Assembly: GCA_945897555.1 (NCBI GenBank)
Contig: CAMDGF010000002.1
Coordinates: forward strand, 70,926-134,925
Direction of reading: 5' to 3'
DNA: 64,000 bases
Origin: Klebsiella pneumoniae
GTDB lineage: Bacteria; Pseudomonadota; Gammaproteobacteria; Burkholderiales; UBA3065
The position numbers were made by a program, and so were the translations under genes. Below the pieces are notes generated by a model that was not told where the DNA came from, did not search any database, and worked only from the letters and a program-made list of their open reading frames with translations. Every line of letters begins with the position of its first letter. Position 1 is the first letter of the stretch. This document shows positions 1-64,000 of the stretch, piece after piece.

Positions 1-1223
1 CAGGCGGCGGTATCTGGGAGACCTCCTACCATTTCTGGGTCAAGGCCTTTGCCCTGACTTTCGCTTTTGGCGTGGTGAGCGGTGTGACCATGTCGTTCCA
101 GTTCGGCACCAATTGGCCCGGCTTCATGGAGAAGGTCGGCTCGGTGGCAGGACCACTGCTCTCCTATGAGGTGCTCTCGGCCTTCTTTCTCGAAGCGACC
201 TTCCTCGGCATCATGCTGTGGGGGCAGAACCGGGTCTCACCGGGGATCTATCGCTTGTCGGTGTGGCTGGTGGCTGGCGGGACCACGCTCAGCCTGTTCT
301 GGATCCTGGTGCTCAACTCCTGGATGCACACGCCGGTGGGTTACGAGATCGTTGATGGCCGCGTGGTCGCCACCGACTGGCTGGCGATCATCTTCAACCC
401 ATCCATGCCCTACCGCACGGTGCACATGTTCCTTGCGTCGATGCTCACCGCAGCGTTCTTCGTGATGGGTGTCGCGGCATACCGGCACCTAAAAGGACAC
501 CGCGGCGAGGATGTGTCGCGCTCCCTCAAGCTCGGCGCGAGCCTGGCAGCGTTGATCATGCCGCTGCAGATCGTCGTCGGCGACATGCACGGCCTCAACA
601 CGCACGAGCACCAACCGGCCAAGATCGCTGCCATGGAGGGACTGTGGCAGACCGAGAAGGGCGTGCCGATGTTGCTGTTCGCGATTCCCGACGACAAGGC
701 CCGCACCAACCATTTCGAGGTGGCGATCCCGAATCTGGCGAGCCTCATCATCACCCACGAACTCGACGGCGAGATCAAGGGGCTCAACGAGTTCGAGGGC
801 GAACATCCTCCGGTTCTGCCGGTGTTCTGGGGCTTTCGCGTGATGGTCGGCACCGGCATGCTGATGCTGGCGCTCTCCTGGCTGTCGGTGTGGTATCTGC
901 GCCGTCGGGGTGAGTTGCCGGGCTGGTTGCTGCGCGTACTGGTGCCCTGCACGTTCATCGGCTGGGTGCCGACGCTGGCCGGTTGGTATGTGACCGAGAT
1001 CGGCCGCCAGCCATTCCTGGTGACGGGCGTGTTGCGCACCGCCGATGCGGTCTCGCAGGTGCCGGCCAGCGTGGTGGCCGGGTCGCTGGTGACCTACCTG
1101 GCGCTCTATGCGGTCTTGATCGTCATCTACGTGGCGACCTTGTTCTACATGGCTCGCAGTGGTGGCGGGCATCATGGCTACCACGCCACGCCTTTGGCTG
1201 GCGCCAAGCCGGCAACCGCCTGA
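1..1223 (+). CDS. cydA: cytochrome bd-type quinol oxidase subunit I (5' end outside window)
   Basis: The reading frame is open from nt 3. Upstream codons read GGGIWETSYHFWVKAFALTFAFG and run straight into ORF 72..1223. The FQFGTNW motif and TM-rich sequence are typical of CydA/CioA. The subunit II gene follows 9 nt later. Confidence 0.93.
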   Translation, partial: GGGIWETSYHFWVKAFALTFAFGVVSGVTMSFQFGTNWPGFMEKVGSVAGPLLSYEVLSAFFLEATFLGIMLWGQNRVSPGIYRLSVWLVAGGTTLSLFWILVLNSWMHTPVGYEIVDGRVVATDWLAIIFNPSMPYRTVHMFLASMLTAAFFVMGVAAYRHLKGHRGEDVSRSLKLGASLAALIMPLQIVVGDMHGLNTHEHQPAKIAAMEGLWQTEKGVPMLLFAIPDDKARTNHFEVAIPNLASLIITHELDGEIKGLNEFEGEHPPVLPVFWGFRVMVGTGMLMLALSWLSVWYLRRRGELPGWLLRVLVPCTFIGWVPTLAGWYVTEIGRQPFLVTGVLRTADAVSQVPASVVAGSLVTYLALYAVLIVIYVATLFYMARSGGGHHGYHATPLAGAKPATA

Positions 1224-1232
1224 GCCCTGGTC

Positions 1233-2240
1233 ATGGACGCGCTCTCGCACGAGCATCTGGTCCTGCTGTTCGGCGGGCTGATGGGTGTGGCCATCATGGC
1301 CTACGTGTTACTGGACGGCTATGACCTCGGTGTCGGGGTGTTGCTGTCGCGCGCCAAGGGACATGCCCGCGACGAGATGGTCAATGCCATCGCGCCGTTC
1401 TGGGACGCTAACGAGACCTGGCTGGTGCTCGGCGGAGGCATTCTGTTGGTGGCTTTTCCGCTCGCGCACGGCATCATCCTCAAAGAGCTCTACATCCCGG
1501 TGCTGGTGATGTTGGTCGGCCTGATACTGCGCGGCACTGCGTTCGAGTTGCGGGTCAAGTCGCCGCCGGAGCATCTCGAACAATGGAACACCCTGTTCAT
1601 TGTCGGCTCAGCCACTGCAGCTCTGGCTCAAGGGTTCATGTTGGGTCAGTTCGTGGTGGCTTTCCGGACCGACCCTTCGGCTCTTTTCTTCGCTTGTCTG
1701 GTGGCTCCTGCTCTGGTTGCAGGCTACGCTCTGCTGGGCGCAAGCTGGCTCCTGATCAAGACCGAAGGCGAGCTGCAGCGTCGAGCTGCTGCATGGGCCC
1801 AGACCGCCTTGTGGCTCACGGCGGCGGCCATGGCCGCAGTGTCGGTGGCGACCCCGCTGGTCAGTCCACGCATCCTCGAAAAGTGGCTGGCTCTGGATGC
1901 CGCACCATGGATGCTTGCGCTGGCCGTGTTGGTGGGCGCGGGGGTCGTAGGGTTGTCGCGCTGGCTGGCTCGCTTCGAACCGGCTCGTGATGACAGCCGC
2001 GCCTGGTTGCCGCTCGCAGTGACGGTGGGTCTGTTCTTGTTGTCCGGCGCAGGGCTCGCCTACAGCGCCTTTCCGTATCTGGTCATCGACCAGCTGACGC
2101 TGTGGGATGCTGCAGCCAGTGACGACACGCTGCGCATGATATTGCTGGGAGTGGTGATCATCCTGCCGCCGATCATCCTCTACAGCGCATTCTCCTACCG
2201 CATCTTCGGTGGCAAGACCACCCACCTCGAAGAGGCTTGA
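1233..2240 (+). CDS. cydB: cytochrome bd-type quinol oxidase subunit II
   Basis: 335-aa polytopic membrane protein directly after cydA. The N-terminus LLDGYDLGVG...FWDANETWLV is typical of CydB. Confidence 0.92.
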   Translation: MDALSHEHLVLLFGGLMGVAIMAYVLLDGYDLGVGVLLSRAKGHARDEMVNAIAPFWDANETWLVLGGGILLVAFPLAHGIILKELYIPVLVMLVGLILRGTAFELRVKSPPEHLEQWNTLFIVGSATAALAQGFMLGQFVVAFRTDPSALFFACLVAPALVAGYALLGASWLLIKTEGELQRRAAAWAQTALWLTAAAMAAVSVATPLVSPRILEKWLALDAAPWMLALAVLVGAGVVGLSRWLARFEPARDDSRAWLPLAVTVGLFLLSGAGLAYSAFPYLVIDQLTLWDAAASDDTLRMILLGVVIILPPIILYSAFSYRIFGGKTTHLEEA

Positions 2241-2245
2241 GCCAG

Positions 2246-2512
2246 TCAGTCGCGGGCTGGCTGGCGGTCGGAGCGTCGGGTGTCGTTGCCGTCGATCGCT
2301 TGGCCATCGGGGCCGGTGATCAACGAGGGCTGCAGGGCCTCTCGCTGTCGGACCTGCTCCTGTTGCTGCCGCATCTGCTGTTCGCGTTGCTGCTGCTGGA
2401 TGATGGCTTGCTGCTGGATGGTGGCTTCGAGTGCGCGCATGGCCGCATCGCCGCCGGCATAGACCGGGAGCGCGATGGCAAGGCCCGAGAGCAGGAAAAC
2501 GGCGTGACGCAT
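2246..2512 (-). CDS. small secreted glutamine-rich protein (hypothetical)
   Basis: Internal ATG of ORF 2246..2686, preceded by AGGAGG 8 nt upstream. It has a signal-peptide-like N-terminus (MRHAVFLLSGLAIALPVYAGG). The mature part is Q-rich (QQQAIIQQQQREQQMRQQQEQVRQ). The longer ORF was trimmed because it runs through tRNA-Ser. Confidence 0.6.
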   Translation of the reverse strand: MRHAVFLLSGLAIALPVYAGGDAAMRALEATIQQQAIIQQQQREQQMRQQQEQVRQREALQPSLITGPDGQAIDGNDTRRSDRQPARD

Positions 2513-2532
2513 CTTGCCTACCTCCTGTGGGT

Positions 2533-2558
2533 GGCACTCGGCAAGGCGGGCCGGTGCC
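2533..2558. terminator. GC-rich hairpin between tRNA-Ser and the small secreted-protein gene; T-rich tail on the + strand
   Basis: GGCAC-T-CGGC/AAGGCGG/GCCG-GTGCC gives a 9 bp stem with one bulge. On the + strand it is followed by TCTTTGAGACTTCTTTGC. It could terminate cydAB read-through or tRNA-Ser transcription. Confidence 0.4.
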
Positions 2559-2587
2559 TCTTTGAGACTTCTTTGCAGCAGACGCTG

Positions 2588-2680
<93 letters not shown>

Positions 2681-2817
2681 ATGCATCGCGGATGCCGCGC
2701 GATTGTAGCAGAGCGTCGCCGGGCGCCCGCCCTATAGCCGCTACGCTGTCTGTTTGGGGGATGATTGCCCTCGCCTTGATCGGATGACATCCATCGAAGC
2801 AGCAAGGGTGGAGGGCA

Positions 2818-3231
2818 TCAGCTGTTCAACTTTTTCCAGGCAAGGCCGAGTTGGGCAAGCAACTGTGCCTCGCTGAATGGCTTGACGAGGTACCCCGATA
2901 CGCCGGCCTGCAAGGCAGCCATCACGTTATCGGTAGAGCGAACACCGGTCACCATGATGAAGGGCAGCTTGGCGAATTTTTCGTTGCTGCGGACTTCTTT
3001 GAGCATCTCAAGACCGGTGTACTGCGGCATCTCCCAGTCCGATAGAACAACATCGACGGGCTCCCCCAGAGCGACGCACTTTTCCAAGAGAGCGATGGCG
3101 GAGGGCACCGTGTCCGCATCCAGCACATTCTTGTAATCGAGCCTGGCCAGCAGGCTCCGGATCAGGATGCGCATCGATGCGACGTCATCGATGATCAAGA
3201 ATCGGGTGTTGGGTGGTGGGGTCATGCTCAT
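2818..3231 (-). CDS. CheY-like single-domain response regulator
   Basis: 137 aa with the receiver residues: LIIDD, VVLSDWEMP (phospho-Asp), FIMVTG and YLVKPF. It is the last gene of the chemosensory operon. Confidence 0.9.
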   Translation of the reverse strand: MSMTPPPNTRFLIIDDVASMRILIRSLLARLDYKNVLDADTVPSAIALLEKCVALGEPVDVVLSDWEMPQYTGLEMLKEVRSNEKFAKLPFIMVTGVRSTDNVMAALQAGVSGYLVKPFSEAQLLAQLGLAWKKLNS

Positions 3232-3254
3232 CGCGGGGCGTCCGGTTTGGCTGG

Positions 3255-4892
3255 TCAGGAGAAGCGTGTGAAAGCCGACTCGTCCATATCCCCATCGCCA
3301 GCGCCCGAAGGCGTACCGGTGGTCTGCTGCCCCGACGGCTGTGTACCGGCAGAGTCAGCTTTGCGTTCGCGCGACCCACGCGACGACTTGCCGAGGTTGA
3401 AGAATCCGACCAAGCCTTGCAGTTGAGTCGCCTGTGCGCTGAGTTCCTGCGATGTCTTGGTGAGCTCCTCAGATGCCGACGCCGACGCATGTGTCGACCG
3501 TGCGACCTCGTGGATGGCTTTGCCGATCTCGCCAAGCCCCAACGATTGCTCGCGCGAGGCAGCTGAGATCTCTTGAACCAGATCGGCAGTCTTGCGACTG
3601 GCGGGCACCATCTCGTCGAGCAGATGACCGGCTCGCTCCGCCATCTCGACGCTGGTGGCGGCGACCTCGCCAATGTCTCGTGCGGCGATGCTCGAACGTT
3701 CGGCCAGCTTGCGGACCTCGGCGGCGACCACCGCGAAGCCCTTGCCATGGTCGCCAGCGCGCGCTGCTTCAATGGCTGCATTCAGCGCCAGCAGATTGGT
3801 CTGATAGGCGATGTCGTCGATGATGCCGATCTTTGCCGCGATCTGGCGCATGGCCGTCACCGTCTCTCTCACGGCTCCGCCCCCATCTTCAGCATCTTTC
3901 GACGAGCGCGAGGCGATCTCGTCGGTGATTCTCGCGTTCTCGGCGTTCTGAGTCACAGTGGCGGTGATCTCCTCGACAGCCGAACTGGTCCTCTCCACCG
4001 AGATGGTCTGCTCGTTGGAGTTGTCGTTCAGCGATTGTGCCGCCGCTGAGAGCTGTTCCGCTGCAGAGGCTACCGAATCCGCTGCGCTCCTGACTTCGGA
4101 CATCACGTCCTGCAGCTTGGCAGCCATCGCCTTGAGGCCCGCCTCCATACTGGTCGAATCACCGGCTTCGACTTCGATGTCTTTGGCAACGGTCAACTTG
4201 CCCTGGGCGATCTGACGTGCCAGATCAGCCATCCATTCCAGTTGCGCTATCAAGCGCCGCTCGATCGTTAGACCGAAGGCCGTGATGATGGCGAACAAGA
4301 CCACGCCGACCACTGCCAACTCAATCAGCGCATTGGATTTGGTCTCCAGTGCCATTTGGGTGGCTTCCTCTGCGATCTGGACGTTGTGGGCGATGTGGTC
4401 ATCCAGATTCTTTGCAAGCTTCTCGGTGAGCGGGACCGCGGAAGTCACGATGTCGAGCGCTTCTTTTCGCTCGTTCGCCCGCGAATGGGCCAGCGCCTCA
4501 TCCACCATCTTTTCGTATTGCTGCAGCAATTCGACGGACGTGTTGAGGTATGCGCGGTCTTGGTCGTTGGCGATCAGCGTTTCATATTTTTTGAGCGATT
4601 TGAGAAGGGTTTCTCTGGAATCTTTGATCATCTTCTCGATCTCGACGGTCGAACGTTCGTCCGTGTTGAGAATCTGTCGGTAGATCTCGAAGCGGTATTG
4701 CCCAAAGCTGCTCGCTGCCTTGTCGAGGGCCACGATGCTTGGCTGGGTGTTGACCGCCACATGGTTGGCCGAGGCAAAGACGCTCTCCATCTGCCATACG
4801 CCCCAGATGCCTACGATGAGGATCGAAGCAGCCGCGGCGGCAATCAAGAGGTAGATCCTTTTGGCCGCGCTTATCGATGTGGTGATGCTCAT
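3255..4892 (-). CDS. methyl-accepting chemotaxis protein (two TM helices, four-helix-bundle-type periplasmic domain, HAMP, signalling domain)
   Basis: Carries the highly conserved hairpin-tip sequence [40 protein letters not shown]1 is [21 protein letters not shown] and TM2 is [27 protein letters not shown] sits 7 nt upstream of the ATG. Confidence 0.95.
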
Positions 4893-4958
4893 TGCGGTGC
4901 TCCTGAATAGGCTGAGTCTGGGGTTCTTAGCGTGCGGTTCGCAGATCGGGTGGGGGCA

Positions 4959-5549
4959 TCAAGCGGCCTCGAGGCCGGTCGGATCTGCGCTCGCGAACAT
5001 GGCGATCAGCGGTTCGAAATCGACAAGCACGATGACTTCGGAGTCCTCGACGTCAAAGGGATCCCGCGGGACACGACCGGTGCCCAAGAGGTAGGGCTCC
5101 GCAGAGATCGATCCGATGACTGGCGGGGGTGCGATCGTATCGGCAGCGATGTCCATGACCTCGTTCACCGAATCGACGATGAATCCGACGCGCCATTGTT
5201 CAGCGCTGCCGATGGCCTCAACGATCAGGATGCAGGTGCGCTTGCTGATGGCGCCGACTGGACGCTTGAGGCAGGAAGCCAGTTCTATCACTGGAACGGC
5301 CGTCTCGCGCAGATCGATGACGCCGCAAAACAAGGGCGGCAGACCGGGGACCGGGACCGGCGGCTGATACTCGATGATCTCGAGGATGGACAGGATGGGC
5401 ACTGCGAAACGCTCGGCACCCAACCTGAAGGTGAGGTATTGGCTGCCAGTGCCAAAATCGACGTCCTCAGCGTGTTCCACGGGGACGCCGGTGTCAGTGG
5501 CCCTTCTCAAGGATAGCCCTAGCCCCATACTTAAAGACGCTCCCCACAA
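4959..5549 (-). CDS. cheW: CheW-like coupling protein (start uncertain: TTG 5549 or ATG 5528)
   Basis: CheW-domain sequence YLTFRLGAERFAVPILSILEIIEY...GVIDLRETAVPVIEL. Confidence 0.85.
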   Translation of the reverse strand: MWGASLSMGLGLSLRRATDTGVPVEHAEDVDFGTGSQYLTFRLGAERFAVPILSILEIIEYQPPVPVPGLPPLFCGVIDLRETAVPVIELASCLKRPVGAISKRTCILIVEAIGSAEQWRVGFIVDSVNEVMDIAADTIAPPPVIGSISAEPYLLGTGRVPRDPFDVEDSEVIVLVDFEPLIAMFASADPTGLEAA

Positions 5550-5585
5550 CCCTGCGCTCGATCAGGACATGAGCGGGAGCCTAAC

Positions 5586-6692
5586 TTAAAGTTTAGAGAT
5601 CTCACCAGCGATTTCTTCGAGGTCGATCTCACGCTCCACTCCGCCCATTCGCATGGCTTCCTTCGGCATGCCGTAGACCACGCAGCTGTCTTCGTTCTGC
5701 CCGACGGTGCGGCCGCCGCTCTCGCGGATGCGCAGCAAGCCGGCTGCGCCGTCGTTGCCCATGCCGGTCATGATCACGCCGAACGAATTGGCTCCCGCAG
5801 CCAGTGCCACGGAGCGGAACATGAAATCCACCGAGGGTCGGTGGCGGTTGACGTAAGGCCCGTCGAGCACATCGACGTAGTAGCGCGTCTCGTCCCGTCT
5901 GACCGCGAGTTGCTTGCCGCCTCTGGCGATGATCGCCCGCCCACCCACCACGTCCATGCCGCTCACCGCTTCGACCACCTCGATGTCGCAGACATCATTG
6001 AGCCTTCTGGCGAAGGCTGCGGTGAAATGTTCGGGCATGTGCTGGACGATGACGAGACCGGGCACCGAGATGGGCAATCGGTGCAGCACCGACTCGAGCG
6101 CTTCGGTCCCGCCGGTCGAGGCGCCGATCGCCACGACCAGGCGAGACCCTGTGCCGATCGATTTGCGCACCGGCGCGGGCGGTACCAAGGGCCGATCGAC
6201 GATGTCTTTGGTATGGGTTGCAGGTGTCGACGTCGGTTGCAGGGGGGGCTGCGGCGTTGCGTCTGGCTGGCGGGGGCGGAAGCGCGCCTGCGATGCGGCC
6301 TTGACCTGGGTGACCAGATCCGCGCCGGCATCCTCAACGAAGTGGTTTCGTAGGTCTTTGGGTTTTCCGATGCATGCGATCGCTCCGACTCTGAGCGCTT
6401 CGAACGTCTCGGCGGCCCCTCGCTGCGACAGCGTCGAACAGATGACCACCGGCGTCGGCCGCTCGGCCATGATCTTGCGCAGGAAGGTCAGGCCATCCAT
6501 GCGCGGCATCTCGATGTCGAGGACTATCACATCGGGCCAATCACGCATCATCTTGTCAATGGCGAACAGGGGGTCCGGTGCCATGCCGATGACTTCGATG
6601 TCAGGGTCGCTGTCGAGGATCTTTTTCACCATCTCCCGCACAACGGCCGAATCATCAACGATGAAGGTCCGGATCTTCTTCATGAGCGCCAT
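5586..6692 (-). CDS. cheB: protein-glutamate methylesterase/deamidase CheB
   Basis: N-terminal receiver (FIVDDS, VIVLDIEMP), a P/T-rich linker, and a C-terminal methylesterase domain with VVAIGASTGGTEAL and VIVQHMPEHFT. Confidence 0.95.
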   Translation of the reverse strand: MALMKKIRTFIVDDSAVVREMVKKILDSDPDIEVIGMAPDPLFAIDKMMRDWPDVIVLDIEMPRMDGLTFLRKIMAERPTPVVICSTLSQRGAAETFEALRVGAIACIGKPKDLRNHFVEDAGADLVTQVKAASQARFRPRQPDATPQPPLQPTSTPATHTKDIVDRPLVPPAPVRKSIGTGSRLVVAIGASTGGTEALESVLHRLPISVPGLVIVQHMPEHFTAAFARRLNDVCDIEVVEAVSGMDVVGGRAIIARGGKQLAVRRDETRYYVDVLDGPYVNRHRPSVDFMFRSVALAAGANSFGVIMTGMGNDGAAGLLRIRESGGRTVGQNEDSCVVYGMPKEAMRMGGVEREIDLEEIAGEISKL

Positions 6693-7513
6693 CTGTAGAC
6701 CGAGGGCGCCACCAAGACGAGTTCGTCATCCATGTCGCGCAGGCTTTCGGAGTGGCTGATGATCAGCCAGCCGTCTGCATCGAGGTGATGGCACACCCTC
6801 CGCACGATCTCGTGCTTCTTCTCGGGTTTGAAATAGATGAGCATATTGCGCAAAAAAATGACGTTGAATTGACCGATGTCTGCGATCGGTGCTGCCAGGT
6901 TCATTCGCTCGAAGTTCACGCTCTGGCGCAACGAACGCTCAACGAGCAGCGTACCGTTGTATTGGCCAGTGCCGCGCAGACAGTAATCCCGCAGATACTG
7001 CTTCGGCATCATGTCGAGACGATCCATGCGGTAGTGGCCCGCTCGCGCCGCCTCGACTACGGATTGACTGATGTCGGTGCCAAAGATTTTCCAATCGAAG
7101 GCCTTGCCGAGCCGATCGGCGAGCACCATGGCGACGCTGTAGGCCTCTTCCCCGGTAGAGCAGGCGGCACTCCATACCCGCAGGGGTTTGCGGCTACGCA
7201 GGAACTCCGGCGCGATGCGGTCACGGAGCAGTTCGAAGTGCGCCGGTTCGCGAAAGAAATAAGTCTCGTTGGTCGTGAGCAGATCGACGAAACGCTGGCG
7301 TTCGGCAAGGTCCTTGCCTGATTCGAGAATCGCGCGGTAGGAACGGAAACTGTCCAGCTGCAGTTCGTTCAGACGCTTGCCAAGACGCGCCATGATCAGG
7401 GATCGACGGCTTTCGTCAAGATAGATGCCCGCCATCTCGCTGATCATTCGCTGGAAGGCCAGAAAGTCTCTTTCCGAAAGATTCTTCTCCCCGACAGCGG
7501 CCCGAATCAGCAC
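6680..7513 (-). CDS. cheR: chemotaxis protein methyltransferase CheR
   Basis: Contains TNETYFFREPAHFE and the SAM-binding sequence LRVWSAACSTGEEAYS. It overlaps cheB by 13 nt. Confidence 0.94.
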   Translation of the reverse strand: MLIRAAVGEKNLSERDFLAFQRMISEMAGIYLDESRRSLIMARLGKRLNELQLDSFRSYRAILESGKDLAERQRFVDLLTTNETYFFREPAHFELLRDRIAPEFLRSRKPLRVWSAACSTGEEAYSVAMVLADRLGKAFDWKIFGTDISQSVVEAARAGHYRMDRLDMMPKQYLRDYCLRGTGQYNGTLLVERSLRQSVNFERMNLAAPIADIGQFNVIFLRNMLIYFKPEKKHEIVRRVCHHLDADGWLIISHSESLRDMDDELVLVAPSVYRWRS

Positions 7514-8040
7514 TCACCCCCATTACCAAGGCTGCTCAGCGGCGCATTGACGCTCGCGAGTGATGCCATCTCATCGATCGACAGCACTCTTTCGATGTTC
7601 ACCAAGATAATGAATGAGCTGCCCAGTCGCGCCATGCCGGCGATGAACTCAGCGCGCATGCAAGCGCCGAATGCGGGTGCTGGTTCGATCTCGGAGCGAC
7701 CCACGTCGATGACTTCGCTGACACTGTCGACGACCATACCGACGTCTGCGTTCCCGCCCTCAAAGCCGATCTCAACCATGACGATGCAGGTGCGCTTTTG
7801 CGGTGGGGTGGGTTCTTTGCCGAGTCGCAGGGCCAGGTTGATGACGGGCACGACATGGCCGCGCAGGTTGATGACGCCTTCGATGAAGCGCGGCATCTGG
7901 GGGACGCTGGTCAGTTGTTTGTACTCGACGATCTCTTTGACGCACAGGATGTTGAGGCCGAAGGACTCCTCATTCAGGCTGAAAGTGAGGTACTGGCCCT
8001 GTTCTGCCAGAAATTCGCGGGCCTCTGCCTTCCGGTTCAC
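7507..8040 (-). CDS. cheW: CheW coupling protein
   Basis: 177 aa with QYLTFSLNEESFGLNILCVKEIVEY...GVINLRGHVVPVINL. The ATGA overlap with the cheA stop indicates translational coupling. Confidence 0.93.
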   Translation of the reverse strand: MNRKAEAREFLAEQGQYLTFSLNEESFGLNILCVKEIVEYKQLTSVPQMPRFIEGVINLRGHVVPVINLALRLGKEPTPPQKRTCIVMVEIGFEGGNADVGMVVDSVSEVIDVGRSEIEPAPAFGACMRAEFIAGMARLGSSFIILVNIERVLSIDEMASLASVNAPLSSLGNGGEC

Positions 8041-10244
8041 AGGGCCGACCTTTCGACCCGACCTGATTCGTACTGCTCGATACGGGCCGCGAGGTCGATG
8101 AGGGCCGGAACGTCCAGGATGAGCGCGACTTCGCCACTGCCGAGGATGGTCGAGCCCGATATGCCCCTGAGCGTCTCAAACAGGGGCCCAAGGGGTTTGA
8201 TGACGGTCTGGAAATCCCCGACCAGATCGTCCACCACCAATCCGGCTACACGGCCCCCGTAGTTGACCACGACGATGTTCTCGCGAAGTTCGGCTGCGTC
8301 CTCTTTTTCGAACACTTCTCGCAGGCGCACGAAAGGCAGCACTTTGCCGCGAAGATTGAGATAGTTACGGCCCGACGCGGTCTCGATGTCGTCGCGACGC
8401 AGTTCAAGGCACTCGACGATCATGTTGAGGGGGATGACGAACGCATCTCCGCCGACGTTCACCACAAAGCCATCGATGATGGCGAGGGTCAGCGGCAGGC
8501 GGATCCGGGTGATGGTGCCCACCCCGACCTCGCTTTCGATGTCGATGGTGCCGCGCAGGCTCAGGATGTTCTGTTTGACAACATCCATCCCGACACCGCG
8601 CCCGGAGATGTTGGTGATGGTGTCGGCAGTGGAAAAGCCGGGCTCGAAGATCAAGTTGTTGATTTCGCGAGAGGTCAACGCAGCGTTGGCGGTGATCAGT
8701 CCCCGCTCTACCGCCTTGGCACGGATCCTTTCGGGGTTGAGGCCGCCGCCATCGTCAGCGACCTCGATGACGATGCTGCCAGACTCGTGGTAAGCATGCA
8801 GTTGCAGGCGGCCGATCGGCGACTTGCCCGCGGCGATGCGCTTCTCACGCGTCTCCAGACCGTGGTCGAGCGAATTGCGGACCAGGTGGGTGAGCGGGTC
8901 GGAGATCTTCTCCACCACCGATTTATCAAGCTCGGTCTCGGCGCCGCTGATGTGCAACTCCACATCCTTGCCAAGTTCTGCACTGAGGTCGCGCACCACG
9001 CGCTGAAAGCGCGTGAAGGTGGCGCCGATCTGCACCATGCGCAGATTGAGGGCGGTGTCCCGCAGTGATTCGACGAGGCCGGTCACGTTCGACATGGCTT
9101 CACGCAATTCGGCGTTGCGGAGGCGTTGGGCGATGAGTGAACTGTAGGCACCCGCGATGACCAGCTCGCCGATCAGGTTGATGAGCTGATCGAGTTTGTC
9201 CGCCTCGACGCGCAAGAAGCGCGACTCTCCCGACCGGCCTTCTGTGGCTTTTGCACCCGGTGCACCCTTCTCCGTGCGTTCCGCGGCCACGGCGGCGTTG
9301 TCAGGCGAGGCCTCGACGGAGGGTGTCGATGCCGGTTCTTCGATCGGCCCGGCGGGTGCGGCCGTTGCGGTGGCGACCATCGGGTCAGGTTCTGCAACAG
9401 CTTGCTCGACAGCCGCTGCCTTGCCAGCGGGCGGAAAGCGTCGAGCCTCCGTGAGCCAGGCGGTAGAGCAGGGCTCGACAGTGACTTGGCACTGGTCTGC
9501 GATAAAGTCGAACACGCTGCGGATGGAGGCTTCGTCGACGCCACCGGACATCACCAGTTCCGTGGCGATGTAGCAGGTCTCGGGGTCGAAGTTGTCGGGC
9601 GAGCCCGGCTCGACGAGTTCGCTGCGGATCCAGTTCACCGTCCCTTTGGTCGCGAGAAAACGCATGAATGCGAGGGGGTCCATGCCCTCGCGCATCACGT
9701 TGGGGCCAAAGTGCACGCGCACGTGCCAGCCGTCCAACTCATACGCAGCGCTTTCGTCGCCGCTGGGTGCAGCACTGTCGGTGTTGTCGGTTGCAACGAG
9801 CGCATCGCTTGCGGTCGCAGCTTTGGCAGCGGCACGACGCGCCACCGCCTCGTCGCCGCCGACGAAAGACATCAGCGCCTCGATCAAGGCTTTTTCGTGT
9901 TCGGCCTCTTCGTTGCTGCGGGTGCCGGTGCCCAAGCCTTGAGCCACCAGCAAGCCCATGTGATCGGTGCAGCGTAGGATCAGCGTCACGAGGTCTGGGG
10001 TGACGGTGAGCTTTCCCTTGCGGGCATCGTCCATCACGCTTTCGACGTGATGGGTGAAAGCGACCACCCCCTCAAGTCCGAACATCCCGGCGGTGCCCTT
10101 GATCGTATGGGCGGCGCGGAAGATGGCGTTGATGAGGTCGCTGTTGCTGCCGTTGGCTTCGATCTCGAGCAGGCTGCGCTCCATCTCCGCGAGCATCTCG
10201 CGGGATTCCTCCTCGAAAGCGGCGAGTGCGGGATCTGTGCTCAT
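8037..10244 (-). CDS. cheA: chemotaxis histidine kinase CheA
   Basis: Hpt site AAHTIKGTAGMFG, a P2-like segment, and a dimerisation region. The kinase core has HLVRNSLDHGLE, EVADDGGGL and GRGVGMDVV. A C-terminal CheW-like domain is present. Confidence 0.96.
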   Translation of the reverse strand: MSTDPALAAFEEESREMLAEMERSLLEIEANGSNSDLINAIFRAAHTIKGTAGMFGLEGVVAFTHHVESVMDDARKGKLTVTPDLVTLILRCTDHMGLLVAQGLGTGTRSNEEAEHEKALIEALMSFVGGDEAVARRAAAKAATASDALVATDNTDSAAPSGDESAAYELDGWHVRVHFGPNVMREGMDPLAFMRFLATKGTVNWIRSELVEPGSPDNFDPETCYIATELVMSGGVDEASIRSVFDFIADQCQVTVEPCSTAWLTEARRFPPAGKAAAVEQAVAEPDPMVATATAAPAGPIEEPASTPSVEASPDNAAVAAERTEKGAPGAKATEGRSGESRFLRVEADKLDQLINLIGELVIAGAYSSLIAQRLRNAELREAMSNVTGLVESLRDTALNLRMVQIGATFTRFQRVVRDLSAELGKDVELHISGAETELDKSVVEKISDPLTHLVRNSLDHGLETREKRIAAGKSPIGRLQLHAYHESGSIVIEVADDGGGLNPERIRAKAVERGLITANAALTSREINNLIFEPGFSTADTITNISGRGVGMDVVKQNILSLRGTIDIESEVGVGTITRIRLPLTLAIIDGFVVNVGGDAFVIPLNMIVECLELRRDDIETASGRNYLNLRGKVLPFVRLREVFEKEDAAELRENIVVVNYGGRVAGLVVDDLVGDFQTVIKPLGPLFETLRGISGSTILGSGEVALILDVPALIDLAARIEQYESGRVERSAL

Positions 10245-10537
10245 CCAGCCTCTTCGAGCAAGAATCCGAGACCCATGGTCACCAGCGCATCTGCGATGGC
10301 CGGCTTGGATCCGGTCAGGCGCACGCTGCGATCCTGTTGTTCTGAAAAGGTCTTGGCCGCGAGCAACAGTTGGACGCCGGCGCCATCGAACTCCTCGACC
10401 TCTTCGAGACGGATCAAGATGTCGCGACCTTCAGCCAAAGCAGTCAGCAAGTCTGATCGCAGCTCGCTCACGCCATAGATGTTGACGAGTGTCGGCAGCT
10501 TCCAGAGTGTTTGTTCAGGCCCGGTTTCGACCGCCAT
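10241..10537 (-). CDS. STAS-domain protein (anti-sigma-antagonist fold), chemosensory-cluster associated
   Basis: 98 aa. The segment ILIRLEEVEEFDGAGVQLLLAA aligns to the SpoIIAA ...FMDSSGLGVIL segment. The gene sits 1 nt after the cheY stop and overlaps the cheA start by 4 nt. Confidence 0.75.
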   Translation of the reverse strand: MAVETGPEQTLWKLPTLVNIYGVSELRSDLLTALAEGRDILIRLEEVEEFDGAGVQLLLAAKTFSEQQDRSVRLTGSKPAIADALVTMGLGFLLEEAG

Positions 10538-10538
10538 T

Positions 10539-10913
10539 TCAAGCCCTCGAGCAGGTCAGTAAGGCGACGGCTGAAAGCAGCGCATCGGGCTTGAAAGGCT
10601 TCACCATCCAGACGTTAACGCCCCGACGCTTTCCTTCCATCCTAACCTCATCCGAAGATTCTGTGGTGATCATGGCGATCGGCGTAAAACGGTAGCCGGG
10701 GCTCGCGCGGACGTGGCTGACGAATGTGAGTCCATCCATGATCGGCATGTTCACATCGCTGACGATGAAATCGATGCGCCGCCCATCGAGCAACTTCACG
10801 GCGGTCTCACCATCGTCGGCTTCGAGAACCTCATAGCCGGCGCGGCTGAGGGCGATGCGGATCACTGCTCGCATCGAGCTGGAGTCGTCGACAACGAGGA
10901 TGGTCAGTGCCAT
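10539..10913 (-). CDS. cheY: CheY response regulator
   Basis: 124 aa with LVVDDSSSMR, FIVSDVNMPIMDG, AMITTES and WMVKPF. Confidence 0.93.
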   Translation of the reverse strand: MALTILVVDDSSSMRAVIRIALSRAGYEVLEADDGETAVKLLDGRRIDFIVSDVNMPIMDGLTFVSHVRASPGYRFTPIAMITTESSDEVRMEGKRRGVNVWMVKPFKPDALLSAVALLTCSRA

Positions 10914-10925
10914 GCCGGGGCCCTC

Positions 10926-11339
10926 TCAACCGGCACTGCGCTGGCCGAGATGCCTTTCGATGAGTTTCGCGACCTCGGCGACGAGCTCGGGCTGGACCGA
11001 CTGAGAGCGGCGGGCAAGGTCGACCATCAGCGCCTCGTCGCTTTGCTTGTCAGAGTCCGACCCGGCCACAGTGGCTGCGGCGACCATGTGGCGAGCCAGT
11101 TGCAGAGTCTGGCTGATGCGATCTTGCGCTTGCAAGGCATCGAGCATGGTGTCGACGGAGGCCTGAAGCCGATCTTGAGCGGCCGTGGAGAGGCCGCTGG
11201 CATTGAGTTCAGGTGCCACGGCAAGCTCGGTCGCGATGCGCTCAGCGGCGTCGTTACCCAACGCTTGGGCGGCGGCGAGGTGCAGGTCGACAAGCTTGAG
11301 CAAGACCCCGAGCCTCTGTGCTCGCGTTGCTTCCAACAC
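10926..11339 (-). CDS. hypothetical helical protein with QDxxxQ motif (possible minimal CheZ-like phosphatase)
   Basis: 137 aa and the first gene of the chemosensory operon. Start is GTG, or the adjacent TTG, after GGGAGG. Residues 71-79 (AQDRISQTL) resemble the E. coli CheZ active-site segment FQDLTGQVI. No other family was recognised. Confidence 0.55.
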   Translation of the reverse strand: MLEATRAQRLGVLLKLVDLHLAAAQALGNDAAERIATELAVAPELNASGLSTAAQDRLQASVDTMLDALQAQDRISQTLQLARHMVAAATVAGSDSDKQSDEALMVDLARRSQSVQPELVAEVAKLIERHLGQRSAG

Positions 11340-11404
11340 CTACCTCCCGGCGTATCCAACCGATGTATCGGTGGAGTCTACCCCAGAGATCCACGGCGCA
11401 TGGG

Positions 11405-11483
<79 letters not shown>

Positions 11484-11501
11484 GTGTCGCGATGCTACCG
11501 C

Positions 11502-11531
11502 GCCCGACCAGGCTGGCGCCTGGCGTCGGGC
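11502..11531 (-). terminator. GC-rich hairpin immediately after the rpoD stop codon
   Basis: GCCCGA-CCAGGC-TGGC-GCCTGG-(CG)-TCGGGC forms 6+6 bp with a 2-nt bulge. There is no U-tract. The tRNA starts 18 nt downstream, so this may be a processing or stability element rather than a full terminator. Confidence 0.4.
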
Positions 11532-13445
<1,914 letters not shown>

Positions 13446-13473
13446 GTCTGGCCTACGGATGCGATAACCTTCC

Positions 13474-13482
13474 ATTATATCA
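13474..13482 (-). promoter_or_regulatory. extended -10 element (TGATATAAT) upstream of rpoD
   Basis: A perfect TATAAT with an upstream TGn lies on the minus strand in the 30-nt dnaG-rpoD gap, about 29 nt before the rpoD ATG at 13445. Confidence 0.4.
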
Positions 13483-13505
13483 AGGTATCTCGGCGTCGCC
13501 GGACC

Positions 13506-15233
13506 TCAGGCGCCGGTGATGCCTTTGCGACGGCGCAGGTCGGCAAGCCAGGCTGCGCGCGCCTCGGGCGCCAGTGCCGCCAGATCGATGGCGTCAGGCT
13601 CGCGGTGCCTGTCGGGCAGGCGCCGAGCGAGTTCGAGCACTTCCTGGGCAAGGTCGACGTCTTCCGGCAGGTCGCGGGTCAAGCGTGCGGCATCGCGGCA
13701 GGCGGCTGCATGAGGGCTGTCACGCAGTTGGCCGGCCAGACTCTCTACCGACACACCGGCTTGACCGGCGCAGATCTCGAGCACCGCGAGCAGGGCGCGG
13801 GTGGCCGGTTCGTCGCCCAGATCGGCGACCCGCGTCGGGTCGATCCGGTCGGCAAGCATGGGCGCACGCAGCACGCGTGCGAGGAGCATCGCGGCGAGTG
13901 AGCCAGCCGGCTGGCGAGCTTTGATGGGTGGCGCCCTTGGGCGCTCTTGACGCGCCGCCTGGCCGATCAGGCCATCGACCTCTCCGGAGGACAATCCCGC
14001 AGCATCGGCGACCCGCTTGCGCAGCAGCAGCGCCAGCGCAGGGGCCTGGATCTGCCGCAGCAAAGGCTCGGCGCGGTGCAGGATCTGCGCGGAAGCCTCC
14101 ACCGCATCACCCTCGGCCTGCGCGGTGAGTTCGCGCACCATGAACTCGGCGAGCGACAGCGCGCGGCCGAGCGCATCGACGAAGCCTTCGGCCCCGACCG
14201 CACGGACGAAGGTGTCTGGGTCCTCTCCGTCGGGCAAGAACAGGAACTTGAGCCGGACATCATCGCGCAGCACGCCAAGGCTGTTCTCGAGTGCGCGCCA
14301 GGCAGCCTTGCGGCCGGCCGCGTCGCCGTCGAAACAGAAGACGATCTCGTCGACCATGCGCAGCAACTTCTGCACATGGGTCGGTGTGGTCGAGGTGCCT
14401 AAGGTCGCCACCGCATTGCCGATGCCGTGTTGCGCCAGCGCCACCACGTCCATGTAGCCTTCGACAACGATGGCGCGGTTGTCGCGCTTCATGGCGTCCT
14501 TGGCTGGCCACAGGCCGAACAGCTCGCGGCCCTTGTTGAAGAGCGGCGTCTCCGGGCTGTTGAGGTATTTGGGCTCGCCGCGGTCGAGGATGCGGCCGCC
14601 GAAGCCGATCATGCGGCCGGCGCCGTCGGTGATCGGGAACATGATGCGGTCACGGAAGCGGTCGTGCCGCTTGCCGGCCTCGCCGGCCACCACCAGCCCG
14701 GCCTCGATGAGGTCGGCGTTGCTGCGGTAGTCCGGGAAGATGCCAGACAGCGTGTCCCAGCCCTCCGGCGCGTAGCCGAGCCCGAAGCGCTTGGCTACGG
14801 TGCCGGTCAGGCCGCGGCCCTTGAGGTAGTCGACGGCGCGCGGCGTCTCTTTGAGTCTTTGCCGGTAGAGCGCCGCTGCGGCATCGAGCAGGGGGCGCAA
14901 TGCCTCCGAGCGGCTGCGGCTGGGGTTGGAGCCGGTGCCGCGTTCGTTGGGGACCTCGAGGCCGAGGCTGGCGGCGAGGCTCTCGATCGCCTCAACAAAA
15001 CCAAGGTTCTCGTATTCCATGACGAAGCGGATGGCGGTGCCGTGCGCCCCGCAGCCGAAGCAGTGATAGAACTGCTTGCTTGGACTGACGGTAAAGGACG
15101 GTGAGCGCTCGTCGTGGAATGGGCAGCAGGCGCTGAGGTTGGCGCCAGCGCGCTTGAGCTGGAGGCGCTTGCCGACCACGTCGACGATGTCGAGGCGGGC
15201 GAGCAGGTCGTCAATGAATGACTGCGGGATCAT
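13506..15233 (-). CDS. dnaG: DNA primase DnaG
   Basis: Zinc ribbon CPFHDERSPSFTVSPSKQFYHCFGCGAHG and Toprim motifs VVEGYMDV and FCFDGDAAGRKAA. Confidence 0.96.
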   Translation of the reverse strand: MIPQSFIDDLLARLDIVDVVGKRLQLKRAGANLSACCPFHDERSPSFTVSPSKQFYHCFGCGAHGTAIRFVMEYENLGFVEAIESLAASLGLEVPNERGTGSNPSRSRSEALRPLLDAAAALYRQRLKETPRAVDYLKGRGLTGTVAKRFGLGYAPEGWDTLSGIFPDYRSNADLIEAGLVVAGEAGKRHDRFRDRIMFPITDGAGRMIGFGGRILDRGEPKYLNSPETPLFNKGRELFGLWPAKDAMKRDNRAIVVEGYMDVVALAQHGIGNAVATLGTSTTPTHVQKLLRMVDEIVFCFDGDAAGRKAAWRALENSLGVLRDDVRLKFLFLPDGEDPDTFVRAVGAEGFVDALGRALSLAEFMVRELTAQAEGDAVEASAQILHRAEPLLRQIQAPALALLLRKRVADAAGLSSGEVDGLIGQAARQERPRAPPIKARQPAGSLAAMLLARVLRAPMLADRIDPTRVADLGDEPATRALLAVLEICAGQAGVSVESLAGQLRDSPHAAACRDAARLTRDLPEDVDLAQEVLELARRLPDRHREPDAIDLAALAPEARAAWLADLRRRKGITGA

Positions 15234-15274
15234 CGCGCAACCGGGTGTAGGCTGGCGGGGCAGCCCGTGCGTGG

Positions 15275-15280
15275 ATTATA
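15275..15280 (-). promoter_or_regulatory. candidate -10 box (TATAAT) for dnaG
   Basis: A perfect TATAAT on the minus strand 42 nt upstream of the dnaG ATG. The -35 is weak. A GC-rich stem (15313-15346, GCCGGCC...GGCCGGC) lies between yqeY and this box. Confidence 0.3.
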
Positions 15281-15400
15281 GGGCTACAGGTCTCTTGGAC
15301 ACTCGACCAGAAGCCGGCCGACACCCCAACAACTGCTGGGGCCGGCGCCGATTGGGACACGACAGCCGCCGGGGCGCGACGCCTCGGGCGAGCGCTGCCG

Positions 15401-15859
15401 TCAGGTCAAGGCGGCCTTGATACGGGCCGAAACTGAAGCCATGTCAGCGCGGCCGGCAAGCTTGGCTTTGACCTCCGCCATCACCTTACCCATGTCTTTG
15501 GCGCCAACGGCCCCTGTCGAGGCCACGGCGGCAGCGATGATCGCATCGATCTCGGCGTCGGACAGGCGGGCTGGGAGGTAGGCCTCGAGCACTTCCATCT
15601 CGAAGCGCTCGGTCGCAGCGAGTTCAGGCCGGCCGCCGGCCTCGTACTGGGCGATGGCGTCGCGGCGCTGCTTGATCTGCTTCTCGACGATGGCGATCAC
15701 GCCGGCATCATCAAGCTCGATGCGTTCGTCGACCTCGCGCTGCTTGATGCCTGCCAACAACAGGCGAATGGCTGCGAGGCGCGGCGCATCCTTGGCACGC
15801 ATCGCCGATTTCATAGCCTCGGCGATCTGCGTCTTGAGGGGCTGTGTCTCGGTGGACAC
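15401..15859 (-). CDS. GatB/YqeY domain protein
   Basis: 152 aa with AMKSAMRAKDAPRLAAIRLLLAGIKQREVDE and DMGKVMAEVKAKLAGRADM, typical of YqeY. It lies between rpsU and dnaG. Confidence 0.88.
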   Translation of the reverse strand: MSTETQPLKTQIAEAMKSAMRAKDAPRLAAIRLLLAGIKQREVDERIELDDAGVIAIVEKQIKQRRDAIAQYEAGGRPELAATERFEMEVLEAYLPARLSDAEIDAIIAAAVASTGAVGAKDMGKVMAEVKAKLAGRADMASVSARIKAALT

Positions 15860-15871
15860 GGTCCCTCGCGC

Positions 15872-16084
15872 TCAGTAGAGCTTTTTGGGCAGCATCTGGC
15901 TGCGGATGCGTTTGTAGTGGCGCTTCACGGCAGCCGCGAGCTTGCGCTTGCGCTCGGAGGTGGGCTTCTCGTAGAACTCGCGGGCTCGCAGTTCGGTGAG
16001 CAGGCCGGTCTTTTCGATGGTGCGCTTGAAGCGGCGCATGGCCACTTCGAAGGCTTCGTTCTCGCGGACACGTACGCTAGGCAT
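15872..16084 (-). CDS. rpsU: 30S ribosomal protein S21
   Basis: 70 aa, [48 protein letters not shown]. Confidence 0.97.
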
Positions 16085-16135
16085 TTACACTCCGGGCTGA
16101 TGCCGGCGTCGGCCGGCGGTTCGTCAAAGGCCCGT

Positions 16136-16163
16136 GATTATACCCGCCGGGCGTGACTTGAAA
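16136..16163 (-). promoter_or_regulatory. candidate sigma-70 promoter of rpsU (TTTTCA-N16-TATAAT)
   Basis: Minus-strand TATAAT at 16136-16141 and TTTTCA at 16158-16163. The palindrome GCCGGC-GTCG-GCCGGC (16101-16116) lies in the predicted leader. Confidence 0.4.
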
Positions 16164-16186
16164 ACCTTTTTCTGCGGGGCGCTGGA

Positions 16187-17281
16187 TTGGATCCTGTGCG
16201 AGTCGAGACCGGCCGGGCGGCTGTGGCAGCAGACCTCTGCGTGCTCGGTATCGAGACCTCCTGCGACGAGACCGGAGTGGCTTTGTACCACTCGCGGCTC
16301 GGCCTGCTGGCCCACGCGCTGCATACGCAGGCGGCGATGCATGCCGAATACGGTGGCGTGGTGCCGGAACTGGCCTCGCGTGACCACATCCGCCGCATCG
16401 TGCCGCTCACCCGCGCGGTGCTGGCGCACGCGGGCCTGCGTCTCGACGCGGTCGACGGCATCGCCTACACCCAAGGCCCGGGGCTGGCCGGTGCGCTGTT
16501 GGTCGGCGCAGCCTTTGCCGAGGGGCTCGCACTGGCCCTTGGCAAGCCCCTGATACCTGTGCATCACCTCGAAGGTCACCTGCTCTCGCCCCTTCTGTGC
16601 GAGCGTCCGCCAGCATTCCCTTTTGTCGCGCTTCTGGTGTCGGGTGGGCACAGCCAGCTCATGCACGTCAGTGGCCTTGGCTGCTACGAACTGCTGGGCG
16701 AGTCACTCGATGATGCGGCCGGCGAGGCCTTTGACAAGACGGCCAAGCTGATGGGCCTGGGCTATCCCGGAGGACCGGCGCTGTCCCGCCTTGCGGCGCA
16801 GGGCCGTGCGGGACGCTTCCGTCTGCCGCGCCCGATGATCGACAGTGGTGACCTCGACATGAGTTTCTCCGGTCTGAAGACGGCGGTGGTGATGGCTTTG
16901 CGCGACTTGCCCGATGGCGATTCGCCGGACGCGCTCCAGGCTCGGGCCGATCTCGCCGCCGAATTCGAGGCCGCGGTGGCCGACGTGTTGGCGGCCAAGG
17001 CCATGGCTGCGCTGCGCCGGTGCGGCGCCAGGCGGCTGGTGGTGGCCGGGGGTGTGGGGGCCAATCGGCGCTTGCGTGAGCGGCTCGCGGTCGAGGCTGA
17101 GCGTGTCGGCTCGGGCCTGTATTTCCCTGATCTGCAGTTTTGCACCGATAACGGCGCGATGATCGCGTTGGCCGGGGCACTCCGCTTGCTGCACGCCAGC
17201 CCCGTGGCGGATGCGGCACACAGCCGGGCCGTGTGCGTAAGGCCCCGCTGGCCGCTCGCCGAGCTCAGCCCGCCGGGCTGA
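16187..17281 (+). CDS. tsaD: tRNA N6-adenosine threonylcarbamoyltransferase TsaD (start uncertain; GTG at 16241 gives the usual [13 protein letters not shown]-terminus)
   Basis: Contains [25 protein letters not shown] and FSGLKTA. It is divergent from rpsU, as in E. coli. Confidence 0.94.
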
Positions 17282-18446
17282 TCGGCCGGCTCCTTGGCAC
17301 GTCGGGCGCGCCACAACCGATGCGCTGAAAGTACCCGTCTGCTGTACGGGCCACGTGGCCATCGAGCTCGAGTTCCATGAGTCCGGCCAGCACTGCGGAT
17401 GTCTGCAGTCCGCTGCGGGCGACCAGCGCGTCGAGGCTGCTCGGCTCGTGACCCAGCGCGGCGAGCAGCGGCGACGCCGGCAGAGGCGCCGCACCTGACG
17501 CGGGGCTGGCCGCTGGCCTTCGCCCTGAACCCGTCTCGAGTCGTCCGAGCGGCAGAGCATCGAGGATGTCTGCGAGCGTCTCGACCAGCACGGCCCCTTC
17601 GCGGATCAGGCGGTGGCAGCCGCGTGACTGCGGCGAGTGGATCGAGCCCGGTATGGCAAGCACCTCGCGGCCAGCCTCGAGTGCATCTCGGGCGGTGATG
17701 AGCGAGCCGCTGGCAGGGGCCGCCTCCACCACCAGACAACCCAGCGACAGCCCGGCGATGATGCGGTTGCGGCGCGGGAAGGCGTAGCGCCGCAGGCCCA
17801 TGCCGGGGGGCATCTCGCTGACCACGCAACCGGTCTTCGCGATCTGTGCCTGCAAGCCACGATGTGCCTTGGGATAGGTGACATCGGGGCCGACGCCGAG
17901 CACGGCCACCGTAGAGCCGGCCTCGTGCAGCGCAGCGCTGTGGGCGATGCCGTCGATGCCGCGGGCGAGCCCGCTGACCACCGTGATCCCAGCCTGCGAC
18001 AGTGCCGCAGAGAAGGCGCGGGCGTTCTCGATACCCGCTGGTGTGGGGTTGCGGCTGCCGACCACCGCCAGCGCTGGCCCCTGCAGAAGCGGATGTTGGC
18101 CGCTGGTGAACAATACCGTTGGCGGGTCGGCGGTCTGGCGCAACTGGGGCGGGTAGTCGGCGTCGTGGATGGTGATCAGCCGGTTGCCGGGCGCTTCGAG
18201 CCAGTCGAGCGCGACAGCCCACCAACCGGCCTCGGGTGTCGCAGCGACCGCTTCGGCAAGACCGCGTCCGCCGATGGCTTCGAGCTGGCGCGACGGCAAG
18301 CTCAGCAATGCCGAGGGTGAGCCTGCCGCCACCAGCGCCGGCTCGAGTCGCACCCAGGACAAGCGGGGCCGCAACGCGATGCCGAGCCAGCCGAGCCGGT
18401 CATCGGCCAGCCGGTCCGCACTGCTCTCTGACAGCCCGGACCTCAC
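17265..18446 (-). CDS. dprA: DNA-processing protein DprA (Smf)
   Basis: Contains [13 protein letters not shown] and [20 protein letters not shown]. It is adjacent to and divergent from def-fmt. Its 3' end overlaps the tsaD 3' end by 17 nt (convergent). Confidence 0.92.
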
Positions 18447-18458
18447 CGGGCACCGCCG

Positions 18459-18464
18459 TATAAT
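18459..18464 (+). promoter_or_regulatory. -10 box (TATAAT) positioned 6 nt before the def ATG (leaderless-type arrangement)
   Basis: The sequence reads ccgTATAATctacgcATG. There is no Shine-Dalgarno sequence between the box and the start codon. Confidence 0.4.
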
Positions 18465-18470
18465 CTACGC

Positions 18471-18980
18471 ATGGCTATTCTCCCTATCCTCGAATATCCC
18501 GATCCGCGGCTGCACCGCATCGCCGAGCCGGTTGCCACGTTAGACGAAAGCATCCGGACGCTCATCGGCGATCTGGCGGAGACGATGTATGCGGCGCCGG
18601 GTATCGGGCTCGCAGCGACCCAGTGCGACGTGCACAAGCGCGTCCTTGTCATCGATGTGTCCGACTCGCGCGATCAACTGCTGGCTTTCGTCAACCCGGT
18701 CATCAAGCAGGCCGATGGCGAGCAACTGTTCGAGGAAGGTTGCCTCTCGGTGCCTGGCATCTATGAGGAGGTCAAGCGCGCCGAGCGGGTGGTGGTGGAG
18801 GCGCTCGACCGCGATGGCAAGTTGTTCATCCTCGAGGCCAGCGGCCTGCTCGCGGTCTGCATCCAGCACGAGATGGACCACCTGATGGGCAGGGTCTTTG
18901 TCGAACACCTGTCGCCGCTCAAGCGTAACCGCGCGGTGCAGAGGCTCCGCAAGCGCAGGCGCGATCGGGTCGACGCCTGA
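18471..18980 (+). CDS. def: peptide deformylase
   Basis: Contains the [16 protein letters not shown] and QHEMDHL motifs. Confidence 0.97.
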
Positions 18981-19912
18981 TGCGGCTGGGCTTTGCCGGC
19001 ACGCCGGAATTCGCCGCGCGCGTGCTGCAGGCGCTGGTCGATGTCGGGCACCGGCCAGACATCGTCCTCACGCAGCCTGACCGCCCGGCTGGCCGTGGCC
19101 TCGCACCGCAACCGAGTGCGGTCAAGCGGCTCGCGCTCGAGCAGGGGCTGCCGGTGGCCCAGCCGGAGACGCTGAAGACGGATAGGGGTCGGCAGGCCCT
19201 CGCCGATGCCAGGCTTGATGTGCTGGTCGTCGTGGCCTACGGACTTTTGCTGCCCCCTGAGGCGTTGGCGCTGCCCCGATGGGGCTGCCTCAATGTGCAT
19301 GCCTCACTCTTGCCGCGCTGGCGCGGTGCCGCGCCGCTGCAACGGGCGATCCTCGCAGGCGACGCTGAGACCGGTGTCTGCATCATGCAGATGGATGCGG
19401 GTTTGGACACCGGGCCGGTGGCGCATCGTATCGCCACACCCATCGCTCCCGACGAGACCACAGCGTCGTTGCACGACCGCTTGGCCGCACTCGGAGGCGA
19501 GGCGTTACGCGCCGTGCTGGCAGAGCCGGGACCGTGGGAATCGACACCACAGCCGGCAGAAGGCGTGACCTACGCCGCCAAGATCGACAAGGCCGAAGCG
19601 CGTATCGACTGGACCGCAGCCGCTGCCGCCGTCGACCGCCAGGTGCGTGCCTTCAACCCGATCCCCGGCGCTTGGAGCGAGATCAGCGGCGAGCGAGTCA
19701 AGGTCTGGCAATCCTCTATCGCGCCGCTCAGGGGCGGCGTGCCGGGCGAGATCCTTGCGGTGAACGACGAGGCCCTCTGTGTGGCTTGCGGTGAGGGCAG
19801 CGTGCTGCTGGGTGAACTGCAGCGTCCGGGCCAGCGGCGCGGTGCAGCGCGCGCCTTCTGCCAGGGGTTGGGGCTCAAGGTCGGTGACCGCTTCGATGGG
19901 TGGTCGACTTGA
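18980..19912 (+). CDS. fmt: methionyl-tRNA formyltransferase
   Basis: Contains LNVHASLLPRWRGAAPLQRAI. Its start overlaps the def stop (TGATG). Confidence 0.96.
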   Translation: MRLGFAGTPEFAARVLQALVDVGHRPDIVLTQPDRPAGRGLAPQPSAVKRLALEQGLPVAQPETLKTDRGRQALADARLDVLVVVAYGLLLPPEALALPRWGCLNVHASLLPRWRGAAPLQRAILAGDAETGVCIMQMDAGLDTGPVAHRIATPIAPDETTASLHDRLAALGGEALRAVLAEPGPWESTPQPAEGVTYAAKIDKAEARIDWTAAAAAVDRQVRAFNPIPGAWSEISGERVKVWQSSIAPLRGGVPGEILAVNDEALCVACGEGSVLLGELQRPGQRRGAARAFCQGLGLKVGDRFDGWST

Positions 19913-19980
19913 ATTCTTGGCCGTAAGAGGCATCTAACAAACGGACGCCGCATCGCGCGGCTTGATCGGAGGGGAGACGG

Positions 19981-20829
19981 ATGTTCGGGAACTGGCTCAA
20001 AACCGGCCTGCTGATGGCCGCCATCGTCGCTTTGTTCGGCGCCGTGGGCCTGGCGTTGGGCGGAGCTCAAGGCATGTTGTTGGCGCTGCTCATCGGCGGC
20101 GGGATGAACGTCTTCGCCTACTGGAACTCGGACAGCATCGTCCTCAGGATGTACAACGCCCGTGAGATCGATGCGCAAAGCGAGCCGCGCTTCTACCGCA
20201 TGGTCGAGGAGCTGGCGCAGCGCGCGCAGCTGCCGATGCCGCGCGTCTACATCATCGACGAGGCGCAGCCCAATGCCTTTGCAACTGGTCGCGACCCCGA
20301 GCATGCGGCGGTGGCCGCCACCACCGGCATCATGCGCATCCTCTCCGAGCGTGAATTGCGCGGCGTGATGGCGCATGAGCTGGCGCACGTCAAGAACCGC
20401 GACACCCTCATCTCCACGCTGTCGGCTACGGTGGCGGGCGCCATCTCGATGCTGGCCAACTTCGGCATGTTCTTTGCAGGCAACAACCGCGACGGGCGTG
20501 GCGTGCATCCGGCGTTGACCATTCTGGTGATGATCATTGCCCCGATCGCCGCCATGCTCATCCAGATGGCCATCAGCCGCGCCCGCGAGTTCGGTGCCGA
20601 TGCGGGCGGTGCGGAGATCGCCGGCGACCCCGCGGCGCTTGCCGGTGCCTTGCAAAAGATCGAGGCCTATGCCCGTGGCACGCCGATGGATGTCGCCGAC
20701 GAGCACCCGGAGACAGCGCAGATGATGATCGTCAACCCCTTGTCGGGCGGCGGCATCGGCGGCCTGTTCCGCACCCACCCCGCCACCGAGGAGCGTGTCG
20801 CCCGGTTGATGGCCATGGCGCAGGGCTAG
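19981..20829 (+). CDS. htpX: membrane protease HtpX
   Basis: Contains the zinc motif [15 protein letters not shown] segments and a C-terminal [20 protein letters not shown] precedes the ATG. Confidence 0.95.
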
Positions 20830-20835
20830 GCGGGG

Positions 20836-22092
20836 GTGCCCGAAGTCAGCCGCATCGCCGCGGCCGCAGTCGCCGCGGTGGCGCAAGGCGCTTCGCTGGG
20901 GCAAGTGCTGCCGCAGGCCTTGTCCTCGCCCGGCTTGGGGGGCGGCCAGCGGGCGGCTGTTCAGGATGCCGTCTATGGCACTTTGCGCTGGGGCATGCGC
21001 ATCGACGCCATGCTCGGCTGCCTGCTGACGCGTTCGGATACCGCGCCGGGCCTGCGAGCTCTGCTGCAGGTCGGGCTCTACCGGCTGTTCTATGGCCGCC
21101 TGCCGGCACACACGGCGGTCAACCTGTTGGTCGAGGCGGCACCCCATACGCGCAAGGGGTTCGTCAATGCGGTGCTGCGCAATGCGCTGCGTCGCCGAGC
21201 GGAACTCGAGGCGCTGGCAGATGCCACGGTGGCGACCCGTCTCGCCTACCCGCAGTGGTGGGTCGATACCCTCGAGGATGCTTGGGGCGATGCTGCGATG
21301 GCAGCGCTCGCGTCCGGTAATGAGCATCCGCCGTTCACCCTCCGCGTCAACGTGCAGCGCATGGCGGTGTCCGACTACCTTGCCTGGCTGGATGACGCCG
21401 GCATTGCGGCGCGCCATCTGGGCGGCGAGGCGGTGCGGCTCGAGCAAGCCCTGTCGGTGGAGGAGGTGCCCGGCTTCCTCGATGGCCTCGTCTCGGTGCA
21501 GGACTGGGCGGCGCAGTGGTCGGCCGACCTTCTGGACGCGCGCCCGGGCCAGCGGGTTCTCGACGCCTGTGCTGCGCCGGGCGGCAAGGCTGCGCATCTG
21601 GCCGAGCGGATCGATCTCGATCTATTGGCCGTCGAAGCGGACGCGGTCCGCTTGCAGCGCGCGCTGGCGACCTTCGAGCGGCTCGGCTTGAACGTGCCCA
21701 GCCTTTGCGCCGATGCTGCACAGCCGGAAGGATGGTGGGACGGCCGCCCGTTCGACCGCATCCTCGCCGATCTGCCGTGCAGCGGTTCGGGCGTGGTGCG
21801 TCGCCACCCGGACATCAAATGGTTACGAAAACCGGGCGATCTGGCCGGATTCGCCGAGCAACAACGACGCATCCTCGACGCGCTCTGGCCGCTGCTCGCT
21901 CCGAGTGGTAGATTGCTGATGGTCACCTGCTCGATCTTTCCCGAGGAGAACCGGCAGCAGGCGCACGAATTTGCTCGCCGCCACGCCGATGCCCGTCCGG
22001 TGGCGCTCGACCACCCGGCGTTGCGCGACGGCCAGGCGCTGCCATCGCCAGACCATGACGGTTTCTTCTACGCTGCTTTCGACAAGACCTAG
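20836..22092 (+). CDS. rsmB: 16S rRNA (cytosine967-C5)-methyltransferase RsmB
   Basis: Contains VLDACAAPGGKAAHL, DLPCSGSGVVRRHPD and MVTCSIFPEEN. It follows fmt/htpX, as is common. Confidence 0.93.
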   Translation: MPEVSRIAAAAVAAVAQGASLGQVLPQALSSPGLGGGQRAAVQDAVYGTLRWGMRIDAMLGCLLTRSDTAPGLRALLQVGLYRLFYGRLPAHTAVNLLVEAAPHTRKGFVNAVLRNALRRRAELEALADATVATRLAYPQWWVDTLEDAWGDAAMAALASGNEHPPFTLRVNVQRMAVSDYLAWLDDAGIAARHLGGEAVRLEQALSVEEVPGFLDGLVSVQDWAAQWSADLLDARPGQRVLDACAAPGGKAAHLAERIDLDLLAVEADAVRLQRALATFERLGLNVPSLCADAAQPEGWWDGRPFDRILADLPCSGSGVVRRHPDIKWLRKPGDLAGFAEQQRRILDALWPLLAPSGRLLMVTCSIFPEENRQQAHEFARRHADARPVALDHPALRDGQALPSPDHDGFFYAAFDKT

Positions 22093-22723
22093 AGCGCTGC
22101 TGCCTGGCGACCCGTGCCGCCCGACGCTGTGGCGATGGTCGCTTCTGTTTGTGGCGCTGATGGCGACAGCCGCCGTGCAGGCTGCCGACCCGCCGCTGCA
22201 GGTGGTGCCTCAGGGCGCGGCCGTCGCAGTGGCTCCTGCTGCAGGCTTGGGTGGCACGGTGGCACCGCAGTTGCGCCGCGAGGATGGCCAGTGGGAACTC
22301 GGCGCAGACCTCGACCTGCAACTCAGCCCGAGTCTCGAGTCCGCGCTGCAGCGGGGGCTGCCACTCTATTTTACGCTGCGCCTGCTGGTGACGCGGCCGC
22401 GCTGGTACTGGCTGGACGCCGAGGTGATCGACCTGCAGCGTGACTACCGCGTGTCCTATCACGCCCTGACCCGGCAATACCGCGTTGCAGTGGGTGGCAT
22501 CGCGCTCAGCTATCCGAACTTGGCGGAGGCTCTGCGCGCGGTATCGAGCGTGCGCGGCTGGCCGGTCGCCGAAGCGGCACGCTTGCGCCCCTCCGAGCGC
22601 TACCGCGCGCGTCTCGAACTGCGGCTCGACGGCAGTCGCCTGCCCAAACCCTTGCAGATCACGGCGATCGGCCCGGGTGACTGGTCGAGCGAGGTCTCGG
22701 TGGAGTGGGAGTTCGCGCCTTGA
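22055..22723 (+). CDS. DUF4390-type periplasmic protein (start uncertain)
   Basis: Signal-like sequence WRWSLLFVALMATAAVQA. The body (LPLYFTLRLLVTRPRWYWLD...YRVSYHALTRQYRV) matches the family that sits between rsmB and ntrY-like kinases in betaproteobacteria (from memory). The only ATG overlaps the rsmB 3' end. Confidence 0.7.
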   Translation: MTVSSTLLSTRPRALLPGDPCRPTLWRWSLLFVALMATAAVQAADPPLQVVPQGAAVAVAPAAGLGGTVAPQLRREDGQWELGADLDLQLSPSLESALQRGLPLYFTLRLLVTRPRWYWLDAEVIDLQRDYRVSYHALTRQYRVAVGGIALSYPNLAEALRAVSSVRGWPVAEAARLRPSERYRARLELRLDGSRLPKPLQITAIGPGDWSSEVSVEWEFAP

Positions 22724-24861
22724 AGACGCTCTGGAGCCGCCGCCTCATCATCGGCGCGAGCCTCGCTGGCCTCATCTCACTCGCCCTGCTGCTCGCCGCG
22801 ACACGGAACACCGAGGCCTTGGCCGCTGGGCTGCCGTGGCTGGTCGGGCTCAATTCGGCCTTGCTGCTGCTGGTGGTATTGCTGGTGGCGATGCAGCTGC
22901 GAGACCTTTGGCAGCGACGCCGGTCGGGCGCCTTCGGCAGCCGTCTGATGACGCGCCTGGTACTGCTGTTCAGCTTGATGGCGGTGCTGCCCGGGGCCTT
23001 GGTGTATGGCGTGTCGGTCTACTTTCTGCGCAGCAGCATCGACAGCTGGTTCGATGTCCGAATCGAGCGCGCCATCGAGGGTGGTCTGAGCCTTGGCCGG
23101 GGTGCGGTGGACAAGCTCTTGGGCGATCTGCATCGACGTGGTGCCACGCTGGCCCTCGATCTGGCCGAATCGGCCCAGACCGAGCACTTCGATCGGCTGA
23201 GCGAGGTGGTCGATCGCACCACAGCGCGCGAGGCCATCCTCTACGACGCGCGCGGCGCGGTGCTCATGGTCGTCGGGGGACGCTTTCAGCAGCAGGTCGC
23301 GCCGAGCTTGCCGATCGCGCCGCTGCTCGGCAGCCTGCGCACGCAGCGCCAGTACGCCGGCGTGCAGACGGCAGACGACGGTACCCTGCTGCTGCGCAGC
23401 ATGTATTGGGTCACGCCTGCCCGGCCGGGCCAGGAGCCGCGCATCCTCGAGTTGCAGCAGCCGGTGCCGGCGGAGATCGCGGCTGAGGCCGAGAAGGTGG
23501 AGACCGGCTGGGCCGAGTATCAGTCGCTCACCTTGGCGCGTGGCAGCCTGAAGCGTCTGTTCCTGCTGTCGCTGACGCTGGCGCTGGGGCTCGCTGGGAT
23601 GATCGCTGTGGCCATCGGCATCTATCTTGCCGACCGTCTGAGTACGCCCTTGGCGCAGTTGGGTCTTGGCACCGCAGCGGTGGCTGAGGGCGACCTGACC
23701 GTGCAATTGCGGGCGCACGGCCGCGACGAGCTCGGCCGCCTCGCCGGCGCCTTCAACCGCATGACGCAGCAATTGCGTGAGGCGCGCGCGGACCTCATCG
23801 ATCAGCAGGCGACGCTCTCGGCGACCAACGCCTACCTGCAGGCGCTGCTGGAGAACCTCTCCTCGGGCGTGCTGGTGTTTGGTCGCGAGGGAGACTTGCG
23901 TTCGAGCAATGCACTGGCAGCCGAACGACTCGGGCTCGCCGGGGCCGGCACTGCCGAGCTTGATGCGGCGCTCCGCGGTCCGGGCGTCATCGGTGTGGCG
24001 GCGCTGGGCGTCGCACTGCGCGCACAGATCGCTGGCGCGGCCGGCCATTGGACGCTTGAGCACCGGCTTGGCGGGCGGCAGGGCGAGCGCATCCTGCTGT
24101 TGCGTGGCAGCCCGCTGGAGGATGTCGCCGAGGGCGGGCACGTGGTCGTCTTTGATGACATCACCGACGTGGTGCAGGCTCAGCGCGACATGGCGTGGGC
24201 GGAGGTCGCGCGCCGTCTTGCCCACGAGATCAAGAACCCGCTGATGCCGATCCGCCTGTCGGCCGAGCGGCTGGAGCACAAACTGGCGGCGCGACTGACA
24301 CCGGCAGATGCCCAGGTGCTGCACCGTGCCACCGCCACCATCATCAATCAGGTCGATGCGATGAAAGCGATGGTGCGCGATTTCGCCGACTTTGCCCGAC
24401 CGGTGGTGGCGCAACCGCCGGAGGCGGTCGATCTGGCGGCGCTCACCGACGAGGTTCTGGGTCTCTACGGCGAGCTTGAGCCCATCCTCGAGCGGCGCAT
24501 CGAGCCAGGCCTGCCGAGCCTCGCGGGCCACCCGACGCAGTTGCGGCAGGTCCTGCACAATGTCCTCAGCAATGCCAAGGATGCGCTCGAGGGCCAGACG
24601 GCCCCGCGCCTGCGGCTCGAGTTGCGGCAAGCCGAAGCTGGCATCGAGCTGTGCCTGACCGACAATGGCGTGGGTTTCCCCGAGGCGCTCATCACCCGTG
24701 CCTTCGAGCCTTACACCACGACCAAGGAGAAGGGCACTGGCCTTGGCCTCGCCATCGTGCGCAAGCTGGTCGAGTCGCATGGTGGCCGGGTGAGCATCGC
24801 CAATGTCGAGCCGCAGGGTGCCTGTGTGCGCATCTACCTGCCTTCTGGAGTCACTGCATGA
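22705..24861 (+). CDS. NtrY-like sensor histidine kinase (TM-HAMP-PAS-HisKA-HATPase)
   Basis: H-box RLAHEIKNPLMPIRLSAERL, N-box QVLHNVLSNAKDA, and G boxes LTDNGVGFP and GTGLGLAIV. TM helices are present at the N-terminus. Confidence 0.9.
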   Translation: MGVRALKTLWSRRLIIGASLAGLISLALLLAATRNTEALAAGLPWLVGLNSALLLLVVLLVAMQLRDLWQRRRSGAFGSRLMTRLVLLFSLMAVLPGALVYGVSVYFLRSSIDSWFDVRIERAIEGGLSLGRGAVDKLLGDLHRRGATLALDLAESAQTEHFDRLSEVVDRTTAREAILYDARGAVLMVVGGRFQQQVAPSLPIAPLLGSLRTQRQYAGVQTADDGTLLLRSMYWVTPARPGQEPRILELQQPVPAEIAAEAEKVETGWAEYQSLTLARGSLKRLFLLSLTLALGLAGMIAVAIGIYLADRLSTPLAQLGLGTAAVAEGDLTVQLRAHGRDELGRLAGAFNRMTQQLREARADLIDQQATLSATNAYLQALLENLSSGVLVFGREGDLRSSNALAAERLGLAGAGTAELDAALRGPGVIGVAALGVALRAQIAGAAGHWTLEHRLGGRQGERILLLRGSPLEDVAEGGHVVVFDDITDVVQAQRDMAWAEVARRLAHEIKNPLMPIRLSAERLEHKLAARLTPADAQVLHRATATIINQVDAMKAMVRDFADFARPVVAQPPEAVDLAALTDEVLGLYGELEPILERRIEPGLPSLAGHPTQLRQVLHNVLSNAKDALEGQTAPRLRLELRQAEAGIELCLTDNGVGFPEALITRAFEPYTTTKEKGTGLGLAIVRKLVESHGGRVSIANVEPQGACVRIYLPSGVTA

Positions 24862-26114
24862 ACCATCAGATCCTCGTGGTGGACGACGAGTCCGGTATCC
24901 GCGAGTTACTCGCCGACATCCTCGCCGACGAAGGCTACTCAGTGATGCTTGCCGCCAACGCCACCGAGGCGCGGGCGTTACGCGCGGCGATCCGCCCCGA
25001 CCTCGTCCTGCTCGACATCTGGATGCCGGACACCGATGGCGTGACGCTGCTCAAGGAATGGGCGCGCGGCGGCCTGCTCGACATGCCGGTGGTGATGATG
25101 TCCGGGCACGCCACCATCGATACCGCGGTCGAGGCGACGCGCGTCGGTGCGGCCGATTTCCTCGAAAAGCCGGTGGCATTGGCGCGGCTGCTGGAGACCG
25201 TGCGGCGGCACCTGCCGGTCGAAGACGCGGCCAGTGGCGATGACTTGCTGGGTGCGCTGTGTCGCATATCGCCCCCTTTCGAACGTGCGCGGGTGGCTGC
25301 AGAGGGGCTGTTGGCGCGTGGTCAGCCCCTCTTTTTGGTGGGGTCGGCGGGCGCCGGGTTCGAACTCTTTCTGCCCATGTTGCGGCGACCGGGTGGCCCC
25401 TGGGTGTCGGTCGAGCGTGCGTCGCAATTGGCTGATTCGCCGGGTGAACTGGTTGAACGGGCCGCTGGAGGCACACTCTGGCTGGCCGATCTGGTGCCGC
25501 TCTCCCGTATCGAGGCGCGCGGTCTGGCGATCGTGGCTGGCCGGCGCGTACAGACCGGTTTTAGGCTGGCGGTCGGCTGCTCGGCCGACCCCTCACGCCT
25601 GCTCGCCGACGGGCGCATCGAGCCCGGCTTGTTCGCGCTGCTCGGGCCGGGGCGGGTCGATCTGCCGCACCTGCACGACCCGGGCCACGATGCCGCCGCC
25701 ATCGCCGCCTGCCTCCTGACGCATCTGGCGCCCGAGGCCGACGCACTGCACGACGCGGTGCGCCATGCCATCACCGAGCGTCGGCTGCCCGGTGACTTCG
25801 TGGAGTTGCGTGCCCTGCTCGAGCAGGTGCGCGTGCTGGGCGTGGACGCGGTCGACTGGACGCGCCAAGGGGTGCCGGCCGATGGTCCGGCGCCTGCCGT
25901 CAGCGCCCCCGTTGCGGTCGCCGTCGCATCGCTGGAAGGCCCTGGTGGATGGTTCGATGCGCCTTTGCGCGAGGCGCGAGACGCCTTCGAGAAAGCCTAT
26001 TTCGAGCATCATCTGGAGCGGCTGGGGGGTCAGGTCGCTGCCTTGGCCGACTATGTCGGGCTGGAACGGACACATCTCTACCGCAAGCTCAAGCAGCTTG
26101 GCATCCGCGGCTAG
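24858..26114 (+). CDS. NtrX-like response regulator: receiver + degenerate AAA+ domain + Fis-type HTH
   Basis: The start ATG overlaps the kinase stop (ATGA). Receiver motifs are ILVVDDESGIR and LVLLDIWMPDTDG. The central domain aligns to NtrC-type ATPases but reads LVGSAGAGFE at Walker A and GGTLWLADL at Walker B. The C-terminal HTH reads VAALADYVGLERTHLYRKLKQLGI. Confidence 0.88.
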   Translation: MNHQILVVDDESGIRELLADILADEGYSVMLAANATEARALRAAIRPDLVLLDIWMPDTDGVTLLKEWARGGLLDMPVVMMSGHATIDTAVEATRVGAADFLEKPVALARLLETVRRHLPVEDAASGDDLLGALCRISPPFERARVAAEGLLARGQPLFLVGSAGAGFELFLPMLRRPGGPWVSVERASQLADSPGELVERAAGGTLWLADLVPLSRIEARGLAIVAGRRVQTGFRLAVGCSADPSRLLADGRIEPGLFALLGPGRVDLPHLHDPGHDAAAIAACLLTHLAPEADALHDAVRHAITERRLPGDFVELRALLEQVRVLGVDAVDWTRQGVPADGPAPAVSAPVAVAVASLEGPGGWFDAPLREARDAFEKAYFEHHLERLGGQVAALADYVGLERTHLYRKLKQLGIRG

Positions 26115-26890
26115 AAGTCGCCCCAGAGCGTCTGCATCGCTGCCAGCGCTGTCATCGCGGCGGTCTCAGTGCGCAGCACGCGCGGGCCGAGGCGTACCGG
26201 CAAGAAGCCGGCCTCGACCGCCAGGGCGCGTTCCTCTTCGCTGAAGCCACCCTCGGGCCCGGCTAGCAGAAAGCCGGTCGTGCCCTGGGTGGGCGGTGGC
26301 AGCTCGGCCAAGCGCTGACCGTCGCGTGCGCACAGCAGCCACTTCGGCGCATCTGGGGGCAGGCTCGCCAGCCAGTCGCGCAGAGGCCGGACCGAGCTCA
26401 CGCTCGGCACCGTGCTGCGTCGGCATTGCTCGCAGGCGGCGATGGCGATGCGTTGCCAGTGCTCGCGGCGCCGATCGGCGCGATCGCCGCTGAGCTTCAC
26501 CACTGCGCGGGCGGTGGCGAGCGGCGCGATGCCGCTGACGCCGAGTTCGACCGCCTTCTGTACGGTGATGTCCATGCGATCGCCGCTGGAGAGGCCTTGG
26601 CCGAGTACCACGCGCAGCGGCGATTCGCGGTCGTCATCGATGGCGTCGACGATGTCTGCTGTAGCCGGCCCACTGTGGCTCAAGCGCAGTCTTGCCAGCC
26701 ACGCCGGCCCGCTGCCATCGAACAAGGACAGCATCGCACCGTCGGCGAGGCGCAGGACGCGGCCGAGGTGATGGGCGAGTTCGCGCGGGAGTTCGACCTG
26801 GGTGCCAGGCCCGAGGCAAGCCCCGACGTGGCAGTGTGCAGCGACCCCGGTCGCCTTCGCGGCCCTTATGAAGCCCTTGTCAGATGCCAT
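26111..26890 (-). CDS. rsmE: 16S rRNA (uracil1498-N3)-methyltransferase RsmE
   Basis: Contains DDRESPLRVVLGQGLSSGDRMDITVQKAVELGV, WQRIAIAACEQCRRS, GPEGGFSEEE and LGPRVLRTETAA. It was trimmed to the ATG at 26890, which is the only start codon near the expected N-terminus. Confidence 0.92.
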   Translation of the reverse strand: MASDKGFIRAAKATGVAAHCHVGACLGPGTQVELPRELAHHLGRVLRLADGAMLSLFDGSGPAWLARLRLSHSGPATADIVDAIDDDRESPLRVVLGQGLSSGDRMDITVQKAVELGVSGIAPLATARAVVKLSGDRADRRREHWQRIAIAACEQCRRSTVPSVSSVRPLRDWLASLPPDAPKWLLCARDGQRLAELPPPTQGTTGFLLAGPEGGFSEEERALAVEAGFLPVRLGPRVLRTETAAMTALAAMQTLWGDF

Positions 26891-26972
26891 CTCCGCTCCC
26901 CTCGGGCGCACTGCTGCGCCCGCCGCGCGATGATGCCATGCGTGATCGAAGCCGTTGCGGCGCGCATCCGCC

Positions 26973-27001
26973 TTGTCCAGCATCGGCCCCTGCGCGATAA
27001 T
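26973..27001 (+). promoter_or_regulatory. candidate sigma-70 promoter of the tkt-gap-pgk-pyk-fba cluster (TTGTCC-N17-GATAAT)
   Basis: The hexamers at 26973-26978 and 26996-27001 have a 17-nt spacer and lie 40 nt upstream of the tkt ATG. Confidence 0.35.
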
Positions 27002-27041
27002 CCGGGCCTTTGACGCGCCCTCGCGGGCGGCCCCGCGATTC

Positions 27042-29054
27042 ATGCCTACCACCTCCCAGCTCAGCAACGCCATCCGCGCCCTCGCCATGGACGCGGTTCA
27101 GCAGGCCAATTCCGGACATCCGGGCGCCCCGATGGGCATGGCCGACATCGCCGAAGTCCTCTGGCGCCGCCATCTCAAGCACAACCCAGCCGACCCGCAT
27201 TGGTTCGATCGCGACCGCTTCGTGCTGTCGAACGGTCATGGGTCGATGTTGCTCTACGCACTGCTGCATCTGACCGGTTACGACCTTTCGATCGACGACC
27301 TCAAGCAGTTCCGCCAGCTTCACGCACGCACGCCGGGGCACCCGGAATATGGGTACGCGCCAGGTGTCGAGACCACCACGGGCCCGCTCGGTCAGGGGCT
27401 CGCCAATGCGGTGGGCATGGCCATGGCCGAGAAGCGCCTCGCCGAGACGTTCAACCGGCCGGGCCATACAGTGGTCGACCACCACACCTATGTGTTCGCG
27501 GGCGACGGCTGCCTGATGGAGGGCGTGAGTCATGAGGCCTGTTCGTTGGCCGGTACGCTGGGTCTAGGCAAGCTCATCGTCTTCTACGACGACAACGGCA
27601 TCTCGATCGACGGGCATGTCGAGCACTGGTTCGGCGACGACACGCCGGCGCGCTTCGAGGCCTACGGTTGGCAGGTCATCCGCGCCGTCGACGGCCACGA
27701 TGCCGCTGCCATCCAGATCGCGCTGCAGGCCGCGCGCGCCGAGACCGCCAAGCCGACCCTGATCTGCTGCCGTACTGTCATCGGCAAAGGTTCACCGAAC
27801 AAGGCTGGCACCCACGACGTGCACGGTGCGCCGCTCGGGGCCGAAGAGATCGCCGCGACACGCGCTGCACTGGGTTGGGCCCACGGCCCGTTCGAGATCC
27901 CCGCCGACATCCGCGCCGAGTGGGACCGTCGCGCCCCTGGCGCAGTTGCCCAGCAAGCGTGGGACGCCCGCTTGGCTGCCTATGCCGATGCGCACCCGGA
28001 CCTTGCTGCCGAGCTCAGCCGGCGCGCCAAGGGCGAGCTGCCTGCCAACTGGGCCGAGACCGTGTCCGCGCTGTATGCCAAGACCCGCGAGCAGGCGCAG
28101 ACGGTGGCCACCCGCAAGGCCTCGCAATTGGCCATCACCGGCCTCGCGCCGGTGCTGCCCGAGTTCGTTGGGGGCTCGGCCGACCTCACCGGGTCCAATC
28201 TCACCAACTGGCCGGCCTGCTCGGCGTGGCGCCACGCCGCCACCGGCAGCCACGTGAACTGGGGTGTGCGCGAGTTCGGCATGAGTGCCGCACTCAACGG
28301 CATGGCGCTGCATGGCGGCTTCATCCCCTTCGGTGGCACCTTCCTGGTGTTCTCCGACTACGCCCGCAATGCCGTTCGCATGGCGGCGCTGATGAAGCAG
28401 CGCGTGATCTTTGTCTACACGCATGATTCGATCGGGCTTGGCGAGGACGGCCCCACACACCAGCCGGTCGAGCACCTGGCGAGCCTGCGCCTGATCCCGC
28501 GCATGGACGTCTGGCGCCCCTGCGACACGCTGGAATCGGCGGTGGCTTGGGTGGCCGCGGTTGAGCGCAACGACGGCCCGAGCAGCCTTGTCTTCAGTCG
28601 ACAGAACCTGCCCTTCGTCAGCGGCAGCATCGACCCGTCGCACATCCGCAAGGGCGGCTATGTGCTGGCCGAGAGCGGTATCGGCCGGCTCGATGTGGTG
28701 CTCATTGCCACCGGCTCCGAGGTCGAGTTGGCGGTCAAGGCGCGCGAGGCGCTGGCCGCGGCCGGCATCGGCGCTCGCGTGGTCTCGATGCCCTGCTGCG
28801 ACGTCTTCGATCGCCAGCCACCGGCATGGCGCAGCGAGGTGCTGCCCGCCGGCATCCCGCGCATTGCCATCGAAGCGGGCGTGACCGACGGCTGGCGCAA
28901 GTACGTCGGCCTCGAAGGCGCCGTGGTGGGTCTCGACACCTTTGGCGAATCGGCGCCCGCGAGTGCCCTGTTCAAGCATTTCGGCTTTACGGTGGACAAC
29001 GTGGTCGCTACCGCGCGCACGCTGTTGACCCATCACATCAAGCAAGAGGACTGA
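27042..29054 (+). CDS. tkt: transketolase
   Basis: N-terminus [34 protein letters not shown], plus [20 protein letters not shown]. It was trimmed from ORF 26955. Confidence 0.97.
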
Positions 29055-29059
29055 GACCC

Positions 29060-30070
29060 ATGGCGATCCGTGTCGCGATCAATGGCTACGGCCGCATCGG
29101 CCGCAATGTTCTGCGCGCACTCTTTGAATCCGGGCGGCGCGATGTACAGATCATCGCCATCAACGACCTCGGCGACGCTGCCACCAACGCGCACCTGACC
29201 CAGTACGACACCGCGCACGGCCGCTTTCCGGGCACGGTGACGGCCGCCGAAGGCGAGATGCGGGTCAACGGCGAGCGCATCGCCTGCTTCGCTGAGCGTG
29301 ACCCCACCCGGCTACCCTGGGGCGACCTCGGCATCGACGTTGTGATGGAGTGCACCGGCATCTTTCGCACCAAATCGCGCTGCCAGCCGCATCTGGATGC
29401 GGGTGCGCACAAGGTGATCATCTCGGCACCAGCCGACAAGAACGAGGCCGACGCGACCATCGTCTACGGCGTCAACCACGACACCCTGCGTGCCAGCCAC
29501 ACCGTCATCTCCAACGCCAGTTGCACCACCAACTGTCTGGCGCCAGTCGCAGCCCCTTTGCACCGCGAGATCGGCATCGTCAACGGGCTGATGACCACGG
29601 TGCATGCCTACACCAACGATCAGGTGCTGTCCGATGTCTACCACTCGGACCTCTACCGCGCCCGTGCCGCCGCGCACAACATGATCCCGACCAAGACCGG
29701 CGCAGCGCAGGCTGTAGGGCTGGTCCTGCCCGAACTCGATGGCCGGCTCGACGGCTTTGCCATCCGCGTGCCCACTCTCAATGTCTCGGTGGTCGACCTG
29801 ACCTTTGCGGCCGCACGCGACACCAGCGCCGAGGAGGTCAACGCGATCATTCGCGCGGCCAGCGAGGGGCCACTCAAGGGGGTGCTTGGCTACAACACCC
29901 TGCCGCTGGTCTCGTCCGATTTCAACCACAACCCGGCTTCGAGCACGTTTGATGCCTCCCAGACCAAGGTGAATGGCCGCTTGGTCAAGGTGCTGTCGTG
30001 GTACGACAACGAGTGGGGCTTCTCCAACCGCATGCTCGACACCGCCGTCGCGCTGATGAACGCCCAATGA
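29060..30070 (+). CDS. gap: glyceraldehyde-3-phosphate dehydrogenase
   Basis: N-terminus [20 protein letters not shown] and active site [12 protein letters not shown]. It was trimmed from ORF 28826. Confidence 0.97.
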
Positions 30071-30080
30071 GGCTGCAGCA

Positions 30081-31262
30081 GTGACCGTCTTTCGTCGCAT
30101 GAGTGAGGTCGCGCTGGCGGGCCGACGCGTCTTCATCCGCGCCGACCTCAACGTGCCGCAGAGTGAGGCCGGCGCGATCACCGACGACACGCGCATCCGC
30201 GCGTCGATGCCAGCGGTGAGGTACGCACTCGAGGCGGGCGCCGCGGTGATGGTCACCTCGCATCTGGGCCGCCCGTCCGAGGGCGCGTTCAAGCCGGAAG
30301 ACAGTCTGGCGCCAGTCGCTGCGCGCATGGCCGAGTTGCTCGGCCGCCCCGTGCGGCTGGTGGCCGATTGGGTGGACGGCGTTCAGGTGGCGCTGGGCGA
30401 GGTGGTGCTGCTCGAGAACTGCCGCCTCAACAAGGGTGAAAAGAAGAACAGCGACGAGCTGGCGCAGAAGATGGCCACGCTGTGCGACGTCTACGTCAAC
30501 GATGCGTTCGGCACCGCTCACCGCGCCGAGGCCACCACCCACGGTATCGCGAAGTACGCCAAGGTCGCCTGTGCCGGCCCGCTGCTCGCTGCCGAACTCG
30601 ACGCACTCGGCCGCGCGCTGCAGCAACCGGCGCGTCCGCTGTTGGCGGTGGTGGCCGGGAGCAAGGTCTCGACCAAGCTCACCATCCTTGAGTCGCTGGC
30701 TGGCAAGGTCGACCAGCTCATCGTCGGTGGCGGTATCGCCAACACCTTTCTCAAGGCTTCTGGCCTGCCGATCGGCAAGTCGCTTTGCGAGGACGACCTG
30801 CTCGATGAGGCGCGGCGGCTGATGGCCGCGGCCAAGGCTCGCGGCGCAGACATCCCGCTGCCGACCGACGTGGTGGTGGGCAAGCGTTTTGCCGCCGACG
30901 AACCGGGTGTGGTCAAGCCGGTGGCCGATGTGGCCGATGACGACATGATCTTCGACATCGGCCCCGACACGGCTCGCACCTACAGCGCCACCCTTGCAGC
31001 GGCGGGCACGGTGGTGTGGAACGGCCCGGTCGGTGTCTTCGAGTTCGAGGCATTCGCGGGCGGTACCGAGGCGCTCGGTCGAGCCATCGCCGCAAGCAAT
31101 GCCTTCAGCATCGCCGGTGGCGGCGATACCCTCGCGGCCATCGCCAAATACGGCCTCGAAGCCGACATCTCCTACATCTCCACCGGCGGCGGCGCCTTCC
31201 TCGAGTTTCTTGAGGGCAAGACGCTCCCGGCGGTGGCCATCCTCGCCGAGCGCGCCGCCTGA
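30081..31262 (+). CDS. pgk: phosphoglycerate kinase
   Basis: Contains [15 protein letters not shown] and [11 protein letters not shown]. The start codon is GTG. Confidence 0.96.
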
Positions 31263-31275
31263 GTCCGGGAATCCG

Positions 31276-32709
31276 ATGCAGACACCTTTCATTCGCCGCC
31301 GCACCAAGATCGTCGCCACCCTCGGTCCAGCCAGTAGCACCGATGCGGTGCTCGGCCGCATGATGGATGCCGGGCTCGACCTGATCCGCCTCAACTTTTC
31401 GCACGGCAAGAGCTCCGACCACGCCGATGTGGCCGAGCGGGTGCGGGCACTGGCGCGCGAACGCAAGCGCGCGGTGGGCGTGCTCGCCGACCTGCAGGGG
31501 CCCAAGATCCGCATCGGCCGTTTTGCCGAGGGCAAGGTCCAGTTGGAGCCGGGCCAGCGGTTCATCCTCGACGCCGCCTGCGAAGTCGGTGATCAGACCC
31601 GCGTGGGGCTGGACTACAAGGAGTTGACCCAAGACGTGGGCGCCGGCGACACATTGCTGCTCGCCGATGGATTCATCATCATGACCGTCGACCGCGTGGA
31701 GGGCAGCGAGATCCTCTGCACCGTGGTGCAGGGCGGCGTGTTGTCCAACAACAAGGGTGTCAACCGTCTTGGTGGTGGCCTGTCGGCACCCGCATTGACT
31801 GACAAGGACCGTGAGGACATCAAGACCGTCGGCGCGATCAAGGCCGACTATGTGGCAGTGAGTTTCCCGCGCTGTGGTGCCGACATCGACCAGGCGCGAG
31901 CGCTGCTGCGGCAGACCGGCTGGGACGCCAAGATCATCGCCAAGATCGAGCGCGCCGAGGCCATCGAGGCGCTGGAGGAGATCCTCGACGCCTCCGACGG
32001 CATCATGGTGGCGCGTGGCGACCTCGCTGTGGAGATGGGTGATGCCGCCGTGCCGGGCCTGCAGAAGCGCATGATCCGCGCCGCCCGCGCCAAGCGAAAG
32101 CTGGTGATCACGGCGACGCAGATGATGGAGTCGATGATCGACAACCCGGTGCCCACCCGTGCCGAGGTGTCCGATGTCGCCAATGCCGTGCTCGACGGCA
32201 CCGACGGCGTGATGCTGTCGGCCGAAAGTGCGGTGGGCAAGTACCCGGTCGAGACCATTGCCGCCATGAACCGCGTCTGTATCGAGGCGGAGAAGGTCGC
32301 CGAGTTCATCCCCGAGAAGGATTTTGAGGGCACCGATTTCCAGTCGGTTGAGCAGTCGATCGCGCTGGCGGCGGTATTTGTGAGTGCTCACTATCCGCTG
32401 CGAGCTATCGCCGCACTCACCGAGTCGGGCACCACCGCGCTGTGGATGTCGCGCTTCAACCTCAACCTGCCGGTCTATGCGCTCTCGCCCAACGTCGAGA
32501 CACGGCGCCGTGCGTCACTGTTCCGTGGCGTCTACCCCATCCGCTTCGAAGAGGCGTCAACCGATCCTGAGGTGGTGCTGGCGCGTGCTGGCGACGAACT
32601 CAAGCGTCTCGGCGTGGTGGATGCCGGAGATCTGGTCGCCATCACCATCGGCGAGCCCATCGGCCAGCCGGGCGGGACCAATAACCTCAAAATCGTCAGG
32701 ATCCCCTAG
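31276..32709 (+). CDS. pyk: pyruvate kinase
   Basis: Contains [20 protein letters not shown] and [13 protein letters not shown]. It was trimmed from ORF 30994. Confidence 0.96.
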
Positions 32710-32717
32710 GAAACGCC

Positions 32718-33782
32718 ATGGCGCTCATCTCGCTTCGACAATTGCTCGACCACGCCGCCGAACACAGCTATGGCGTCCCGGCCTTCAATGTCAACAACCT
32801 CGAGCAGATGCGCGCCATCATGGAGGCGGCCCACAAGACCGATTCGCCGGTCATCGTCCAGGCCTCGGCCGGCGCGCGCAAGTATGCCGGTGCGCCGTTC
32901 CTGCGCCACCTCATCCTCGCTGCCATCGAGGAGTTCCCGCACATCCCGGTGTGCATGCATCAGGATCACGGCACCAGCCCCTCGGTGTGCCAGCGTTCGA
33001 TCCAGCTGGGTTTCTCCAGCGTCATGATGGACGGCAGCCTTGGCACCGATGGCAAGACGCCGACCGACTACGACTACAACGTGCGCGTGACGCGCGAGGT
33101 GGTGGCCATGGCGCACGCCTGCGGCGTCTCGGTGGAGGGTGAGCTGGGTTGCCTCGGTTCGCTCGAGACCGGCACCGCTGGCGAGGAGGACGGCATCGGC
33201 GCCGAGGGCGTGCTCGACCACTCGCAGTTGCTCACCGACCCCGAAGAAGCCGCCCACTTTGTCGCGGCGACCCAGGTCGATGCGCTGGCCATCGCCATCG
33301 GCACCAGCCACGGCGCCTACAAGTTCACTCGTCCGCCCACCGGTGACATTCTGGCCATCGATCGCATCAAGGCGATCCACGAGCGCATCCCCAATACCCA
33401 CTTGGTGATGCACGGATCGAGCTCGGTGCCGCAGGACTGGCTCAAGATCATCAACGACAACGGGGGCGACATGGGTCAGACCTATGGCGTGCCGGTCGAG
33501 GAGATCGTCGAGGGCATCAAGCACGGTGTACGCAAGGTGAATATCGATACGGATCTGCGCATGGCCAGCACCGGCGCGATCCGGCAGTTCTTCAACGAGG
33601 ACCGCAAGGAGTTCGACCCGCGCAAGTATCTGGCCAAGGCCACTGCTGCCATGCGCGACATCTGTATCGCCCGCTACGAGGCCTTCGGCACCGCTGGCCA
33701 AGCCAGCAAGCTCAAGCCGGTCTCGCTCGAGGCGATGTTCCAGCGCTACGAGAAGGGCGAACTCGCCGCCGTGGTGCGCTGA
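32718..33782 (+). CDS. fba: class II fructose-bisphosphate aldolase
   Basis: Contains [28 protein letters not shown] and [10 protein letters not shown]. At 354 aa it is the long (CbbA-like) subtype. Confidence 0.95.
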
Positions 33783-33792
33783 GCCAAGTCCG

Positions 33793-33809
33793 GAAAAACG
33801 CCGTTTTTC
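33793..33809. terminator. compact bidirectional hairpin between convergent fba and the COG0523 GTPase gene
   Basis: GAAAAAC-GCC-GTTTTTC forms a 7-bp stem with A/T runs on both sides. It overlaps the stop codon of the minus-strand gene. Confidence 0.45.
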
Positions 33810-34857
33810 ACCCGAAGACGCCGTCGCCGGCCTGAATGAAGCTTTGCAGGGTGAGCCGGATGAATTCGGCATCGAGGTCGCGCTCGATGAACACCAGCCG
33901 TGTGCGGCGATCCTCGTCGGGCCAGGCATCCAGCGTCTCGATCGGGTAAAGGGTGTGCTGCACCGCGTGCACCACCAGCGGCTGCTCTTGGCCGATGGCG
34001 TTGACGATGCCCTTGATGCGCAGCAGATGCTCGCCGCGGAACGCGCACAGCATCTCCAGCGCTGCGCGCAGGTTGTCGCGCTGCACCGGTTCGTCGAAGG
34101 TCACGCAGAACGATTGCACGCGCCCATCGTGGGGCCCGTGAGCTCCCCGTGCGGCTGGCGGTGCGATGCCGCCGATACCCCTGACCGCGACGAAGCGGTC
34201 CGCCGCCAGCCAGCGTCGCGCATCGCTGCCCACCCCGGGGCGTCGCTGCACGCTCCCGATGAGCGCGGCGGGCGGCTCGCTGAGCGCGTCGGCCACCTCT
34301 ACGCCCGGATTGATCTGGCCGATGCGCTTGGCCAATGCATCCGCCGTTGCTGCGTCTGAGACGAGGTCGCGCTTGGTCAAGGCCACGCGGTCGGCCATCG
34401 CCACCTGCTGAATGGCCTCGAAATGAGAGTCGAGCGTGGCCATGCCGGCAGTCGCGTCGACCAGTGTCAGCACGCCATCAAATCGATAGTAGGTGTCGAG
34501 GAAGGCATCGCGCGACAACATCCCCACCACCGGCGACGGATCGGCGAGGCCGGTGGTCTCGATGAGTACGCGATCGAACTCGGGCACCTCGTCCTTCACC
34601 CGCTTGAGGTAGAGCTCACGCAGGGTATCGATTAACTCGCCGTTCATGACGCAGCACAGGCAGCCGTTCTCGAGCACGGTGATCTGATCGGAGGCATGAC
34701 GCACCAACTGGTGGTCGATCCCCACGGCTCCGAGTTCGTTGATCACCACCGCAGTGTTCGCGTAGCCCGGCTCACGCAGCAAGCGATTGAGCCAACTGGT
34801 CTTGCCGACGCCAAGAAAGCCGGTGAGCAGGAGGATGGGCAGGCGTGATTCAGACAT
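33808..34857 (-). CDS. CobW/COG0523-family G3E GTPase (putative metallochaperone)
   Basis: P-loop LLTGFLGVGKTS, metal-binding GCLCCV, ETTGLADP, and a CobW C-terminal-like domain. Confidence 0.88.
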   Translation of the reverse strand: MSESRLPILLLTGFLGVGKTSWLNRLLREPGYANTAVVINELGAVGIDHQLVRHASDQITVLENGCLCCVMNGELIDTLRELYLKRVKDEVPEFDRVLIETTGLADPSPVVGMLSRDAFLDTYYRFDGVLTLVDATAGMATLDSHFEAIQQVAMADRVALTKRDLVSDAATADALAKRIGQINPGVEVADALSEPPAALIGSVQRRPGVGSDARRWLAADRFVAVRGIGGIAPPAARGAHGPHDGRVQSFCVTFDEPVQRDNLRAALEMLCAFRGEHLLRIKGIVNAIGQEQPLVVHAVQHTLYPIETLDAWPDEDRRTRLVFIERDLDAEFIRLTLQSFIQAGDGVFG

Positions 34858-34872
34858 CGCAGCGATCTGTGC

Positions 34873-34900
34873 TCAGGAAAACCGGCCAATCGGCCGATAG
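34873..34900 (+). promoter_or_regulatory. candidate sigma-28 (FliA) promoter: TCAGG-N15-GCCGATAG
   Basis: The -10 matches GCCGATAA at 7 of 8 positions. The -35 resembles the TAAAG/TCAAG class. It lies 43 nt upstream of an MCP start codon. fliA is encoded in this window. Confidence 0.45.
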
Positions 34901-34942
34901 AGGTTTTGTCTTAAGATGTGCGCCGCCACCGAAGGGGAAAAC

Positions 34943-36196
34943 ATGTTCGAGAGTCTCAGCCTTAAGATTCAGATGCAGATCATCGCCGGCCTGGCCATGC
35001 TACCGGCCGCCGCCATCCTGGCCGCCACATTCGTCCTTTCGACTGACGGATCCTTGCAGACGGTCGCCGCGACCCTTTTTGCAGTGGGCCTGATCCTGTC
35101 GTTCGCGCTTGCCACCCTCCTCGGCAAGTCTTCGGGCGACCGCGCGAATCGCATCGCCAGCGCTTTGCACGAGATGGCGGCCGGCAAGTTCGACCAGAAG
35201 GTCAAGATGTCGGGGCGTGACGAATTCGCGTGGATGGCGTACGAGGTCGATTGTGTACGCAAGTCGGTGGTGAGCATCGTGCAGGATATCCGCTCGACCG
35301 TCATCTCGCTCACCGCTTCTGCGTGTGATCTCGCTGAAGTGACGAAGCGCGGTGGCGGCAACGTATCCCGGCAGTACGAGGACACCAACAATATGGCGCA
35401 GTCCATCGATGTGATGACCGCCCAGATGCACGAGGTGACCGGCCACGCACAGGCGGCTGCCGAGGCTGCCGCCGAGGCCAACCTCGAGGCTGACGCCAGC
35501 AAGGCAGTGGTGCTCAAGGCCATCGAAGCCATCGACATGCTGGCCGATGAGGTGCGTCGCACCGCTGAGGTCATCAACAACCTGCGTGAGGACAGCGCGC
35601 AGATCGGACGCGTGGTGGATGTCATCAAGGGGGTCGCCGAGCAGACCAACCTCTTGGCCCTCAACGCCGCCATCGAGGCTGCCCGCGCCGGCGACCATGG
35701 CCGCGGCTTTGCCGTGGTGGCCGATGAGGTGCGCACGCTGGCCTCGCGTACGCAGCAGTCGACCCAAGAGATCCAAGCCATGATCGAGCGCTTGCAGGCG
35801 ATCGCCAGCAATGCTGCCGAGGTCATGGACGCCGGGCAATTGCGCACCCAAGAGAGCGTCGAGCATGCCGCCGGTGCCGGTGAGTCGCTGTCGCGCATCG
35901 TCAACGCCATCTCCACCATCAACAACATGAACCGCATGATCGTCGAGTCATCCGCCGCTCAGAGTGGCGTGGTTGCAGATGTCGCCACCGGCATCGAGCG
36001 CGTGCGTGCGGTGGCCAGCGATTCGGCTGAAGGTGCGCGGCAGATCTCGGCGTCCAGCGAGACCTTGCGCCAAGTGGCCGCGCGCATGGCTGAGCTGGTC
36101 GAGCGCTTTGAGATCAGCGGGGCGTCGCCGGCCTCTGCCGCTATGAGCTCGCAGGGTGACCGTTCAGCGCTGCCCATCGCCCCCCAGGCGGCTTGA
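34943..36196 (+). CDS. methyl-accepting chemotaxis protein lacking a periplasmic ligand-binding domain (TM hairpin-HAMP-signalling domain)
   Basis: Contains [38 protein letters not shown]. Two N-terminal TM helices are separated only by TDGSLQ. The ATG at 34943 follows AAGGGGA; an alternative start is at 34916. Confidence 0.92.
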
Positions 36197-36211
36197 GGTA
36201 GTTCCAGTCAT

Positions 36212-36231
36212 AGCGCCCGCCACCGGGCGCT
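36212..36231. terminator. perfect hairpin between convergent MCP and mfnB-like genes
   Basis: AGCGCCCG-CCAC-CGGGCGCT forms an 8-bp GC-rich stem with a 4-nt loop. Confidence 0.5.
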
Positions 36232-36253
36232 GCAGCCGCGGCGGCAGAGAGCG

Positions 36254-36952
36254 TCAGCCGGCCGTGGCTGCCAAGGCGTGATCGAGGGCCTCACGCAAAG
36301 CGGCGAGCCGGGTGGCATCGATGGCGGTGGCGCGCTGGCCATGTCGGCATGCTGCGCCACGGAAACCGAGTACAGAGGGCCGTATGGCGGCCAGCGTGGC
36401 AATATCCTCCACGGTCAGCGAGCCGGCGAGGCCACACTGCAAGCCGTGGCCGGCCGCTTCGGTGGCGAAGCGGGCGATCGCGGTATTGTCGAGGTGGCGG
36501 CGCAACCCGCCACCGGATTTGTCGGCGGTGTCGAGCATGACGCCGCTGAAGCCGGCCTCGGAAAAATCAGCGACGTGCTTGTGCGGCGTGGGCGTGCGGT
36601 CGCCAAAAAGCAGGCCGATCATCGGCACACGGCGGGCCAAAGGCGAAAGTGCCCTGAGGCAGGCTTGCCAATCGCCGCCCGGATAGAAGCCTATCTTGAC
36701 CCAGTCGACGCCGGTGGCTGCGATCCGCTCCGCCTGCTCCAGAAGCAGCGAGGGCTCGGCAGGCCAGTCACCGATAGTGGCCGATACCGGTCGCTGACCG
36801 GCCACAGCAGCCACGATGGCCCGCAGTGTGTCTGTGGCCAGAGCGGCCAACGGGCCGGCAGCGGCATCCTTGCCGTCGATGATGTCGGCGCCACCCTGCA
36901 GCGCCAGGCTGGCCTCGGCAGCGGAGGCGACACTGATCAGCAGCCGTGTCAT
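36254..36952 (-). CDS. (5-formylfuran-3-yl)methyl phosphate synthase-like protein (MfnB/DUF556 family)
   Basis: MTRLLISVASAAEASLALQGGADIIDGKDA aligns to archaeal MfnB, including the Schiff-base Lys in ADIIDxK. Also present are SATIGD, VKIGFY, MLDTADK, GLAGSL and LGFRGAAC. The start overlaps the upstream stop (ATGA). Confidence 0.82.
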   Translation of the reverse strand: MTRLLISVASAAEASLALQGGADIIDGKDAAAGPLAALATDTLRAIVAAVAGQRPVSATIGDWPAEPSLLLEQAERIAATGVDWVKIGFYPGGDWQACLRALSPLARRVPMIGLLFGDRTPTPHKHVADFSEAGFSGVMLDTADKSGGGLRRHLDNTAIARFATEAAGHGLQCGLAGSLTVEDIATLAAIRPSVLGFRGAACRHGQRATAIDATRLAALREALDHALAATAG

Positions 36953-37557
36953 GGCCGGGGGGCGTCGGCGCCAGCCAGATGCGACTCGATGCGCTCTACC
37001 AGCCAAGCCCATGCCTCGCGCTCGGCGGTGCCGGCAGTCTTGTCGATGGCGATGGCGAGGTAAGCCATCTCGCTGCGGATCTTTTCTGCTGGCAGCCTAT
37101 GCAGACGGCTCACCAGGATGGCGCACTCCAGTACGGCGGCGCGGGCCCGGTTGAAGCCCTCAAAGGGGCGGTGCGATTCCGTGCACAGCGGCCGGCAGCG
37201 CAACTTTGGCCGCAGGTCATCCTCGTCGATACGCACCAGTTCGAGTTCCTGGTGACTCACGGCGCTGGTGAGCCGCAGCGTGCCGGGGGTGCGACCGGGC
37301 ATCAGCGGCCAGCCATGGCGTCCGGTCAGACAGCCTGCAAAGACCCGTACGTCGTCGCAGGCGTTCACCACCGCCACGCCGCTTTCGAGCACGTTCTCCA
37401 GCGTACGAGACGGGCGGAACGGCGCGAGGGTGATGAGCCCATCCTCCTCCCAGACCCCCATCGGTGCGATGTGCGGCTGGCCATCGGCAGATTGCGTGGT
37501 GACGATGACTTCGCGGATGAAGTGATTACTCAACGTCTTTCCCGGAATCAGGCTCAC
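36949..37557 (-). CDS. DUF447-family split-barrel protein (MfnF-like, from memory)
   Basis: 202 aa with IREVIVTTQSADGQPHIAPMGV, typical of DUF447 proteins found with methanopterin/methanofuran biosynthesis genes. The start is GTG 37557 or TTG 37533. Confidence 0.7.
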   Translation of the reverse strand: MSLIPGKTLSNHFIREVIVTTQSADGQPHIAPMGVWEEDGLITLAPFRPSRTLENVLESGVAVVNACDDVRVFAGCLTGRHGWPLMPGRTPGTLRLTSAVSHQELELVRIDEDDLRPKLRCRPLCTESHRPFEGFNRARAAVLECAILVSRLHRLPAEKIRSEMAYLAIAIDKTAGTAEREAWAWLVERIESHLAGADAPRP

Positions 37558-38962
37558 GACCTTTGTTACGCCGTCGCAGGGGCATGGTGGTGCCCATCGC
37601 CTTCTGATGGGTGAGGTCTTCGACCACCGGCGGCAGTGCCGCTCCCCACTTCAGATCCTCGTCCTGATCGTAGCGCTTGCCCAGCCGCCAGGCCATGTGG
37701 GCGCGTGCCAGTTCGACGCCGAGGTAGAAAGCATGTCCCGCATCGTGGCCGAGCGCATCGCGCAGCTTGGGGAAGAAGTCGTAGGGGTCGCCCTCGCTGA
37801 TCAGGCCGTCACGGTTGTAGAGATGTACGCCAGCCTCGCTGACCTGAATGCGGTAGTTGGCATCCTTGACCGCCGCGGCGAAGCCGGCGATCTCCTCCGG
37901 CGTGTAGGGGAAGGGCCGGCGTTCGTGCAGATTCATCAGGCTGTCGTCGACATCCTTGGGCAGACGGTTGCGCTCGCCCGCCCAGAACATGATGCGCCGC
38001 GCGCGGTCGGCCTCGCGCACCGCACTCCTTGCATGGGGGCTGACCTCGGTGGCGAGCACGGCGTCGATGCGCAGTTCGGAGATGATGCCGAACAGCAGGG
38101 CGTTGATGCCGGCGGTGTCGGCGTCGGTGAGTTCGGTGAGGTTACCCACACCCATCATCATCGGTACATCGGGGTACTTGGCGCGGAAGTCTCGGTAGCG
38201 CACGATCGACTCGGTGAACCCAAAGTGGATCGGCTCGAGGATGGGGTCGCATAGCATCGCGCGGCCGCGCTTGTGCATGGCCTCCATGGCGCGCTCCAGG
38301 CTCGCCATGTCTTGCGCCGGCTGGCCCACCAGCACCGGGGTGCTCGCCACCTCGTCGGCCACGTGCAAGGTGCCTTCGTGCAGGGAGAGCAGGAAGTCGG
38401 CACCGGCACGGCCGCCGCGGATCAGGTCTTCGGGCGCCAGCGAGTCGACGCTCACCCGCAAGCCCATGCGCTTGAGCTCAACGATGGCTTCTTCGAGATG
38501 TTCGAACCGTTCACCAGGGAGAAAGCCCAAGTCGATCACATCGGCGCCACTCTCGCGGTAATAGGTGGCGCGTTCGACGATGCGTGCCACGCTCACCTGG
38601 GCCGCTTCGACGATCTCGCCGAATATCAGCACGCGCTGCCGCGACAGGTCCGGCCGGGTGGCGGCGCGGCCGAAGAACTGCGGCATGTCCTTGAGGTCGT
38701 CCGGGCCGCGTTCGACCGGGATGCCATATCTCGCCACCAGTGGCTCGAGCTCACCGCGGCAGCGCCCGGGCAACACCATGCGCGTGGCGCCCATGGCGTT
38801 GTCGAGGCGGCGCAGGATCATGTCGGTGGTCATCAGCCCGGCCACCGAGATGCCGATGTCATGGACGGTGTAGTCGAAGCCTGTGGGCGCCATGCCCTCG
38901 AGCATCTGCTCCAGGCTCTTCTTCGCCAGCTTGCCGGTGAGGAAGAGGATGTGCTCAGCCAT
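37526..38962 (-). CDS. dihydropteroate-synthase-like (pterin-binding) protein of the methanopterin-biosynthesis type
   Basis: Starts MAEHILFLTGKLAKKSLEQML. The C-terminal half has a DHPS-like TIM-barrel sequence (GADVIDLGFLPGE, VSVDSLAPEDL, MMMGVGNLTELTDADTAG). It was trimmed from the 597-aa ORF, whose N-terminal part overlaps the next gene out of frame. Confidence 0.78.
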   Translation of the reverse strand: MAEHILFLTGKLAKKSLEQMLEGMAPTGFDYTVHDIGISVAGLMTTDMILRRLDNAMGATRMVLPGRCRGELEPLVARYGIPVERGPDDLKDMPQFFGRAATRPDLSRQRVLIFGEIVEAAQVSVARIVERATYYRESGADVIDLGFLPGERFEHLEEAIVELKRMGLRVSVDSLAPEDLIRGGRAGADFLLSLHEGTLHVADEVASTPVLVGQPAQDMASLERAMEAMHKRGRAMLCDPILEPIHFGFTESIVRYRDFRAKYPDVPMMMGVGNLTELTDADTAGINALLFGIISELRIDAVLATEVSPHARSAVREADRARRIMFWAGERNRLPKDVDDSLMNLHERRPFPYTPEEIAGFAAAVKDANYRIQVSEAGVHLYNRDGLISEGDPYDFFPKLRDALGHDAGHAFYLGVELARAHMAWRLGKRYDQDEDLKWGAALPPVVEDLTHQKAMGTTMPLRRRNKGREPDSGKDVE

Positions 38963-39600
38963 CAGGGTGTGGCCCCACTGCCCGCGTCGGGCTCGCTGGA
39001 CCCGGCGCCCTCGCCGATGAGCAGGTCGAGGTCGCGATGCACCTCGCCGAGGGTGGGCTGCGGCGCCACCCGGAGGCGCTCTTCGATGGCCACGCGCAGC
39101 GCCTCCACCGAATCGAGCACGGTCACGCCCTCCATCTCGCCGACCCGGCGCGTGTACTCGAGGTCGATCGCGCGCGGGTACACCTTGACCCAGTCCTTGG
39201 GCGCCTCGGTGTCCATCTCCGGCTCGGTGTCGCAGGCGTAGACATAGATCGGCACGCGCGTCTTGCCGGCCTGCGCAAACATATTGCTCACCAGACTGTC
39301 GGAAAGCCCCAGCGCGCATTTGGCCATGGTGTTGCTGGTGGCCGGGGCGATCACCACCGTGTGGTAGTGGCCGTAATAGAACAACCCGACCGGCACCGAA
39401 CTGGCCGTGCTGTCACGGTAGACGCGGGTGCGCTCGCGGAGCGACGCCAAGGTGATGCCGTACATCGGCAGGATCTCCTCGGCCGCGCGCGTGAGGAACA
39501 GGTCACAGTGCGGCAGTGAGAGTGCCACCTCGAGCGACTCGCGCAGAAAATGGCCGGAGCCGGTGACGCCCCACGCGAGGCGGGGTTTGACATCTTGCAT
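38962..39600 (-). CDS. flavoprotein-family protein (AfpA/DmrB-like; candidate dihydromethanopterin reductase)
   Basis: Contains RLAWGVTGSGHFLRESL and VVIAPATSNTMAKCALGLSDSLVSN, the FMN-binding flavoprotein fold. Its stop overlaps the next start by 1 nt (TGATG). Confidence 0.7.
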   Translation of the reverse strand: MQDVKPRLAWGVTGSGHFLRESLEVALSLPHCDLFLTRAAEEILPMYGITLASLRERTRVYRDSTASSVPVGLFYYGHYHTVVIAPATSNTMAKCALGLSDSLVSNMFAQAGKTRVPIYVYACDTEPEMDTEAPKDWVKVYPRAIDLEYTRRVGEMEGVTVLDSVEALRVAIEERLRVAPQPTLGEVHRDLDLLIGEGAGSSEPDAGSGATP

Positions 39601-39702
39601 GGGGGCGCGCCGCGGAGGCTTGGTTTGCAGGGCCGCCGATTCTAGACCAGCGCGGGGATGGGACAAAGTGCGTGTCCGCGCATCCGGCCGGTACTGGCCG
39701 TG

Positions 39703-43224
<3,522 letters not shown>

Positions 43225-43252
43225 GCAAGGTCCCGTGGACGCGGAAGGGTTC

Positions 43253-43276
43253 AGAATCTAGAGTCGATTCTACAAT
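43253..43276 (+). promoter_or_regulatory. inverted repeat AGAATC-N7-GATTCT abutting a TACAAT -10 box, 9 nt before the DUF2237 start codon
   Basis: Seen directly in the 61-nt dnaE/DUF2237 divergent region. No Shine-Dalgarno sequence lies between TACAAT and the ATG. Confidence 0.3.
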
Positions 43277-43285
43277 GGGGCCACC

Positions 43286-43702
43286 ATGAGCCAATCTTCC
43301 ACCTCCCCCCAGGGCGGCAGTCAAGCCAACGTCCTTGGCGGCGACCTCCTGCCCTGCGGGCTCAACCCGGTCACCGGTTTCTTCCGCGACGGCTGTTGCC
43401 GCACCGGGCCAGGTGACGTCGGCCTGCATGTGGTGTGCGCGGTGGTGACCGACGAGTTCTTGCGCTTCTCGCTGACGCGCGGCAACGATCTCATCACTCC
43501 GGCGCCGCACTACGGCTTCCCTGGCTTGCGTCCGGGAGACCGTTGGTGCCTGTGCGCGGCGCGCTGGAAGGAGGCGCTCGAGGCCGATGTGGCACCGCCG
43601 GTGATCCTCGAAGCCACGCATTTCTCGGCGCTCGCCTATGTCAGCCTCGACGATCTGCGTCGGCACGCCGTGGTGGCACCCGACGACACCCGCGGCCTTT
43701 GA
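43286..43702 (+). CDS. DUF2237 family protein
   Basis: 138 aa with NVLGGDLLPCGLNPVTGFFRDGCCRTGPGDVGLHVVCAVVTDEFL, characteristic of DUF2237. Confidence 0.8.
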   Translation: MSQSSTSPQGGSQANVLGGDLLPCGLNPVTGFFRDGCCRTGPGDVGLHVVCAVVTDEFLRFSLTRGNDLITPAPHYGFPGLRPGDRWCLCAARWKEALEADVAPPVILEATHFSALAYVSLDDLRRHAVVAPDDTRGL

Positions 43703-43764
43703 GGCGCGGGCCTCGGGGTGGCGCGCCAAGACGCTTATAATGCGGGTCTTTGCCTGCTCGAGCC

Positions 43765-45441
43765 ATGCTGCATTCAGCTGACCTGAGGCACACCCTCGCC
43801 GCCGCCCTGCGCGATGCCATCGCTCGCGCCGGTGTGGATCCAGCGGGTGCCGAACCGGTGCTAGAGCGCCCCAAGCAGGCGGGTCATGGCGACTTCGCCT
43901 GCAACATCGCGTTGGTGTTGGCCAAGCCGCTCAAGCGCAACCCGCGCGAACTGGCGCAGGCCATCGCGGCCGCGCTCGACGCGCCGGGCCTGATCGCCCG
44001 TGCGGAGATCGCTGGGCCCGGCTTCATCAACCTGTTCGTCGATGCGGCGGCCCGCAATGGCGTGGTTCACGCAGTGCTGGCCGGCGCCGATACGTACGGG
44101 CGCTCGGATGTCGGGCAGGGTCGCAAGCTGCAGGTCGAGTTCGTCTCGGCCAACCCCACCGGGCCGCTGCACGTGGGCCACGGCCGCGGTGCCGCGGTCG
44201 GCGATTGCCTGTGCCGCCTGCTCGAGGCCACTGGCTGGCAGGTGACACGCGAGTTCTATTACAACGACGCCGGCGCGCAGATCGACAACCTCACCCTCTC
44301 GGTGCAGGCGCGGGCGCGCGGCCTTGGGCCCGACCACCCGACCTGGCCCGAGGACGGCTACCGTGGCGACTACATCGTCGAGGTCGCAAACGCCTTCTTG
44401 GCTCGTCAGACAGTGACCGCCGATGACCGACAGGTGACCGCCAGCGGCGACCCTGACGATGCTGTCTCGGTGCGCGATTTTGCCGTGGCCTGGTTGCGCC
44501 ACGAGCAGGACCTCGACCTCAAGGCCTTCGGCGTGCGCTTTGACGTGTTCAGCCTCGAATCCGCGCTCTACACCGATGGTTCGGTGGAGCGCACGGTGCA
44601 AGCGCTGGTGGATTCGGGGCATACCTACGAGCAGGATGGCGCGCTGTGGCTGCGCACCACCTCGTTTGGCGATGACAAGGACCGCGTCATGCGCAAGAAG
44701 GAGGGCGGCTACACCTACTTCGTGCCCGATGTGGCCTACCACGCTGCCAAGTGGCGGCGTGGCTTCGGCCGCGTCATCAACGAGCAGGGTGCCGACCACC
44801 ACAGCACCATCACCCGCGTGCGCGCTGGCCTGCAGGCTCTGAGCGTCGGCATCCCGGAGTGCTGGCCGGAATACGTCCTGCACCAGATGGTGACGGTGAT
44901 GCGTGGCGGCGAGGAGGTGAAGATCTCCAAGCGTGCCGGCAGCTACGTGACCTTGCGCGATCTCATCGACGAGGTGGGGGCCGATGCGACGCGCTACTTT
45001 CTGGCTGCGCGGCGTGCCGACTCGCAATTGGTGTTCGACATCGACCTTGCCCGCGCCCAGAGCAACGACAACCCGGTCTACTACATCCAGTATGCCCACG
45101 CGCGCATCTGCAGCGTGCTCGAACAGTGGGGCGGCGACGTCATGGCGCTGGCCTCGGTCGATCTGGCGCCACTGGAGAGCGGGCACGAGCGCGCCGTCAT
45201 CAACCGTCTCGAGGCCTTTGTGCAAGTGGTGGCGGATGCAGCCGCCGAACTCGCGCCACACAGTGTCGCCTTCTATCTGAAAGACCTCGCGGCCGACTTT
45301 CACAGCTGGTACAACGCCAGCCAGTTCCTTGTCGACGAGACAGCCTTGCGTGAGGCGCGATTGGCGCTCGCGGCGGCGACGCGGCAGGTCATTGCCAACG
45401 GCCTGCAATTGCTCGGCGTGAGTGCGCCGGAGCGGATGTAG
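43765..45441 (+). CDS. argS: arginyl-tRNA synthetase
   Basis: Contains [16 protein letters not shown] and the KMSKS-like KISKRAGS, plus a C-terminal anticodon-binding domain. The ATG is at 43765; an alternative TTG is at 43750. TATAAT lies at 43736-43741. Confidence 0.95.
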
Positions 45442-45443
45442 CC

Positions 45444-46034
45444 ATGGCTGAGCGCAAACCCGCTGCGGCGTCGGGGGGCGGTGCCTCTCGCGCGCCGGGT
45501 CTCGGCGCCGGCATCCTCATCGGCGTGCTGCTTGGCATCGGGCTGGCGCTGGCTGTGGCGATCTGGCTCAACGTGCGCGGCTCTCCCTTTAGCGAGCGCG
45601 AGGTGCCAGCGGAGTTGCCGGCCCTGACGGTGCCTCCCCCCGTCGGGCCTGCTCAGGCGCCGCCGGCCGTCGCGAAACCCGCAGATGCAGCGGAAGACGA
45701 GCCTGGCAATGGCCAGCGCTTTGATTTCTACGAGATCCTGCCTGGCACCGAAGCGACCGCCGTAGCGCGGCCGCGCATCAACCTGCCGGTGGCGCTCTAT
45801 CTGCAAGCCGGCGCCTTCCGCAGCCCGACCGATGCCGACGACCGCAAGGCACAGCTCAATCTGCTCGGCCAGACTGCGGTGGTCCAGCGTGTGCAGGTCG
45901 GTGAAAGCCTGCTTCACCGCATCCGCGTCGGCCCTTTTGCAACGCAAGCGGAACTCGAGCAGGTCCGCGCCTTTCTCAGCGAGAACGGTATCGACAGCAT
46001 ACCCATGCGACCCGAGACCACCGCCAGCCCATGA
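45444..46034 (+). CDS. SPOR-domain cell-division/peptidoglycan-binding protein
   Basis: N-terminal TM helix GILIGVLLGIGLALAVAIWL, a P/A-rich linker, and a C-terminal SPOR-like domain (LYLQAGAFRSPTDADDRKAQL...HRIRVGPFATQAELEQVRAFL). Confidence 0.85.
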   Translation: MAERKPAAASGGGASRAPGLGAGILIGVLLGIGLALAVAIWLNVRGSPFSEREVPAELPALTVPPPVGPAQAPPAVAKPADAAEDEPGNGQRFDFYEILPGTEATAVARPRINLPVALYLQAGAFRSPTDADDRKAQLNLLGQTAVVQRVQVGESLLHRIRVGPFATQAELEQVRAFLSENGIDSIPMRPETTASP

Positions 46035-46672
46035 GGATCCCGATGACCTTCGCAGACCGTGCCGCCGCCGTGATGGCATTCCTGATGTCCCTGTTCTTCG
46101 CCGGAGCCGCCACGGCCAACCCGGTCGAGGGCAAGGATTTCGCCACCGTACCGCTGCCGCAGGCCACTGCAGCGGGCAAGATCGAGGTGACCGAGTTCTT
46201 CTGGTATGGCTGCCCGCATTGCTTCACGCTCGATCCCAAGCTGGAAGCGTGGGTCGCCAAGCTGCCCAAGGATGTACAGTTCAAGCGGGTGCCGGCGGTG
46301 CTGGCGGCGCACTGGCAGCCGATGGCCAAATCGTTCTACGCGCTCGAAGCCACCGGCGTCGACCTGCACGCCAAGATGTTCAGCGCCATGCACGTGGAGA
46401 ACATCAACCTGAGCGACGAGCAGACCTTTCTGCAGTGGGTTGGCAAGCAAGGCGCCGACAGCCGCAAGATCGGTGAGGCCTACCGCTCCTTTGGCGTCAA
46501 CAGCAAGTTGCAGGCGGCGCGCCAGCTCAACGTCAATTACGGCCTGACCAGCGTGCCGACGCTGGTCATCGCGGGCAAGTACCGCACCTCCCCGTCGATG
46601 GCTGGCAGCGCTGAGCAGATGTTTCAGGTGGCCGATCACCTCATCGATCAGGTACGCAGATCGTCGCGTTGA
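46031..46672 (+). CDS. dsbA: thiol:disulfide interchange protein DsbA
   Basis: Signal peptide and the active site FFWYGCPHCFTLDP. Confidence 0.94.
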   Translation: MRIPMTFADRAAAVMAFLMSLFFAGAATANPVEGKDFATVPLPQATAAGKIEVTEFFWYGCPHCFTLDPKLEAWVAKLPKDVQFKRVPAVLAAHWQPMAKSFYALEATGVDLHAKMFSAMHVENINLSDEQTFLQWVGKQGADSRKIGEAYRSFGVNSKLQAARQLNVNYGLTSVPTLVIAGKYRTSPSMAGSAEQMFQVADHLIDQVRRSSR

Positions 46673-46733
46673 CCTGAGGTTGTAGGCGAGCGCTGCCGCG
46701 TCGCTGGCGGCAAAGGCGGCGTGAGATGTCCGG

Positions 46734-47459
46734 TCAGGAGGCGGCCGTCCAGTCGCGCAGGCGGGCCCGAAGGCGCGCCACGGCTTGGCTGTGCAGCTGG
46801 CAGACGCGCGATTCCGACACACCGAGCACTTCGCCGATCTCTTTGAGGTTGAGCTCCTGCTCGTAGTACAAGCCCATGATGAGGCGTTCACGTTCGGGCA
46901 AGTTGTCGATCGCCTCGACCAGGTGCTCACGAAAACGCGAGTCTTCGAGGACGCTGGCCGGCGAGAGTTGCTCGTCGGCCGCATAGCCATCGAGAAAATG
47001 GGCGTCGTCGGCGTCCTGAAAATCCTCGTAGTAGAGCAGTTGGGCACCCCGGCCGTCGGACAGCTGCTGCTGGTACTGGTCCAGCGAGAGTTCAAGGGCG
47101 TCGGCCAGTTCGCGCTCCGTTGGCGCTCTTCCGAGGCTCTGTTCGAGGCGACTATTCGCTGCCTCGATCTGGCGCATGTTGCGGCGCACGCTCCGTGGCA
47201 GCCAGTCGGCCTGACGCAGCTCATCGAGGATGGCGCCACGGATGCGCTGCGCGGCATAGGTCTCGAACTGTGCACCCTGACCATCATCGAAATGGTCGAT
47301 GGCGTCCATCAGCCCGATGAGGCCGACCTGGATCAGATCGTCGACCTGCACGCTCGAGGGCAGTCGAGCCATAAAGTGGTAGGCGATGCGTTTGACCAGT
47401 TGCGCGTGCTCCATCACCAGCCGTTCGGTGGTGCCTGCGGACACGGCGGGCGTATTCAT
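46734..47459 (-). CDS. fliA: flagellar sigma-28 factor FliA
   Basis: Contains DDLIQVGLIGLMDAIDHFD, FETYAAQRIRGAILDELR and LKEIGEVLGVSESRVCQLHSQAVARLR. It was trimmed to the ATG that overlaps the upstream stop (ATGA). Confidence 0.94.
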   Translation of the reverse strand: MNTPAVSAGTTERLVMEHAQLVKRIAYHFMARLPSSVQVDDLIQVGLIGLMDAIDHFDDGQGAQFETYAAQRIRGAILDELRQADWLPRSVRRNMRQIEAANSRLEQSLGRAPTERELADALELSLDQYQQQLSDGRGAQLLYYEDFQDADDAHFLDGYAADEQLSPASVLEDSRFREHLVEAIDNLPERERLIMGLYYEQELNLKEIGEVLGVSESRVCQLHSQAVARLRARLRDWTAAS

Positions 47460-48187
47460 GCGCGCACCGCCTCGGCAGTCTGCGCACGGCGGAGCCGCTG
47501 CAGCCATTCAGACCAGTCGTCGGTGCGTGGGGCCATACTGTCGAGCCGCTCCACAGCGAGCCGCAGCGCGCGTACGGTGGGCGAGCGCGGGTGAGCCTCG
47601 ACCGCGCGCAGACCGGCGCGAGCCGATCGCAGCAAGACCGCGTCGTCGGGTATGCAACCCAGAGCCTCCGGGACGCAACCCAGAAAGCGGCGCGCGGTGT
47701 TTCGCAGATTGTCCATCGGTAGGGTTGCGGCGGCCTGTTCGGTACGGGTGAACATGACGTGACAACTGGTGCGGCCGGTGACTGCCGACAGCGATTTGAG
47801 CTGTACATAGGCGCGGGTGAGGTGTTCAGGCCGAGCCGAGGCCACCATGACGAACTCGTCAAAGCCGAGGCAAGGCCAAGGCAGTTCGACCGGGTCGAGC
47901 AAGCCCAGCACGACATCGACGATGGGCAGGGCCGCCAACCATGCGCCGAGCTCGAGCCCTGCGGCGGGCAGCGTGGTGCCGGCTGGACGGCCTTGTCCGG
48001 CTGGAGTCCCGCCACGCAGATCGAGCACCAGCACCGACCGGCTGCGCTGTTGCCAGGCATCGGCCATGGCATCGGCAAGCAGTTCGAGGTCGAGCTCGCG
48101 CGGGCCCAGCACACCCACACAGCGGACCGAGCGCACGTTCACCATGCGCCGCAAACCCTCCGCTTGATCCCGCACAGCAGCGTTCAT
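47456..48187 (-). CDS. flhG: FlhG/FleN (MinD/ParA-family) homologue with degenerate nucleotide-binding motifs
   Basis: It sits between flhF and fliA. The N-terminal DQAEGLRRM and the segment DEFVMVASARPEHLTRAYVQLKSL align to FleN. The Walker A position reads VGVLGPRELDLELL instead of xGKGGVGKT. Confidence 0.8.
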   Translation of the reverse strand: MNAAVRDQAEGLRRMVNVRSVRCVGVLGPRELDLELLADAMADAWQQRSRSVLVLDLRGGTPAGQGRPAGTTLPAAGLELGAWLAALPIVDVVLGLLDPVELPWPCLGFDEFVMVASARPEHLTRAYVQLKSLSAVTGRTSCHVMFTRTEQAAATLPMDNLRNTARRFLGCVPEALGCIPDDAVLLRSARAGLRAVEAHPRSPTVRALRLAVERLDSMAPRTDDWSEWLQRLRRAQTAEAVRA

Positions 48188-49437
48188 GTCGCGTTCAGCG
48201 CGTTGATGTGCGTTTCCAGCGCTGCGGTGTAGAGCGCCAATTCGTCGCGTTCGCGGCCCTCGAAAGGCGGCAGCCGGCCAACGCTGCGGAAGGCGCGGTC
48301 GGCGAGATAGAGCGGATTGGGGCGATGCAGATCCTCGGGTACGCGCTGGCCATTGCTCAGGTAGTGCACCGGGAGTTGGTGCCGCACCACCACATCGAGT
48401 ACTTCACCGAGCCGCACCGCCTCATCGATCTTGGTCAGGATGCAGCCATAAAGGCCACCCTCACCGTAGCGTCGGATGACGTCCTCGAGCGTGCTCAGCT
48501 GCGTGTTGGCAGCGATGACGAGGATGCGGCGGACCCCATGACCCGCACCGGTGAGCAGTCGCAGCTGGTCGGCCAGCCTTTGGTCGCGTTGCCCCATGCC
48601 GATGGTGTCGACCAGCACCAGCCGCCGACGCCGGATGTCCTCCAGCGTGACGTCGAGTTCGGCACCATCACGTGCAGCAAAGACGGGAACTCCGAGCAGC
48701 TTGGCGTAGATGCGCAATTGATCCTCGGCGCCGACGCGGTAGCTGTCGGTGGTCACGAAGGCCAACTGCTGTGAGCCGTGGCGCATGGCACAACGTGCGC
48801 CGATCTTCGCCACCGTGGTGGTCTTGCCGACGCCCGTCGGCCCGACCAGCGCAAAGGTGCCGGACTCCTCGACCAGATCCGATTCGACCACCCGTCCCTG
48901 CAACTCGCGATGCAAGCGTAGCCTCAATGCGGCACAGATCTCGGTGGGCGACAGCCCCGGCTGCATCTCGTCGAGCCAGCCCCGCCCCAGCCCGGGGCTG
49001 AAACCCGCGGCCAGCCACTGCCGCAAGGCTTCGGCACGGGAGGGGTCTTGCCGCGCCACTTCGCCCCAGGCGAAGCCCGACAGCTGGCTCTCGACCAGCT
49101 GCTTGAGCGAGCGCATCTCGGCGAGCAGGTCGCTCACCGTGATGCCAGTCAGCGCGTCCGCATCGGCCAGTGAGCCTGCATCGGGCGACGGCCGGGGGCG
49201 CGTCGCGCCCGCCCGTGCATTGCGGAACACCTGCGCCTCGTGACGCGGAGCTACGGCTGGCGGCATCGTGCTGATCACCGGCATGTTCCCGTCGAAGTCG
49301 GCTTCGGCCACCGCCATCACCTCGATCTCGCCATCCACCGTGCGGTTGGAGAGGATGATCGCGTCGGCGCCCAGCGTATCTCGCACCAGGCGCAGGGCCT
49401 CGCGCGTACTGGCGGCGACGAACTTGCGGACGATCAT
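48184..49437 (-). CDS. flhF: flagellar biosynthesis SRP-type GTPase FlhF
   Basis: B-domain N-terminus MIVRKFVAASTREALRLVRDTLGADAIILSNR, plus G1 LVGPTGVGKTTT, DTIGMGQRD and LTKIDEA. Confidence 0.94.
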   Translation of the reverse strand: MIVRKFVAASTREALRLVRDTLGADAIILSNRTVDGEIEVMAVAEADFDGNMPVISTMPPAVAPRHEAQVFRNARAGATRPRPSPDAGSLADADALTGITVSDLLAEMRSLKQLVESQLSGFAWGEVARQDPSRAEALRQWLAAGFSPGLGRGWLDEMQPGLSPTEICAALRLRLHRELQGRVVESDLVEESGTFALVGPTGVGKTTTVAKIGARCAMRHGSQQLAFVTTDSYRVGAEDQLRIYAKLLGVPVFAARDGAELDVTLEDIRRRRLVLVDTIGMGQRDQRLADQLRLLTGAGHGVRRILVIAANTQLSTLEDVIRRYGEGGLYGCILTKIDEAVRLGEVLDVVVRHQLPVHYLSNGQRVPEDLHRPNPLYLADRAFRSVGRLPPFEGRERDELALYTAALETHINALNAT

Positions 49438-51482
49438 GCTTGGGCGCCAAGGGTGGCAACGATGCGGACCGTCCTATTGTCGGGGATTTCGTTGTGCGAG
49501 AGCACCCGCAATTGCGGCAGGGAGCGGCGCAAAAAACGCGACAGCAGCTGGCGCAGCGGTGCCGGCACCAGCAGGACGGGCGTCTGGCCGGCCGCCTCGC
49601 GTTCTTGCGCGAGCTGGCTGGCCCGTCGCAGCAGCCCCTCGGCGAGACCTGGTTCGAGGCCGGCCTCCTCGTCGCCGGTGCGGTTGCCGGCCGCCTGCAT
49701 CAGGAGTTGTTCGAGGCCTGGATCGAGTGCCAGCACGCCGATCTCGCTTGCGCCCGGCGCGAGGTCGTGGACGATGGCCCGACGCAAGCCGATGCGGATG
49801 CGCTCCACCAGCTCAGCAGGGCTTGAATCCGGCCGGGCAGTCTCGCTGAGGATGCCGACGATCGAGCGCATGTCGCGCAATGGCACGCCCTCGTCGAGCA
49901 GCCCTTGCAGCACTTGCCGCAACATGCCGAGGCTGATGGTCTTGGGCACCAGATCCTCGACCAGCTTCGGCGCCGTCTTGGTGAGGTGTTCGAGCAGGCC
50001 CTGCACCTCCTCGCGGCCGAGCAACTCGGAGGCGTGCCGCTGGATGACGTTGGACAGGTGTGTGGCCACCACGGTGCTCGCGTCGACCACGGTGTAGCCG
50101 AGCAACTGCGCCTGCTCGCGTGCCTCGGCCGTGACCCAGGTGGCAGGTAGGCCGAAGCTGGGGTCGGTGGTGGCGGTGCCCTCGATCGGGCCAAGGACCT
50201 TGCCGGGGTTGATGGCCATATGCTGGCCGACCTGGATCTCGCCGCTGGCGATGTCGACACCCTTGAGCAGGATGCGATAGCCGTTGGGCCGCAACTGCAG
50301 GTTGTCGCGGATATGCACAGCTGGGATGAGAAAGCCGAGTTCACCGGCGAACTTCTTGCGCAGCGCACGGATCCGCCGCAACAGCTCGCCATCTTGCGCG
50401 GAGTCGACCATCGGGATCAGCCGGTAGCCCACCTCCAGCGCCAGCATGTCGATGGGCGCCACGTCATCCCAGGTCACTTCGTGACTGTCGGTGCCCGCTG
50501 CAGCGGCTTCGCCCTCACCGTCGGCCTCGGCAGACCCCGTTGGTCGTGATTCGACCGCCCGTGCAAGGCCGGCAAGTCCGGCCGCCATCAACAAGAAGAC
50601 GACATTGGGCATGCCGGGGATGAGCCCGAGGGCAGCCAGGATGCCCGCTGTGGTGTAGAGCACGCGTGGGTTCTGCAGCATCTGCCCGGACACCTCGTCG
50701 CCAAGGTCGCGATCGGAGCCTACGCGCGCCACCACGATGCCAGACGCGGTGCTGATGATGAGTGCGGGGATCTGTGCCACTAGACCGTCGCCGATGGTCA
50801 GCAGCGTGTAATTCTGGGCGGCTTGGGCAAAAGAGAGGTCGTGCTGGGTCATGCCGATGATCAGCCCGCCGATGATATTGATGATCATGATGAGGATGCC
50901 GGCCACTGCATCGCCACGCACGAACTTGCTGGCACCGTCCATCGAACCGAAGAAGTCGGCCTCGCGCGCGATCTCTTGCCGGCGCATGCGCGCGTCGGCC
51001 TCGCCGATGAGGCCGCTGTTGAGGTCGGCATCGATCGCCATCTGCTTGCCAGGCATGGCATCGAGAGTGAAGCGTGCGCTCACTTCGGCGATGCGTCCGG
51101 CGCCTTTGGTGATGACGACGAAGTTGATGATGACGAGGATGACGAAGACGATGATGCCCACCGCGTAGTTGCCGCCGACGACGAACTGGCCGAAGGCCTC
51201 GATCACACGGCCTGCAGCGTCGGCGCCGGTGTGGCCCTCCATCAGCACGACCCGCGTCGAAGCCACGTTGAGCGACAGCCGCAGCAGTGCAGTCAGCAGC
51301 AACAGGGTCGGAAACACCGAGAAGTCCAGTGGCTTGAGCGTGTAGAGCGCTACCAGCAGGATGATCATCGCCAGCGCGATGTTGAAGGTGAAGAAGACGT
51401 CGAGTGCGACCGGCGGCAGCGGCAACACCATCATCGCGAGGATGAGGATGACCACCAGCGGCATGGCGATGCGCGAGTTCAT
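49434..51482 (-). CDS. flhA: flagellar type III export gate protein FlhA
   Basis: 682 aa with the N-terminal TM region LILAMMVLPLPP, FVRGDAVAGILI and a large cytoplasmic C-domain. ATGA overlaps occur at both ends. Confidence 0.96.
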   Translation of the reverse strand: MNSRIAMPLVVILILAMMVLPLPPVALDVFFTFNIALAMIILLVALYTLKPLDFSVFPTLLLLTALLRLSLNVASTRVVLMEGHTGADAAGRVIEAFGQFVVGGNYAVGIIVFVILVIINFVVITKGAGRIAEVSARFTLDAMPGKQMAIDADLNSGLIGEADARMRRQEIAREADFFGSMDGASKFVRGDAVAGILIMIINIIGGLIIGMTQHDLSFAQAAQNYTLLTIGDGLVAQIPALIISTASGIVVARVGSDRDLGDEVSGQMLQNPRVLYTTAGILAALGLIPGMPNVVFLLMAAGLAGLARAVESRPTGSAEADGEGEAAAAGTDSHEVTWDDVAPIDMLALEVGYRLIPMVDSAQDGELLRRIRALRKKFAGELGFLIPAVHIRDNLQLRPNGYRILLKGVDIASGEIQVGQHMAINPGKVLGPIEGTATTDPSFGLPATWVTAEAREQAQLLGYTVVDASTVVATHLSNVIQRHASELLGREEVQGLLEHLTKTAPKLVEDLVPKTISLGMLRQVLQGLLDEGVPLRDMRSIVGILSETARPDSSPAELVERIRIGLRRAIVHDLAPGASEIGVLALDPGLEQLLMQAAGNRTGDEEAGLEPGLAEGLLRRASQLAQEREAAGQTPVLLVPAPLRQLLSRFLRRSLPQLRVLSHNEIPDNRTVRIVATLGAQA

Positions 51483-52732
51483 CTGTCGATCGCTCCGACG
51501 CCACTCACCGTCGGCCCGGTACCGCGGTCGGCCGCGCGCATGCGCGTGGCCTCAACATCACCGCGCAGGCTTCTGCGCTGGGCGACTCCCGGGCTGACCG
51601 CATCGGCGTCCGCTTCGAGCGGGTCCATGCCTGGTGGAACTGCGATGTCTGGTGTTGGCAGCAGGGCATTGTGGTCCTGTTCGAGAGCGTAGACCCAGGC
51701 CAAGACCTGAGCCACCGCTGTGTAGAGCTCGGCCGGGATCTCCTGCTCGAGTTCGCCGTGCGCGTAGAGGGCGCGTGCAAGGGGTGGCGCTTCCAGCGTC
51801 GGGATCTGGTTCTCTGCGGCGATCTCGCGGATGCGTGTGGCGATGAGGTCGATGCCTTTGGCAAGGATACGCGGCGCAGACATCTGGTTGCCGTCGTAGC
51901 GCAGAGCGACGGCGTAGTGCGCCGGGTTGGTCACCACCACGGTGGCCTTGGGCACATTGGCCATCATGCGACGGCGAGCTGCGGCTCGCTGCAACTGTCG
52001 GATGCGCGCCTTGATCTGCGGGTCGCCATCCTGCTCGCGCGCCTCTCGCCGCACCTCCTCCTTGGTCATGCGCAGCTGCTTGCGGAAATTCCAGATCTGG
52101 AACGGCACATCGATGGCAGCCACCAGAGCCAGCGCGCCAACCACCCAGATCATGCCCTCGCCGATGCGTCGCATGCCCGAGGTCACGGCGTTCACCAGAT
52201 CGCCGTCGGCCAGCTGCAGCCACTCCTCGAGGTGGGTAGACAAGAACCAGAACGCCACCGCACCAAGGAAGACGGTCTTGATCACCGATTTGAGCAGTTC
52301 GACGAGACCGTTGACCGAAAAGATGCGGGCGATGCCGGAGAACGGGTTGAGGCGTGACGCCTGTGGCACCAAGGGCTCATTGCTGAGGACCCAGCCGGAG
52401 ATCAGCAAGGAGGCGCCCACCAGGGCTACGATCATGGCCCCCATCAGCGGCAGCAGCGCGATCAGCGCATCGACCGGAAGGTCGAACAGACGCTTCAGCG
52501 CAGCTTCGCTATCGAAGGCTTCGCGCCGGTCGAAGCGCAGGCTGCGCGACAGCACGTCGACCATCGATGCCGACAGGTTGCCGCCGGTGAACAGCAGTAC
52601 GGCGCCACCGGCCAGCAGACCAGAAAACGTAGCAAGCTCCCGCGAGCGCGCGACCTGCCCCCGCTCCCGGGCGTCCTGCAGCCGTTTGGGTGTTGGGTCC
52701 TCGGTCTTTTCGAGGTCGCTTTCCTCAGCCAC
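51479..52732 (-). CDS. flhB: flagellar type III export switch protein FlhB
   Basis: N-terminus MAEESDLEKTEDPTPKRLQDARERGQV (GTG start). The autocleavage region reads VVVTNPAHYAVALRY. The C-terminal tail is about 40 aa longer than in the enterobacterial protein (from memory). Confidence 0.95.
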   Translation of the reverse strand: MAEESDLEKTEDPTPKRLQDARERGQVARSRELATFSGLLAGGAVLLFTGGNLSASMVDVLSRSLRFDRREAFDSEAALKRLFDLPVDALIALLPLMGAMIVALVGASLLISGWVLSNEPLVPQASRLNPFSGIARIFSVNGLVELLKSVIKTVFLGAVAFWFLSTHLEEWLQLADGDLVNAVTSGMRRIGEGMIWVVGALALVAAIDVPFQIWNFRKQLRMTKEEVRREAREQDGDPQIKARIRQLQRAAARRRMMANVPKATVVVTNPAHYAVALRYDGNQMSAPRILAKGIDLIATRIREIAAENQIPTLEAPPLARALYAHGELEQEIPAELYTAVAQVLAWVYALEQDHNALLPTPDIAVPPGMDPLEADADAVSPGVAQRRSLRGDVEATRMRAADRGTGPTVSGVGAIDR

Positions 52733-52742
52733 TGGGCCTCAC

Positions 52743-54456
<1,714 letters not shown>

Positions 54457-54530
54457 TCGATCCGCAGGCCCCGTAGCCGGCTCGCCGTTGCCGGGGGTAG
54501 GTCAACTCGCGTATCATTCCTGTCATCAAA

Positions 54531-54557
54531 GAGCGGACGCCCAGCGGGTGTCCGCTC
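54531..54557 (+). terminator. strong 12-bp stem-loop between dapB and carA
   Basis: GAGCGGACGCCC-AGC-GGGTGTCCGCTC, with one G-U pair and no U-tract. It lies 75 nt after the dapB stop and 40 nt before the carA GTG. Confidence 0.4.
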
Positions 54558-54596
54558 GTCGCATCCGCACCCCGAAAACGTGCCTATCGAGACCCC

Positions 54597-55722
54597 GTGA
54601 CTGCCGCTACGCCCGCCTTGCTCGCCCTCGCCGATGGTTCGGTGTTCCGCGGGATATCCATTGGTGCGGAGACGGCGACGGTCGGCGAGGTGGTGTTCAA
54701 CACAGCGATGACCGGCTATCAGGAGATCCTCACCGACCCCTCCTACAGCCGGCAGATGGTCACCCTCACCTACCCGCACATCGGCAACACCGGCACCAAT
54801 CGGGAGGATGCCGAGTCCGCTGCAGTGCATGCAGCGGCGCTGATCGTCCGCGACCTGCCGCTGCGCACGTCCAACTTCCGCTCCACCCGCACCCTCACTG
54901 ACTACCTGCGCGATGCCGGCACGCCGGGTATCGCCGGCATCGACACCCGGCGCCTGACGCGCATCCTGCGCGACAAGGGCGCCCAGAACGGCTGCCTGAT
55001 GGCCGGCCGCGTCGACGAGGCCGAGGCGCTCGCTCGCGCCCGCGACTTTCCCGGCTTGGTCGGCATGGATCTGGCGCAAGTGGTGACCTGCAGACAGCCC
55101 TATGAATGGACCCAGACGGAATGGCAGCTGGGTCATGGCTTTGGTGCGCAGGCTGCGCCGCGTTTCCGTGTGGTGGCCTACGATTTCGGCGTTAAGCACA
55201 ACATCCTGCGCATGCTTGCCGGGCGCGGTTGCCGCATCACCGTGGTGCCGGCCAAGACGCCGGCCGAGCAGGTGCTCGCCTTGGCCCCTGACGGCGTGTT
55301 CCTGTCCAATGGCCCGGGTGATCCGGCGCCCTGCGACTACGCCATCGCCGCCATCCGTACGTTTCTCGACCAGCGCATCCCGACCTTCGGCATCTGCCTC
55401 GGCCACCAGCTCATGGCACTGGCGGTCGGCGCCAAGACCCTCAAGATGAAGTTCGGTCACCACGGCGCCAATCATCCGGTGCAAGACATCGAGAGCGGCC
55501 GCGTCATGATCACCAGTCAGAACCACGGCTTTGCCGTCGACGTCGGCACACTCCCGGCCAACGCGCGCATCACCCACAAGAGCTTGTTCGATGGCAGCCT
55601 GCAAGGCTTCGCGCTCACCGACCGGCCGGCCTTCTGCTTCCAGGGCCACCCCGAGGCGAGCCCTGGCCCGCACGATGTAGCGCCGCTGTTCGATCGCTTC
55701 ATTCGGGACATGGAGGCTGCCC

Positions 55723-55730
<8 letters not shown>
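54597..55730 (+). CDS. carA: carbamoyl-phosphate synthase small (glutaminase) subunit
   Basis: Contains [17 protein letters not shown] and the catalytic GICLGHQ. The start codon is GTG. Confidence 0.96.
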
Positions 55731-58929
<3,199 letters not shown>

Positions 58930-58941
58930 TCGGGGATCACC

Positions 58942-59418
58942 ATGCAGAAGACACCGCTTACCGTAAACGGCGCTGAGAAGCTCAAGGCTGAGCTCCATCA
59001 CCTCAAGACGGTCGAACGCCCGAGCGTCATAGACGCCATCGCCGAGGCTCGCAGCCACGGCGACCTCTCTGAGAACGCCGAATACGACGCGGCCAAAGAG
59101 CGGCAGAGTTTCCTCGAGGGGCGTATCGCCGAGATCGAGGCCAAGCTCGGCAATGCGCAGATCATCGATCCGAGCACGCTCGATGCCGATGGCCGCTGTG
59201 TGTTCGGTGCCACAGTGGAACTCGAGGACCTCGAGTCCCGTGCCAGCGTCACCTATCAGATCGTCGGTGACGATGAAGCTGACCTCAAGCTCGGCAAGAT
59301 CAGCATCTCGAGCCCCATCGCCCGCGCTCTGATCGGCAAGGTCGCCGGGGAGACCGCCGAGGTCCAGGCGCCGGGCGGTGTCCGCGAGTACGAGATCCTC
59401 GACGTCCGTTACGTTTGA
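58942..59418 (+). CDS. greA: transcription elongation factor GreA
   Basis: 158 aa with [15 protein letters not shown] and [14 protein letters not shown]. Confidence 0.96.
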
Positions 59419-59442
59419 GTCGCCGTGCAGGGGCAGGCGAGC

Positions 59443-60765
59443 CTAGAAGTCGGCCTCACCGATGGCGAGCCGTTCCTCCGGGAACATCGCCTTGAACGCG
59501 CTGCCCACTCCCGGCTCGCTCTCGACCTCGAGATGGCCACCGTGGTGGGTCAAGGCGTGCTTGACGATCGCAAGCCCGAGCCCGGTGCCCCCAGTGTCAC
59601 GTGAGCGTCCGCTGTCGACGCGGTAGAAACGCTCGGTGAGCCGCGGCAGATGCTCGGCAGCGATGCCAGGCCCTTCGTCGCGCACCGACAGCACACCGTG
59701 GACCGTGCCGTGGTTGTCCCGCTCCCGGCCCCAGCTCAGCCAGATGCGGCTGCCAGCCGGCGCGTAGCGCAGCGCGTTATTGAGCAGATTGCCGCCGATG
59801 CTGCGCAGTTCGCTGGCCGAACCGCACAGTTGCAAGCCCGCCTCTACCGTCACTTCGATGGTATGGCGTCCGGCGTCGACCACGCGTGCCTCGGCGGCCA
59901 TGCTCTGCAGCAGTGCCGATAGGTCCACTGGCTTCATCGGCGGGGCTTCGGGCGCGCTCTCGAGCTGCGCCAGCGTCAGCAGGTCAGCCACCAGATTCTG
60001 CATGCGCTGCATCTGTTTCTGCAGCAGCGGAAGGACATCGGGCAGGGCCATGGTCGCCTCGTCGCTGGGCAGTTCGGAGAGCGTCTCGACGAACCCGGAG
60101 ACCACTGTGATGGGCGTTCGCAGTTCGTGCGAGACGTTGGCCACGAAGTCCCGTCGCATGCGCTCGACCTGCTCACGGTCGGACACATCGCGGCTGACGA
60201 TCAGTTTCTGGGCGTCGCCGAACTCGACCACGGAGACTTGCAGCGCCAAGCCGCTCTGGTTCGTCGGGTGCATCAGCAGCGGCTCGTCAAAGACGGCGCG
60301 CGCCATGTAAGTGGCGAACAGGGGGTCGCGGACCAGATGGGTCAGCAGGTTGCCACGATCGCCGCGCGGATCAAGCCCGAAGTGGCGGGCCGCCAGGCGG
60401 TTGATCCACAAGATGCGCCGATCGCCGTCGATCGCCACGACACCGTCGGGGATGGCTTGCCCGGCGGCTTCGAAGCGATTCACCTCGGCTTCGAGCCGCG
60501 CCAGTGCGGCAGCATTCTGGCGCTTCTGCCGCGAGAGCAGCAGGTTGAACTCCTGCCACAGGGCATCGCTGGTGGGGGGGCGTTGTGAGGGGTCTTTGAG
60601 CCACCGGTACAGGCGGTCGATGCGCCGGGCTTGCAGTGCCAGCATGGTCACCAACGCCAGCAGGGCACCCGCCAAGGCTCCATCAGGCCCCGCACTGGCC
60701 GAACCAGCCAGTGCAGCACCGCCGGTCCAAAGAACCCCACTCAAGAGGGTGCCGGCCGAGGGCAT
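59443..60765 (-). CDS. phoR: phosphate regulon sensor kinase PhoR
   Basis: TM helices, a PAS-like region, H-box FVANVSHELRTP and the kinase core GTGLGLAIVKH. It lies directly downstream of phoB. Confidence 0.92.
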   Translation of the reverse strand: MPSAGTLLSGVLWTGGAALAGSASAGPDGALAGALLALVTMLALQARRIDRLYRWLKDPSQRPPTSDALWQEFNLLLSRQKRQNAAALARLEAEVNRFEAAGQAIPDGVVAIDGDRRILWINRLAARHFGLDPRGDRGNLLTHLVRDPLFATYMARAVFDEPLLMHPTNQSGLALQVSVVEFGDAQKLIVSRDVSDREQVERMRRDFVANVSHELRTPITVVSGFVETLSELPSDEATMALPDVLPLLQKQMQRMQNLVADLLTLAQLESAPEAPPMKPVDLSALLQSMAAEARVVDAGRHTIEVTVEAGLQLCGSASELRSIGGNLLNNALRYAPAGSRIWLSWGRERDNHGTVHGVLSVRDEGPGIAAEHLPRLTERFYRVDSGRSRDTGGTGLGLAIVKHALTHHGGHLEVESEPGVGSAFKAMFPEERLAIGEADF

Positions 60766-60793
60766 GTTTCAGCAGGTCCCGCGCATGGCGGGG

Positions 60794-61486
60794 TCAGTCG
60801 GGGTTGGCCGAGAAGCGGTAGCCGGTGCCACGTACGGTTTGCACGAGGGCATCGAGATGGCTTGGTTCGAGCGCGGCGCGCAGCCGGCGGATGTGTACAT
60901 CGACAGTACGTTCCTCGACAAAGACATGGTCACCCCAGACCTGATCGAGCAAGTGGCTGCGGGTGTGGACCCGCTCGGGGTGCGTCATCAGGAAATGTAA
61001 CAGGCGGAACTCCGTCGGGCCCAGGCTCAATGGATTGCCATTGCCGCTCACCCGGTGGGTCTGCGGGTCGAGTCGCAAGCCGCCGGCCTCCACGACGTCG
61101 TCGGTCATCTGCGGCGCACGCCGGCGCAGGACCGCCTTGATGCGAGCCAGCAACTCACGCGGCGAGAAAGGCTTGGTCACGTAATCGTCAGCGCCCGCCT
61201 CAAGGCCGAGCACCTTGTCGCCTTCTTCAGCGCGCGCCGTGAGCATGATGATGGGGATGGTCCGTGTCCGCGCATCGGCGCGCAGACGGCGGGCGAGATC
61301 GAGTCCCGTCCCGCCAGGCAGCATCCAGTCCAACAACACCACGTCCGGCAGGGCATGTCGGACCAGCGAAAGTGCCTGCTCGGCGTCGCCGGCGCGCACC
61401 ACAAGGTGCCCGGCGTGCTGCAGGTTGAAAGCGATCAATTCCTGGATCGCCGGTTCATCTTCGACAAGCAGGATGGTTGCGGCCAT
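60794..61486 (-). CDS. phoB: phosphate regulon response regulator PhoB
   Basis: Contains ILLVEDEPAI, VVLLDWMLPG and a winged helix (VWGDHVFVEERTVDVHIRRLR). Confidence 0.93.
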   Translation of the reverse strand: MAATILLVEDEPAIQELIAFNLQHAGHLVVRAGDAEQALSLVRHALPDVVLLDWMLPGGTGLDLARRLRADARTRTIPIIMLTARAEEGDKVLGLEAGADDYVTKPFSPRELLARIKAVLRRRAPQMTDDVVEAGGLRLDPQTHRVSGNGNPLSLGPTEFRLLHFLMTHPERVHTRSHLLDQVWGDHVFVEERTVDVHIRRLRAALEPSHLDALVQTVRGTGYRFSANPD

Positions 61487-61617
61487 GGTGTGGGGCTGGC
61501 TCCGGTCGCCAAGATCTAGCGACGCGACAATATGACTTCAATGTTGCGGAAACATGAAAGTGCGTGCGTGTCGGCAAAACGGTCGTGCATGGCTTCCCTG
61601 CTACCATGCAGTGCATC

Positions 61618-62373
61618 ATGACAAACCCAGACCCACGAACCACGCACTTCGGTTACCAGACGGTGGCCGAGGCCGAGAAGGCCGACCGTGTCCGCGCCGT
61701 ATTCGCCTCCGTCGCTCGGCGCTACGACGTCATGAACGACGTGATGTCGTTCGGCTTGCATCGCGTCTGGAAGCGCATCGCGAGGGAACTCTCCGGTGTG
61801 CGGCGGGGTGATCGCGTGCTCGACGTGGCCGGCGGTTCGGGCGATCTGAGCCGGCTGTTTCGCGAGCGGGTTGGCCCGGAGGGCGAGGTCTTCCTCACCG
61901 ACATCAACAGCGACATGCTGCGTGTCGGGCGCGACCGCATGATCGACGCCGGCATGCCCCTGCCGGCCATCCAGTGCGATGCCGAGCGGTTGCCTTTCCC
62001 CGATCGTTGGTTCGACTGCGTGATCGTTGCCTTCGGCTTGCGCAACATGACCCACAAGGATCGCGCTTTGGCCGAGATGCACCGGGTGCTCAAACCCGGC
62101 GGCCGCCTGCTGGTACTGGAGTTCTCCCGCGTCGCGGCGCCACTGCGGCCCCTTTACGACGCCTACTCGTTCCGCGTGTTGCCGTTGCTGGGGCAACGCA
62201 TCGCTGGCGATGCCGAGAGCTACCGCTACCTCGCCGAATCCATCCGCATGCACCCGGATCAGGAGTCGCTGCGCCGGATGATGCTCGATGCCGGTTTTGG
62301 CCGCGTCGACTACTTCAACTTCACGGCCGGGGTCGTGGCCTTGCACCGTGGCGTGCGGACCGATTTGGCATGA
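61618..62373 (+). CDS. ubiE: ubiquinone/menaquinone C-methyltransferase UbiE
   Basis: Contains [46 protein letters not shown] and [10 protein letters not shown]. It was trimmed from ORF 61564. Confidence 0.95.
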
Positions 62374-62969
62374 CGACCATGAGCGCCCCGCCCCTACTCG
62401 CCCCTGCCGCCGAGCGCCTCGCCGCAGCCTTGCGCCGCTCACCTCTCTACGCGCCGGTGCGGGAGCGGCTGCGCCCTTTCGCGGGCAAGACTCTGCGCAT
62501 CGAGGTGGCTGGGCTCGGCATGGCCTTTGCGGTGGGCGACGACGGCGACCTGCATGTGGCCGATGGCGCCAGCCCCGATCTGCGCATGGATATTCCGCCC
62601 GATCGCCTGTTGCGGCGAGCAATGGGCGATGCCGGTGCCTTCGAAGGCCTTGCCTTCACGGGCGATGCCGCCTTGGCCCAGGCCCTGGCCGCCATCGCCC
62701 GCGATTTCTATTGGGATTGGCCCACGGCACTGGAATCGGTGCTGCCGCCGCCGGTCGCTGCGCCGCTGGGCCTGGTTGCGGCCCGTGTCCAGGCCACCCT
62801 GCGCGAGGTGGGTGAGCGCGCTGGCGAGCTCACCCGTGATTTCATCCACAACGAATCGGGGCTGGTCACGCCCGGCGAGATGAGCGCCTTCCTCGCCGGT
62901 GTGGACGAGTTGCGCGAGGCCGTTGACCGTTTGCAGGCCCGCATCGACCGCCTGCAGTCGCAGCGCTGA
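62370..62969 (+). CDS. ubiJ: ubiquinone biosynthesis accessory factor UbiJ (SCP2-like)
   Basis: It lies between ubiE and ubiB with an ATGA overlap. The body is SCP2-like ([17 protein letters not shown]...[12 protein letters not shown]) and the C-terminus is a coiled coil. Confidence 0.8.
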
Positions 62970-64000
62970 TGCGCCTGCTCAGGCTGCTGCGCATCGTCCG
63001 CGTGGTCTGGGCCTACGGGCTCGACGACCTGCTGCTTCCACGCCGCTGGCGCTGGAGCGTCCGACTCGGTCGTCGCATCACACACACCCCGCGTGGCGTG
63101 CGCTTGCAACTCGCGCTCGAAAGCCTCGGCCCTATCTTCGTCAAGTTCGGCCAGGTGCTGTCGACCCGACGCGACCTTATCCCGACCGACGTCGCCGACC
63201 ATCTGGCTTTGCTGCAGGACCGCGTGGCGCCTTTCCCGGGCGAGCAGGCCGTGGCGGTCCTCGAACGGGCCTACCGCAAGCCGCTCGATCAGGTGTTCGC
63301 CAGTTTCGAGGTACAACCGGTGGCCAGCGCCTCGGTGGCGCAGGTGCACTTTGCAGTGCTGCCTGATGGTCGCGAGGTGGCAGTCAAGATCCTGAGGCCG
63401 GGCATCGAGTCGGTCATCGCCAGCGACGTCGCGCTGATGTTCGTCATCGCCGGTCTGGTCGAGCGCATCTACCGCGATGGCAAGCGGCTCAAACCGCGTC
63501 AGATCGTGGCCGAGTTCGAGAAGCACATCGGTCAGGAACTCGACCTCATGTTCGAGGGCGCGAACGCCAGCCAGCTGCGGCGCAACTTCGAGAAGTCGAA
63601 ATTGCTCTACGTCCCCGAGATCCACTGGGACTGGTGCGAACGCAATGTGCTGGTGATGCAACGCATGAGCGGCACACCGATCAGTCAGGTGGCCCGACTG
63701 CGCGAGAAGGGCATCAGCATCCCCAAACTGGCTCGGGAAGGCGTCGAGATCTTCTTCACCCAGGTGTTTCGCGACGGCTTCTTTCACGCCGACATGCACC
63801 CTGGCAACATCATGGTGCACGACGACGGCACCTACATCGCGCTCGACTTCGGCATCGTCGGCACCCTCTCCGAGGCCGACAAGAACTACCTCGCGCGTAA
63901 CTTTCTCGCCTTTTTTCGGCGTGACTACCGCGGGGTCGCGCAGGCGCATGTCGAAGCCGGCTGGGTGCCCGCGAGTACCCGTGTCGATGAGTTCGAATCG
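62969..64000 (+). CDS. ubiB: ubiquinone biosynthesis protein kinase-like UbiB (3' end outside window)
   Basis: This gene is not in the ORF track because no stop codon occurs before the window edge. My own translation from the ATG at 62969 gives [22 protein letters not shown]...[42 protein letters not shown], and later [44 protein letters not shown]. Confidence 0.92.

Follow-up and report, generated by a model that had tools for sequence, protein, structure and literature searches.

A short helical protein at the head of a betaproteobacterial chemotaxis operon as a candidate DxxxQ CheY-P phosphatase outside the CheZ family

The window, i.e., the whole stretch of 64,000 nucleotides analysed here, carries a chemotaxis operon encoded on the minus strand in the order ORF-CheY-STAS-CheA-CheW-CheR-CheB-CheW-MCP-RR, where most of the gene junctions overlap (Table 1). 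The ORF under study opens this operon. It exists at the position given in a preliminary description of this DNA, which did not indicate a strand (it is the minus strand), and it encodes 137 amino acids from a GTG codon at 11339 to a TGA stop at 10928-10926 in the list of ORFs. Since a tRNA-Met gene and rpoD are found upstream, no protein gene of the operon precedes the ORF, as had been described. The placement of cheY directly downstream was also accurate: 12 nt separate the stop codon of the ORF from the start codon of cheY, which is in the same frame. The che operon opened by the ORF is tightly coupled, and the ORF is translationally close-coupled to cheY.

Public gene callers choose an alternative start for the ORF, the TTG at 11336, one codon later, which results in a protein of 136 amino acids. 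This exact product is already public as MEY3974760.1 ("MAG: hypothetical protein, Pseudomonadota bacterium"). We number residues from the GTG start throughout, and all numbers must be decreased by one if TTG is the true start. Pairwise comparisons with five relatives gave dN/dS values of 0.20-0.32 at dS of 0.6-1.7, showing that purifying selection acts on the reading frame. The ORF is a real, selected gene.

Table 1. Features of the che operon, of the ORF and of the DNA around them (window coordinates).
Feature	Position	Strand	Basis and remarks
tRNA-Met(CAT), directly upstream of the ORF	11405..11483	minus	
TAGACT, hexamer resembling a -10 element, in the tRNA-Met/ORF spacer	11375..11380	minus	sequence; lead only
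Shine-Dalgarno GGGAGG	11343..11348	minus	sequence; 3 nt ahead of GTG, 6 nt ahead of TTG
ORF, 137 aa	10926..11339	minus	ORF list
ORF codons 13-28, LLKLVDLHLAAAQALG, helix-1 block	11256..11303	minus	family alignment
ORF codons 69-81, LQAQDRISQTLQL, AxxxQDxxxQ motif	11097..11135	minus	family alignments
ORF codons 110-117, RRSQSVQP, at the helix 3 kink	10989..11012	minus	alignments, AF2
CheY, 124 aa	10539..10913	minus	Pfam, NCBIfam, sequence comparison
STAS-only protein, 98 aa, PF13466	10241..10537	minus	Pfam
CheA, 735 aa: Hpt, dimerisation, HATPase_c and CheW-like domains	8037..10244	minus	Pfam
CheW	7507-8040	minus	Pfam
CheR	6680-7513	minus	Pfam
CheB	5586-6692	minus	Pfam
Second CheW	4959-5549	minus	Pfam
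MCP	3255-4892	minus	Pfam
Second single-domain receiver, 137 aa, last operon gene	2818-3231	minus	Pfam

The CheY encoded next to the ORF is 39% identical to CheY1 of Sinorhizobium meliloti and 28% identical to CheY2, and has the "TTES" segment in common with CheY1. It carries N at D+2 and E at T+2, like the CheY of Escherichia coli. The second receiver, at the other end of the operon, is overall closer to E. coli CheY (35%); it shows an insertion after strand 2-3 (KCVAL) and no recognisable T+2/E pattern (VTGVRST). Together, the two proteins give the operon a two-CheY layout, as found in S. meliloti. The CheA has no Pfam P2 (CheY-binding) domain between its Hpt and dimerisation domains (residues ~100-340, window 8700-9600), and this region is partly rich in alanine and proline.

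The preliminary description had stated that the pathway has no CheZ, CheC or CheX, and our searches agree with it. Unfiltered searches (--max) of all six-frame ORFs of the window with our own CheZ and CheT HMMs identified neither protein. CheC, CheX and CheD are missing among the genes of the operon, where the Pfam domains leave no room for CheC or CheX.

The family of the ORF is very small and stems from uncultured bacteria. It consists of around nine clusters among billions of proteins, all of them from metagenomes and from metagenome-assembled genomes (MAGs) of Betaproteobacteria or Pseudomonadota. An exhaustive phmmer search of 1.84 billion representative proteins identified five true relatives; another match (P0006) was a spurious repeat protein and was discarded. 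Three further relatives were found by a profile search of 5.8 billion clusters. A motif-pattern scan that covered 185,579 species, each represented by one genome, retrieved two loci, both in MAGs of Betaproteobacteria. All sources label the members of the family as hypothetical, with the exception of two near-identical proteins of one cluster in JGI/IMG (P0141 and P0145, cluster P0009). These are labelled "transposase InsO family protein", evidently wrongly, because they lack such a domain.

The genetic neighbourhood of the family is strongly conserved. The order ORF-CheY-STAS was found in nine loci (L001-L003, L010, L012, L014-L017), followed by CheA wherever the contig extends far enough; of two further loci, L013 shows only ORF-CheY and L011 ends at the ORF. 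The order rpoD, tRNA-Met, ORF is also found in most relatives (L001, L010, L014, L015-L017). In the clade that diverges most (L003, L012, L013), a gene encoding a PAS-PAS-SpoIIE protein (a PP2C phosphatase) takes the place of rpoD and the tRNA gene; it immediately precedes the ORF and has the same orientation (positions 74-1603 in L003). The closest annotated che cluster is on plasmid p1 of Aeromonas sp. BC14, with a CheA 47.5% identical to that of the window, and is organised as MCP-RR-STAS-CheA-MCP-CheW-MCP-CheR-CheD-CheB. This cluster has no counterpart of the ORF and no CheT-like small gene. Hence, the ORF seems to be an addition, specific to its lineage, to a cluster of the CheY-STAS-CheA type.

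Although the most distant members of the family are down to 31-37% sequence identity, three blocks stay fixed, one in each predicted helix. The block of helix 2 (LQxQDRxxQTLxL) is the best conserved stretch of the protein, with eight invariant residues (Q70, Q72, D73, R74, Q77, T78, L79, L81). The invariant residues of the other two blocks are L13, H20, A24 and G28 in helix 1, and R110, R111, S112, Q116 and P117 in helix 3. The preliminary description had read residues 71-79 correctly as AQDRISQTL, and had likened D73 and Q77 (nt 11123-11121 and 11111-11109 of the minus strand) to the catalytic pair of CheZ, with the suggestion that the protein could be a minimal CheY-P phosphatase or else an unrelated helical protein. 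Both residues are invariant in all relatives and lie within the best conserved block.

We estimated how often such motifs arise by chance. The bare DxxxQ is common, at ~0.3-0.4 occurrences per 137 amino acids of the ORFs of the window. QDxxxQ is found at ~0.01-0.016 per 137 amino acids of the same ORFs, and ~0.07 would be expected from the composition of the ORF itself. At these rates, a single occurrence of QDxxxQ is weak evidence, and so short a motif does not on its own establish an active site. What places QDxxxQ above chance is that it is invariant in spite of the divergence of the family to 31-37% identity.

The AF2 model of the monomer, built from an alignment of eight sequences, is of low confidence (mean pLDDT 63) and predicts three helices (residues 2-40, 52-91, and 101-136). 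Hydrophobic-moment analysis of the family placed Q70, D73, R74, Q77 and L81 on the side of helix 2 that points away from its hydrophobic face. Q70, D73/R74, Q77 and L81 would thereby form an exposed stripe in the middle of this helix, as expected for a functional surface. From a simple hairpin register, rather than from model coordinates, the RRSQSVQP block should be adjacent to helix 2 residues 75-82, and the three conserved blocks should be found at one level of the bundle.

The stretch QTLQLARHMVAAATVAG...DLARRS resembles by eye the MCP stretch ...KLAERS, with a spacing of 35 versus 36 residues. The best local match given by hhalign is in the same register, and the gene preceding cheY in the Aeromonas p1 cluster encodes a soluble MCP. 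These likenesses would fit a degenerate fragment of the MCP signalling hairpin, a "tip-only" mini-receptor plugging into CheA/CheW arrays. We find such an origin very improbable given that the hhalign probability is 0.55% (P=0.11), that Pfam MCPsignal did not match the protein, and that the z-scores relative to shuffled sequences average 0.4. Furthermore, the would-be tip loop is the most variable part of the ORF family, whereas real MCPs conserve this loop more than any other part.

The invariant H20 of the first block, which lies in a helix, is compatible with an Hpt-like protein that uses this histidine for phosphotransfer in an operon with three receiver domains. This reading is hardly credible. 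The histidine lacks the HxxKG context, there was no match to Pfam Hpt, and hhalign gave a probability of 0.45% against eight CheA P1 domains. In addition, the CheA of the operon already has an Hpt domain.

We then compared the ORF product with CheZ (PF04344; E. coli protein, PDB 1KMI). The extended motif of CheZ is AxxFQDxxxQ, and the Q that precedes the D is the best conserved residue of CheZ (PMC7750401). The segment A138-Q-D-F-Q142-D143-L-T-G-Q147 of the E. coli protein corresponds to A68-L-Q-A-Q72-D73-R-I-S-Q77 in the ORF product, which thus matches four of the five fixed positions (A, Q, D, Q), the F being replaced by A or N. The ORF product is predicted to be all-helical, like CheZ; both have an invariant QDxxxQ, and both are encoded next to cheY. 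The motif residues are predicted to be on an exposed helix face in the ORF product. As previously described, the protein is far shorter than CheZ (137 versus 214 amino acids), and it is devoid of the N-terminal region of the latter. Its motif is located ~24 residues past the helix turn, compared with ~50 in CheZ, and its gene is upstream of cheY, whereas cheZ is downstream.

The alignment of the family reveals no conserved amphipathic peptide for CheY binding at the C-terminus. The final 8-10 residues differ from one relative to another (GQRSAG, DQQGSA, GGDVS, AGPAPE), and because this C-terminus is not conserved there is no CheZ-like tether, which supports the earlier observation that a CheY-tethering peptide is not apparent.

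The likeness to CheZ does not extend to profile similarity. The CheZ profiles of Pfam (PF04344, E≤10, six members) and NCBIfam (NF008368, E≤1) matched no member of the family, even though both recognised the E. coli CheZ used as a control (6e-77 and 2e-109). The phmmer and hmmsearch results against the PDB for the ORF and its family did not include CheZ, and the searches of Pfam, NCBIfam and PDB returned only noise (GAT domain, DUF5805; E-values of 0.02-0.1). The alignment of the family with five CheZ sequences by hhalign gave a probability of 0.2%, and our own CheZ HMM scored near 1 bit in unfiltered searches (--max). Smith-Waterman scores relative to shuffled sequences gave mean z-scores of 0.4-1.1. 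We found one outlier, the CheZ of Ralstonia (z of 4.8), where the QDLTGQ of CheZ was aligned with RRSQSVQ of helix 3 and not with QDRISQ; it was not reproduced with the four other CheZ and is attributable to chance. By these comparisons, the ORF product is not a member of the CheZ family.

CheZ is a long helical hairpin that dimerises into a four-helix bundle, but structural searches were uninformative. Foldseek matched the pLDDT-63 model of the ORF product to generic helical proteins of the PDB, with no CheZ among them. This test lacks discriminating power, because a search with the model of CheT (pLDDT 79), used as a control, also fails to find CheZ. Run both locally and globally, hhalign never exceeded a probability of 1% for the family against CheZ, CheT, CheA P1 or the MCP signalling tips. 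The hhalign alignments are shallow and cannot link even proteins of known functional relation, such as CheT and CheZ. Since the comparison of CheT with CheZ is equally blank, both by hhalign and by Foldseek with the CheT model, the negative results obtained for the ORF with profiles and structures say little about its function. The CheZ-like idea of the preliminary description fails as a statement of family membership, and is plausible as a functional hypothesis for which CheT provides the precedent.

CheT of S. meliloti is described in a review of the Agrobacterium system, in the part that summarises Agbekudzi et al. 2024, as a DxxxQ-carrying protein with no significant homology to known chemotaxis proteins and with an AlphaFold model that resembles CheZ (PMC12654446). 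According to the same summary, it binds CheR and accelerates the dephosphorylation of only one of two CheY-P species, CheY1-P (PMC12654446). We found that CheT has 124 amino acids and no Pfam match, with predicted helices at residues 14-40, 46-74 and 85-102, and with D57-Q61 in the middle of helix 2 (pLDDT 79). The ORF product is likewise a small protein with no Pfam domain, three predicted helices and a DxxxQ in the middle of the second. The two motif segments, VLQGIDLAVQ in CheT and ALQAQDRISQ in the ORF, have in common L at -4, Q at -3, a small residue at -2, the D itself, and Q at +4, and a [DE]-L-H segment is found on helix 1 of both proteins. Both operons include a STAS-only protein and a CheY1-type receiver, and neither protein can be aligned to CheZ. 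CheT (NCBIfam NF047973) is, by analogy, the closest putative functional analogue of the ORF product.

We found no similarity between CheT and the ORF product by BLASTP, HMM or hhalign (probability of 1%), and the NF047973 profile, which matches the CheT control at 1.6e-67, does not match the ORF. The ORF family lacks the C-terminal GDFxxF, which is invariant in 32 CheT sequences. The gene of CheT follows cheD and closes its operon, whereas the ORF opens the che operon of the window. The members of CheT that we found are from rhizobial Alphaproteobacteria (Sinorhizobium, Ensifer, Rhizobium, Shinella) and the ORF is betaproteobacterial.

Several other phosphatases of aspartyl-phosphate are helical and insert an amide or acid side chain, e.g., Spo0E with its "SQELD", Rap with Q47, and the HisKA_3 domain of NarX with DxxxQ. 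What the ORF would have in common with them is the principle that a helix offers D/Q residues to the active site of a receiver. Its S76-Q-T-L-[Q/D/E]80 loosely recalls the SQELD of Spo0E, which we take to be a likeness in motif shape only. The Pfam profiles SpoOE-like and HisKA_3 did not match the ORF family at E≤10.

The STAS-only protein encoded two genes downstream of the ORF has an analogue in S. meliloti. The operon of CheT includes the gene of CheS, which is likewise a STAS-only protein and which binds both CheA and CheY1 (PMC8429497). The STAS protein of the window and CheS both belong to PF13466, and both are encoded beside CheA and a CheY1-like receiver. They show no pairwise BLAST similarity, and the gene order differs (CheY-STAS-CheA in the window, CheS-CheY1-CheA in S. 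meliloti).

STAS proteins are also part of partner-switching systems, and the ORF could encode an anti-sigma-like or target protein bound by STAS, linking chemosensing to gene expression. The STAS-only gene is indeed always two genes downstream of the ORF, and the PP2C-encoding gene of the divergent clade (L003, L012, L013) would be at home in such a system. Yet, all the family-linked STAS proteins, including those of the PP2C-linked clade, have FDGAG at the position of the phosphorylated serine of SpoIIAA (MDSSG). We found FDGAG in the window and in L001-L003, L010, L012, L014 and L015; the Aeromonas homologue keeps the serine (MDSAG). Serine phosphorylation is probably not how these STAS proteins are regulated. 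Moreover, we found no match to Pfam profiles of FlgM, anti-sigma factors or kinases, and no gene for a sigma factor in the operon. The example of CheS shows that a STAS protein of a che operon can act on CheA and CheY1 (PMC8429497). We therefore regard partner switching as quite unlikely.

The ORF product might instead be an accessory protein without catalytic activity, i.e., an adaptor of the CheA-STAS-CheY module that contributes to docking or specificity, like CheS, or to localisation. The conserved stripe would then be a protein-binding surface. Strict synteny with the genes of CheY, STAS and CheA is in line with this explanation, as is the lack of detectable homology to any phosphatase, and three conserved blocks that should converge at one level of the bundle fit any binding surface. 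Small helical proteins of che operons with non-catalytic roles are known, such as CheS (PMC8429497). This explanation does not account for the exact invariance of Q-D-x-x-x-Q together with the preceding A/Q pattern of CheZ, and the operon already encodes a CheS-like STAS protein. We consider it possible, on the doubtful side. Even if the ORF product is not a phosphatase, it is a strictly syntenic and unannotated part of the CheY-STAS-CheA module.

We favour the phosphatase reading because QDxxxQ is invariant, because the ORF-CheY-STAS(-CheA) synteny is conserved, because CheT provides a precedent, and because the window lacks CheZ and CheT. Conservation and synteny come from the alignments and loci described above; together with the predicted exposure of the motif they lead us to infer, by analogy, a catalytic role. 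We propose tentatively, with a confidence slightly short of even, that the ORF encodes a minimal auxiliary DxxxQ phosphatase of CheY-P, acting on the adjacent downstream CheY. Judging by analogy from D143/Q147 of CheZ and from the CheT DxxxQ, the partner of D73 would be the conserved lysine of CheY (K105 here), and Q77 would enter the active site of CheY, where it would position the hydrolytic water. The docking surface would be completed by the RRSxxxQP block of helix 3 and by the block of helix 1 around H20, which could replace the missing C-terminal tether. Joined by the CheY1-like receiver and by the STAS protein of the CheS type, the ORF product would make up a module for signal termination (a phosphate sink) in a pathway devoid of CheZ, CheC and CheX.

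If this mechanism is right, the protein is a DxxxQ phosphatase that has either diverged to an extreme degree or evolved independently. The family might then be the third sequence family of DxxxQ phosphatases of CheY-P, after CheZ and CheT. It would be characterised by a tether-less protein of 137 amino acids, by composite docking through three helices (the H20 block, QDRxSQTL, and RRSxxxQP), and by a role in a phosphate-sink module of CheY1-like receiver, STAS and CheA in freshwater-type Betaproteobacteria. We advance this broader claim with some reserve, as a possibility that falls below the even mark. If true, it would imply that, on at least three occasions, the helix-borne D...Q solution was either invented anew or changed so far that it can no longer be recognised.

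Among the steps of bacterial chemotaxis, signal termination is the one least conserved, and in many pathways no phosphatase of CheY-P can be recognised. Should the ORF family have this activity, helical DxxxQ phosphatases would be a recurrent design class that is missed by homology-based annotation, as CheT was until 2024. The family would, in addition, link proteins of this kind with che clusters containing STAS (CheS-like) proteins outside Alphaproteobacteria, and provide a very small, tether-less model for the study of how a helix catalyses the dephosphorylation of a receiver.

Some features of the DNA around the operon deserve mention. A consensus scan of positions 10800-11600 revealed no sigma-70 promoter and no terminator. 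The short spacer between the tRNA and the ORF of the relatives always includes TAGACT or TACACT, a possible -10 element. In the window, this spacer (11340-11404) also contains the palindrome CCGATACATCGG at 11371-11360. We found no direct repeats flanking the che operon. A tRNA gene of the same strand stands on either side of the operon (2818-11339, minus strand), namely tRNA-Met(CAT) at 11405-11483 and tRNA-Ser(GGA) at 2588-2680. The G+C content of the operon is 0.60-0.61, compared with 0.68-0.70 for the housekeeping genes located from 13.5 kb on. Given this bracketing and the lower G+C content, the che operon could be a horizontally acquired island.

Follow-up and report, generated by a model that had tools for sequence, protein, structure and literature searches.

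The flhB-fliA operon and its fourth gene

Within the window, by which we mean the whole 64-kb stretch of DNA analyzed, lies a tightly coupled flagellar operon, flhB-flhA-flhF-flhG-fliA, whose flhG position is taken by a gene that we call X (Table 1). ATGA overlaps join the genes at all junctions (flhB/flhA, flhA/flhF, flhF/X, and X/fliA), and the open reading frames and flanking-gene profile matches agree with a preliminary description of this DNA, which placed X in an flhF-flhG-fliA slot with such overlaps at both ends. The amino acid strings quoted for X were checked by translation, and all were confirmed. FlhF, on which the enhancer helix in X presumably acts, has intact G1, G3, and G4 motifs (GPTGVGKT at 199, DTIGMGQRD at 277, and TKID at 335).

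Table 1. Genes of the operon and features of X, with positions in the window
Feature	Position	Strand	Residues of X	Basis or remark
flhB, gene 1 of the five-gene operon	51479..52732	-		74-82% identity to PF01312 (Bac_export_2) genes at the equivalent position in family loci
flhA	49434..51482	-		83-92% identity to PF00771 (FHIPEP) genes at the equivalent position in family loci
flhF, SRP-type GTPase	48184..49437	-		TIGR03499 (FlhF) 234 bits (cut-off 174); PF00448 E = 8e-36
X, flhG orthologue without ATP-binding motifs (putative pseudo-ATPase FlhG)	47456..48187	-		243 aa, ATG start
Enhancer-helix motif DQAEGLRRM, with Gln8	48143..48169	-	7-15	Sequence and alignment
Former deviant Walker A loop, GPRELDLE	48083..48106	-	28-35	hhalign and HMMER alignment
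Former switch I, LDLR	48014..48025	-	55-58	First Asp kept as D/E; second (catalytic) is invariant Arg58
Variable linker	47942..48019	-	57-82	Stands in for the ~50-residue module after switch I in FleN/FlhG
Switch II/Walker B equivalent, DVVLGLLDP	47891..47917	-	91-99	Register differs by tool
Best-conserved MinD-fold core, DEFVMVASARPEHLTRAYVQLKSL	47789..47860	-	110-133	Matches FleN QEVLLVVCDEPTSITDAYALIKLL
C-terminal amphipathic helix, DWSEWLQRLRRA	47483..47518	-	224-235	Homologous to the FleN C-terminal helix
fliA (sigma-28), final operon gene	46734..47459	-		NF005413 305 bits; ATGA-coupled to the flhG orthologue

The gene order fur-flhB-flhA-flhF-X-fliA-dsbA-SPOR-argS-DUF2237 is the same at every family locus read, and at three of these four loci dnaE follows; in these neighborhoods we found no new domain or partner gene near X. 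Its operon is flagellar, with no minC or minE neighbors, and no FleQ-type gene was seen near it; a scan of the flhB-fliA operon for promoters and terminators returned nothing exceeding shuffled sequence. In one contig of a sister lineage, a 3.5-kb deletion has taken flhA and most of flhF, and X and fliA are kept, which could hint at a function untied from FlhF or at a very recent flagellar loss.

Homology, fold, and selection

The preliminary description took X for an FlhG/FleN homologue, and this assignment is upheld by position, profile homology, predicted fold, motif alignment, orthologue conservation, and selection. No Pfam family matched X even at an E value of ≤1, and NCBIfam returned noise only; X falls below the gathering thresholds of the Pfam ParA, CbiA, and AAA_31 models and of the NCBIfam MinD and FlhG models. 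These libraries offered nothing of use, and homology was assessed instead with a family profile, hhalign, PDB comparison, and structure prediction. A profile built from the X family only aligned with canonical FlhG over residues 1 to 235 in hhalign (99.5%, E = 3e-22), and the X profile matched FleN (5e-25), FlhG (1e-14), and MinD (4e-7) in the PDB; the single sequence of X matched FleN over residues 89 to 218 (E = 7e-4). The AlphaFold2 (AF2) model has a pLDDT of 80 and a pTM of 0.80, and FleN 5jvf (E = 1e-11) and FlhG 4rz2 ranked top when it was compared with the PDB using Foldseek (TM 0.66 to 0.70). These results show X to be a full-length FlhG orthologue with a predicted MinD/ParA (SIMIBI) fold.

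Among characterized proteins, the best match to X in both sequence and structure is Pseudomonas aeruginosa FleN (5J1J/5JVF/8P53), an ATP-binding anti-activator of FleQ whose motifs are intact, whereas X lacks the nucleotide motifs; the C-terminal helices of the two align. FlhG of Geobacillus thermodenitrificans and Bacillus subtilis (YlxH; 4RZ2/4RZ3) resembles X in its DQAxxLR helix, MinD fold, C-terminal amphipathic helix, and adjacency to flhF (Foldseek TM 0.70), but it has GKGGVGKT, a DxD switch I, and a DTxxG switch II, of which X lacks the first two, and X is ~50 residues shorter. MinD itself (e.g., 1HYQ) belongs to the same fold superfamily; it has no enhancer helix, sits in a minCDE context, and is strictly ATP dependent, whereas X has the helix, lies in a flagellar operon, and has lost the motifs.

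The N-terminal helix of FlhG is kept in X along with the fold, and a predicted C-terminal helix is conserved. Retention of the DQAxxLR helix, as first described, is borne out by translation and by invariance: D7, Q8, A9, G11, L12, R13, and R14 do not vary in the X family or its sister cluster, and hhalign gives the DQAEGLRR helix the canonical FlhG spacing to beta-1. AF2 models a helix at residues 3 to 15 with low pLDDT, so that it looks like a flexible appendage. Later segments had also been said to align still, and DEFVMVASARPEHLTRAYVQLKSL does so with FleN QEVLLVVCDEPTSITDAYALIKLL; this core includes K131, the sole invariant Lys in the X family, which is conserved in canonical FleN too. At the other end, DWSEWLQRLRRA lies where FlhG has its membrane-targeting helix and aligns with FleN LEFFVERL, with W225, W228, L229, R231, and L232 invariant in a conserved DWSxWLQRL pattern, and AF2 places a helix at residues 225 to 242. 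The suggestion that this helix is amphipathic holds (hydrophobic moment 0.73), though the helix does not stand out in this respect, the moment of the 12-residue segment 224 to 235 (0.67) being reached by 6% of shuffles.

Orthologues of X, more than 25 and all metagenomic (59 to 85% identity), have a common architecture and synteny, matched in the sister cluster, which is 47% identical to X. Full-length members of the family have 240 to 247 aa with the frame intact, and 70 alignment columns are invariant among sequences down to 45% identity; family-specific invariant residues are C23, W45, W83, P105, C106, C142, C171, W225, and W228. Overall dN/dS is 0.14 to 0.27, with dS near saturation, and the ratio is similarly low (0.05 to 0.35) in the helix, the MinD-fold body, and the former P-loop region (0.09 to 0.35 for residues 16 to 56). 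Purifying selection thus acts on X throughout a clade of Burkholderiales/Rhodocyclaceae-like bacteria that live in fresh water and are uncultured, and we rejected pseudogene status on the strength of dN/dS and conservation.

We give hardly any credence to the view that X is a decaying remnant, a pseudogene in the making in lineages losing motility. That view would fit the lack of a Pfam or NCBIfam match, the sister-lineage deletion, and the pace of X, which evolves faster than the other operon genes, but it conflicts with the intact frame in more than 25 lineages and the sister cluster, with the low dN/dS and the invariant columns, with the preserved gene overlaps, and with the intact flhB, flhA, and flhF of the window. 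Since X evolves fastest at every distance compared, we dropped the idea of a burst of evolution in the stem lineage and claim none.

A sequencing or frameshift error hiding a P-loop was likewise ruled out. Canonical FlhGs searched against the window with tblastn matched the C-terminal half of X, in the X frame, and nothing elsewhere, and over 25 metagenome and MAG assemblies, each independent of the others, contain the X strings; recovery of a Walker A after correction of a sequencing or alignment error, which the preliminary description had named as one outcome that would overturn it, is thereby excluded.

Decay of the ATPase motifs in X and its relatives

The former Walker A region of X lies within VRCVGVLGPRELDLELL (residues 21 to 37). 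The alignments set GPRELDLE opposite GKGGVGKT, with Pro29 at the signature Lys, invariant Leu34 at the P-loop Lys, and Glu35 at the Thr; the loop holds no Lys, one Gly, and three acidic residues at the phosphate site (Glu31, Asp33, and Glu35), and AF2 models it and its flanks at a pLDDT of about 90. The deviant Walker A xKGGxGK[ST] is missing from all X-family members, so that both the alignments and the orthologues sustain the earlier statement that the MinD-type P-loop has been lost. The LDADxG region had been read as LDLRGG, and translation gives the same, LDLR(GG) being residues 55 to 60.

The loss extends beyond the P-loop, with ~50 residues after switch I also gone: the gaps come to at least 39 residues against FleN in HMMER and to about 50 against canonical FlhGs in hhalign. 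The linker found in their place is poorly conserved (pLDDT 53 to 67) and is the sole near-neutral region of X (dN/dS 0.38 to 0.80, once >1). At switch II, HMMER puts G95 at the Walker B Asp, whereas hhalign puts D91..G95 at DxxxG (DtAAG); both residues are invariant in the X family. The AF2 strand at residues 92 to 96 favors the HMMER register, and under the hhalign alignment switch II may be partly retained.

Lack of the canonical motifs is not strict proof that X binds no nucleotide. There is a precedent in McdA, a ParA-type carboxysome positioning ATPase that, like X, departs from the deviant Walker A of its family, lacking the signature lysine, and yet is highly active, using Lys151 instead (PMC8684754). 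We consider it quite improbable that X still binds nucleotide or another phosphorylated ligand noncanonically and so keeps a ligand-controlled switch. Invariant R22, R48, and R58 and nearly invariant R30 surround the former site, and a DxxxG-like D91..G95 is possible; but McdA keeps GK[ST] and its catalytic residues, including the catalytic Asp, whereas X has lost the whole GxxGxGK[ST] loop and, by deletion, switch I, has Leu34 at the catalytic Lys position and acidic residues at the phosphate site, and has no invariant Lys except K131, which canonical FleN shares.

The preliminary description treated X alone, and X is not an isolated oddity among betaproteobacterial flhG genes. KGGxGK[ST] is kept in 6 of the 150 nearest cluster representatives and at 11 of 77 genome loci, and DQAxxLR was found in 166 of 175 retrieved relatives; at 77 of 80 loci the gene has flhF and fliA on its two sides. 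The positional flhG is degenerate in Burkholderia, Pandoraea, Caballeronia, Oxalobacteraceae, Gallionellaceae, and Methylophilaceae, almost all of which keep DQAxxLR, and cultured Herbaspirillum, Janthinobacterium, and Undibacterium, as well as Burkholderia, carry flhG with Walker A and switch I decay. Remnants of Walker A read GGPAGVGCT in B. cenocepacia (L063), GSAPEAGQT in Pandoraea (L057), GGLGGTGNT in Caballeronia (L062), AGKPGVGCT/AGKPGVGRT in Gallionella (L043/L056), SVLSEDEKS in Undibacterium (L004), and SVLPDDEKG in Herbaspirillum (L026). Pfam bit scores drop stepwise from 77 in canonical proteins to 54 in Sulfuricella, 38 in Gallionella, and 28 in B. cenocepacia; Herbaspirillum FlhG and the X family have no Pfam score.

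These degenerate FlhGs are like X in occupying the slot between flhF and fliA, in their invariant DQAEGLRR, and in having lost the signature Lys, usually the P-loop Lys, and the second switch I Asp, which is replaced. They are unlike X in being full length (270 to 315 aa), with the post-switch-I module and a recognizable LVDxxxG/switch II kept, and in that most score weakly on Pfam ParA/CbiA; their identity to the X family does not exceed 30%. A neighbor-joining tree, which lacks support values, may reflect rate effects, and so serves only as a sketch, suggests stepwise decay of Walker A, from canonical to GK[ST] only, to loss of the Lys, to nothing. Judged by its motifs, X is the apparent end-point of a decay of Walker A and switch I that spans most betaproteobacterial flhG orthologues. 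We put the probability that X is a vertical, positional flhG orthologue turned pseudo-ATPase, with stimulation of FlhF as its remaining function, at roughly 60%.

Very improbable, in our estimate, is an arrangement in which a canonical ATP-dependent FlhG, or a moonlighting MinD, is encoded elsewhere and does the regulating, with X an accessory or partly redundant remnant. Our view of the genome is the 64 kb of the window, and MinD can influence flagellar gene expression in Escherichia coli (PMC12826062). Against this, the tblastn search with canonical FlhGs showed no second flhG/fleN paralogue in the window, the gene between flhF and fliA at 77 of 80 related loci is the one that bears the enhancer helix and is the degenerate one, and the strong purifying selection on X speaks against redundancy.

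A predicted ATP-independent activator of FlhF

The reviews that we consulted present FlhG as a MinD-like ATPase (PMC7226244; 2025 review, PMC12826062). The canonical protein cycles between the membrane, as an ATP dimer, and the cytosol, as a monomer, and prevailing models account for flagellar counting by ATP-driven dimerization and membrane or pole binding (PMC12826062; PMC7226244). A 23-residue N-terminal FlhG peptide is enough to stimulate FlhF (PMC7226244), and the Gln of the enhancer helix is co-catalytic (PMC12826062). In Vibrio alginolyticus, Walker A mutants of FlhG lose function (PMC7226244), and flagellar number is normal again in the enhancer-helix mutant Q9A at wild-type expression level (bioRxiv 10.1101/2022.03.19.484964); in this best-studied system, therefore, ATP binding outweighs the helix, and an FlhG that does without ATP would need a mode of action unlike this one. 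Our literature search, within openly accessible sources, found no account of a P-loop-less FlhG or of a degenerate Burkholderia FlhG.

The most reasonable inference from the motifs is that X is a nucleotide-independent FlhG, as the preliminary description predicted, and it would most likely act as an ATP-independent activator of the FlhF GTPase; the basis for predicting this activity is the invariant helix together with the intact G motifs of FlhF. X would neither bind nor hydrolyze ATP and so would be unable to pass through the cycle in which canonical FlhG uses ATP to change between monomer and dimer and to reach the membrane. What X would still do is place Gln8 of its enhancer helix in the FlhF homodimer and promote hydrolysis of GTP; FlhF would then stay active at the pole for a limited time, which would in turn limit flagellar number. 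As for its body, the MinD fold may serve as a static scaffold, probably for stability and for nucleotide-independent contacts, e.g., with FliM/FliN of the C-ring, and dosage, set by translational coupling of X to flhF, may take the place of an ATP switch in its control. A milder version of this logic may hold for most betaproteobacterial FlhGs, which retain the helix as their ATPase motifs erode.

The same scaffold may instead have been repurposed, the main role of X being that of a nucleotide-independent adaptor or regulator (bringing FliM/FliN to the nascent C-ring, or acting on FliA or another regulator) and the helix serving mainly as a tether to FlhF. The body and former P-loop region are as constrained as the helix and many invariant residues are family specific, and therefore the body of X does appear to do something specific; in addition, X is ATGA-coupled to fliA, FlhG binds C-ring proteins (FliM/FliY) independently of nucleotide (PMC7226244), and X and fliA outlast flhA and most of flhF in the sister-lineage contig. 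We nevertheless think repurposing unlikely, since the DQAxxLR helix is the most conserved element clade-wide, its known activity is FlhF stimulation, and the neighborhood shows no new domain or partner gene.

Extended from X to its relatives, the activator reading gives a broader proposal, in which we have somewhat less than even confidence: that the FlhF-FlhG number switch operates without the MinD-type ATP, dimer, and membrane cycle, to which current models give a central place, in much of the Betaproteobacteria (Burkholderiaceae, Oxalobacteraceae, Gallionellaceae, Methylophilaceae, and the X lineage), with FlhG a pseudo-enzyme in which the FlhF-activating helix would be the one active element that all members retain and with the X family as the natural minimal version. 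If true, X would be the natural reciprocal of the Vibrio result, and the two halves of FlhG would be separable modules weighted differently by clade; the proposal also predicts that, in some clades, a static scaffold together with stimulation of the FlhF GTPase alone can be enough to control flagellar number. A conserved and selected FlhG without an ATP site asks what the ATPase cycle is for, and the class-wide combination of decayed ATP motifs and an invariant helix, which includes the tractable genera Burkholderia, Herbaspirillum, and Janthinobacterium, raises the same question. X-type FlhGs thereby offer natural separation-of-function alleles.

Annotation of X-like proteins is a further concern. 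The genes are often called from Met15 (229-aa calls, with GGAGG 11 nt upstream), so that the key helix is missing from the annotated proteins. We rejected Met15 as the main start of X: residues 1 to 14 are conserved at the protein level, P0016 and P0025 have Leu in place of Met15, and the genes retain their ATGA overlap with flhF. Database names for X-like proteins range from "hypothetical" to "MinD/ParA family protein" and even "MinD/ParA family ATP-binding protein."

Operon context and identity of the FlhG-like gene

The gene here called X lies where the preliminary description placed it, between flhF and fliA with ATGA overlaps at both ends, and the same start/stop overlap joins all four junctions from flhB through flhA, flhF, and X to fliA. 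Because of these overlaps, the five genes form one translationally coupled operon. Scanning it with consensus sequences gave no signal for an internal promoter or terminator above that of shuffled sequences. The 4-nt overlap of flhF and X is retained across loci of the window family (X and its metagenomic orthologs), and the G1, G3, and G4 motifs of FlhF are intact. Synteny from fur to the DUF2237 gene is identical in all window-family loci examined and in a sister cluster of more distant relatives with the same architecture; dnaE follows in three of four. In every window-family locus (the window, L081, L083, L085, and L087), bamE and dapB precede fur, which itself adjoins flhB. Many long spurious open reading frames (ORFs), expected at the 66% G+C of the window, overlap the real genes, either out of frame or in antisense; gene choice here needs codon-position GC or homology rather than ORF length.

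Features of the flagellar operon region, in window coordinates
Feature	Positions	Strand	Evidence or remark
flhB to fliA, five genes	46734-52732		
X, putative FlhG ortholog	47456-48187	-	ORF, 243 aa
flhF	48184-49437	-	TIGR03499, 234 bits; SRP54 GTPase domain, E=8e-36
fliA	46734-47459	-	NF005413, 305 bits
fur	52743-53177	-	flanks operon; immediately upstream of flhB
dsbA	46031-46672	convergent	flanks operon
Spurious ORF	47284-48120	-	overlaps real genes
Spurious ORF	47941-48774	+	overlaps real genes

With the threshold relaxed to E≤1, Pfam still gave no match for X, and NCBIfam gave only noise; searched as a single sequence, X matched Pseudomonas aeruginosa FleN weakly (E=7e-4, residues 89 to 218). 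A database search recovered approximately 25 orthologous clusters with 59 to 85% identity to X, all from metagenomes or metagenome-assembled genomes (MAGs) and labeled Burkholderiales, Betaproteobacteria, or Rhodocyclaceae, as well as one full-length ParA-domain protein (28% identity). A profile built from X and its relatives matched FleN (5J1J, E=5e-25), Geobacillus FlhG (4RZ2/3, E=1e-14), and MinD (1HYQ, E=4e-7). Using hhalign, a family-only alignment (A2), which excludes the influence of a single canonical-like row, matched a canonical FlhG alignment (A3) with 99.5% probability (E=3e-22, residues 1 to 235 against 1 to 284). The AlphaFold2 model is confident (mean pLDDT, 80; pTM, 0.80), with strands and helices alternating as they do in the MinD fold, and Foldseek ranked FleN and FlhG first (E=1e-11 to 1e-9, TM ∼0.66 to 0.70), followed by MinD, NifH, and ParA. 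Based on these profile matches, the alignment, the model, and the structural ranking, X is a full-length, fold-preserving FlhG ortholog, in agreement with the homology first proposed, rather than a truncated piece or an unrelated sequence that has acquired the N terminus of FlhG. X shares position, N-terminal enhancer helix, and MinD fold with canonical FlhG, yet has lost the Walker A and switch I ATPase motifs that define the family.

Motif loss in a maintained gene

The peptides quoted in the preliminary description were all found where it placed them. Its DQAEGLRRM helix is kept, with D7, Q8, A9, G11, L12, R13, and R14 invariant down to the 45%-identical sister cluster; in the model this helix is detached and of low confidence, which fits a peptide meant to dock onto FlhF. 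Core segment 110 to 133 and the C-terminal helix DWSxWLQRL are also retained. The claimed loss of the deviant Walker A was reproduced by HMMER and hhalign, which set GPRELDLE opposite GKGGVGKT: the signature Lys is Pro29, the P-loop Lys an invariant Leu34, and the Thr Glu35, and in this alignment Glu31, Asp33, and Glu35 occupy the would-be phosphate-binding positions. In the altered LDADxG region, an invariant Arg58 takes the place of the second, catalytic switch I Asp. FleN and FlhG continue after switch I with a stretch of approximately 50 residues that X lacks, a variable, low-confidence linker standing in its place; this deletion is unique to the window family, which is ≤30% identical to all other forms. 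The register of switch II differs by tool, HMMER placing Gly95 at the Walker B Asp and hhalign aligning D91-VVL-G95 with D-TAA-G. Despite the loss of Walker A, the β1-loop-α1 element was modeled with pLDDT ∼90. Overall, the earlier observation is confirmed and its interpretation supported, with two additions: the loss extends beyond the P-loop, and it belongs to a wider betaproteobacterial decay.

X is a maintained gene, given its recurrence, shared synteny, and low dN/dS. A sequencing or alignment error had been a concern, and the same architecture recurs in many independent assemblies and in the sister cluster that includes P0027 (243 aa, 47% identity), recovered when 1.84 billion representatives were scanned exhaustively with HMMER. 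Pairwise Nei-Gojobori dN/dS is 0.14 to 0.27 overall, 0.09 to 0.35 in the former Walker A region, 0.05 to 0.22 at residues 83 to 120, and near neutral in the replacement linker (0.38 to 0.80, once >1). X is the fastest-evolving operon gene but in proportion to the FlhB and FlhF rates. The proposed check for a second, intact copy covered the 64-kb window, which holds no other MinD/FlhG-like gene.

The sister-cluster loci L086 and L087 are 99.6 to 99.8% identical (L086 regions 3506-4858 and 4846-10732), except that L086 lacks L087 positions 1354 to 4845. These 3,492 bp hold the 3′ portion of flhB, the entire flhA gene, and most of flhF. The junction has a 13-bp overlap, and the FlhG-like gene and fliA are intact and identical to those of L087; the gap is either an artifact of assembly or a natural deletion variant in a lineage that is losing its flagella. 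X is often called from Met15 (window 48143-48145), giving 229-aa versions without the DQAEGLRR helix (cluster members P0177 to P0186). A GGAGG 11 nt upstream arises from the A-E-G codons, and the internal start is not conserved, since Met15 is Leu in P0016 and P0025. NCBI naming is uneven, with "hypothetical protein" at one extreme and "MinD/ParA family ATP-binding protein" at the other; "ATP-binding" is probably a misnomer.

ATPase-motif decay across betaproteobacterial relatives

Outside the window family, the 150 nearest representatives of 50%-identity clusters include only 6 with KGGxGK[ST]; 29 have GK[ST] but not the signature Lys, the P-loop Lys is lost in 68, and 42 have no G-K-[ST] whatsoever. 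Some ∼95% of these nearest relatives have another residue at the second switch I Asp (DEN, DEH, DAR, DAC, and others). DQAxxLR is retained in 166/175 retrieved sequences, and of 80 loci from GTDB species genomes, 77 have the gene with the enhancer helix flanked by flhF and fliA. Named cultured organisms with degenerate Walker A include Burkholderia cenocepacia, B. lata, and B. anthina (GGPAGVGCT; switch I, DER), Paraburkholderia (GGSVGVGCS), Caballeronia (GGLGGTGNT), Pandoraea (GSAPEAGQT), Undibacterium (SVLSEDEKS), Herbaspirillum (SVLPDDEKG), Janthinobacterium (SATPxxDK[SG]), Gallionella (AGKPGVG[RC]T), and Sulfuricella (SGRTGVGKT). Burkholderia flhG (L063, L054, L064, L070, and L077; match ∼6001-6819) encodes Cys in place of the P-loop Lys, while Pro replaces the signature Lys. 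Walker A is canonical in gammaproteobacterial relatives (Thioalkalivibrio and several MAGs) and Acidithiobacillus. Pfam bit scores drop in parallel, from 77 (canonical) through 54 (Sulfuricella), 38 (Gallionella), and 28 (B. cenocepacia) to none (Herbaspirillum and the window family). Mapping of the loss, as suggested earlier, reached a rough neighbor-joining tree without support values and open to rate artifacts, which places the window family inside the betaproteobacterial clade beside the most degenerate groups. X is thus the extreme of a class-wide trend.

This widespread decay is apparently undescribed. Two reviews (2020, PMC7226244; 2025, PMC12826062) treat FlhG as an ATPase throughout, and the Burkholderia FlhF literature examined does not discuss the degenerate Walker A or switch I of FlhG. 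A full-text literature search, with subscription-only papers outside it and earlier notice therefore possible, found no mention of P-loop-less FlhG or degenerate Burkholderia FlhG.

A putative ATP-independent FlhG

With a probability of roughly 0.6, X is an ATP-independent FlhG: it would not bind ATP and would stimulate the FlhF GTPase constitutively, its MinD-fold body would act as a static scaffold or in a partner role, and its level would be fixed through translational coupling to flhF. The observed basis is the position of the gene, its fold, the lost motifs, the selection on it, the conserved helix, and an FlhF that is intact. In homologs, the helix Gln serves the FlhF homodimer as a co-catalytic residue (PMC12826062), a 23-residue N-terminal FlhG peptide is enough to stimulate FlhF, and FliM/FliY binding is nucleotide independent (PMC7226244). 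ATP binding drives dimerization and membrane/pole localization of canonical FlhG, and Vibrio Walker A mutants are hyperflagellated (PMC7226244). A Vibrio FlhG Q9A helix mutant at the wild-type expression level returns to normal flagellar number (bioRxiv 10.1101/2022.03.19.484964), a caution for our reading of X. The weight of the two FlhG modules, enhancer helix and ATPase, clearly differs between clades, which is what makes this lineage informative. X is no new kind of system, but it and the betaproteobacterial decay challenge the textbook description of FlhG, and direct, cheap experiments are possible in tractable relatives.

Loss of the signature Lys alone leaves McdA with ATPase activity (PMC8684754); by this precedent, betaproteobacterial forms with only GK[ST] may still bind ATP, a route to which the window family has no access. 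Genomes labeled Sulfuricella (L030; L013; L005/L017/L025/L046) carry three Walker A states under one genus label: GGKGGVGKS, in which switch I is already DGQ, SGKRGAGKT, and SGRTGVGKT. This suggests that close relatives offer a way to study the earliest decay steps, in which the catalytic Asp and the signature Lys disappear.
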